A stretch of 45,097 bases of DNA from Oceanospirillaceae bacterium (GCA_047625285.1 JBLHQO010000001.1:1-45097); one strand, 5' to 3'. Numbered from the stretch's first letter, positions 1 through 45,097 are shown. The notes: generated by a model not told the origin, from the letters alone. Numbers and translations are program-made.

Positions 1-129
1 TGTTACCGCTAGGGATCATTACAGCCCCGCAACCGTACGCGTACAAATTGCAGCCATGCTAAAACAAAGAGTGACGGTAAAGGATAAAAGCAGCAGGTTA
101 AATCTACCCAATTAGGTGCGAAATAGTTG

Positions 130-489
130 CTAAATAAGCACTAACAGCCACACCAGCGTGCATTGTATCATGGCTAATAAGACCGCCGCAGAAGCCACAT
201 CTTTAGCCACGGCAGACCAATGGTGAAGCTCGTCGCCGTGGCGGTCAATCGCCGCTTCCACTGCCGTATTGATTAATTCAGTAATCAGCACAACAAACAA
301 ACTCATCACTAATAGGGCACTTCCCACACGAGTCTCTGGCAACCACAAAGCCAAAGGCAACATCACCAATAAAGCCACGCTCTCTTGCTGAAAGGCTGTT
401 TCATTACGCCATGCGAAGGTAAGCCCACACCAAGAGTAACCACCGGCTTTAACCAACCGTTTTACGCTGAATAATTTACCATTAGACAT
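130..489 (-). CDS. dgkA: Diacylglycerol kinase (prokaryotic DAGK family)
   Basis: 119 aa with three hydrophobic segments; motifs YSWCGL..AW..E.AFQQE, ELINTAVEAAID and AKDVASAAV. Confidence 0.93.
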   Translation of the reverse strand: MSNGKLFSVKRLVKAGGYSWCGLTFAWRNETAFQQESVALLVMLPLALWLPETRVGSALLVMSLFVVLITELINTAVEAAIDRHGDELHHWSAVAKDVASAAVLLAMIQCTLVWLLVLI

Positions 490-2271
490 TTAAATACCCT
501 TAATGGATTGAAATTGTAATTGATGCAGGTGGGCGTATAGTCCTTGTTGAGCAATAAGCTGTTGATGACTGCCTTGCTCCACTAATTGCCCTTGGTCCAT
601 CACTAAGATCACATCGGCCTGCTCAATCGTTGACAGGCGGTGTGCAATCACCAAAGTGGTTCGGCCTACCATCACTTGGTCTAATGCCGCTTGTATATGA
701 CGCTCTGATTCTGTATCTAACGCTGAGGTGGCTTCATCGAGCACCAATAAAGGAGCATCCTTCAATAAAGCTCTGGCAATGGCGATACGTTGCCGTTGCC
801 CGCCAGATAAAAGCACGCCAGATTCACCCACCATAGTGTCCAAACCTAAACTCATACGATCGGTAAACTCTGTCACTCGGGCAGCCTTAGCGGCCGCTAC
901 AATGTGTTCATCGCTGGCATCAAACATGGCACCATAAGCAATATTTTGGGCAATAGTGCCATTGAATAACACCACTTGCTGATTAACCAAGGCCACTTGG
1001 CGACGTAAATCGACTCGCTTAAGGTCTTGAATATCATCCCCATCTAGCAAAATACGCCCGGCTTGAGGTTCGTAGAAACGCAGCAGCAAGTTCACTAGCG
1101 TAGACTTGCCACTACCAGAGCGGCCCACCAAGGCGACGACCTGCCCTGGCTGAATAACAATATTCACCTTATTTAATAAAGGCTGCTGGTCATAACTGAA
1201 ATCTACGTTTTCAAAGGTGATCTGGCCCTTTGCTCGAGCAATAGATTTGGTGCCTTGATCTGTTTCTGGCTCTTCATCTAGCAAAGCAAAAATACTTTGG
1301 GATGCGGCAATGCCTTGCTGCAAAATGCTGTTGATTTCTGTCATCGAACGCAAGGGTTTGGTGAGCATACCTGAGGCCGTGATAAAGGCGATAAATTGCC
1401 CAGCACTCATGGTATTAATAATACTTGGATGCAACGCCAAATAAATTAAACTGGCCATAGCAACAGCCACCATCATTTGCACCAAAGGTGTATAAATAGA
1501 TTCTGCCAAAGCCAGTTTCATGGCCTGCTGTCGGTTGTTGTTACTGGCAGCCGAAAAGCCTTGTCGCTCCTGATCTTGCGCGCCAAACACACGCACCACT
1601 TCATAACCTTTGATAGCCTCACTGGCACTGGCAGTAACTTGCCCCATGCTGTCCTGTAAATTAGAACTAATGTTTCTAAAGCGCTTGGAGGCTTTGTTAA
1701 CCACCCAACCAATAAATGGGCCCACTGTTAAGAATACTAGGGATAGTTGCCAGTTTAAATACACGATATAGGCCAGCAAACCAACAATAGTAAGCCCTTC
1801 ACGTACAAATATCTTAAGGGCATCAGTTGCTGCGCCGGTCACTTGTTCAACGTTAAAGGTGAGTTTTGACAGCAAGGTTGCTGAGGCATTGCGGTGATAA
1901 AATCGTGCAGGCAGCACCAAAAGTCGATCAAATATATCCACCCGTAGCTGGTGAATCACTCTCCTAGCTACGTAGGTAATACCATAATTACCCAAAAAGA
2001 AACCTACACCACGCACCAGAAATATCACTAATACAGCAGCAGGAATAATGATACGGGCGGCGCTGTTGCTGTTATCGACGCTATCCACCATATATTCCAT
2101 TAGGCTGGCAAAAGCGGGCTGGGTAAGTGCAAACAGAACAAAACCAACAATACTGACGCAGAAGACTATTCTGTGTTGTAATACGTAGCCCAATAAGCGT
2201 TTATAAGCACTCCAAGCGCTTAACGTGGGTTGAGCCCTTGGCGTAGTATCTGGACTTACCGGCTTACTCAT
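490..2271 (-). CDS. msbA: Lipid A export ABC transporter permease/ATPase
   Basis: N-terminal TM domain plus NBD with Walker A GRSGSGKS, signature LSGGQRQR and Walker B LVLDEATSALD; divergent from lpxL. Confidence 0.93.
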   Translation of the reverse strand: MSKPVSPDTTPRAQPTLSAWSAYKRLLGYVLQHRIVFCVSIVGFVLFALTQPAFASLMEYMVDSVDNSNSAARIIIPAAVLVIFLVRGVGFFLGNYGITYVARRVIHQLRVDIFDRLLVLPARFYHRNASATLLSKLTFNVEQVTGAATDALKIFVREGLTIVGLLAYIVYLNWQLSLVFLTVGPFIGWVVNKASKRFRNISSNLQDSMGQVTASASEAIKGYEVVRVFGAQDQERQGFSAASNNNRQQAMKLALAESIYTPLVQMMVAVAMASLIYLALHPSIINTMSAGQFIAFITASGMLTKPLRSMTEINSILQQGIAASQSIFALLDEEPETDQGTKSIARAKGQITFENVDFSYDQQPLLNKVNIVIQPGQVVALVGRSGSGKSTLVNLLLRFYEPQAGRILLDGDDIQDLKRVDLRRQVALVNQQVVLFNGTIAQNIAYGAMFDASDEHIVAAAKAARVTEFTDRMSLGLDTMVGESGVLLSGGQRQRIAIARALLKDAPLLVLDEATSALDTESERHIQAALDQVMVGRTTLVIAHRLSTIEQADVILVMDQGQLVEQGSHQQLIAQQGLYAHLHQLQFQSIKGI

Positions 2272-2414
2272 TTATTATCCTTACATCAGATAGAATATTA
2301 GTTTGTCTTGTTGGCTAGCTGGCATCGCTAGCTCAGTGTAAACTAATGCTCTGTTATCAATTAAATTAGCACTCTACGAGACTAATTGACCCCTTAACCC
2401 CATTCGAATTCTAT

Positions 2415-3332
2415 ATGCCGTCGAACAAACCATCGTTAACCACATTTTACGCTGTAAAATACTGGCCCATTTGGTTTGGCTTAGGCTGCCTGCGCCTCAT
2501 CATCACCCTGCCCTGGGCATGGCGCATGGCTATGGGCCGAGCGATTGGGTGGCTATTATATCAGCTATCTGGCCGCAGAAGATCCATTGCAAAAACCAAT
2601 ATTGGCCTCTGCTTTAGCCATTTAACGGCTTCAGAACAACAGCAGATGGTGAGCCAAACCTTTGCCGACAATGGTATCGGCATTATAGAGACCGCTATGG
2701 CCTGGTGGAGTTCCCGCGAAGAGCTGCGTCATCGGGTATCTATCGAAGGCGCTCAGTTGATCGAACAAGCTCAAGGTCAAGGTCGCGGCGTATTATTGGT
2801 TGGCGCCCATTTCACCAGCCTAGATTTAGGCGGTATTTTATTGGCCCCTAGCTACCCATATTATGCGACTTATCAACGCCACGGTAATGCTTTAATGGAT
2901 TACATTATTCGCCGCGGCCGACTGAATCATTTACCAGGCATAGTAGAGCGAGAAGACATTCGTCATGTGATGCGTTTACTCAAACAAGGTGAAATAGTAT
3001 GGCTAGCACCAGATCAAGATGTTGGGCCAGATCGATCAGTGTTTGCGCCGTTTTTTGGCATAGAGACCGCCACCACACCTATTATTAGCCGTTTAGCTAA
3101 GGCCACAGGGGCTAAGGTACTGCAATTTAGCCATCATCGTACCCACCAAGACCAACGCTACCTGCTAACCGTATCAGACAGTTTAACCAACATCCCTAGT
3201 GGCGACCTGGTGGCAGACGCTACCAGTCTAAACGCGGCTATTGAGGCTTCGGTACGCCTAAAACCTAGCCAATATCTGTGGCTACACCGCCGCTTTAAAA
3301 CACGCCCAAAAAACAGCCCTCACATTTACTAA
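2415..3332 (+). CDS. lpxL: Lipid A biosynthesis lauroyl/late acyltransferase (LpxL/LpxP family)
   Basis: H(x)4D motif HFTSLD, APDQD, FAPFFG and C-terminal QYLWLHRRFKTRP. Confidence 0.9.
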   Translation: MPSNKPSLTTFYAVKYWPIWFGLGCLRLIITLPWAWRMAMGRAIGWLLYQLSGRRRSIAKTNIGLCFSHLTASEQQQMVSQTFADNGIGIIETAMAWWSSREELRHRVSIEGAQLIEQAQGQGRGVLLVGAHFTSLDLGGILLAPSYPYYATYQRHGNALMDYIIRRGRLNHLPGIVEREDIRHVMRLLKQGEIVWLAPDQDVGPDRSVFAPFFGIETATTPIISRLAKATGAKVLQFSHHRTHQDQRYLLTVSDSLTNIPSGDLVADATSLNAAIEASVRLKPSQYLWLHRRFKTRPKNSPHIY

Positions 3333-3348
3333 TCAGTAACATCAAAGG

Positions 3349-6270
3349 TTATTCGGAACACATTAAAACGGCCCATATCGTCTTTACTTTCTCACGCTGT
3401 TCACACAAATCATCGTTAGACACTTCACCTGCTTGATCCTGCAAAGTAAGACGATGCTCAACAGCCCTCATGGTTTGGTAGGCTTCACGTAAATCTTGAG
3501 CTTGAACCGCGGACAAGATATCCTGCATTTCAAACTCTTCTAAAATACGAATATTATCGGTGTAAGTAAGCAACTTTTGGCATCGATGTGCGTGAGCAAG
3601 TACCCCGTACTGAACCATAAATTCAATATCGACGATTCCACCCACGTCATGCTTAAGGTGGAATTGTTTAGTTAACCCATCTGCATTAGGTTTACTGGCC
3701 AACTGCTGGCGCATTTTTTCGCGCATGGCAACCACCTCTTGCTTCAAGTCAGCCTGCTCTCTAACTTGGCATAACACCTGCTTACGCACTGCTACAAAGT
3801 CCTTAGATAGTTTATGGCTGCCCGCAATAGGCCTTGCCCTTACTAAAGCTTGGTGCTCCCATGTCCAAGCTTCATTCAGTTGATATTGGGTAAACGCAGC
3901 TAAGGTGGACACCAATAAACCTTTGGCACCGTCTGGCCTCAAACGCATATCCACTTCAAACAACTGACCAGCCGCAGTCACTGTATTTAGATAGTTAATC
4001 ATACGCTGGCCAAGGCGGGTGAAAAACACGCTATTAGCGATCGGTTTTATACCGTCGGTTTCCGTTTGAGAAGGCATATCGTAAATAAACACCAAATCTA
4101 AATCCGAACCATAGCTCAGCTCCCAGCCTCCTACTTTGCCATACCCTACTACGATAAAGTCGTCACTAGGCCCTTGTTCATTTTGCGGGTTACCGTGGCG
4201 TTCACTCAGCTCACGCCACGCCAAATGCTTCACTTGCCCAACCACCGCTTCGGCCACATAAGTCAGCTGATCACTCACCTTCATCAGTGGTAAACGGCCT
4301 GTCACTTCTTGAGCTGCAATACGCAATAAATGGGCGTGTTTAAAGTGCCTAAGGGCTTCCATTAATTGTTCGGTATCATCTTCTGGTAGGCGCAAAAGGT
4401 TTTGTTCTAACTCTTGCTTTAGTTCAGTCGCATCTGGCACATTAAACAAACTATTAACATCCAACAGTTCATCCAGCAATGAGGGCTGGCGAGCCAGAAA
4501 GTCTGCAAACCACGAGCTAGCAGCACACAACTGAACCAGCAACCTTAAGGCCACTGGGTTCTCTAGCAGCAAAACCAAGTACACTGAACGCCTTAAAACA
4601 GCTTCGATTAACACCAGTACACGGGATAACGTCAGTGCTGGGTCGCTTTGTTGCGCGGCTATTTGTAAAATTTGAGGCATCAACTGAGCTAAACGTTCTT
4701 GTGCTACTGGCTGCATCGTTTGCGCGGAGCGACTTTGATGCAACGCCCACAAGTGCTGCAAAATGCGACTAACATCTGCAAACCCAGCTTGGGTTAATAT
4801 GTCCTGCCACTCAGGTAATAATACAAGCTGGTCTGTTTGGCGGGCACTGTGAGCTATTTCGGCCCACAGCTGGCTTAATTGATGATCTAGGCCTTGAGAT
4901 TCGTTATCCTCCTTCAAGGCCACCACTAACTCAAATTGTTGGTGAATAAAATCCCTAGCGAGGTTAATTTGTATTTGTAAATCATCCCAACAAGCAAAGT
5001 CTAAAGCAAAAGCCAGCCTTGCTTGCTCACTGGCTTGGGTGGGTAAATCTTGAGTTTGTTTATCGTGTACCGCCTGTAGTGCGTGCTCTACATCACGTAA
5101 AAACCAATAGTGCTGGCGTAACTTTTCCACATCTTCTGGCTCTAAACCTGCAGTCTCAGGCAACAAATCTAACACTGCCATTAAACTGGTGGTTTGTAAG
5201 CGAATGTCCCGCCCGCCACGAATTAACTGAAAGGCTTGAGCTATAAACTCTACCTCTCGAATACCCCCAGTGCCTAGTTTAACGTTTTGCTGTAAACCAC
5301 GACGACGAACTTCACTGGCAATCATTTGCTTGAGGCTACGTAAGGATTCAATAGCACTAAAATCTAAATATCTGCGATATACGAAGGGGCGCAACAGGTC
5401 CAACAACTGCCTACCTTGGTCTTGATTACCAGCAACTACTCTAGCTTTAATAAACGCGTATCGTTCCCATTCACGCCCTTGTTGTTGATAATAAATTTCC
5501 ATAGCATCGAAACTTAATGACAGTGCTCCGCTGGTACCATAAGGCCTTAAACGCATATCTACCCGAAACACAAAACCCTCGGCGGTCACCGCATCAATGG
5601 CTTGAATTAAGCGCTGCCCTAGTCGAATAAAGAACTGCTGATTATCTACGCAGCGCCTGCCACCTTGGGTTTCACCACCGGCAGGGAAACTAAAGATCAG
5701 GTCTATGTCAGAGGATAAATTAAGCTCTTTACCACCCAGTTTACCCATTCCTAAAACCACTAGTTGCTGCGGTTGTCCATCACGACTAGTTGGCTGGCCC
5801 CACTGTTTAACACTGTCGTTATGTAGCCATGTCAAAGCTTCATCCACACAAACGTCCGCTAGGTTCGATAGCTCTTCAACTAACGCCTGACTAGACCCTA
5901 AACAACAACGGTTACGCCAAATCAAGCGCACTTGATGAGCTTTTCTAAACTGCCTCAAACACTTGTGAAGGTGTGTTTCGCTAGTCACGTTACTCATCGC
6001 TTGCGCTAACAATGCGTGCAATTGAGGTTTCGAATAAGTTTCTGTCAACAAGGCATGGTCTAGCAACTGCGGACTTAACAAAAGAAGCTGAGCTGAAAAT
6101 GGGCTTGCGGCAATCACATTAATTAGCTGTAGTTGTTTGTCAGCCTGTTGCCACGCTCCATCCTTGGATTGGCCGACGAGTGTTTCAAAACACAACACGA
6201 CTTCGTCTTCTAGAGCATCTGGCAGGGTGCTTAATTGTTGCTGACTAGCGGGCGCTATAATAGTCGCCAT
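3349..6270 (-). CDS. glnE: Bifunctional glutamine synthetase adenylyltransferase/adenylyl-removing enzyme
   Basis: Two nucleotidyltransferase motifs (GMGKLGGKELNLSSDIDL; GYGKVGGWELSYGSDLDL) and VDMRLRP twice. ATG 6270 chosen for GGAG spacing; alternative start 6276. Confidence 0.96.
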   Translation of the reverse strand: MATIIAPASQQQLSTLPDALEDEVVLCFETLVGQSKDGAWQQADKQLQLINVIAASPFSAQLLLLSPQLLDHALLTETYSKPQLHALLAQAMSNVTSETHLHKCLRQFRKAHQVRLIWRNRCCLGSSQALVEELSNLADVCVDEALTWLHNDSVKQWGQPTSRDGQPQQLVVLGMGKLGGKELNLSSDIDLIFSFPAGGETQGGRRCVDNQQFFIRLGQRLIQAIDAVTAEGFVFRVDMRLRPYGTSGALSLSFDAMEIYYQQQGREWERYAFIKARVVAGNQDQGRQLLDLLRPFVYRRYLDFSAIESLRSLKQMIASEVRRRGLQQNVKLGTGGIREVEFIAQAFQLIRGGRDIRLQTTSLMAVLDLLPETAGLEPEDVEKLRQHYWFLRDVEHALQAVHDKQTQDLPTQASEQARLAFALDFACWDDLQIQINLARDFIHQQFELVVALKEDNESQGLDHQLSQLWAEIAHSARQTDQLVLLPEWQDILTQAGFADVSRILQHLWALHQSRSAQTMQPVAQERLAQLMPQILQIAAQQSDPALTLSRVLVLIEAVLRRSVYLVLLLENPVALRLLVQLCAASSWFADFLARQPSLLDELLDVNSLFNVPDATELKQELEQNLLRLPEDDTEQLMEALRHFKHAHLLRIAAQEVTGRLPLMKVSDQLTYVAEAVVGQVKHLAWRELSERHGNPQNEQGPSDDFIVVGYGKVGGWELSYGSDLDLVFIYDMPSQTETDGIKPIANSVFFTRLGQRMINYLNTVTAAGQLFEVDMRLRPDGAKGLLVSTLAAFTQYQLNEAWTWEHQALVRARPIAGSHKLSKDFVAVRKQVLCQVREQADLKQEVVAMREKMRQQLASKPNADGLTKQFHLKHDVGGIVDIEFMVQYGVLAHAHRCQKLLTYTDNIRILEEFEMQDILSAVQAQDLREAYQTMRAVEHRLTLQDQAGEVSNDDLCEQREKVKTIWAVLMCSE

Positions 6271-6517
6271 AAACATTACTCCAAAGAATGATCATCATTG
6301 AGCCAAAACATACATCTAACTGTAACCGAGTGTGGCAGTGCAATGTCGGTGATACATAAACCCTAGACCCTAACGGAAAAATTCCACTCTAATCAAGCTA
6401 TACATCATTTTTTGTGTCATTTATTACCCTGTAGACAAACATCACCGTCCTTTGATCCACATGTTAGCGTACAACCCACGGGCCAAATTTGAAAACCAAC
6501 CCCGATAGCGATGCCGG

Positions 6518-6546
6518 TTTGGCCTTTTTTTGGCCTTTTTTTGGCC
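6518..6546. repeat. Short tandem repeat, 11-bp unit GGCCTTTTTTT, about 2.6 copies
   Basis: TTT-GGCCTTTTTTT-GGCCTTTTTTT-GGCC read directly in the glnE/argA intergenic region. Confidence 0.8.
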
Positions 6547-6638
6547 TAAGTTTACCTATTTTGACCCGTCAAGATAACGAAATGTTGGCTGCCTTAGAAC
6601 TGGAGGTGAATTTTTTCTAAATAGTCCTCTTTGTGTGA

Positions 6639-6667
6639 TTGACAGAAGGGCCGCAGCGCGGCTTAAT
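6639..6667 (+). promoter_or_regulatory. Possible sigma70 promoter of argA
   Basis: Perfect TTGACA at 6639-6644, 17-nt spacer, weak -10 CTTAAT. Confidence 0.3.
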
Positions 6668-6704
6668 AGACTCTTTCCTACCCCCAAGACTATAGGTAAT
6701 TAAA

Positions 6705-8033
6705 GTGATCGAAACCAATCAGCAATATGTGAACTGGTTCCGTCACTCTGCGCCTTACATTAATGCTCATCGCGGCCGTACTTTTGTCATTTATTTGCCT
6801 GGCGAAGCCTTGGCCCACGATAACTTCGCTCATACTATTCACGACATCAATCTCCTCAACAGCTTAGGTGTTAAGTTAGTGTTGGTGCATGGCAGCCGCC
6901 CGCAAATTCAAAAGGCTTGTGAAAAAGCGTCCATGGACTCCCAGTTCCATAACGGTTTACGCATTACTGATTTAGAGCAGCTGGCTTTAGTTCAGGCCAC
7001 TGTTGGCCGCCAAGCGATGCAATTAGAAGCACGCTTTTCCATGGGTTTAGCCAATTCACCCATGCAGGGTTCTCGCATTCGTACCAGCCGTGGTAATTTT
7101 ATCACTGCACGCCCTATTGGTATTAAGAGCGGGGTGGATTTCGCCTACACTGGCGAGGTAAGGCGAGTCGATGCAGATGCAATAGGTAAACAGCTCAATG
7201 ACGGCAATCTTGTACTGATCTCCTGTTTAGGCTATTCCCCCACCGGGGAAACCTTTAACCTGGCTGCTGCACAAGTTGCAGGCCGCGTTGCTGCTAGCTT
7301 ACAAGCCGACAAACTGATTGTGTTTGGGGCCGACAAAGGCATCACTAACTCCCGTGGTGAGCAAGTCATTGAGTTACTCACCCGTGCTGGCCACCGTTTA
7401 GTCCACCAACATCAAAGTAGCGAGGAGTGTTGGACGGACTTGTCCATGCATATTGATGTGTTATCCAAAGCATGTGATGCGGGAGTGGCTCGAGGCCACT
7501 TGTTAAGCTACCAAGAAGACGGTGCCTTACTCACAGAACTCTTTAGCCGCGATGGGTCTGGTACCATGGTGATCAAAGAAAGCTACGAACAAGTTCGTAA
7601 TGCCTGCATTGATGATGTGGGTGGTATTTTGCAACTGATTCGGCCGTTAGAAGACGACGGCGTGTTAGTACGCCGTTCTCGTGAATTACTTGAGTCTGAA
7701 ATTCATTATTTTAGTGTGATCGAACGAGACGGGGCTATTATTGGCTGTGCCGCCCTATATCCCTTCGATGATGCACGCCAAGGAGAACTTGCCTGCATGG
7801 CCATTGATTCCAACTACCGTGGCGGTGACCGAGGCCAAGTGTTATTGCTCCATATAGAAAAGCAATCGAGCCACATGGGGCTACAAACCCTATTTGTACT
7901 GACCACCGCTTCTTCACACTGGTTTATAGAAAATGGTTTTGTTGCAGCCGACTTAGCCGAACTACCTACCAGCAGGCAGTCATTGTACAACTTTCAACGT
8001 AATTCAAAAGTCTTTAGTAAAGAATTACTCTAA
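6705..8033 (+). CDS. argA: Amino-acid N-acetyltransferase (N-acetylglutamate synthase)
   Basis: WFRHSAPYINAHRGRTFV, LVHGSRPQI (AAK domain), C-terminal GNAT domain and YNFQRNSKV; GTG start. Confidence 0.96.
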   Translation: MIETNQQYVNWFRHSAPYINAHRGRTFVIYLPGEALAHDNFAHTIHDINLLNSLGVKLVLVHGSRPQIQKACEKASMDSQFHNGLRITDLEQLALVQATVGRQAMQLEARFSMGLANSPMQGSRIRTSRGNFITARPIGIKSGVDFAYTGEVRRVDADAIGKQLNDGNLVLISCLGYSPTGETFNLAAAQVAGRVAASLQADKLIVFGADKGITNSRGEQVIELLTRAGHRLVHQHQSSEECWTDLSMHIDVLSKACDAGVARGHLLSYQEDGALLTELFSRDGSGTMVIKESYEQVRNACIDDVGGILQLIRPLEDDGVLVRRSRELLESEIHYFSVIERDGAIIGCAALYPFDDARQGELACMAIDSNYRGGDRGQVLLLHIEKQSSHMGLQTLFVLTTASSHWFIENGFVAADLAELPTSRQSLYNFQRNSKVFSKELL

Positions 8034-8077
8034 CCTTGTGTCTTTAACCACAGACTAACGCCTGCGCATACACCAAG

Positions 8078-8581
8078 CTAGATGCGGTCTAATACTAGAT
8101 AACTGAAATCAAACGGATTAGGTTCCTTAGCTGCAATATCCTCACGTGCAATTTCATGCCAAGATGCAGTTTCTAAAGCAGGAAAATAAGCATCACCCTC
8201 AACATGGCGATGTACCCTTGTCAGGTAAACACGGTGTGCTAAAGCTAATGCTTCAGCATAGATTTGTGCCCCACCGATAACCATCACTTCTTCAACTCCA
8301 TTAATCAAGTTGATACTCTCAGCTAAGGCAATCGCTTCATCAAGGCTGGATACCAATTTAATCCCCTGGGTAGGGTAATCCGTTTGGCGGCTAATAACGA
8401 TATTATCTCGCCCTGGTAAAGGCCTGCCAATTGATTCAAACGTCTTGCGCCCCATGATGACAGGTTTGCCTAAGGTCATGGCTTTAAAATACTGAAGGTC
8501 ACCCGGTAAATACCAAGGCAATTGGTTGTTTGTGCCTATGACATTATTTTCGGATGCGGCTACAATCAGTGCAATAGTCAT
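8078..8581 (-). CDS. folA: Dihydrofolate reductase
   Basis: [32 protein letters not shown] and IGGAQIY; 4-bp overlap with thyA stop. Confidence 0.96.
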
Positions 8582-9372
8582 ACGGCAACGGCGCCTTTAA
8601 TGTGTGGATGAGACTGATAATCGAGTAATTCAAAGTCTTCAAATTTGAAATTGAAAATATCATCTACCGCAGGGTTAATGTGCATTTTTGGCAACGCCAT
8701 GGTGTCACGAGACAGCTGTAAATCCACTTGTTCCAAATGATTCGAGTAGAGGTGGGCATCGCCTAGGGTATGTACAAATTCCCCAGCCTCTAAACCACAC
8801 ACTTGAGCCACCATCATGGTTAATAATGCGTAGCTAGCGATATTAAACGGCACACCTAAGAAGATGTCTGCACTGCGCTGATACAACTGACAGGACAATT
8901 TACCATTGGCGACGTAAAACTGAAACATCATGTGGCAGGGAGGTAGAGCCATACGCTCTACGTCGGCCACATTCCACGCGCTCACAATTAAACGTCTTGA
9001 ATCAGGATTGCTTTTTATCTGGTTGATGAGGTCGCTAATTTGATCTATATGGCCGCCATCAGGTTTTGGCCATGATCGCCACTGCGATCCGTATACAGGA
9101 CCCAAATCGCCATTTTTGTCGGCCCACTCATCCCAAATTCGCACACCATTGTCTGTTAGATACTGGGTGTTGGTAGAACCTTTCAAAAACCATAACAATT
9201 CATGAATGATAGACTTGAGATGTAATTTTTTAGTGGTTAGAGCAGGGAAGCCTTGGGACAAGTCAAAGCGCATTTGGTAGCCAAATACACTAAGGGTACC
9301 GGTACCGGTACGGTCTTCCTTTAACGCACCGGTATTGCGCACATGGCGCATTAGTTGAAGATACTGTTGCAT
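8578..9372 (-). CDS. thyA: Thymidylate synthase
   Basis: DRTGTGT, catalytic ALPPCH and YQRSAD.FLGVPFN; start trimmed to ATG 9372 (MQQYL). Confidence 0.97.
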
Positions 9373-9423
9373 ATAAAAACCGTACAAGAACAAATAAAGG
9401 ATACGTTATTTTAACCCTTAACC

Positions 9424-10200
9424 TTAACCCTTAATAGGGCTCTTGCGTACTAATAAATAAATTCCTAGAGCAATCATTGGCACAGACAATAACTGCCCCT
9501 GAGTCATCCAATCGAAGGCGACATAATTTAGATGGGAGTCTGGCTGTCGAACAAACTCCACCACAAACCTCTGCACACCATAACCTATTAAAAACACACC
9601 TGAAACACGCAAGGCTGCTCTAGGCTTTGCTGAGTATACCCAAACCAACGCGAACAGTAACACACCTTCCAGCGCCAACTGGTAGAGCTGCGATGGATGC
9701 CTTGTTAATGAGTCCACATGAGGAAATACCATGCCCCATGGCAAGTCTGTAGGACGCCCCCAAAGCTCACCACCAATGAAGTTACCTAAGCGCCCTGCAC
9801 CTAAACCAATAGGTACAATGGGAGCCACAAAATCCATCACCTGATAAAATTTAAATCGATGTTTGCGGGCAAACCAAACCACTCCAACAATCACCCCTAA
9901 CAAACCACCGTGAAAAGACATACCACCTTCCCACACGCGTAACAACATACTGGGCTGTGCTAAAAAGGCTTCAAATTGATAAAATAATATGTACCCTACC
10001 CGGCCACCTAGCACCACTCCAAGGGCACCAAAGAAGATCAGGTCACTCACTTGGTCTTTAGTGAACCCAGCCGCCTCGGCGCGACGATTGCCTAGCCATA
10101 AAGCAGAGCCGAAGGCCAATAAATACATCACTCCGTACCAGTGAATCGCTACCGGCCCTAGCTGTATAATAACTGGGTCAATACTGGGGAAAACTAGCAT
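9424..10200 (-). CDS. lgt: Prolipoprotein diacylglyceryl transferase
   Basis: WYGVMY, GGMSFHGG, GRLGNFIGGELWGR and RHPSQLY; start ATG 10200 with AAGGA SD. Confidence 0.96.
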   Translation of the reverse strand: MLVFPSIDPVIIQLGPVAIHWYGVMYLLAFGSALWLGNRRAEAAGFTKDQVSDLIFFGALGVVLGGRVGYILFYQFEAFLAQPSMLLRVWEGGMSFHGGLLGVIVGVVWFARKHRFKFYQVMDFVAPIVPIGLGAGRLGNFIGGELWGRPTDLPWGMVFPHVDSLTRHPSQLYQLALEGVLLFALVWVYSAKPRAALRVSGVFLIGYGVQRFVVEFVRQPDSHLNYVAFDWMTQGQLLSVPMIALGIYLLVRKSPIKG

Positions 10201-10208
10201 AACATTCC

Positions 10209-11003
10209 TTAAAACCAAACACTGATTAACATTCGTAAACCCACCAATAACAGCATCCATGCAAACAGTCGTTTTAGCATTTTTGCCGATAGAAGATGGG
10301 CGATTTTAGCACCATAAGAGGCCGCTATAAAACTGGTAGAGACTATACCAAGCAAGGCAGGCAAATAGATGTAACCTAAACTGTGTGGCGGCAACATGGG
10401 GTTGCCCCAACCCAAAACGCCATTAGATATAGCGCCTGCAATGGCAATAGCAAAGCCGCAGGCGCTGGCAGTCGCTACGGCTTTTTGCATCACTAATTGA
10501 CGATTAGATAACCAAGTAACCAACAAATTGCCACCACCAATACCAAACAGGGCCGAAACCCAGCCGATCAAAGTGCCGGTAATACCCAACCTCAGAGTCC
10601 CTGGCACCTGCAATTGACCTGCCCCTGGTGGCGAGAACATCATTCTTAGGCTCAAAAAAATGGCAAACGCACCAAAACTAGCTTGTAAGAAAAGGGCTGG
10701 GATAGTTAACGCTGTATTGACACCAACAAAGGACCCTAGCAGCATACCCACGGCAATAGGCTTAACTAAATACCATTCAATTGCGCCCTTTTTGTGATGA
10801 GTACGTATGGCACTCAATGAGGTAAATACAATGTTGGCTAGAGAGGTTGCAATAGCCATATAAAATACGATGTCGGGGGTAATACCCTGCAGATTAAATG
10901 CCAATACCAAAGCCGGCACCACAATAACGCCACCGCCAATGCCAAACAAACCCGCTAATAATCCAGCGATCGCACCAAGGGCCATATAAGCAACAAAAAT
11001 CAT
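10209..11003 (-). CDS. TSUP / sulfite exporter TauE/SafE family membrane protein
   Basis: Internal repeat GLFGIGGG / ALFGIGGG, AIATSL, highly hydrophobic; start ATG 11003. Confidence 0.85.
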   Translation of the reverse strand: MIFVAYMALGAIAGLLAGLFGIGGGVIVVPALVLAFNLQGITPDIVFYMAIATSLANIVFTSLSAIRTHHKKGAIEWYLVKPIAVGMLLGSFVGVNTALTIPALFLQASFGAFAIFLSLRMMFSPPGAGQLQVPGTLRLGITGTLIGWVSALFGIGGGNLLVTWLSNRQLVMQKAVATASACGFAIAIAGAISNGVLGWGNPMLPPHSLGYIYLPALLGIVSTSFIAASYGAKIAHLLSAKMLKRLFAWMLLLVGLRMLISVWF

Positions 11004-11082
11004 GCGTTCACATCTAACCAAGAAAGAGGCTATTATCTACGCTCCGCTCCATAAGCGCAAAGTTTAGGATAGTTAATCATTC

Positions 11083-11883
11083 ATGTGCCTCATTGTTTTA
11101 GCCCACCAGCTCAATAACGATTACCCGCTCATTATGGCAGCCAATCGTGATGAATTTCGCCGTCGTCCAACTCAAAATATGTATTGGTGGCCTGATATTG
11201 AAATATTGGCTGGCAGAGATCTTGAAGCTGGTGGTACTTGGCTTGCCCTACATAAGAATGGCCGCTGGGCTGCAGTGACTAACTTTCGCAAGGTCACTAC
11301 CAGTAAAGCGGCCATTAATAATGCGACTATAAATAAAGCGACTAGCGATCAATCAACGGCACTCAGATCAAGAGGTCACTTAGCCCTCAATTTCCTTAGT
11401 CAAACTAAAAGCGCTATCGATTTTGCCAATACGCTTCAAACAGACCTGTTCGCAGGGTTCAATTTATTACTTTGGGATAATCGTGAGCTCGTTTTTTGCG
11501 CCAACGAAGAACAAAACCAACCTCGAATACTAGCTGCCGGATTATACGGCTTAAGTAATGGTCGCCTAGATAGTGATTGGCCGAAGGTTCACCATGTTAA
11601 AACTATTTTGCAGCAGTCTTTACATAAACCCCCACAACACCAACAACTGCAACAGATGATGCAGGATACACAGATAGCTACAGACCAAAACCTACCCAAC
11701 ACAGGTATTGCCATAGCCTGGGAAAGACGGCTATCTGCTTGTTTTATTGATGCGCCTGAATATGCTTATGGCACCCGCACCTGCATTAGTGTGTATCGAG
11801 ACAAGTTTGGCAACATGGATGTCCACGAAACCTGTTTTGATCATTCAACACCGCTACAGCAACACTTTAACTGGGCCCACTAA
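11083..11883 (+). CDS. NRDE / TANGO2 family protein
   Basis: N-terminal MCL, AANRDEF..RPT, AGRDL.AGGTWL, SRG and YGTRT. Confidence 0.92.
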   Translation: MCLIVLAHQLNNDYPLIMAANRDEFRRRPTQNMYWWPDIEILAGRDLEAGGTWLALHKNGRWAAVTNFRKVTTSKAAINNATINKATSDQSTALRSRGHLALNFLSQTKSAIDFANTLQTDLFAGFNLLLWDNRELVFCANEEQNQPRILAAGLYGLSNGRLDSDWPKVHHVKTILQQSLHKPPQHQQLQQMMQDTQIATDQNLPNTGIAIAWERRLSACFIDAPEYAYGTRTCISVYRDKFGNMDVHETCFDHSTPLQQHFNWAH

Positions 11884-11888
11884 TCACC

Positions 11889-12512
11889 ATGTATAGCAGC
11901 CTAATTTTCATTAACGGCCTCGCCTTAAGCATCGGCTTAATCGTCGCTATCGGTGCACAGAATGCCTTCCTATTGAACCGTGCTTTGCGTAACCAGCATC
12001 AATATGCAGTGGCCACTTTTTGCAGCATTACTGATGCCAGCCTTATCTGTTTAGGTATATTTGGTATGGGGTCTTTAGTACAAGCACAGCCTCAATTATT
12101 ATTGTGGATCACCTGGGGCGGGGCGTTATTTTTGTTTATTTATGGGGCCTTAGCTTTTAGAGCCTCAGCTGGCAATAACGCAATGAAAGAAGACTCTAGC
12201 GAAAGTGAATACTCACTTCTTAAAGCACTCACTGTGGCAGCAAGCGTTAGCTTACTCAACCCCCATGCATACTTAGATACCCTAGTACTACTTGGCGGCA
12301 TTAGTAGTGCGTACGTGGGTAGCGAAAAGATATGGTTTGGATTTGGCGCCGTGAGCGCTTCATTTATTTGGTTTTTTGGTTTGGCTTGGGGGGCTCGCTG
12401 GCTTATGCCTGTGTTTAAAAACCCCATGGCTTGGCGGGTACTTGACGGCCTTATCGGCGTTATTATGTGGAGTATTGCGGCTGGGTTAATTGCCCACATA
12501 TCGGCTATGTAA
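11889..12512 (+). CDS. LysE/ArgO family amino-acid exporter
   Basis: LIVAIGAQNAF, LLNPHAYLDT and WRVLDGLIG motifs. Confidence 0.9.
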   Translation: MYSSLIFINGLALSIGLIVAIGAQNAFLLNRALRNQHQYAVATFCSITDASLICLGIFGMGSLVQAQPQLLLWITWGGALFLFIYGALAFRASAGNNAMKEDSSESEYSLLKALTVAASVSLLNPHAYLDTLVLLGGISSAYVGSEKIWFGFGAVSASFIWFFGLAWGARWLMPVFKNPMAWRVLDGLIGVIMWSIAAGLIAHISAM

Positions 12513-14762
12513 GCGTGTGAGGCCTGCGGCCTTAAGGTTATCTCGGATCACTTGCTGCACACCATCACTTCCGGCTTGCTGTAGTGCTTGTTGTAACATC
12601 TGCTGGGCTTGCGTTAGGGTAAAGTTACGGATGACTGACTTTACTTTTGGCAGGCTAGCCGCGTTCATCGACAAACTATCATAACCCATACCCATAAGCA
12701 GAAGTGCTCCAGCAGGGTCGCCAGCCAGTTCACCACATAAACTCACTGGAATATCAGCGGCTTTGGCTGCATCAACTACATGTTGTAGCGCCATCAATAC
12801 CGCTGGGTGCATAGTGTGATATAAATCTGCCACCCGTGGGTTATCTCGGTCTACCGCCAATATATACTGCGTTAAATCATTACTACCCACAGATATAAAG
12901 TCCACTCGCTCAGCAATGTGTTTGGCTTGATATACAGCGGCGGGCACTTCCACCATTACCCCAATGGGAGGGCGCACCAGCTTATAACCTTCTTCACATA
13001 ACTCTGAAAAAGCTTGATCTATCCAACGAATAGACTCATCAACTTCGCTCACATGGGTGATCATAGGCAACATAATACGAAGGTTATCTATGCCTTCACT
13101 GGCCTTGAGCATAGCTCGAATTTGCACCAAAAATATTTCTGGGTGATCTAACGTCACACGAATGCCGCGCCAACCTAAAAATGGATTATCTTCTTTAATG
13201 GCAAAATATGGCAAGTTTTTATCGCCACCTATGTCCAAGGTACGCATGGTCACAGGAAGAGGCGCAAAGCCTTGTAATTGCGTGCGATAACAATCGGTTT
13301 GCTCATCTTCAGACGGAAAGTGTTCCTTAATCATAAAGGGTACTTCGGTACGGTATAGACCTACCCCCTCGGCACCCTGATCCAGCGAACGGCTTACATC
13401 TAGAGGTAAGCTAGTATTCACTAACAAAGGGACTGTATGACCGTCGCGCGTTTGCGCCGGCACATGGCGTAGAATTTCTAGCTCTTTGGTAAACGAGGCT
13501 TCTTCGGCGATTGTTTGTTCGTATTGACGACGCAGGTCCTGACTTGGATTGAGGAAGATACGCCCGATGTAGCCGTCAATAACCACCTCTTGGCCTTCCA
13601 TACGTCGGCATGGGAAGTCTACCGCGCCCATCACCGTAGGAATGCCCATGGAACGAGCCAATATAGCAGCATGGGAGTTATTTGAACCCAAGGTGGAGAT
13701 GATGGCTTTGAGCTTATGGGCAGGCACTTCTGCCAACATAGTCGCCGTCACTTCCTCTGCCACCAATACGGTAGCATCTTCAAATTCACGCACTTGGATA
13801 TTGGTTTGCTGCAACTCTGCCAAAATGCGCCGACCAAGATCTCGAATGTCCGTCGCTCTTTCCCTTAAATAAGGATCGTCCATGGCTTCAAACGCACCAA
13901 TGTGAGTCTGCACGACTTGCCGTAATGCACCTTGGGCCCATTGACCTTGACGTATCTTTTGTACTACCTCGCCAGCCAAGGCGTTGTCATCAAGCATACG
14001 CATATAGACTTCGAACAATTCTTGTTCTTGATTCTTTAGATTGCGAGCTAAGGTGCGGCTGACAATTTTTATTTTTCGGCGCACAGCCTCTAGCGCTGTT
14101 TGAAAAGCCTCAACTTCGTTTTCAGGGTTACGGCAGCGCCGATCTGGCACTTTATCTAGGTCTGCGGGTGGCGCTATTACGGCTACATAGCCAATGGCTA
14201 CACCACCAGAACCACTTACACCTTCATAAGCCAAGTCTAAGCTAGCTTCATCGGCTAAAGCGTCCTGCCTTAAACCACCACCAGTGGCTTCAGCGTGGGC
14301 AATAAAACCAGCCAATTGAGCCGACAAGGTGATCAACATAGCTTCTTCTTCAGCGCTAAACTGACGTTCGCTACGCTGCTGCACAACTAAGATACCCAAC
14401 ACCTTACGGTGGTGAATGATAGGCACACCTAAAAAGGAGCTAAAGCCCTCTTCACCCGTTTCTTGCACATAGTGAAAATTAGGATGCTCTGCCGCACGCG
14501 TTATATTAATGGTCTCGGCTTTAAGCCCCACCAACCCCACCAGACCCTTGCCTGACGGCAGGCAGGCTTTGCCAATAGAAGCTTGATTAAGGCCCTTGGT
14601 AGCCATCAGTACAAAATTGTCTGTTTGCGGAAAATGTAAGTATATAGAGCACACGTCAGTACGCATGGCGCGCCGAACTTGGTGCACTACCAACTTCAAG
14701 GCCGATGGTAAATCTTCCGCGGCGCTCACCGCTTGGATTATTTTACGCAGATTGTGCAGCAT
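12486..14762 (-). CDS. ptsP: PTS nitrogen-regulatory enzyme I (GAF domain plus PEP-protein phosphotransferase)
   Basis: N-terminal GAF domain, phospho-His motif SNNSHAAILARS, GLYRTE, RTLDIGGDK, NPFLGWRGIR and CGELAGDP; downstream of rppH. Confidence 0.96.
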   Translation of the reverse strand: MLHNLRKIIQAVSAAEDLPSALKLVVHQVRRAMRTDVCSIYLHFPQTDNFVLMATKGLNQASIGKACLPSGKGLVGLVGLKAETINITRAAEHPNFHYVQETGEEGFSSFLGVPIIHHRKVLGILVVQQRSERQFSAEEEAMLITLSAQLAGFIAHAEATGGGLRQDALADEASLDLAYEGVSGSGGVAIGYVAVIAPPADLDKVPDRRCRNPENEVEAFQTALEAVRRKIKIVSRTLARNLKNQEQELFEVYMRMLDDNALAGEVVQKIRQGQWAQGALRQVVQTHIGAFEAMDDPYLRERATDIRDLGRRILAELQQTNIQVREFEDATVLVAEEVTATMLAEVPAHKLKAIISTLGSNNSHAAILARSMGIPTVMGAVDFPCRRMEGQEVVIDGYIGRIFLNPSQDLRRQYEQTIAEEASFTKELEILRHVPAQTRDGHTVPLLVNTSLPLDVSRSLDQGAEGVGLYRTEVPFMIKEHFPSEDEQTDCYRTQLQGFAPLPVTMRTLDIGGDKNLPYFAIKEDNPFLGWRGIRVTLDHPEIFLVQIRAMLKASEGIDNLRIMLPMITHVSEVDESIRWIDQAFSELCEEGYKLVRPPIGVMVEVPAAVYQAKHIAERVDFISVGSNDLTQYILAVDRDNPRVADLYHTMHPAVLMALQHVVDAAKAADIPVSLCGELAGDPAGALLLMGMGYDSLSMNAASLPKVKSVIRNFTLTQAQQMLQQALQQAGSDGVQQVIRDNLKAAGLTRLHSRYVGN

Positions 14763-14785
14763 TCCGAGTCGTTCCTAATTATAAA

Positions 14786-15307
14786 TTATTGGCTCAAAGC
14801 ATCGTTTGGAATAATTAAACCATGATGATAAACCAGGCGCGAATGACGTAGACAAAGTTCTTTCATGGCACGACGATAAACCTCTCGTTTAAACGATACC
14901 ACTTGATCTACTGGGTACCAATAACTGACCCACTCCCAGCCATCGAATTCTGGGCTATTTGTAGTGCCCGTGTGAACGGCCGAATCTGGCGCTAACATCC
15001 GTAACAAAAACCACTTCTGTTTTTGACCAATACATAATGGTTGCTGGCCCTGGCGTATCATCCGCTTAGGTAAACGATACCTTAGCCAACCTCGAGTACA
15101 GGCAAGCACCTCCACATGTTCTGGCGACAAGCCAATTTCTTCTTTGAGTTCCCTAAATAAGGCTTCTTCTGGTGTTTCGTGGGCGTCAATACCCCCTTGA
15201 GGGAACTGCCAAGCATCCCAACCTACACGTTTTGCCCATAGCACTTGGCCCTGGGAGTTTGCCAGAATAATACCTACATTGGGGCGAAAACCATCTTTAT
15301 CGATCAC
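14786..15307 (-). CDS. rppH: RNA pyrophosphohydrolase (Nudix)
   Basis: GTG start [15 protein letters not shown], Nudix box [23 protein letters not shown] and [11 protein letters not shown]. Confidence 0.96.
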
Positions 15308-15426
15308 GGCTTTGCACCATACAAAATATATTTGTCCCCATTGTTCCACAAAATGGCAGGCAACAACAACCACTGATTAAAATGAGCTAAAATAATGCTT
15401 TATCACCCATTCATATAGGAATACCC

Positions 15427-16095
15427 ATGCGAGAAAGGCAAGGAAGGCTGGCTTTGTTTGATTTAGACAACACATTATTAGCGGGCGACAGCGACCATGG
15501 ATGGGGCGAGTTCATGGTGGCACAAGGCCTTGTAGATGGGGCCGACTATAGCGCAAAAAATGATGCTTTTTACCAAGACTACCTTGCTGGCAATTTAGAC
15601 ATGATCGCCTATGCCGAGTTTGCGCTTGAGCCTTTAACTCAATACAGCGCCGCTGAACTCAATACCATTCATCAAAAGTTCATGCAAACCACAATTATTC
15701 CAATGATTGCTCCTAAAGCTCAGGCCTTATTGAAAAAACACCGTGATGCAGGAGACGTTTTGGTGATTGTCACAGCCACTAATGATTTTATCACCGCACC
15801 CATAGCCGAATACCTTGCCATACCCCACCTGATCGCCACCCCTACTGAATGTGTAGATGGGCGCTATACTGGGAAATTGAGTGGCTCGCCTTGTTTTAAG
15901 GCGGGTAAAATTGACAAGCTGAATACTTGGATGGCGCTAAACGGTTACCACATTGAAGGCGCCTGTTTCTATAGCGACTCCCACAATGATATCCCATTAT
16001 TAGCCTTAGTGGATGAACCTATCGTGGTAGACCCAGACACAACCCTTAACGCCCATGCACTGGTCAACGGTTGGCCAGTGATCACTCTGCGATAG
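15427..16095 (+). CDS. HAD-IB family phosphatase (possible histidinol-phosphate phosphatase)
   Basis: Motif I FDLDNTLL.GDSD, motif II VTAT and motif IV YSDSHND; divergent from rppH as in Pseudomonas. Confidence 0.85.
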   Translation: MRERQGRLALFDLDNTLLAGDSDHGWGEFMVAQGLVDGADYSAKNDAFYQDYLAGNLDMIAYAEFALEPLTQYSAAELNTIHQKFMQTTIIPMIAPKAQALLKKHRDAGDVLVIVTATNDFITAPIAEYLAIPHLIATPTECVDGRYTGKLSGSPCFKAGKIDKLNTWMALNGYHIEGACFYSDSHNDIPLLALVDEPIVVDPDTTLNAHALVNGWPVITLR

Positions 16096-16099
16096 ACTG

Positions 16100-17290
16100 T
16101 TAGGCTTCGTACCAAGTGCGAAGAATAACGGACTTCAAGTAGTCAGTCTCTGGAATAGCGGGGTGAACTGGGTGATCACCACCTTGGCCACCTTGTTCTA
16201 ACACTTGCCCCATACGACCATTTTTACGACAAGCTTCCTGTAATAACTGAGTAAGGCGGGTGCGCTCTAAATGCATGGAACATGAAGCAGAAACCAATAT
16301 ACCTTCAGATTTTAACAGGCGCATTGCTAGCTGATTAGCGCGTTGATAACCTAGTTCGCCAGCTTTAATGTCTTTACGACGAGCGATAAAGGCCGGTGGA
16401 TCAATGATGACGATGTCAAAACGCTCGCCATCTTCATGCATCTGTTTCATGGCGGCAAAAGCGTCGCCTTTTAAGGTGTGTACTTTATCGCCAACACCAT
16501 TCAACTCGGCCTGTTGATGCACTAGTTCTAATGCTTGAGCAGAGGCGTCTATACAAATCACTTCGCTAGCCCCTGCTGCAGCGGCCTGCACACCCCAACC
16601 ACCAATGTAGCTAAAAATGTCCAAAACCCGCTTGCCGTTAGCTAGCTTTTGTACTCTGCGGCGATTTAAGCGGTGGTCATAAAACCAACCGGTTTTTTGG
16701 CCATCCCATACTGGTGCTAAGAAGCTCACACCATTTTCTTTTAGAGGCACAAGCTTTGGTACGTCACCTTGAGCCACACGCACGTATTCATCCAAGCCTT
16801 CAATAGCGCGCATTTTGCCATCATTTTTAAGCAAAATATTAAGGTTTGGCACCACTTGGTTAATAGCACCAAGCAACTCTTCAAGCAATAATTCAATACC
16901 GGCGTTAGAAATCTGCACCACTATAACCTGGTCAAATCGGTCAATCACTAGCCCAGGTAAACCATCGCTGTCACCATAAACCCAGCGGTAACAATGGTCT
17001 TCAAACAGCTGCTCTCTACTAAACAAAGCCGCTGTCAAACGGCTAACAAACCGTTCAAGATTAAGGGGCTCATCCGCATTACGGCTCACCAAACGGCCAC
17101 AAATCAACTGTTTCGGATTAATAATAGCAGTACCTAAGGCCTTGCCTTTGGCATCCAATACATTCACTTGCTCACCCGAGGGGAAAAGCTGTAGAGGAGA
17201 TTTATTGACATCAACTTCGTTGCTGTAAATCCACAAATGACCCTGTCGTAAACGACGATCAGACTTTGGTTTTAAAATTAGATCAGGCAT
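16100..17290 (-). CDS. rlmI: RlmI-family class I SAM-dependent rRNA methyltransferase
   Basis: N-terminal PUA-like GHLWIYSNE, DGLPGLVIDRF, GQKTG.F.D.R, IDPPAF and ETDYLK. Confidence 0.8.
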   Translation of the reverse strand: MPDLILKPKSDRRLRQGHLWIYSNEVDVNKSPLQLFPSGEQVNVLDAKGKALGTAIINPKQLICGRLVSRNADEPLNLERFVSRLTAALFSREQLFEDHCYRWVYGDSDGLPGLVIDRFDQVIVVQISNAGIELLLEELLGAINQVVPNLNILLKNDGKMRAIEGLDEYVRVAQGDVPKLVPLKENGVSFLAPVWDGQKTGWFYDHRLNRRRVQKLANGKRVLDIFSYIGGWGVQAAAAGASEVICIDASAQALELVHQQAELNGVGDKVHTLKGDAFAAMKQMHEDGERFDIVIIDPPAFIARRKDIKAGELGYQRANQLAMRLLKSEGILVSASCSMHLERTRLTQLLQEACRKNGRMGQVLEQGGQGGDHPVHPAIPETDYLKSVILRTWYEA

Positions 17291-17677
17291 TTATTCTTCA
17301 CACAATTGGCTGTAAGCATCAGCGTCTAACAAATGTTCTAATTCTTCTGGATGGCTTAAGCGTATTTGTAACAACCATGCATCACCGTATGGGTCTGAGT
17401 TAACCAGTTCTGGATCATCGTCCAACTGCTCATTTACAGCAATCACTTCACCAGAAACGGGCGCAAAAAGATCCGACGCCGCCTTAACAGACTCAATGAC
17501 ACCAAACTCATCTTCACTCACAAGCTCCGCGCCAACATCTGGCAGTTCAACAAATACCACATCTCCTAATTGCTCTTGGGCAAAGTCTGTCACTCCAATA
17601 GTGACAGTGCCATCCCCTTCGTTACGGATCCATTCATGGCTTGAGACGTAGCTTAAGCCTTGAGGTAAGTTGCTCAT
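17291..17677 (-). CDS. gcvH: Glycine cleavage system H protein (lipoyl carrier)
   Basis: [23 protein letters not shown], lipoyl-Lys motif ESVKAASD and VNSDPYG. Confidence 0.96.
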
Positions 17678-17687
17678 AATCGTGTCC

Positions 17688-18980
17688 TTATAAGGTATTT
17701 TTTACGGATTGAGGCGCTTGTGACAGTGGGGGTAAGTGCACACCCACACCCATAGCCTGTTGCGCTAAATGTTGTTTAATAGGGCTTAGTTTTTGCACCC
17801 AATTCATACCGGTATTACGTAGTAAGCTCAACATGGGGTGTTGGTTACCAAACAATCGAGAGAAGCTTTCCATCAAGGACATCATACGTAAATTATCGCC
17901 GCGTCTTTGTGCCTGATAATTTTCTAACACCCTAATACTGGCAATATCATCGCCTTGTTGTGCGGCTTGTTTTAGCGTCTCCACTAACGCAGCCACGTCA
18001 AGAAAACCTAAATTAACCCCTTGGCCTGCTAACGGATGTATGGTGTGTGCGGCATCACCCACCAGCACCAATCCCGCCTGTACATATCGCTTGGCGTGAC
18101 GCTGCCTAAGGGGTATCACATGGCGTTGGTCCGTTGCCATAACAGCACCTAACTTACCTTCAAAGGCTCGGGTTAGAGCAATACAAAACTCACTTTCTGG
18201 TAATTGTTGCATCAACTGAGCTTGCGCTTTTGGGCGTGACCAAACAATAGAACAATAATGACTATCTGGGCCTTCTTCCGTAGCCGTTTGTAAAGGTAAA
18301 AAGGCCAATATGCCGTCTTCCGTAAACCTTTGCCAAGCCGTGTTTTGATGTGGCTTAGTTACTTTCACTCGGGTTACCAAGGCGTGATGGGGGTAATCCC
18401 ACTCGCGGGTAGGCAAACCGGCTAATTGCCTGATCTTGGAATTGGCTCCATCAGCTCCCACCACTAAGGCAGCGCTAATTTGCTCTCCCCCTGCCAAAGT
18501 TAAACGCCGCGGCACTGTGCCTTGTGCAGTCATGTCGACAATCTGGCTTCGTTCGAATAATTGGTATTGTTTGTTCCCTAATGTTTGGTGCAGAGCTGAA
18601 GTAATGGTGCGATTTTCAACAATATGCCCTAAATATGGCAGGTGTTGTTCAGCGGCCGTAAAGTTAAGCTGGCCCGTGCCACAGGCATCCCATACATTCA
18701 TAGCATTGTAGGCTTGCAAGCGTGCCATATTTTCTATGATCGGCCAGACGGCAAGGTTTTTTAATAGGTTTTCTGAGGCTAAACTTAAAGCCGATACCCG
18801 CGCATCCACCTGCCCAGCAGGCCAATTTTGTGACGGGTTGAGTTCGCCCGATTCAATTAATGCCACCTTAAAACCGGCATCGATCAAACCACAAGCAAGG
18901 CTGGCACCTACCATACCGGCGCCGACTATGGCTACATCAAATATATTGGCATCGAATACAGCAGCTTCAACCTGACTCAT
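17688..18980 (-). CDS. ubiI: UbiI/VisC (UbiH/UbiF family) FAD-dependent ubiquinone hydroxylase
   Basis: [39 protein letters not shown]; follows ubiH. Confidence 0.82.
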
Positions 18981-20332
18981 ACGTCTGTCTCGCTGTCATT
19001 AACTGATTTAGATGTGATGACTGGCGGCATGGCTAACACCTGCGCCAAAGGCACATCTAAACCCATAGCTGCGCGGGTAAATACGGTTTTTACCCATGGC
19101 ACCTGCTGCATGGTTAATAAACCTAATTGCCGAAGAACCGAGTAATGGCGTTTGTTGCTAGAAAAAAGCTTCATTACTTTGTCACTAGCACCAATCACCC
19201 GTTTCTGGTCCCATCGACTGGTTTCAACGAACTCATTTAAATTAGCTAAGTCACCAATAGGTGTGCCTTGCTTACATGCCTTAAGTACCGATTTTGCCAA
19301 TGCAAAGCTGCCCCGCAAGGCTAGGTTAAAGCCTTGGCCGGCAATGGGGTGTAGTGTATGAGCAGCATTGCCTACCACAGCTAAACCTTGCCTTGCCTGT
19401 TCTTGGGCAATACTTAAGGTAAGAGAGTACACCTGGCGGTCACCAATGGCGAGAAACTCGCCCATGGGATAACCCACATGCTGCTGAATTTCTTGTAATA
19501 ATTCGTCATCAGCCATTTGCTGCAACTCACTCTGGCGCTCAATAGGTTGTGTCCATACTAGGGCCGCTCGGTGTTTGCCTTGGAAGCTAGGTAATGGCAA
19601 TAACGCCAAGGGCCCTGATGGGGTAAATCGTTCACAAGCAAGGCCCTGATGGGGCTGGTCTAGTTGCAAATTAGCCACTAGCGCTACTTGGTCATAACTT
19701 TGTATTTGATCAAACATACCTAATTGTTGGCGTAAATCCGATCGTCCACCATCCGCCATCACTACTAGCTGAGCGGTGAGGGTGCCACATTGCCCAAGAC
19801 GCTGATATTCTAATTGACTATTTTGGCGTGCGTTGTCTATAGCAGTGACCTGGGCCTGATCAATGAGGTGCACAAAATCACTACAACGTTGGGATATTTG
19901 TTCTAAGAACACCTGCCCCATAGCTTGGTTCTGCAACACATAACCTAAGGCTTCCTTTTGCATATCGCAGGCCTGCATCTCACTCTTCCAAGGTTGGCCT
20001 TGGTCGCTCACCTGAATAGTACCAATGGCTTGTGCGTGAGGACATAAATGTTGCCATAATTTTATACTTTGTAATAAATTACGACTCCCTAACGCAAGCG
20101 CCGTTGCGCGCCCGTCTAAAGCACCCGCCGCCGTAGGTGTTGTGGCCTCAATGGGCGCAGCATCTAACAACGCAATGGATAACCCGTAGGCCTTTGCCGT
20201 ACCGGCCAGCGCCAAACACAAACTTGCGCCTACTAGGCCGCCGCCCACGATAACAATATCGTAGTTGCTCTTAACCTTACCACCCTTGCCAGCTTGAGCG
20301 TCCATGGGACCTTGATCTAAATTGGCAGCCAT
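18977..20332 (-). CDS. ubiH: 2-octaprenyl-6-methoxyphenol hydroxylase
   Basis: GGGLVG, ERFT..GPLALLP and GNAAHTLHPIAGQGFNL; follows pepP with TAATG overlap; true start could be further downstream. Confidence 0.88.
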   Translation of the reverse strand: MAANLDQGPMDAQAGKGGKVKSNYDIVIVGGGLVGASLCLALAGTAKAYGLSIALLDAAPIEATTPTAAGALDGRATALALGSRNLLQSIKLWQHLCPHAQAIGTIQVSDQGQPWKSEMQACDMQKEALGYVLQNQAMGQVFLEQISQRCSDFVHLIDQAQVTAIDNARQNSQLEYQRLGQCGTLTAQLVVMADGGRSDLRQQLGMFDQIQSYDQVALVANLQLDQPHQGLACERFTPSGPLALLPLPSFQGKHRAALVWTQPIERQSELQQMADDELLQEIQQHVGYPMGEFLAIGDRQVYSLTLSIAQEQARQGLAVVGNAAHTLHPIAGQGFNLALRGSFALAKSVLKACKQGTPIGDLANLNEFVETSRWDQKRVIGASDKVMKLFSSNKRHYSVLRQLGLLTMQQVPWVKTVFTRAAMGLDVPLAQVLAMPPVITSKSVNDSETDV

Positions 20333-21645
20333 TAGCCAGCCATCAAAGTTTCAATATCTGCCACAGTGACCGGCAAATGCGCTGTAAGGTTGCGATAGCC
20401 ACTTTCTGTCACCAAAATATCATCTTCAATACGTACCCCAATACCACGCCATTGCGCAGCAATATCAGCATCGTCTGGATCAATATAAATACCCGGTTCT
20501 ACCGTGGTCACCATACCTGGTATGAGGGGCCTAGACTCGCCGTCGAGCTTATAGATACCAACATCGTGTACATCCATGCCGAGCCAATGGCCAATATTAT
20601 GCATGTAGAATTTACGATACGTTTGGTCCTTAATGTTTTGATCCAGCTCACCCGTTAACAAACCAATATCAATTAAACCCTGGGTGATGACCTTAACTGC
20701 AGCCTCTTGCATGTCGGTAACTACAGCACCCGGTTTAATGCATGCTAAGGCAGCCTGATGGGCCGCTAAGACAATTTCATAAATAGTTTTTTGTGACTCA
20801 CTAAAACGACCATTAACAGGGAATGTACGGGTAATGTCTGCTGCATAGTGCTCTAACTCGCAGCCTGCATCAATCAATACTAAATCACCATCTTGCAACA
20901 CTTGGTCATTATTGGTGTAATGCAAAATACAGGCATTTTCGCCACCGGCCACTATAGAACCATAAGCCACACGCTGACTGCCTTGGATGGAAAACTGATG
21001 ATGTACTTCGGCAGCTAATTGATACTCAGACATGCCTGCTTTACACACTTTCATGGCTCGTTTATGAGCAGCAACACTAATATCGCCAGCCAGTGCCATT
21101 TGGTCTACTTCGGCAGCAGATTTGAGTAGGCGCATGGCATCTACCATAGGGTCGAGGTCTACAAGCTGGATTGGGCATTTTTTCCCCTGGCGCGTTAAGC
21201 CCCGTAGCGTAGATAGGCTGCTCTGTATCAGAGCACTAGTATCTCCACGGCTAAAACCATAAACCACTTGGCTTGCACCATCTAACAACTCAATTAGCTT
21301 TTCCGCTAGGCTTTCACTGGTATAGGCCTGATCCATCATTAAAGCGTCTGGTGCGGCGTCCACACCTAAACGGCGACCGTGCCAAATTTCTTGTAACTTG
21401 TCTTTAGTGCGACAAAAAATGCTGCTACACGGGCCATCTATACCATTGCTAAGCACCAGCGTGGTTTGCGGCTCTGCCATGCCAGACAAATAATAAAAAC
21501 TACTGTCCTGCCGGTAATCCTGTTCAACATCACCGTTACGAATATGCACCGGTGCGCACTGAATAACGACCACAGCTCCTTGCGGTAGTTGCTGCAATAA
21601 GGCTTGGCGTCGGTTTTTATATTCTATAGTGGCTAGTTTAGTCAT
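20332..21645 (-). CDS. pepP: Xaa-Pro aminopeptidase P
   Basis: RQDS.F.YL.G..EP, LIDAG...YAADITRTFP, GHWLGMDVHD, TVEPGIY and RIEDD. Confidence 0.96.
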   Translation of the reverse strand: MTKLATIEYKNRRQALLQQLPQGAVVVIQCAPVHIRNGDVEQDYRQDSSFYYLSGMAEPQTTLVLSNGIDGPCSSIFCRTKDKLQEIWHGRRLGVDAAPDALMMDQAYTSESLAEKLIELLDGASQVVYGFSRGDTSALIQSSLSTLRGLTRQGKKCPIQLVDLDPMVDAMRLLKSAAEVDQMALAGDISVAAHKRAMKVCKAGMSEYQLAAEVHHQFSIQGSQRVAYGSIVAGGENACILHYTNNDQVLQDGDLVLIDAGCELEHYAADITRTFPVNGRFSESQKTIYEIVLAAHQAALACIKPGAVVTDMQEAAVKVITQGLIDIGLLTGELDQNIKDQTYRKFYMHNIGHWLGMDVHDVGIYKLDGESRPLIPGMVTTVEPGIYIDPDDADIAAQWRGIGVRIEDDILVTESGYRNLTAHLPVTVADIETLMAG

Positions 21646-21695
21646 GGTACCTGCCCTTACTGTAATTTCTGTGGCTCTTTATGTCGCTGTAGCAC

Positions 21696-22298
21696 TTAAT
21701 GTAGCTGCGGAACGTCTTCTTGCATGGTGTCGGTCGGCAAATTAAATTCTGCAAACACCATCATGGCAGCCAACCGCACATACTCTACCAGCTCTATGTA
21801 ACTTGCTTCCGCGTTGTACCCTTCTTGCTCTTCATCTTCTGTGTCATCTGTATCAAACGACACTTGAGCAATGCTGGCAATATCTTCCATGGCGTCCGTA
21901 ATTTCATTTGAAAGTTTTTGTTTGTTACTATCAAAACCCAAGCCAAACCCACTTAAAAAGCCACTACACCATGCACCTAGAGATTCGGTTCTACCGGTTA
22001 GCTCTGCATCATCTTCTGGCAGTAATAGCTGGAAGCCAAAATCGGCCGCCGTGAATTGTTCTAACACAAGGTCGTAAAGTGCCACCAATTCGGCTTTGTC
22101 ATCATCTTCTAATTCTTGTACATCTAAATGAGCCACAACCATGGCTAACCAAGCCTCAGCGTCAGCTCGAACACCGGCCGCCAACTGCCCTGCCAACAGG
22201 CCATGTAATTCTGAGGGAGTGCCAAAGGCACCCAGTTCAACGAACATGTCGGCAAAGTCGTCAAATATGTAGTTTAATTTTGGTAACGCATCAGTCAT
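21696..22298 (-). CDS. ygfB: UPF0149 family protein
   Basis: SELHGLLAG, LLLPEDD...R...L..WC.GFL.GFG and ELVEYVR; first gene of the ygfB-pepP-ubiH operon. Confidence 0.9.
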   Translation of the reverse strand: MTDALPKLNYIFDDFADMFVELGAFGTPSELHGLLAGQLAAGVRADAEAWLAMVVAHLDVQELEDDDKAELVALYDLVLEQFTAADFGFQLLLPEDDAELTGRTESLGAWCSGFLSGFGLGFDSNKQKLSNEITDAMEDIASIAQVSFDTDDTEDEEQEGYNAEASYIELVEYVRLAAMMVFAEFNLPTDTMQEDVPQLH

Positions 22299-22397
22299 TG
22301 GTTTGGCTCTGGTTGGCTATGGTCGGCACTAGCAGCAAATTATGGGTTCATTATACCTGAGCTGTAGGCATTCTCTAGAGCTTTTACAAGGTGTCAC

Positions 22398-22438
22398 TAG
22401 ACAGTAGCGTAATTTACTATAAAATCTACCGGTAGATT
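22398..22438 (+). promoter_or_regulatory. Candidate sigma70 promoter of the zap operon overlapped by a 16-bp palindrome
   Basis: TAGACA (22398-22403), 16-nt spacer, TAAAAT (22420-22425); perfect palindrome AATCTACCGGTAGATT at 22423-22438. Confidence 0.45.
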
Positions 22439-22458
22439 ATCTTTTAAGTGGCCCAACA

Positions 22459-22716
22459 ATGTCGACCATCAACGCCTTGGTACATCACATCGACCAGCTG
22501 TTAACCCAACACCGCGCTTTACAGCACAGTCATACTCAGCTTCAAAGCCAAGTAGTGCAATTGGAACAACTACTTTTACAACAGCAGCAGACTGCCGACA
22601 CCCTAGCACAAGACAAACATGTGGAGTCCGAACGGGCTCACAATCAAACCATAGAAGATGAATTAAATCATTTGATCGGTTTATTTGACCAAGCAACGGA
22701 AGCACACCATGACTGA
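22459..22716 (+). CDS. Small coiled-coil protein upstream of zapA (ZapB/TIGR02449-like)
   Basis: 85 aa, Q/L-rich heptads, 8-bp overlap with the zapA start; position conserved in gammaproteobacteria. Confidence 0.6.
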   Translation: MSTINALVHHIDQLLTQHRALQHSHTQLQSQVVQLEQLLLQQQQTADTLAQDKHVESERAHNQTIEDELNHLIGLFDQATEAHHD

Positions 22717-22987
22717 AACCCAAGCAGTACAAGTTTCCATTTTAGGACAAAGCTACACCCTAACCTGCCCCACCGGCAAAGAAGCCAACCTGCGACAAGC
22801 TGCAGACACCTTAGACCAAAAACTACAGGCCATTAAAGCCAGCGGACGTGTCATGGGATTGGAACGTATGGCCGTTATGGCTGCCCTCAATATGAGTGCC
22901 GAATTAATAGAGAGCCAAGCGCAACTAACAACCCTAGAAACCGCACTTGAGCAACTGGATAAACGAGTGCGCGACAACTTAATCTGA
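22709..22987 (+). CDS. zapA: Cell division protein ZapA
   Basis: V.ILG..Y.L.CP...E..L..AA..LD and ER.AVMAALN; start ATG 22709. Confidence 0.92.
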   Translation: MTETQAVQVSILGQSYTLTCPTGKEANLRQAADTLDQKLQAIKASGRVMGLERMAVMAALNMSAELIESQAQLTTLETALEQLDKRVRDNLI

Positions 22988-23007
22988 CCTTTGTTGCAAA
23001 ATTTGGG

Positions 23008-23036
23008 TTCCATTCTTAAAAACACCGGTCTATACT
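23008..23036 (+). promoter_or_regulatory. Likely promoter of 6S RNA
   Basis: -10 TATACT at 23031-23036, 17-nt spacer, weak -35 TTCCAT; predicted +1 near 23043. Confidence 0.5.
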
Positions 23037-23042
23037 GGCTAC

Positions 23043-23221
23043 AGACTCCCTGTGGTGCTCGACATTCGATAACGTCCTTGAGCCGATTCATATACCCAGG
23101 ACGCTTCTCGCTTAAGCTTTGTGCATGTCCGCTTGTCGGAACGCCTTCCGCCTAATCAGGAGCGCCCACCTTGAACCTCCGGGTTCAGGGCTGCCATCGG
23201 AAACGACACCTTGGGGGGTCT
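23043..23221 (+). ncRNA. ssrS: 6S RNA
   Basis: About 179 nt after zapA; terminal stem AGACTCCC/GGGGGTCT; conserved 6S segments CCTTGAGCCGAT, GTGCATGTCCGC and CCTTGAACC...GGTTCAGGGCT. Confidence 0.9.
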
Positions 23222-23267
23222 TTTAATTAACTTTTTTCTTTTGGAGTTGCCAGCCAACTCTAAACAC

Positions 23268-23282
23268 GTAAAAGTCTGTAAA
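23268..23282 (+). promoter_or_regulatory. CpxR box
   Basis: Exact GTAAA-N5-GTAAA direct repeat about 90 bp upstream of the response regulator start. Confidence 0.7.
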
Positions 23283-23373
23283 ATCCTCAACCTGTCTCTA
23301 TACACACCCTGTAATTGTGGCACAATCGCACCTATACGCTTATAAGGCCTACCGATACAGAGGTTTCGAACTC

Positions 23374-24078
23374 ATGACTACGCGCATCTTATTAATTGAA
23401 GACGACCAAGAACTCAATGAATTGTTGAGCGAATTTTTGGCCTTAGAAAACTTTGAAGTAGACCAAGCCTTTGATGGCGAACAAGGCATCAACATGGCCT
23501 TAAATGGTCATTACGACGCTTTAGTGCTTGATATAATGATGCCTAAAATGAACGGCTTAGACCTACTCAAACAATTTCGCATCAGTCATAAAACCCCTGT
23601 GCTCATGCTCACTGCCCGTAGCGATGAAGTAGATCGTATTGTAGGTTTTGAAATGGGGGCAGACGATTATTTGCCAAAACCATGTAATCCCCGAGAAATT
23701 GTTGCCCGTATTCGCGCCATACTTAGGCGTGTAGAAATGGACAAAGCAGGCATGCAAGCTAGCGGCAATCGACAGATTATGGTGCTAGAAGACGTAGAGT
23801 TAAACCATAATACGCGTATCGTATCGAAGCAAGGAGAGGCTCTAGACCTCACCAGCACAGAATTTAACCTGTTAGCCAGCTTACTAGCAAAGGCTGGGCA
23901 AGTACTAAGCAAAGAGGAGCTCACAGAAACCGCATTGGGACGCAAGCTGGCTTTGTATGATCGCAGTGTTGACATGCACATGAGTAACCTTCGACGTAAG
24001 TTGGGCCCATTTTTAAGTAATGAACCACGCATAAAAACCATACGTGGTGTTGGTTATCAATATGTTATCAATGATTAA
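23374..24078 (+). CDS. cpxR: OmpR-family response regulator, CpxR-like
   Basis: Receiver ILLIEDD, LDIMMP, MLTAR, GADDYLPKP; wHTH DRSVDMHMSNLRRKL, IKTIRGVGY; start ATG 23374. Confidence 0.8.
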   Translation: MTTRILLIEDDQELNELLSEFLALENFEVDQAFDGEQGINMALNGHYDALVLDIMMPKMNGLDLLKQFRISHKTPVLMLTARSDEVDRIVGFEMGADDYLPKPCNPREIVARIRAILRRVEMDKAGMQASGNRQIMVLEDVELNHNTRIVSKQGEALDLTSTEFNLLASLLAKAGQVLSKEELTETALGRKLALYDRSVDMHMSNLRRKLGPFLSNEPRIKTIRGVGYQYVIND

Positions 24079-25429
24079 GCGACCGTTAATATTTCGTAGT
24101 TTATATTGGAAAATATTTTTCTTTTTTTGGCTAACGCTCATTGCCGCCATTTTCTCTGTCGCCACTTTGTCGGAAATTATTGTTGAAGAACGCGATCAAA
24201 ACCAGTATCAACGTGTGGTTAAATTAGGCATAAAAGCTGCTGACATCTACGAAACCCAAGGTTCTGCTGAGCTAACCTCATGGCTACGCCACATCGACCA
24301 AGAGTTTGATGTAAAAGGCTTTATGCTAGATTCTAAGCGGCGCCCAATTAGCCGAGCCAACCTACCCAGAAACTGGCTTGAGTTTACGTTACCACTCACG
24401 CAAAACAGATTATCGCAACGCCACTTACGAGGTTTTCAACCTTACCGTATATCCAGTAGTAACGGCCATATTTACACCTTCGTGGCCCACCGTGACAACC
24501 GAGGTCCTTATCCTGCCTGGTTAAAACATTTACCAGCACTGCAAGTTATTACAGCCTTATTCATTGTGGCATTACTGACTGCGTTTGTAACTTGGCGCAT
24601 CACGGATCCGTTACGTAAGCTAAAACAAGCCACCGATTCATTCGCTCGTGGCAACTTAGATACACGCCTGTCCAAACTTGTAGGCTGTAGAAGCGACGAA
24701 ATAGGTGAAGTAGGCCTAGCCTTTAACCACATGGCAGAACGTATTAGTTTACTGGTCAGTAATCAGCAACGCCTGTTTCGAGACATCTCCCATGAGTTAA
24801 GAACCCCCTTAGCCAGACAACAGATTGCGCTGGAGTTACTCGCACGAAAATTGCCTGACACAGAACACCAGTCTTTACACCGAATTGAACGCGAAATAGA
24901 GCGCATGAACGCGCTCATTGATCAGGTGCTTACCTTATTACGCTTAGAACAAAATGGTCACAGCCTTACCATCGAGACCTATGATTTGAGCCATCTGTTA
25001 TATAAACTCACTCAAGATGCCCAATTTGAAGCGCAATCTAAAGACCAGATACACCTGCGACAGCCCGACAACAATCTACTGACTGGACAACCAGAACTAG
25101 TATCCCGAGCAGTAGAAAATATACTGCGTAACGCCATGCGCTACACACCAGACGATGGCGGAGTTTTTTTAAACGTGGAAAACCATAAAGACACCATCGT
25201 GATTCGGATTGAGGACGAAGGAGAAGGCGTGCCAGAGGACTCGCTCACACACTTATTTGAGCCCTTTTACCGGGTCGAAGCCAGCCGTAACCAGCAAAGT
25301 GGTGGCTACGGTGTTGGCATGGCTATCGCAGAGCAAGCTATACGGGCTCAAGGCGGCACCATTGAAGCCAGCAACCGCTCTTCCGGCGGACTTAGAGTTG
25401 ACATTACCTTGCCAAAAAAATCCACTTAA
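24071..25429 (+). CDS. cpxA: HAMP-containing sensor histidine kinase, CpxA-like
   Basis: SLYWKIF..FWLT, two TM segments, HAMP, H-box DISHELRTPL, N-box ENILRNA.RY, G-boxes DEGEG and GGYGVG; start 24071 or 24062. Confidence 0.78.
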   Translation: MIKRPLIFRSLYWKIFFFFWLTLIAAIFSVATLSEIIVEERDQNQYQRVVKLGIKAADIYETQGSAELTSWLRHIDQEFDVKGFMLDSKRRPISRANLPRNWLEFTLPLTQNRLSQRHLRGFQPYRISSSNGHIYTFVAHRDNRGPYPAWLKHLPALQVITALFIVALLTAFVTWRITDPLRKLKQATDSFARGNLDTRLSKLVGCRSDEIGEVGLAFNHMAERISLLVSNQQRLFRDISHELRTPLARQQIALELLARKLPDTEHQSLHRIEREIERMNALIDQVLTLLRLEQNGHSLTIETYDLSHLLYKLTQDAQFEAQSKDQIHLRQPDNNLLTGQPELVSRAVENILRNAMRYTPDDGGVFLNVENHKDTIVIRIEDEGEGVPEDSLTHLFEPFYRVEASRNQQSGGYGVGMAIAEQAIRAQGGTIEASNRSSGGLRVDITLPKKST

Positions 25430-25502
25430 AACCATACATCCATTACTGACTTAACAACTCTGTAATGGGTGCGCGCATTAGAAAAGGCCCCTTACAGGCC
25501 GA

Positions 25503-27026
25503 TTAACGTGACTCTGGCGCTAAAAACAATTGATAGGCTAAGTTGTCTGTTTCTTCACTAAACGCATAACCCAGCTCGTCTAAATACCCTTCCAGCTTCG
25601 CTTTGTCTTCCGGTGGCACTTGCATCGCCACCAGCACTCGGCCGTGGGCAGACCCATGATTGCGATAGTGAAACATTGAAATATTCCATGGCTGGCCTAG
25701 TTTATTCAAAAACTTAAGCAAGGCCCCTGGTCGTTCTGGAAAAGTGAAACGATAAACCACTTCGTTGTCTACCCGAGCGTGGCCACCTACCATGTAACGA
25801 ATATGGATTTTAGCCATCTCGTTGTCACTTAAATCCACTGCGGATATATCGCACTTAGAGAGCTCTTCGAGCAATAGCTCACGCCCCCCGCCATCGGCCT
25901 TAAGAGTAACACCAACAAACACTTGCGCTTGATGCTCATTGGCATAACGGTAGTTAAATTCAGTAATATTACGCTCACCCAAGGCTGTGCAAAAACGTTT
26001 AAAACTGCCTGGCTGTTCTGGTATCTGGGCTGCAATGATTGCCTCGCGACCTTCTCCAATTTCAGCTCGCTCAGCGACATGACGTAGGCGGTCAAAATTA
26101 ACATTGGAGCCACTAGCCACCGCAACAAGTGTTTGGTCTTTAGCCTGCTCACGTTCTACGTACTTCTTTAATCCTGCTACGGCACAAGCGCCTGAAGGCT
26201 CGGTGATCGCACGTGTGTCGTCGTAAATATCTTTAATCGCAGCACACAGCTCATCTGTTGTTACAGTAATCACTTCATCAACATACTGTTGGGCCAATTC
26301 AAAGTTTAGTTTACCTACTTGGGCAACAGCGACGCCCTCAGCAAAGGTACCTACTTCTGACAAGATGACCCGCTCACCCGCATCTAACGCTGCCTTAAGG
26401 CAACAAGAGTCTTCTGGCTCCACACCTATGATTTTGATATCCGGACGCAAATACTTAATGTAAACCGCAATGCCCGCAATTAACCCACCGCCACCCACGG
26501 GCACAAATATCACATCAATATTGCCTTGGATCTGCCGCAATAGCTCAACAGCTACCGTACCTTGGCCGGCAATCACGTGTTCATCATCAAAAGGATGTAT
26601 GTACACTAAGCCTTGTTCGGCCACCAAGGTTCGCGAATAGGTAAAAGCCTGGGCGAGTGAATCACCGTGTAAGATCACCGTTGCGCCTAACGCTCTTGCA
26701 GAATTTACCTTAATTTCAGGTGTGGTTTTAGGCATAACTATAGTGGCATTAATGCCCAAATGCTTAGCAGACATTGCCACCCCTTGAGCATGGTTACCAG
26801 CAGACGCAGCCACCACACCACAGGCTCGCTGTGTATCAGTTAATTGCGAAATACAGTTATAAGCACCACGGATTTTGAAAGAAAATATGGGTTGTAAATC
26901 CTCTCTCTTTATCAAAATCTTATTTTCCAGTCGTTTAGACAGGCTACGAGCCAATTCGACGGGAGTTTCTACGGCCACGTCGTAAACCTTGGCGGATAGA
27001 ATTTTCTTGATATAACGATCAGGCAT
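25503..27026 (-). CDS. ilvA: Threonine ammonia-lyase, biosynthetic
   Basis: KREDLQP.FSFKIRGAYN, ASAGNHAQG, GGGGL and C-terminal regulatory repeats FPERPGAL; start ATG 27026. Confidence 0.97.
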   Translation of the reverse strand: MPDRYIKKILSAKVYDVAVETPVELARSLSKRLENKILIKREDLQPIFSFKIRGAYNCISQLTDTQRACGVVAASAGNHAQGVAMSAKHLGINATIVMPKTTPEIKVNSARALGATVILHGDSLAQAFTYSRTLVAEQGLVYIHPFDDEHVIAGQGTVAVELLRQIQGNIDVIFVPVGGGGLIAGIAVYIKYLRPDIKIIGVEPEDSCCLKAALDAGERVILSEVGTFAEGVAVAQVGKLNFELAQQYVDEVITVTTDELCAAIKDIYDDTRAITEPSGACAVAGLKKYVEREQAKDQTLVAVASGSNVNFDRLRHVAERAEIGEGREAIIAAQIPEQPGSFKRFCTALGERNITEFNYRYANEHQAQVFVGVTLKADGGGRELLLEELSKCDISAVDLSDNEMAKIHIRYMVGGHARVDNEVVYRFTFPERPGALLKFLNKLGQPWNISMFHYRNHGSAHGRVLVAMQVPPEDKAKLEGYLDELGYAFSEETDNLAYQLFLAPESR

Positions 27027-27175
27027 AGTATTTCTTCTAGTGGGGTAATATTGTACAGAGCACATAGTGCATCAAACTCAGCCAATCATATTAATGGCTG
27101 AAGCGACTAGCGTCTACATAGTAGGGTGGGAATTCCTGTATAATCACGTTATTAGTGTCCAACTCGATTATTGCT

Positions 27176-27847
27176 ATGAACCAAGACCAGTTAAAGCAGG
27201 CTGTAGCCCAAGCCGCAGTAGACCATATTGCCCCATACCTTGACCGCGAATCTATTGTTGGCGTAGGCACAGGTTCTACAGCTAACTGTTTTATTGATGC
27301 TTTGGCTCGCATCAAACACACCTTTTACGCCGCAGTAGCAAGCTCCGAAGCCACCGCAGAACGCCTAAGAAGCCACGGCATTAACGTATTAGAACTTAAT
27401 GCTGTACCCCATATGCGCTTTTATGTAGATGGTGCAGACGAAAGCGACGCTCACCTTAATCTTATTAAAGGTGGTGGCGGCGCCTTAACTCGGGAGAAAA
27501 TCGTTGCCGCAGTGGCCGAAACCTTCGTATGTATTGCCGACGAGTCTAAACTAGTAGACGTATTAGGTGAATTCCCCCTACCCGTAGAAGTAATCCCTAT
27601 GGCCCGCAGTTATGTGGCTCGCAAGCTAGTTGGCCTTGGTGGTGAACCCGTATGGCGCCAAGGCTTTGTGACCGACAATGGCAACTTGATCTTAGACGTT
27701 TATGGCATGGACATTGTGGACCCGAAGGGCCTAGAACAACAGATCAATCAGCTTACTGGCGTGGTAACAAACGGCCTGTTTGCCCAGCGCCCAGCAGACA
27801 TGTTATTGCTTGGCACTGCGCAAGGCGTTAAAACCCTCAGCAACTAA
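27176..27847 (+). CDS. rpiA: Ribose-5-phosphate isomerase A
   Basis: [23 protein letters not shown] and TDNGN; start ATG 27176. Confidence 0.97.
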
Positions 27848-29082
27848 AACAATACTCGGCAGCTTATTGTACCGCTCACTTGTTTTAGTTTTTCCAAAGC
27901 CAGTTCTGAACAGCTGGCATCTACCTCAATGACCACGTAACCCACCTTGGCGTTGGTATTCAAATACTGGCCCGAAATGTTAATACTGTTTTCAGAAAAA
28001 ACATTATTGATCTGCGACATTACGCCCGGCACGTTTTCGTGAATGTGTAATAAACGATGTGCGTTTTCATGACCAGGCAACGACACTTCCGGAAAATTGA
28101 CTGCCGAAAGACTAGTGCCGTTGTCACAGTAACGAATGAGTTTATCTGCCACTTCTATACCAATATTCACTTGAGCTTCAACAGTAGAACCACCAATATG
28201 TGGCGTTAAGATGACATTATCCAAGCCCCTTAGTGGGGAAATAAATTCATCGCTATTAGAGCGTGGTTCAACCGGGAATACATCAATAGCAGCCCCTAAT
28301 AACTTGCCACTTTTCAGGCAGTTAGCAAGCGCCTCTATGTCTACCACGGTGCCACGGGAGGCATTAATAAGGATCGCCCCATCTTTCATTTGAGCAAACT
28401 GTGCGACGCCCATTAGGCAATACGTGGATGGCGTTTCTGGCACATGCAAGGTAACGATATCGGCCTGCACAAGCAGTTCAGTTAAGCTGCCACAAGCTGA
28501 AGCGTTGCCTAAACTTAACTTGGTAATTTGATCGTAATAAATCACTTCCATACCCATGGCTTCCGCCATAATACCTAACTGTGACCCAATAGACCCATAC
28601 CCTACTACACCTAGCTTTTTACCCCGCACCTCAAATGATTGATGTGCCGATTTAAGCCATTGCCCTTGATGCGCCTTAGCATTTTTTTCTGGAATGCCTC
28701 TTAGTAGCAACACAGCTTCTGCGATGACCAGTTCCGCTACGCTGCGGGTATTACTATAAGGCGCATTAAATACCGGAACACCCATTTCTAGAGCTGCATC
28801 TAAATCTACTTGGTTAGTACCAATACAAAAACAGCCTATAGCCATTAGTTTGTTCGCTTGCTCTAGCACCTCTCGTGTTAACTGAGTACGTGAACGGATG
28901 CCTACAAAGTGGGCATCCGTTAACACGCCTACCAATTCACTTGCTGGTAAGGCTGTGGTGTAGAAATGAATATTATCAAAGCCTTCAGCTTGTAAAGCCT
29001 CAACGGCCGATTGATGAACACCTTCTAACAAAACGATCTTAATATTGTGCTTTTGGAGAGAACTTTGCTGCGTTTGAATCAA
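27844..29082 (-). CDS. serA: D-3-phosphoglycerate dehydrogenase
   Basis: [40 protein letters not shown] and C-terminal ACT domain. Confidence 0.97.
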
Positions 29083-29179
29083 GGGGAGCCTTTTGAGTGC
29101 AATCTAGCATTAATCTAAAGGCGACCATTGTATTACCAAAAGCGACACATTAATAGTCTCTTCCTCAGACTGTAGGCAT

Positions 29180-29215
29180 AAAAAAACCCCTAGCCATTTC
29201 TGCCTAGAGGTTTTT
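29180..29215 (-). terminator. Intrinsic terminator of pnp (possibly bidirectional)
   Basis: Minus strand AAAAACCTCTAG-loop-CTAGGGG followed by a T7 tract. Confidence 0.8.
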
Positions 29216-29258
29216 ATTTTCAAGAGAGTTTGGTAAACCCAGACTCGCTTGAAAAAAG

Positions 29259-31349
29259 TTAAGCTTCCATGTCTTTCATGGAAAGCTTAATACGGCCACG
29301 TGCATCAACATCTAACACTTTAACCTTTACGGTTTGGCCTTCTTCTAAGTAGTCCGTTACTTTCTCAACACGCTCGCTAGAGATTTGAGAAATGTGCAAC
29401 AAACCATCTTTGCCAGGCAAAATGTTAATGAAGGCACCAAAGTCTACAATACGCTCCACTTTACCTTCGTAGATAGCGCCTACTTCTGCTTCTGCAGTGA
29501 TTTCTAGAATCTTAGCTTCCGCCAATTCAGCAGCGGCTTTGTCGTCTGCGTATACGCGCACAGTACCGTCATCTTCAATGTCGATTGATGCGCCAGTTTC
29601 TTCACACAAACCACGAATGGTCGCGCCGCCTTTACCAATCACGTCACGGATCTTATCTTGATCGATCTTGATGGTTTTCATCGTCGGCGCATTATCGTTC
29701 AACTCAGTACGAGGTGTAGCGATAACCTTGTTCATTTCGTCCAAGATATGTAGACGCGCTTCGTGCGCCTGCTCTAGAGCAATTTCCATAATCTCTTCGG
29801 TAATGCCTTGGATTTTAATGTCCATTTGTAAGGCAGTAATACCTGCAGCAGATCCGGCTACCTTAAAGTCCATATCACCTAAGTGATCTTCATCACCTAA
29901 AATGTCAGTCAATACCGCAAAGCCAGACTCTTCTTTAATTAGACCCATAGCGATACCAGCAACAGGTGCCTTAATCGGTACACCAGCATCCATAAGGGCC
30001 AACGAAGCACCACAAACAGATGCCATAGAGCTTGAACCGTTAGATTCAGTTATTTCCGAAACAATACGAACGGTGTATGGAAACTCTTCTTGGCTTGGCA
30101 ACATGGCTTGGATACCACGGCGAGCCAAACGACCATGACCAATCTCACGACGGCCTGGGCCCATAAAACGGCCTGTTTCGCCTACCGAGTAGCTTGGGAA
30201 GTTGTAGTGCAACATGAACGGATCTTTACGTGAGCCTTCTAGGGCATCGATGATCTGCTGATCACGGCTAGTACCAAGAGTTGCTACCACGATAGACTGA
30301 GTTTCACCACGAGTGAACAAAGAAGAACCGTGAGCCTTAGCCAAGGTACCAATTTCCACATTGATACCACGTACAGTCTTAGTATCACGACCATCGATAC
30401 GCGGCTCACCAGCTACTACACGTGAACGTACAGTGTGCTTTTCTAGCTTGCTCACCATGCCTAATACGTCAGACTTAGAAGGTGCAGCGGCATCATCACT
30501 ACATAGCGCAGCAATAGCTTGAGCCTTAACTTCGCCTAAACGTGCTTGACGGTCTAACTTATCGCTGATTTGGTAAGCTTCGCCAACGGCGTCGCCGACA
30601 GCAGCGGTAACTGCCGCTTTAAGGTCTGCATCTTCTTCCGCAGCAGCCCAATCCCAAGTTGGCTTGGCCGCTTCTGAAGCAAATTCGCCGATCGCCTTAA
30701 CGACGGCTTGCATTTCGTCATGGGCAAAAAGAACAGCACCCAACATAACGTCTTCGCTTAGTTCTTTTGCTTCTGATTCAACCATCAATACAGCGTCAGC
30801 AGTGCCAGCAACAACCATGTCTAGGTCAGACGTAGCTAGCGCTTCAAAGCTTGGGTTCAAGCGGTAGCCAGTCTCGTCTGTGTAAGACACGCGGGCTGCG
30901 CCAACTGGGCCAGCAAAAGGAATACCGGAGATGGCTAGAGCAGCAGAAGTACCGATCAAAGCAGCAATATCTGGATCGTTGAGCTTATCAGCAGAAACAA
31001 CAGTACAAATAACCTGCACTTCGTTCATGAATCCTTTAGGGAACAATGGACGAATTGGACGGTCGATCAAACGGCTAGTCAACGTCTCTTTTTCAGATGG
31101 ACGCGCTTCACGCTTAAAGAAACCACCAGGTATCTTACCTACAGAGTAGGTCTTTTCTTGGTAATGTACAGAAAGCGGAAAGAAACCTTGATCAGGCTTG
31201 GCTGTTTTAGCACCCACAACAGCAACCAATACTTGGATTGCGTCGTCGATAGTAACTAATACAGCACCAGAAGCTTGACGTGCAATACGACCAGTTTCTA
31301 GCGTTACGGTTTGTTCGCCGTATTTAAATGTTTTGGTAATGATAGACAT
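29259..31349 (-). CDS. pnp: Polyribonucleotide nucleotidyltransferase
   Basis: [38 protein letters not shown] (VIGKGG) and S1 domains; start ATG 31349. Confidence 0.98.
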
Positions 31350-31406
31350 ATATTTTTCCTTAAAATGACAAGATAACTGCAATCAAACGAGCGATCTAAT
31401 CCACCA

Positions 31407-31468
31407 GTACACTTATTAACTCGGTTAAGCTGCTTACGCCACTTACGTCACCAAGCCAATAAGAGTAC
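31407..31468 (-). promoter_or_regulatory. Long stem-loop in pnp 5' leader (probable RNase III site)
   Basis: Minus strand GTACTCTTATTGGCTTGGT pairs with ACCGAGTTAATAAGTGTAC (19 bp with G-U pairs and one mismatch); same position as the E. coli pnp leader stem. Confidence 0.65.
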
Positions 31469-31497
31469 GGGCCGATCCTCTCCTATTGCTTACAGTC

Positions 31498-31541
31498 AAA
31501 ACAATAAAGGCCAAGTAACCATAGATTACCTAGCCTCTATT
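31498..31541 (-). terminator. rpsO terminator hairpin
   Basis: Minus strand AGGCTAGGTAATC-TAT-GGTTACTTGGCCT followed by TTATTGTTTT. Confidence 0.65.
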
Positions 31542-31631
31542 TAGTCGCAAGAGCACAGATTCTCACGACCGTTTAAATCAGATTTTAAACCTAGCGAATG
31601 CCTCTGAGGCAAGGCAGGTTTAAAACTGATT

Positions 31632-31901
31632 TTAGCGGCGTAGGCCTAGACGTCCGATCAATGTCACATAACGTGATGCATCTTTACGGTTTAGGTAGTC
31701 TAATAACTTACGACGCTGGTTAACCATACGGATCAAACCACGACGAGAGTGGTGATCATGGTTGTGCTCTTTAAAGTGACCTTGTAGTGCCAAGATGTTC
31801 GAAGTTAGCAATGCAACCTGAACTTCTGGTGAACCTGTGTCGCCTTGCGCAGTTTGGTAGTCAGCTACAATGGCAGCTTTTTCAACGGCAGATAAAGCCA
31901 T
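31632..31901 (-). CDS. rpsO: 30S ribosomal protein S15
   Basis: [13 protein letters not shown] and [19 protein letters not shown]. Confidence 0.98.
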
Positions 31902-31960
31902 GGTAATTCTCCAATAATTAATATGCCCACTAGCCTCTTCATTGAGAAGGCTGGGGGTTC
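31902..31960 (-). promoter_or_regulatory. Putative S15 autoregulatory leader
   Basis: Hairpin CCCCCAGCCTTCTC-AAT-GAAGAGGCTAGTGGG just upstream of the GGAG SD of rpsO. Confidence 0.5.
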
Positions 31961-32007
31961 GTTTGTGTTCGCACCGTGCATATTTACAGCGGAACTTAAA
32001 TAAAGAC

Positions 32008-32997
32008 CTAAGTGCTCATTAAGCGTTTAGCTTTTAAGCGGCCTTCTGCTTGCACTTCAACCAAGCCAATAAAGACTTTGGCATCTGTAGCTGTTGAGCC
32101 ATAAGCTCGTACCACTTCAAATTCAGCGTAGTCAGTGGCATGGTCTACAACCTTACCTTGCTGCAACGCCTCAATTTCATGGGCGGCTAATTGTACAGTA
32201 TTTAATGACAAAACGGCAGTGTCTGCTGGCATTAATAGCTTATCCAAAGTGGCAAAGGCCGGGGTAATGTCTGGCCACTGGCCCTCTTCTACCACCTGAT
32301 CCTTAGTTGCCTCGTCGATAATAGTTTGAAGACCTTCCAAGGTGACCATCTGATCAGCTACAAAAGGCCCTGCCTGCAAGCGCCTTAGCTGTGCCACGTG
32401 AGCACCACAATCTAGCGCCAAACCCAAATCTTCCACAATACTGCGAATATAAGTGCCTTTAGTGCAACTAATATCCATGCGCACTTGGGCATTTTCAAAG
32501 CTCAATAACTCTAAATTGTGAATAGTGACTTGCCGAGGCTTAACTTCCACGGTTTTTCCAGCCCGCGCTAACTTATATAAAGGTTGCCCTTGGTATTTAA
32601 GGGCTGAAAACATGGAAGGCACTTGGCTGATAAGGCCACGAAACTGCGGCAATTGGGCTTCTACATCGGCCAAGGTGACATGATCACAAGCTTTGGTTTC
32701 TACCACCTTACCATCGGCATCACTAGAATCGGTGCGCACACCAAGCTGACCTATAGTTTGGTAACGCTTATCGGAGTCTAGGAGAAACTGACTGAACTTA
32801 GTAGCCTCGCCCAAACAAATAGGTAATAGGCCTGTTGCTAGAGGGTCTAACGAACCGGTGTGACCCGCTTTACGGGCCCCAAACATACGCTTAACCCGCT
32901 GCAAAGCATGATTTGAACTCATGCCTGTGGGCTTATCCAAAATAAGGATGCCGCTTATTTCACGGCCCTTTTGTTGCTTAGACGGTTGCTTTGCCAC
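32008..32997 (-). CDS. truB: tRNA pseudouridine(55) synthase
   Basis: [31 protein letters not shown] and KGTYIRS. Confidence 0.96.
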
Positions 32998-33004
32998 CTA
33001 GAAG

Positions 33005-33403
33005 TTACTCGGTGCCGTAATCAACGTCAGACTCAAGCTCTGGATCTGACGCCCTAGCTTGGTCTATCAGATTACTCAGGTAATTACCCCGAGATAAACT
33101 GTCGTCAAAGTGGAATCGTAAGGTAGGGACAATACGCAACTTCATACGCTGGCCAAGTTGGCTACGCAAAAAACCTGACGCATTGTTCAGCGCTTTAATC
33201 GATTCGCGAATCTCGTCTTTATCTTCACCACCATTTAAAATAGTGACGAATACCTTAGCGTGAGACAAGTCTCGGGATACTTCTACAGCACTCACTGTAG
33301 CCATACCAACACGAGGATCTTTCACCTCACGCTGGATTAGGCCGGCCAGCTCACGCTGAATTTGGTCTGCCACACGCTGGGTGCGGCTATATTCTTGTGC
33401 CAT
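33005..33403 (-). CDS. rbfA: Ribosome-binding factor A
   Basis: [28 protein letters not shown] and LRIVP.LRF. Confidence 0.97.
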
Positions 33404-33412
33404 GATCAGCCC

Positions 33413-36001
33413 TTACAAGCTACGCTCAACTTCGACAGTGTCGAAGACTTCGATTAGGTCGCCAACACGAACGTCGTTGTAGCTCTTCACACCGATACCA
33501 CACTCAATGCCGTTACGAACATCCGTAACCGCATCTTTGTGACGACGCAAGGACTCCAACTCACCTTCGTAAACAACCACGTTATCTCGCAATACTCGAA
33601 TAGGCTTGCTACGGTGAACCGTGCCTTCAGTTACCATACAGCCAGCAATCTGGCCCAACTTAGGCGAACGGAACACTTCACGAACCTCTGCAATACCCAC
33701 AATAGTTTCGCGCAATTCAGGCGCTAACATACCAGAAAGAGCATCTTTAACATCGTTAATGATGTCATATATTACGCTGTAATAACGCAGATCAATACCT
33801 TCTTTCTCGATAAGCGCTTTGGCTGGAACATCAGCACGAACGTTAAAACCGAAGATGACGGCATTTGAAGCCACGGCAAGGTTAACATCAGACTCAGCGA
33901 TACCACCCACACCACTAGAAACAACCTGCACCTTAACTTCTTCGGTACCAATATCCATTAGCGAGCTAGTTAACGCTTCCAAAGAACCACGTACGTCGGT
34001 TTTAAGTACCACATTTAATACAGAGGCTTGGTTCTTGCCCATGTTCTCAAACATAGCATCCAACTTGGAGGCTTGCTGGCGCGCAAGTTTCACGTCGCGG
34101 TACTTACCTTGACGGAACAAGGCCACTTCACGGGCTTTCTTTTCGTCTGGCACTACGGCGAAATCTTCACCCGAATCAGGCGTGCCACCTAAACCTAGAA
34201 TTTCTACTGGAATAGAAGGGCCAGCACTGGTGATCGGCTTGCCATTTTCGTCCAACATGGCACGTACACGGCCGAACTGCTGGCCAGCTAGAACGATATC
34301 GCCTTTCTTCAAAGTACCGTTCTGAACCAATATAGTCGCTACAGAACCGCGGCCTTTATCAAGACGGGCTTCAACCACAACACCTTTGGCTGGTGCCTCA
34401 GGCACTGCTGTAAGCTCTAATACTTCGGCCTCTAGCAATACGGCGTCTAGCAAAGATTCAATGCCATCGCCTGTTTTGGCCGACACTGGAATGAACTGAG
34501 TTACACCACCCCAATCTTCCGGCACTACATCACGGCTAGACAATTCTGTCTTCACTCGATCTAGATCTGCGCCTTCTTTGTCCATTTTATTGATCGCAAC
34601 AATCAAAGGTACGCCAGCGGCTTTAGCATGCTGTATCGCTTCTTCTGTTTGTGGCATCACACCGTCATCGGCAGCAACTACCAAGATAACAATGTCAGTT
34701 GCCTTAGCTCCACGGGCACGCATCGCTGTAAATGCAGCGTGTCCTGGAGTATCTAAGAAAGTAACCATGCCTTTGTCAGTATCTACGTGGTAAGCACCAA
34801 TGTGCTGGGTAATACCACCAGACTCACCAGACGCCACCTTGGTGGAGCGAATAGAGTCTAATAGCGATGTCTTACCATGGTCAACGTGGCCCATTACCGT
34901 CACCACTGGAGCGCGACTGATTTCTTTGCCTTCGTAATTAATGCTTTCAACTACGGCTGTTTCGATGGCATCGTCCATCACCAATTTAGCTTTATGACCC
35001 ATCTCTTCAACCACAATAGTGGCTGTATCTTGGTCAATAACTTGGTTGATGGTTGCCATTGCACCCATCTTAAACATCACTTTAATAACTTCAGCAGCCT
35101 TCACTTTCATGCGCTGAGCTAAATCGGCTACGGTAATAGATTCAGGCAAGTTGACTTCATGAACGACCTTTTCTGTAGGCACTTCAAAAGCATGTTCGCC
35201 ATTGCCAGAGCGCTTAGGTGCAGCCAACTTTCCTTTGTTACGTGCGCCTTTACCACGGCTACGATCATCACGCCCGCCAGTAGTACGACCTTTACCTTTA
35301 CCCTTACCTGCAGGTGCGCCGCCACGTGGCTTATCGGGAGACGTAAAAGTCTTCTGATGAGCAGGCTTCTTCTTGGCATCTTCAACAGCCTTTTGACGAG
35401 CTACCTCAGCATTTGCAGTTACTTTAGCAGCTGCAGCATCTGCCTCTGCATCTGCTTTAACCTTAGTTTGATCGCCTTTTTCGCTTGCAGTTGCAGCGCT
35501 TACCGCTGCACTTGCTACAACTTCAGCTGTATTGGCTACAACCGCTTCTGCACTTGCGGCGGCTTCTGCCGCGCTTGCTGCCGCTGCCGCTGCAGATTTA
35601 GCATCAGCGTCCGCTTGCACTTGCGCCGCTTCACTTGCTTGACGGGCTGCCAATTCAGCTTTTTCAGACTCAATTACAGCTGCTTGATCGCCGTCTTCTG
35701 CTTTAACGTAGGTGCGCTTTTTACGCACTTCAACGTTAACCGTGCGCTTACCTGCCGCACCAGCAACTTTTAACGTAGTGGATGTCTTACGTTGCAAGGT
35801 GATCTTCTTAGGGCCGTCGGCGTTACCGCCGTCTCCACCATGGGATTTTTGCAAGTGAGATAAAAGCGACTTACGCTCTTCGTCTGATACTGCGTCTGTA
35901 GCTGCACGACGAGTAAGGCCGGCTTCTTCCATTTGGTTAAGCAATCGCTCAACCGGAACACCTACCGTTTCGGCGAGGGTGTTGACAGTTTGATCTGTCA
36001 T
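33413..36001 (-). CDS. infB: Translation initiation factor IF-2
   Basis: [20 protein letters not shown] and NKMD; ATG 36001 chosen for AGGAG spacing (alternative 36007). Confidence 0.98.
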
Positions 36002-36032
36002 AATCATATTCTCCTAATAGGTCGGCGATGGT

Positions 36033-37514
36033 TTAAACAAACCAAGGGGCGCGGGCCGTCATAATTAATTCTGCTGCTTTTTCGTCGCTCAAACCTTCAA
36101 TGTCTGAGATCTCATCAACAGCTTGCTCGGCCAAGTCTTCCATGGTGATGATGCCACGGCTTGCCAATACAAATGCAAGGTGAGCATCCATACCTTCCAT
36201 TTCTAGCAAATCTTGAGCTGGCTCAGAGTTGTCTAGCTGCTCTTCCGCTGCAAGGGCCTGGTTAAGCAACTTATCTTTTGCACGAGTACGGAGCTCTTCA
36301 ACAATGTCCTCATCCAAGCCGTCAATCGCCAACATTTCATCCAACGGCACGTAGGCAATTTCTTCAAGGCTAGTAAAACCTTCTTCTACCAACATCTGTG
36401 CAAACTCTTCGTCAATGTCTAAAGCATCTACAAAAACCTGCACCACCCCACCCACTTCATCTTGTTGCTTGGCGGCAGCGTCTTCTTCAGACATCACGTT
36501 AATGGTCCATCCGGTCAGTTCGGAAGCTAGTCGGACGTTTTGGCCATTACGACCAATAGCCATGGCCAAATTCTCATCACTAACAGCCACATCCATCGCA
36601 TGACGGTCTTCATCAACAACGATAGAACTTACTTCTGCAGGGGCCATCGCATTGATAACCAACTGCGCTGGATTATCATCCCAAAGTACAATATCAACGC
36701 GCTCGTTGTTCAATTCTCCAGTAACCGCTTGCACACGCGAACCACGCATACCAACACAAGCGCCAATAGGATCAATACGACCATCGTTGGTCTTCACTGC
36801 AATTTTAGCACGCGATCCTGGATCACGGGCCACTGCACGAATTTCGATGACTTCTTCAGAAATCTCTGGCACCTCAATCTTAAATAGCTCTACCAACATT
36901 TGTGGCTCTGTGCGACTTAAGAAAAGCTGTGGACCTCGGCTTTCAGTACGTACTTCGGCCAACAAGGCCCGAATACGATCACCCATACGGAAGGTTTCAC
37001 GGCCGATCAATTGATCCCTCGCCATGAGTGCTTCTGCATTATTACCCAGATCCACGATCACATTATCACGAGTCACTTTTTTAACGCTGCCACTAATAAT
37101 TTCGCCAATACGACCACGGTATAGCTCGACTACCTTAGCGCGCTCAGCTTCACGAACCTTTTGCACAATGACTTGCTTAGCCGTTTGTGCGGCAATACGA
37201 CCAAAGGTTTCGGTAGGCAACTCTTCTTCTACTATGTCACCTAACTCAAGCTCAGGCTTAGTCTCTTGAGCATCCTCAAGAATCAATTCAGCCTCTGGGT
37301 TGGTGTACACTTCATCAGTCACCACTGTCCAACAACGCGTGGTAGTGGCTTCACCTGTCTTACGATCGATAGAGACTCTAATATCGCTCTCTTCGTGGAT
37401 GCGCTTGCGTGTTGCAGTGGCCAAAGCTAATTCTATAGCTTCAAAAATAACGTCTTTGGGCACGTCTTTTTCATTTGAAACTGCTTCTGCAACTAACAGA
37501 ATTTCTTTATTCAT
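36033..37514 (-). CDS. nusA: Transcription termination/antitermination factor NusA
   Basis: [29 protein letters not shown]1/KH domains, [12 protein letters not shown] and acidic C-terminal repeats. Confidence 0.98.
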
Positions 37515-37552
37515 TTCAAGCTCTCACTTAATTTGGACTTATAAAACCGGGC

Positions 37553-38008
37553 TTAGAAGCGCGGTACAATATTGGCTTTTTCAATGCTGTCAAAAGGCAA
37601 CAAATATTCTTCATCATCAATCTGCAATATCACATCATCACCTTCAATGCCGCTCAGCAAACCGGTAAAACGACGCCGACCGTCAAAGGCCAAACGCAAT
37701 TTCAAACTTAGTTTTTCACCAATGCTAGCTTGGTACTGCTGCAAGCTAAACAAAGGACGATCCAACCCAGGAGATGACACTTCTAGCGTGTACTCTCCTG
37801 TAATGGGATCTTCTACATCCATCACTGCAGCGACTTGCCGACTTACGTCTGCACACTGCTCCACACCAATACCATTGGCATGGTCTATGTATACTCGTAA
37901 AGTGGTATGACGACCCTGAGATATGTACTCAATACCCCAAAGGTCACAACCACAGGCCGCCACTGCTGGCGCTACCAATGCTTCAATTTGTGCTGCTGCA
38001 CCTGCCAT
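37553..38008 (-). CDS. rimP: Ribosome maturation factor RimP
   Basis: LRVYID, DVEDPI...YTLEVSSPGLDRPLF and IEKAN; start ATG 38008 (the longer ORF runs into a tRNA). Confidence 0.95.
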   Translation of the reverse strand: MAGAAAQIEALVAPAVAACGCDLWGIEYISQGRHTTLRVYIDHANGIGVEQCADVSRQVAAVMDVEDPITGEYTLEVSSPGLDRPLFSLQQYQASIGEKLSLKLRLAFDGRRRFTGLLSGIEGDDVILQIDDEEYLLPFDSIEKANIVPRF

Positions 38009-38025
38009 TTTAATATCCCAAAACG

Positions 38026-38053
38026 CAAAAAGCCCCATAATAGGGGCTTTTTG
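38026..38053 (-). terminator. rimP-leader hairpin (terminator/attenuator after the tRNA-fMet genes)
   Basis: CAAAAAGCCCC-N6-GGGGCTTTTTG, 11-bp perfect stem ending 17 nt before the rimP ATG. Confidence 0.8.
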
Positions 38054-38160
38054 TTGACTATATGTATTCAGTCTCGCTGCTAAACTTAACAACGAACCCC
38101 TGAAGTATCCCTTCATGACTTGCGCCAAAGGAAACCGTAACCATACGTGTCCCTGAAAAA

Positions 38161-38237
<77 letters not shown>

Positions 38238-38309
38238 ACAAAGAACCCTTAAGCTAGTTCTTGTAGGCTTGCGCCAAAGGAAACCGTAACAAACGGCTGC
38301 CTGAAAAAT

Positions 38310-38386
<77 letters not shown>

Positions 38387-38399
38387 TCAAAGAGCGCGT

Positions 38400-38428
38400 A
38401 TAATATCCAACTACCCGCTGCACGTCAA
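38400..38428 (-). promoter_or_regulatory. Sigma70 stable-RNA promoter of the tRNA-fMet-rimP-nusA-infB operon
   Basis: TTGACG-N17-TATTAT followed by GC-rich discriminator ACGCGC. Confidence 0.75.
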
Positions 38429-38475
38429 ACACTTATTGGCATTAACGAATAAAAGACTATATTTAGCCCTTACCC

Positions 38476-38919
38476 TCACCAACTGCCCACATTGGGCATC
38501 GAAACCCACGGCTGCGTAGGCACTAAAGCGCCCCCTACCTGCAACAATTCTATAGACACATTATCCGGCGACTTTACAAACGCCATACGCCCATCTCGTG
38601 GAGGCCTATTAATGACAACCCCAGCCTCCATCAATGTATGGCAAAGCTGGTAAATATCATCCACTTCGTAAGCCAAGTGTCCCCAGCTTCGACCCGCGCT
38701 CAACTCTTCGTCATCATCCCAGTTATGGGTAAGCTCTAACAACGGTGCCTGAACACCTTGAGCACTACTTTCATCAAGCACTGCCGCCAGAAACACCAAA
38801 GTGAAGCGCCCCGATTCATAGTCCGTTCGCTTCACTTCAACTAGCCCCAATTGATTGCACCAAAATTCTAAAGAAGCCGTTAAATCTCGCACTCTAACCA
38901 TGGTATGTAGATAACGCAT
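38476..38919 (-). CDS. gloA: Lactoylglutathione lyase (glyoxalase I, VOC family)
   Basis: MRYLHTMVRV, RFTLVFL, LELTHNW, GHLAYEVDDIY, RPPRDG and SIELLQ. Confidence 0.8.
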   Translation of the reverse strand: MRYLHTMVRVRDLTASLEFWCNQLGLVEVKRTDYESGRFTLVFLAAVLDESSAQGVQAPLLELTHNWDDDEELSAGRSWGHLAYEVDDIYQLCHTLMEAGVVINRPPRDGRMAFVKSPDNVSIELLQVGGALVPTQPWVSMPNVGSW

Positions 38920-38943
38920 TGGCAACCCCTAATTGATGAAGTT

Positions 38944-39477
38944 TTAGCGACTAAGTACCTGTATCGCACCGGTAAACCCACGTAGAGAAGCATTCAACAG
39001 AATTCCCTCAGCTTGAGCGAAGGGGCGAAACGCAACTTTCAACGTGGTTCCTTCACGCAACAGCTTGAGGAGCTTCTCGTCCGCTGCAATAGTAGCCGCA
39101 CAACCTTGTGCCACACAAGTGACAAAAGGAGCATTGATCTCGTTGCTCTCATCCACTTGAAGAGCTATGCCTGACTGAAGGTTGAGACCTAAAGGCAAGG
39201 TAACCTCCATCACGATGTTTTCAGCCTGCTTAAACAGCGTAATACGCATCGCAAAACTGACCTGCCCGTCTTTCTCAACTTGCATGGTTTGAGTGATTTG
39301 GCAGTTAGTTACGTCTTGCTGCTCCACACAAATACTTTGCCAGTCTTGATAGCTATTGCGCGTTACAGCTGGCTCATTAGCAACAGCTTCCGTTGTTACT
39401 GTGGTTGATTCTGCCACCGCAGATGGAGCAAACAAGATCGGCAGGGTTAAGACGAACAAAGATAAAAGGCGACGCAT
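38944..39477 (-). CDS. Invasion-associated locus B (IalB) family exported protein
   Basis: Signal peptide, YQDW...C, C...Q, LPLG..L..G...VD, C...GC and SL.GF..A. Confidence 0.8.
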   Translation of the reverse strand: MRRLLSLFVLTLPILFAPSAVAESTTVTTEAVANEPAVTRNSYQDWQSICVEQQDVTNCQITQTMQVEKDGQVSFAMRITLFKQAENIVMEVTLPLGLNLQSGIALQVDESNEINAPFVTCVAQGCAATIAADEKLLKLLREGTTLKVAFRPFAQAEGILLNASLRGFTGAIQVLSR

Positions 39478-39786
39478 GTAGGTATCTCGCTAAATTAGAG
39501 GGTCTTTAGATGCTGGCACACTAACACATCCGCATATTAGAAGGAATCAGTGATTTCAGCCAAAGCTGAGGATCGTGCTGAAGCGTGTCAAACCGCGCTT
39601 GCCAAAGATTCCCTGCGAGGCCGCGCAGAGCCCTTAATACAAACCACCAACAGACAGTTGCCAATTAACAGACCAAAAAAAGCACCATGGTTATGGGTTT
39701 TTAGATCATCTATGATTGGTAATAGATGACAATTTGGTACCCGCGCTTCGAAAACAAGTACTTAATTTTATATTTTCCAGAGGGTT

Positions 39787-40317
39787 TTAGTCGTTTGAAT
39801 GCGCCCAATCAGCGTGTCTGGGAGCTTTTTTTGTTTTTGACCATTCTTCAAGCATTTGCCATTTCACTTTATCAAGCCGTTCAATTTTAGCTTTTTCTTG
39901 TTTGTCGGGTGCAGCAAGCTCTAAACGGTGACCGCTTGGATCAAAAAAGTAAATAGAGTGGAAGACTGAATGATTGACTACCCCAAGCACCTCAACCCCA
40001 TTACTTTCTAGATGGTTTTTATACATCAACAAGGTGTCCATATCCTTAACTTTAAAGGCAATATGTTGTACCCAGTCTGGTGTGTTTTGATCCCTACCCA
40101 TTTTTGGTTTCGTTGGAAGCTCAAAGAATGCCAATATATTATCTTGGCCTGCATCTAAAAACACATGCATGTAAGGGTCTGGCTCTTTAGTGGAAGGCAC
40201 TTGGTCTTCAGCGAGAGCCAATACAAAATCCATTTTTAGATTTTTCACATACCACTCAACTGTTTGTTTTGCATCATGACACCGATAGGCAACGTGATGA
40301 ATATGTTCAATTTTCAT
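39787..40317 (-). CDS. VOC-family metalloprotein; candidate alternative homogentisate 1,2-dioxygenase
   Basis: HHVAY, QHIAF and HSIYFFDPSGHRLE motifs; third gene of the hppD-fahA operon with a 5-bp gap. Confidence is for the family; function is inferred. Confidence 0.8.
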   Translation of the reverse strand: MKIEHIHHVAYRCHDAKQTVEWYVKNLKMDFVLALAEDQVPSTKEPDPYMHVFLDAGQDNILAFFELPTKPKMGRDQNTPDWVQHIAFKVKDMDTLLMYKNHLESNGVEVLGVVNHSVFHSIYFFDPSGHRLELAAPDKQEKAKIERLDKVKWQMLEEWSKTKKAPRHADWAHSND

Positions 40318-40322
40318 GTGAC

Positions 40323-41633
40323 TTATCCTCTACTTATGGATGGCAATATTGTTCCGGAGCACTCTCCAAAACCAATACGAGGCAACCCTTCATTATGGCA
40401 CCAACCTCGTAATATAACGGTGTCGCCATCCTCTAAAAAGGTTCTAGTTTCTCCGTTTGACAAGGTGATTGGGTGCTTACCACCTTCCGTTGCTTCAAGT
40501 AATGCTCCAACACTGTCTTTGGTAGTGCCAGACTGCGTACCACTGCCAAAAAAGTCACCAGCTTTTAAATTGCACCCATTAACCGAGTGATGTGTCACCA
40601 TTTGAGCGATAGACCAATACGCCTGATTAAAATTACTTAGGCCAACTCGTTCTGCAGTGTCCATTGTTGGGGTTTTTAATAAAACCTCTAACTTCATATC
40701 CACCGCACCAAACGCCCTATGTTGTGTTGAATCTAAATAATCTAATGGTTGTGGGTGATCGCTTGGCCTAGTCCACTCTTGCCTGTAAGGGGCCAGTGCT
40801 TCCATTGTTACAATCCAAGGAGAGACCGTAGAGGCGAAGCTCTTTGATAAGAAGGGCCCTAGAGGTTGGTATTCCCAGCCCTGAATGTCACGAGCCGACC
40901 AATCATTAAACAAACACAGCCCAAACACATGTTGTTCAGACTCTTCAATACAAATTGGTTTGCCTAACTCATTACCTTTACCAATATAGATACCAACTTC
41001 CAGCTCATAGTCCAATCTTTTACACGGAGCTAATATTGGTTTGTCTTGATCAGGCGCTTTCAATTGCCCATAAGGGCGGTGAAATTTTTGTCCAGATACG
41101 CCGATAGAAGAACTACGGCCATGATACCCAATAGGAATCCATTGGTAGTTCGGTAATAAAGGATTATCTGGTCGAAATAGCTTACCAACATTTGTGGCAT
41201 GATTTATCGATGTATAAAAATCGGTGTAATCACCGATATTGGCCGGCACCTTATATTCGGCGTCAGATTGAGACACTAAGCAGCTTGCTAGAGCGCCTTG
41301 GTGTTTGGAACCTTCTCTTAAGGCACGTGATAAAGAAAGCCGTATAGCAGACCATGTTGGCGCACCTAATTGCATAAAATCATTTAGTGCATCTTGTGAT
41401 AATAGGTCTAAAGCGCAGTCGAGGTGATCATCAAATAAGCCTGCTTTATACGCCGCAGGCATATCGACGATGAAATCGCCGATTGCAACACCAGCCCTAA
41501 AAGCCTGATCAGTATTACGTGCCTTAAATATGGCAAACGGTAGGTTCTGAATTGGGAAGTCTGTTGTGGGGCTATTGGCCGATGCAACCCAACTTTGTAG
41601 GCCTATATCATGGGTTTCGTTTAGTTTTGACAT
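40323..41633 (-). CDS. fahA: Fumarylacetoacetase
   Basis: DFPIQNLPF, GDYTDFY.S..HA.NVG, YHGRSSS, LDYELE, NDWSARDIQ.WEYQPLGPFLSK and RIGFGEC. Confidence 0.96.
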   Translation of the reverse strand: MSKLNETHDIGLQSWVASANSPTTDFPIQNLPFAIFKARNTDQAFRAGVAIGDFIVDMPAAYKAGLFDDHLDCALDLLSQDALNDFMQLGAPTWSAIRLSLSRALREGSKHQGALASCLVSQSDAEYKVPANIGDYTDFYTSINHATNVGKLFRPDNPLLPNYQWIPIGYHGRSSSIGVSGQKFHRPYGQLKAPDQDKPILAPCKRLDYELEVGIYIGKGNELGKPICIEESEQHVFGLCLFNDWSARDIQGWEYQPLGPFLSKSFASTVSPWIVTMEALAPYRQEWTRPSDHPQPLDYLDSTQHRAFGAVDMKLEVLLKTPTMDTAERVGLSNFNQAYWSIAQMVTHHSVNGCNLKAGDFFGSGTQSGTTKDSVGALLEATEGGKHPITLSNGETRTFLEDGDTVILRGWCHNEGLPRIGFGECSGTILPSISRG

Positions 41634-41652
41634 TTTTTATACCGCTTATCAA

Positions 41653-42732
41653 TTATGTATTATTGCCGACAACGCCACGCTTAACCTGGTCACGCTCAAT
41701 CGACTCAAACAGCGCTTTGAAGTTGCCCTCGCCAAACCCATCGTCTTTTTTTCGTTGTATGAACTCAAAGAATACAGGGCCTATTAATGGTTTAGAGAAA
41801 ATCTGAAGCAACAGCCTTGGATCATCATTTTCTGTAGACCCATCAAGCAAGATACCTCGTGTTTGTAACTCACTCACTGGCTCACCATGATTTGGTAATC
41901 GCTGATCTAACATACTGTAATATGCTTCTGGTGGAGCGTTCATAAACGGCGTTCCCATGGCCTTTAACCTATCCCAACACTCAAGCAAATTATCGCAAGA
42001 AAAAGCAATATGCTGAATTCCTTCGCCATTGTATTGCATTAGAAACTCTTCAATTTGCCCTGTTTCTTTAGAGGCTTCTTCATTTAACGGTATACGGATT
42101 AGACCATCAGGAGCCGTTAGCGCTTTTGATAAAAGGCCTGTGTACTCACCTTTAATGTCAAAATATCTAATTTGTCTAAAATTGAATAAACTTTCATAGA
42201 AGTTGGACCAGTAGTCCATTCTGCCACGATATACGTTATGGGTTAGATGATCGATCACGTTAAATCCACAACCTTCAGGGTTACGATCCACTCCTGGAAT
42301 AAACTCAAAATCAATATCATAGATTGAGGTTCCTTCTTCAAAGCGGTCAATTAAATACAAGGGGGCTCCACCTATACCTTTGATTGCAGGCAAGCGTAAC
42401 TCCATTGGCCCAACTGGAATTTCAATCGGTTGGGCCCCAAGTTCCAGTGCACGCTCGTAAGCAACTCTTGAATTTTTTACTCTAAACGCCATTCCGCACG
42501 CGCTTGGCCCGTGTTCTTGAGCAAAATAAAAGGCATTACTGGCAGGCTCATAATTGATCAAAAGGTTAATGCCGCCTTGGCGATATAAATCAACTTGCTT
42601 GGTTTTGTGTGAGGCAACTTTGGTGAAGCCTGTCATTTCAAACACAGGCTCAAGGACGCCACGTTCAATAGAACAAAACTCAATGAATTCAAATCCGCAT
42701 AAGCCCATCGGATTCTCAAAAAGGTCAGTCAT
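41653..42732 (-). CDS. hppD: 4-hydroxyphenylpyruvate dioxygenase
   Basis: [29 protein letters not shown] and FFEFIQRK...[18 protein letters not shown]. Confidence 0.97.
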
Positions 42733-42807
42733 AGTTGCTCCTTTGATAATTTGGCAGATTTCTATTCGCTGCTACTTAAATCACTTTGTGATTGTGAAGT
42801 AACCGCG

Positions 42808-42854
42808 TATATTGGTTGTAATTACAACCAATATAGTTGCAATTACAACTATAT
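42808..42854. promoter_or_regulatory. Two tandem palindromic operators (likely MarR-binding)
   Basis: Perfect 28-bp TATATTGGTTGTAATTACAACCAATATA (42808-42835) and one-mismatch 24-bp ATATAGTTGCAATTACAACTATAT (42831-42854). Confidence 0.8.
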
Positions 42855-42883
42855 GCAAGATAAAAGAATCGGAACACATATCC

Positions 42884-43348
42884 ATGACAACTAAACAGCC
42901 ACCAGTCTTAGTGCTAGAGCGGTTTCTTCCTTATCGCATTTCTATACTTTCTAACCGTATTAGCGGGATTATTGCTAAAACGTATAAAAATAAATTTGCA
43001 CTTTCTGTGAATGAATGGCGAATAATGGCAATGCTTGGAGAGTATCCCGGCGCTTCTGCGGATGAAGTATCCGCTAAAATTCAAATTGAAAAATCAATTG
43101 TGAGCCGAGCGTTAAAAAACTTATTGTTACGTACATTAGTGGAACGAGTAGTTGATACCGAAGATAGACGCAGGCAAAACCTTAGCCTTAGTACCACTGG
43201 CTTAGATATTTATAACCAAATAGTGCCTGTTTCATATAATTATGAGCAGCAATTACTGACGTGTTTTACTGAAAAAGAACAAACAGTGTTTGATACCCTA
43301 AGTGAAAAACTATACCGCCATGCTGAGAAAATTGACGTGGAAAGCTAA
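42884..43348 (+). CDS. MarR-family transcriptional regulator, divergent from hppD
   Basis: L.LERFLPYR, LS..EWR, KSIVSRAL..L and EDRRRQ.LSL...G; start ATG 42884 because the upstream TTG lies inside the operator. Confidence 0.9.
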   Translation: MTTKQPPVLVLERFLPYRISILSNRISGIIAKTYKNKFALSVNEWRIMAMLGEYPGASADEVSAKIQIEKSIVSRALKNLLLRTLVERVVDTEDRRRQNLSLSTTGLDIYNQIVPVSYNYEQQLLTCFTEKEQTVFDTLSEKLYRHAEKIDVES

Positions 43349-43631
43349 ACGACAAAAAAATAACACTAGACAATAGGCCCCTACAGTCAGAGCGCAGTAA
43401 TATGTCTAACAGTTACTTGGAAGTAACGTAATCACTCCCAAACTGCAAAGAGCATGGATGCGTTATTAATGACCTGAATGAAATAATTAGAAGAAAAAAC
43501 GACGCCGCAAACAATTGCTAGCTGCCTAAGCCCATAGTTTCAGCCTGTCAGCCAAACAAAAGCCGATCACAATCAAGGGTATTTTTTGGTCTACTATCGC
43601 CAGATTTACCAGCTTTGGTAGCCATGTAGCA

Positions 43632-43718
43632 CTACAAACCAAGGATTTTCAATCGAATTGATATAGCCTGCTCAGAAGCATCAAACTTCCTAGCCAAGAT
43701 ATAAGCCGCCCATCCTTT
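43632..43718 (-). pseudogene. Possible 3' remnant of an ImmA/IrrE-family metallo-endopeptidase gene
   Basis: Frame reads KGWAAYILARKFDASEQAISIRLKILGL-stop with an in-frame stop upstream; resembles the LA..F.VS..A...RL..LGL C-terminus. Confidence 0.4.
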
Positions 43719-43917
43719 TTAAATTCACTTTTTACTAGGTCAGATGGGGGCGTCGAAAATATACCTTATGAGATATAATAGACCAATGGTCACGGTGTTT
43801 TTCAAGATGGCTGGCAATTTGTATCGTGAGGCGGCCCTGCAACTGTGGCGGTTGTTTGCGCATCTCTGCAGAGACACCTTGCCGGTGTCCACCAATTGCT
43901 TGAGAGCGGTTGGTCTG

Positions 43918-44841
43918 TCACTTTGGGAGTGGGGTCCGTGGAGGTGCAGGCACAGTTTTAGACCGTGCTCGCTCCCTCCAGACTATTATCAACCCACCAG
44001 TTGCGATCAGCAGGGCACCAGGGAATAAGGTACTCCATGGTGCTTCGTCAAAGAACAGCCACCCCAAGACGAATGCGAGTGGAATGCCGAAATAACTGAA
44101 TGGGGCTAAATTACTCTGCTCAGTCATCCGATAGCTTACCACCAGAAACAGCACTGCTGTGCCACCAAACACTCCCATCAACACGATCCAGCCCATGTCA
44201 TTCGCAGAGGCTATCGGTGTGAAACCACCCCAGAAGTAAGCAATCAAAGTTGCTCCAATTAACGATGTGACGGAAGAATACAGATTGACCAACGGGCTTG
44301 GGACATCGTCATCAAACAAACGTGCTGTCACCCCAACTAGGGCGTAAAACGCGGCCGCTGCCAAAGGTAAAAAAGCATAAAGGGAAAAGCCTGCGCCACC
44401 TGGCCGAATAACCATGATAACACCAATAAAGCCCACCAAAACGGCACTCCAGCGTACCCAGCCAACCCGCTCTCCCAAAATGGGGATTGCCAGTGCAGTG
44501 GTAAATAATGCACTGGCATAAGTGATAGTCGATGCCGTAGCAAACGCCATTAACCCCAAGGACATATAAAAGCAAAGTTGGGCAAAGGTCACAACAGCGC
44601 CGCGCAAAAAAGCCAATTTCCACTGACGCAGTTTTAGACGCCTGCCAGACATTCGCCACACCTTTGATGACCATAAAGCAATTATTGATGGCACCAGCCC
44701 AAACAGGTTCCTCCACACCGATAGCTCGGCTGCTGAGTAGCTGCTTGAAAGGTGCTTGATAATTAAGCCCATGGCATCAAACAACGTCAATGCGACAAGG
44801 CTTAGAATGATGGCAAGGCCAGTCCGGTCTGTGGGGCGCAT
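43918..44841 (-). CDS. DMT (EamA/RhaT) family transporter
   Basis: About ten hydrophobic segments, LGERVGW.RW.AV.VGF.GV....RPG and LAPFSY...FVLGWLFF.E.P. Confidence 0.9.
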   Translation of the reverse strand: MRPTDRTGLAIILSLVALTLFDAMGLIIKHLSSSYSAAELSVWRNLFGLVPSIIALWSSKVWRMSGRRLKLRQWKLAFLRGAVVTFAQLCFYMSLGLMAFATASTITYASALFTTALAIPILGERVGWVRWSAVLVGFIGVIMVIRPGGAGFSLYAFLPLAAAAFYALVGVTARLFDDDVPSPLVNLYSSVTSLIGATLIAYFWGGFTPIASANDMGWIVLMGVFGGTAVLFLVVSYRMTEQSNLAPFSYFGIPLAFVLGWLFFDEAPWSTLFPGALLIATGGLIIVWRERARSKTVPAPPRTPLPK

Positions 44842-45097
44842 AGGAGTCCTAAGGTTATCAGTAGCATAGAGCTTTTGGTATCAAGGGCAGATTAAACTTA
44901 GAGCATGTTTGGATTATCTGGCTGTTTTCATTATGCGGCGCGTGTTCTGTAATGCAAGCGCAGTGTAATACTGCAGACGTCACATCAACCTCAGGCGTTC
45001 GCCACACTTAGTTAGTATGATCTTCTTTCCAGCCAAAAATTACGCCCATCAATGACAGTGATGCCGCTGTAGCCAAAGATTAAACTCAAACGGTCGG

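What the first reader, a model, noticed from the sequence alone, without database searches (positions are those of the whole stretch)
39787..42732. Tyrosine catabolic operon without hmgA: small VOC protein as candidate new-type homogentisate 1,2-dioxygenase
Seen: a tight operon hppD-(19 bp)-fahA-(5 bp)-VOC with no hmgA or maiA in the window. Known: HppD makes homogentisate and FahA needs fumarylacetoacetate, so ring cleavage (normally the cupin HmgA) and isomerisation (MaiA) are missing. The 176-aa protein has a putative Fe(II) triad H8/H85/E133 plus H51, H116 and Y123. Its GVVNH...SIYFFDPSGHRLE segment closely resembles GPTRH...TIYFFDPSGNRNE of catechol 2,3-dioxygenase XylE (recalled sequence). 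It has LAFFE where glyoxalase I has the metal-ligand LEL (compare 38476-38919). Homogentisate is a hydroquinone, and VOC-fold hydroquinone dioxygenases (PcpA, LinE) exist. Inference: a single-domain, non-homologous replacement of HmgA. Alternative: a glutathione-independent maleylacetoacetate isomerase. I cannot verify whether this has been published.
Basis: partly seen in the sequence, partly recalled or inferred. Interest (0 to 1): 0.85.

Follow-up and report, generated by a model that had tools for sequence, protein, structure and literature searches.

The report
Small non-cupin homogentisate dioxygenase, known type
This bacterium's tyrosine-breakdown operon likely opens the homogentisate ring with a small glyoxalase-shaped enzyme instead of the textbook HmgA, a swap already described in Acinetobacter, so it is a new copy of a known enzyme and not a new kind.

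Summary
[quoted passage not shown] The matching paper, Seo et al. 2025, was seen only as a citation. New link made here: the 'hmgA' whose disruption caused pyomelanin and whose re-expression abolished it in A. baumannii (PMC9431530) is this VOC gene, as the published primers match its ends. Among HppD-positive genomes, VOC and cupin HmgA are largely complementary: family sample 26 VOC only, 6 HmgA only, 3 both, 0 neither; phylum sample 14, 67, 6, 5. 38 of 39 VOC genomes also have MaiA, which argues against the isomerase alternative. Two corrections: Glu66 does keep the glyoxalase-I ligand position, and maiA survives here as a roughly 40-nt stub after the VOC stop, also seen in public runs. The genome is 54% complete, so absences are weak. 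No assay of this protein exists. The scan found this family twice before on other DNA.

The parts
41653..42732 (-). hppD, 4-hydroxyphenylpyruvate dioxygenase, 359 aa
   Evidence: TIGR01263 377.7 bits, cut-off 277; dN/dS 0.02-0.04 against two relatives
40323..41633 (-). fahA, fumarylacetoacetase, 436 aa
   Evidence: TIGR01266 546.2 bits, cut-off 375.3; dN/dS 0.05-0.07
39787..40317 (-). VOC-fold protein, 176 aa; predicted homogentisate 1,2-dioxygenase of the Acinetobacter (9U42) type
   Evidence: phmmer E 4e-79 to 9U42, next hit 5e-6; model TM 0.88/0.91, rmsd 1.8, 68% identity, Z 20.3; dN/dS 0.05-0.08
39739..39780 (-). 5' stub of maiA (about 14 codons, start codon reads CTG), followed by unrelated sequence
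   Evidence: 31 of 42 nt identical to the maiA start of G070, same 6-bp spacing after the VOC stop; intact maiA at this place in the 5 closest metagenome loci; the same break point in contigs of 4 of 4 runs laid
42884..43348 (+). divergent MarR-family regulator, likely controller of the operon
   Evidence: PF01047/PF12802 (scanned from 42887); same position in G070 and close loci; regulation inferred
42815..42849 (.). two 14-bp palindromes 21 bp apart (42815-42828, 42836-42849), candidate MarR operators
   Evidence: the pattern occurs nowhere else in the 1.09-Mb assembly and recurs in L029 and L049-L052; binding untested

Best explanation
The 176-aa VOC-fold protein encoded after hppD and fahA is likely an Fe(II)-dependent homogentisate 1,2-dioxygenase that would open the ring of homogentisate to maleylacetoacetate, filling the step that cupin HmgA fills in the textbook pathway. 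Pathway: HppD makes homogentisate from 4-hydroxyphenylpyruvate and FahA splits fumarylacetoacetate to fumarate and acetoacetate (family assignment shown, chemistry from established knowledge). Metal site (inferred): His8, His85 and Glu133 would bind Fe(II) as a 2-His-1-carboxylate triad; His85, His116, Tyr123 and Glu133 align with XylE His214, His246, Tyr255 and Glu265 (alignment shown, roles of those XylE residues recalled); His51 or His116 would act as the acid/base; invariant Glu66 holds the fourth glyoxalase-type position and could be a ligand or second-shell residue. The substrate would bind through a ring hydroxyl, O2 would add next to it, and an extradiol-like rearrangement would cleave C1-C2 (by analogy, untested). 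The cis-trans step has lost its linked gene in this lineage; it is most likely supplied by an unlinked maiA in the unassembled 46% of the genome or by glutathione with another transferase (inferred). The divergent MarR likely represses the operon through the two palindromes (inferred).
For: [quoted passage not shown] 9U42 differs at 8 of 181 aligned residues from the A. baumannii protein in fahA-maiA-VOC-iclR-hppD, which is 65% identical to ours. Literature: a passage of the Tol 5 paper says this gene was shown to be a homogentisate 1,2-dioxygenase in Acinetobacter by Seo et al. 2025. In PMC9431530 a transposon in 'hmgA' went with pyomelanin and re-expression abolished it (passages); its cloning primers match the first and last bases of the VOC gene, L026:5989 and 6537 (supplement). 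Distribution: of 35 HppD-positive genomes among 80 of the family, 26 have VOC only, 6 HmgA only, 3 both, 0 neither; of 92 HppD-positive genomes among 240 of the phylum, 14, 67, 6 and 5; only 1 of 148 HppD-negative phylum genomes has a close VOC. The closest relative G070 (98% complete, 86% identity) has hppD-fahA-VOC-maiA and no HmgA. In 80 metagenome loci the neighbours are HppD 42, FahA 36, PhhA 20, MaiA 9, HmgA 0. H7, H8, H51, E66, H85, H116, Y123 and E133 are invariant in 115 of 115 close homologues.
Against: No assay of this protein; the Seo paper could not be read, so its kinetics and ligand assignment were not seen. VOC and HmgA co-occur in 4 of 39 family and 6 of 21 phylum VOC genomes; in G116 and G244 they lie in one cluster, so replacement is not strict. 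10 of 39 family VOC genomes have no HppD over the cut-off, and in 3 of the 9 loci examined (G028, G042, G056) none of my reference pathway genes lies within about 7 kb. Tol 5, which has the cluster, did not grow on homogentisate or 4-hydroxyphenylpyruvate as sole carbon source. A 2020 paper saw the same A. baumannii gene in pigmented strains and supposed it inactive (PMC7646211 passages). The genomes counted are related, so the Fisher p values overstate.
Confidence: 0.93

Rival explanations
1. The protein is a glutathione-independent maleylacetoacetate isomerase replacing MaiA, with an HmgA elsewhere in the genome.
For: maiA is reduced to a stub in this window and the only TIGR01262 hit in the assembly is SspA; 46% of the genome is missing; some VOC proteins are isomerases (established knowledge).
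Against: 38 of 39 VOC-positive family genomes have MaiA over the cut-off, 34 of 35 among those lacking HmgA; maiA follows VOC directly in G070 and the five closest loci; none of 6 same-genus genomes has HmgA; loss of the Acinetobacter orthologue gives pyomelanin, which points to a block at homogentisate.
Confidence: 0.02
2. The protein is a ring-cleaving dioxygenase whose preferred substrate is a related hydroquinone (a substituted homogentisate or gentisate-like compound), homogentisate being a secondary substrate.
For: Kept beside a cupin HmgA in G116, G244, G018, G059 and G071; often beside a PRK08132-type FAD monooxygenase and an MBL-fold gene; weak likeness to two-domain ring-cleaving proteins 1ZSW and 3OAJ.
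Against: Here it is linked to hppD and fahA with 19- and 5-bp gaps, and HppD makes only homogentisate from the tyrosine route (established knowledge); no HppD-positive family genome lacks both enzymes.
Confidence: 0.03
3. The protein is a glyoxalase I or similar detoxifying VOC enzyme handling reactive by-products of the pathway.
For: All four glyoxalase-type ligand positions are kept; glyoxalases I are among the fold hits at Z about 15; databases name it glyoxalase.
Against: No TIGR00068 hit at E 1e-3; 18% identity to the separate glyoxalase I-like gene at 38476-38919; the title of Seo et al. 2025 says structural mimicry without glyoxalase I function (reference list).
Confidence: 0.01
4. The operon is decaying in this lineage: maiA went first and the other genes no longer carry flux.
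For: The maiA stub; 4 of 6 same-genus genomes lack both hppD and VOC.
Against: All three frames are intact, all conserved residues kept, dN/dS 0.02-0.08 (averaged over whole branches, so very recent relaxation is not excluded); regulator and palindromes conserved.
Confidence: 0.05

Closest known systems
Acinetobacter VOC-fold homogentisate 1,2-dioxygenase (PDB 9U42; Seo, Hwangbo, Kim, Park 2025, Proteins 93:2150, doi 10.1002/prot.70020, seen only as a citation and through one citing passage)
   Same: 68% identity over the whole length, TM 0.88/0.91, rmsd 1.8 A, all conserved His/Glu/Tyr positions shared, same pathway neighbours.
   Different: Host lineage, gene order (hppD-fahA-VOC against fahA-maiA-VOC with hppD opposite), MarR in place of IclR, and maiA cut to a stub.
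Cupin homogentisate 1,2-dioxygenase HmgA (TIGR01015, PF04209)
   Same: Predicted reaction and place in the pathway; both use Fe(II) with two His and a Glu (recalled).
   Different: Unrelated fold, 380-440 aa against 176 aa, no sequence match; largely complementary distribution.
Type I extradiol dioxygenases (XylE, PDB 1MPY) and single-domain L-DOPA dioxygenase (6ON1/6ON3)
   Same: VOC fold; His85, His116, Tyr123, Glu133 align with XylE His214, His246, Tyr255, Glu265; L-DOPA dioxygenase TM 0.64, Z 14.2.
   Different: Those cleave catechols; XylE has two domains and 307 aa; TIGR03211 score 33 against cut-off 320.
VOC hydroquinone dioxygenases PcpA/LinE/MhqO
   Same: VOC superfamily ring cleavage of a para-diol (PcpA passage); weak matches to 1ZSW (E 5e-6) and 3OAJ MhqO (E 0.014), with His51 and the FFE motif aligned to 1ZSW.
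   Different: About 320-340 aa with two domains; xenobiotic substrates.
Glyoxalase I
   Same: Fold and four aligned ligand positions.
   Different: No family hit; extra C-terminal helices 141-173; pathway context.

Membership tests
VOC-fold homogentisate dioxygenase (9U42 type) | Full-length orthology to the characterised enzyme | tested here: met
   E 4e-79, residues 3-174, next hit 5e-6; 68% identity
VOC-fold homogentisate dioxygenase (9U42 type) | Single-domain VOC fold with C-terminal helices | tested here: met
   Predicted model, pLDDT 91.5; TM 0.88, rmsd 1.8 over 167 columns, Z 20.3 against 16.6 for the next
VOC-fold homogentisate dioxygenase (9U42 type) | Conserved His/Glu/Tyr set shared with 9U42 | tested here: met
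   H7, H8, H51, E66, H85, H116, Y123, E133 identical in 9U42 and in 115 of 115 close homologues
VOC-fold homogentisate dioxygenase (9U42 type) | Linkage to hppD, fahA, maiA | tested here: met
   Window, G070, 80 loci; maiA here only as a stub
VOC-fold homogentisate dioxygenase (9U42 type) | Fe(II)- and O2-dependent cleavage of homogentisate | not testable with these tools
   Needs an assay; shown only for Acinetobacter orthologues in print
VOC-fold homogentisate dioxygenase (9U42 type) | Geometry of the metal site (which three or four residues bind) | not tested
   Coordinates of the model and of 9U42 were not inspected; the triad is inferred from alignment
Cupin HmgA | Match to TIGR01015 or PF04209, cupin fold | tested here: not met
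   No such hit for the protein; VOC fold
Glyoxalase I | Match to TIGR00068 or GloA models | tested here: not met
   Not among 23 NCBIfam hits at E 1e-3, while the neighbour at 38479-38919 scores 104.8 bits
Glyoxalase I | Four metal-ligand positions His/Glu/His/Glu | tested here: met
   H8, E66, H85, E133 align with the neighbour's His, Glu, His, Glu; that these are the GloI ligands is recalled
Catechol 2,3-dioxygenase (XylE type) | TIGR03211 cut-off and two-domain length | tested here: not met
   33.2 bits against 320.2; 176 aa against 303 positions
PcpA/LinE/MhqO hydroquinone dioxygenases | Sequence membership | tested here: inconclusive
   Only weak matches, 1ZSW E 5e-6 and 3OAJ E 0.014; half their length
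Maleylacetoacetate isomerase (GST zeta type) | Match to TIGR01262 | tested here: not met
   No hit for the VOC protein
HmgS (MarR-family regulator of hmg genes, Leyn et al. 2016) | Orthology of the divergent MarR and operator motif | not tested
   Passages of PMC5343134 describe HmgS; its sequence and motif were not compared

The most novel reading that the evidence does not exclude
This lineage runs the homogentisate pathway with no maleylacetoacetate isomerase at all: having deleted maiA while keeping hppD, fahA and the VOC dioxygenase under purifying selection, it passes maleylacetoacetate on by uncatalysed glutathione isomerisation, by direct hydrolysis on FahA, or by a second activity of the VOC enzyme at its retained glyoxalase-type Glu66.
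Probability: 0.12. Interest if true: 0.55.

Novelty: new member of a known kind. Interest (0 to 1): 0.22.

Why it matters
The enzyme type is published, so this copy is not a discovery. Its practical value is annotation: no NCBIfam model names the family, at least 8000 clusters match at E 1e-20 (capped), and it accounts for 14 of the 19 HppD-positive phylum genomes sampled that lack HmgA, so pathway reconstructions that look only for hmgA will wrongly call a gap or predict pyomelanin. Tying the 2022 A. baumannii 'hmgA' genetics to the VOC gene gives the family in vivo support that the structure title alone does not. The maiA stub raises a small testable question on whether the isomerase is dispensable.

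Tried and rejected
Single-sequence fold: pLDDT 42, unusable; repeated with alignment A3. Seo et al. 2025 not held by DOI or PubMed id; what I recall of its abstract is not used as evidence. Paper searches: (AcHGD, 9U42, noncanonical homogentisate) found nothing, and none of the listings showed a paper on the family's distribution or on MaiA-less bacterial pathways, which is weak because most subscription papers are not searched. The 50%-cluster profile search did not run, so remote relatives were not surveyed. Promoter and terminator scan: 8 and 4 sites against 9.1 and 3.2 in shuffles, nothing above chance. Search for a relocated maiA: the assembly's only hit is SspA; laying a relative's maiA on four runs at 80% likeness gave only short or low-depth pieces beyond the stub, which proves nothing. 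HmgA tblastn in plasmids and PF04209 in one A. baumannii plasmid record added nothing. PcpA ligand numbers were not found in the one paper read. Rows set aside: G054 counted HppD-negative (partial match below cut-off), G313 counted HmgA-negative (fragment, E 6e-12), five genomes with only distant VOC matches (25-43%) counted VOC-negative in the main table; G000 left out. No complex prediction was run, since a pass would follow from likeness to 9U42.

Full report
Observation. The three genes lie on the minus strand as described: hppD 41653-42732, fahA 40323-41633 and a 176-aa ORF 39787-40317, with gaps of 19 and 5 bp. HppD and FahA pass their NCBIfam cut-offs; the small protein hits PF00903 and no curated cut-off. 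The named residues are present. A MarR-family gene is divergent from hppD. The assembly is 1.09 Mb in 88 contigs and 53.8% complete, so finding no HmgA in it says little by itself; the case has to rest on relatives.

Identity of the small protein. Its best PDB sequence hit is 9U42 (E 4e-79; next 5e-6). [quoted passage not shown] 9U42 differs at 8 of 181 positions from A. baumannii WP_000141645.1, annotated only as VOC family protein and lying in fahA-maiA-VOC-iclR with hppD opposite.

Literature. Passages of the Acinetobacter Tol 5 paper (bioRxiv 10.1101/2025.10.30.684093 and PMC13572102) state that this glyoxalase-annotated gene was shown to be a homogentisate 1,2-dioxygenase by Seo et al. 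2025 (Proteins 93:2150). That paper is not held; I saw its citation and title only, and linking it to 9U42 is my inference from organism and title. [quoted passage not shown] PMC7646211 (passages) found no hmgA homologue in a pigmented A. baumannii, noted a ring-cleaving-domain gene between hmgC and hmgR, and supposed it inactive. PMC9431530 (passages and supplement) reported a pigmented strain with a transposon in 'hmgA', an unpigmented strain 5 SNPs away with the gene intact, and loss of pigment on re-expression. Its two cloning primers match the first and last bases of the VOC gene exactly (L026:5989 and 6537).

Distribution. In 80 genomes of the host family, 39 have a close VOC homologue (57-86%), 10 HmgA, 35 HppD over the cut-off and 47 MaiA over the cut-off. 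Among the 35 with HppD: VOC only 26, HmgA only 6, both 3, neither 0. 38 of the 39 VOC genomes have MaiA. In 240 genomes of the phylum, 92 have HppD: VOC only 14, HmgA only 67 (long and short types together), both 6, neither 5; of 148 without HppD, 1 has a close VOC and none a full HmgA. Three of the five 'neither' genomes have a distant VOC (37-41%). These samples are related by descent, so the Fisher values overstate. Rows set aside are listed under Tried and rejected. Of 572 confirmed metagenome matches the best 80 were kept; their flanks, many cut short, hold HppD 42, FahA 36, PhhA 20, a PRK08132-like FAD monooxygenase 11 (two of them weak), MaiA 9 and HmgA 0. The monooxygenase context would fit a second source of homogentisate from hydroxyphenylacetate (recalled; not tested).

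Results against a strict replacement. VOC and HmgA co-occur in 10 of 60 VOC genomes. In G018, G059 and G071 the VOC gene converges on an hmgA-fahA-maiA run; in G116 and G244 it lies in one co-oriented cluster with hmgA, fahA, an MBL-fold gene, the monooxygenase and maiA. Ten family VOC genomes lack HppD over the cut-off; I examined 9 of those loci, and in G028, G042 and G056 none of my reference genes is near. Redundancy or a shifted substrate range may explain these; neither was tested.

Residues and mechanism. H7, H8, H51, E66, H85, H116, Y123 and E133 are invariant in 115 of 115 distinct close homologues from the loci (the window's own included); H120 varies; four distant homologues keep all of them but have Asp at 66. 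In the alignment to XylE (1MPY), H85, H116, Y123 and E133 fall on His214, His246, Tyr255 and Glu265 (counted); that His214 and Glu265 are iron ligands and His246 and Tyr255 active-site residues is recalled. This supports H8/H85/E133 as the triad, with H8 placed by its position on the first strand (inferred). I did not inspect metal-site coordinates. The proposed chemistry, Fe(II)-bound substrate, O2 addition and extradiol-like ring opening to maleylacetoacetate, is by analogy.

The missing isomerase. In G070 (same genus, 98% complete) and in the five closest metagenome loci (82-91%) an intact maiA follows the VOC gene. In the window the same place, 6 bp after the stop, holds about 14 codons of maiA (31 of 42 nt identical, 0 of 100000 shuffles; the next 90 nt match at 22 of 90), with CTG at the start and a stop soon after. 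This is not a fault of this assembly alone: one 5139-nt contig of run X11 spans 38900-43400 with 12 differences, and in 4 of 4 runs the main contig leaves a relative's maiA at the same point. The runs are ice and seawater metagenomes of 2024 and may be one campaign or include the source. The only MaiA-like hit in the assembly is SspA. The three intact genes show dN/dS 0.02-0.08. G031 of the same genus has an unlinked maiA, so an unlinked copy in the missing part is the simplest reading.

Regulation. Two 14-bp palindromes 21 bp apart lie between hppD and marR, unique in the assembly and present in G070 and L049-L052. A MarR-family regulator of hmg genes, HmgS, was predicted in Alteromonadales (PMC5343134 passages); orthology was not tested.

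Verdict. The feature is real, the proposed function is very likely right (0.93), and it is a new member of a family already solved and named in 2025 with genetic support from 2022. Two earlier reports of this scan on other genomes reached the same assignment; I had reached it before that call and do not count them as support. Interest 0.22.

Noticed in passing
window 39739-39780 (-): 5' stub of maiA directly after the VOC stop; the rest of the gene is replaced by unrelated sequence; the same break in four public runs.
   Followed up: yes
window 42815-42849: Tandem 14-bp palindromes between hppD and marR, conserved in relatives; candidate MarR operators overlapping the upstream TTG start that the ORF caller gives marR (42812), so the ATG at 42884 is the likelier start.
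   Followed up: partly
L133 (G116) 2756-9631; L134 (G244) 5686-12688: Cupin hmgA and the VOC dioxygenase in one co-oriented cluster with fahA, an MBL-fold gene, a PRK08132-type FAD monooxygenase and maiA: two ring-openers side by side, reason unknown.
   Followed up: partly
L129 (G107), L130 (G320), L131 (G203), L132 (G294): A distant clade (36-41% identity) keeps H7, H8, H51, H85, H116, Y123, E133 but has Asp for Glu66; two of four lie beside an FAD monooxygenase, none beside hppD or fahA. Three of these genomes have HppD but neither HmgA nor a close VOC.
   Followed up: partly
G253, G287: HppD over the cut-off but no HmgA of either type and no VOC match with the queries used: possible third ring-opener or natural pigment producers.
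   Followed up: no
L038 (G028), L040 (G042), L042 (G056): Close VOC homologues (62-64%) in one genus with no hppD in the genome and no pathway gene nearby; MaiA is present elsewhere.
   Followed up: partly
L045:4475-5614 (G013): Short-type HmgA (380 aa) scores weakly or not at all on PF04209 and TIGR01015; 16 of 240 phylum genomes have it and 12 of them were missed by PF04209 at E 1e-3.
   Followed up: yes
window 38476-38925 (-), 38944-39477 (-), 43918-44841 (-): Glyoxalase I-like gene (TIGR00068 104.8 bits, cut-off 120), IalB-family gene and EamA transporter flank the operon; the flank differs in G070, so they are probably not part of it.
   Followed up: partly
window 33005-38221 (-): Ordinary rimP-nusA-infB-rbfA run, named from the translations by recall; no family scan was run on it.
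   Followed up: no
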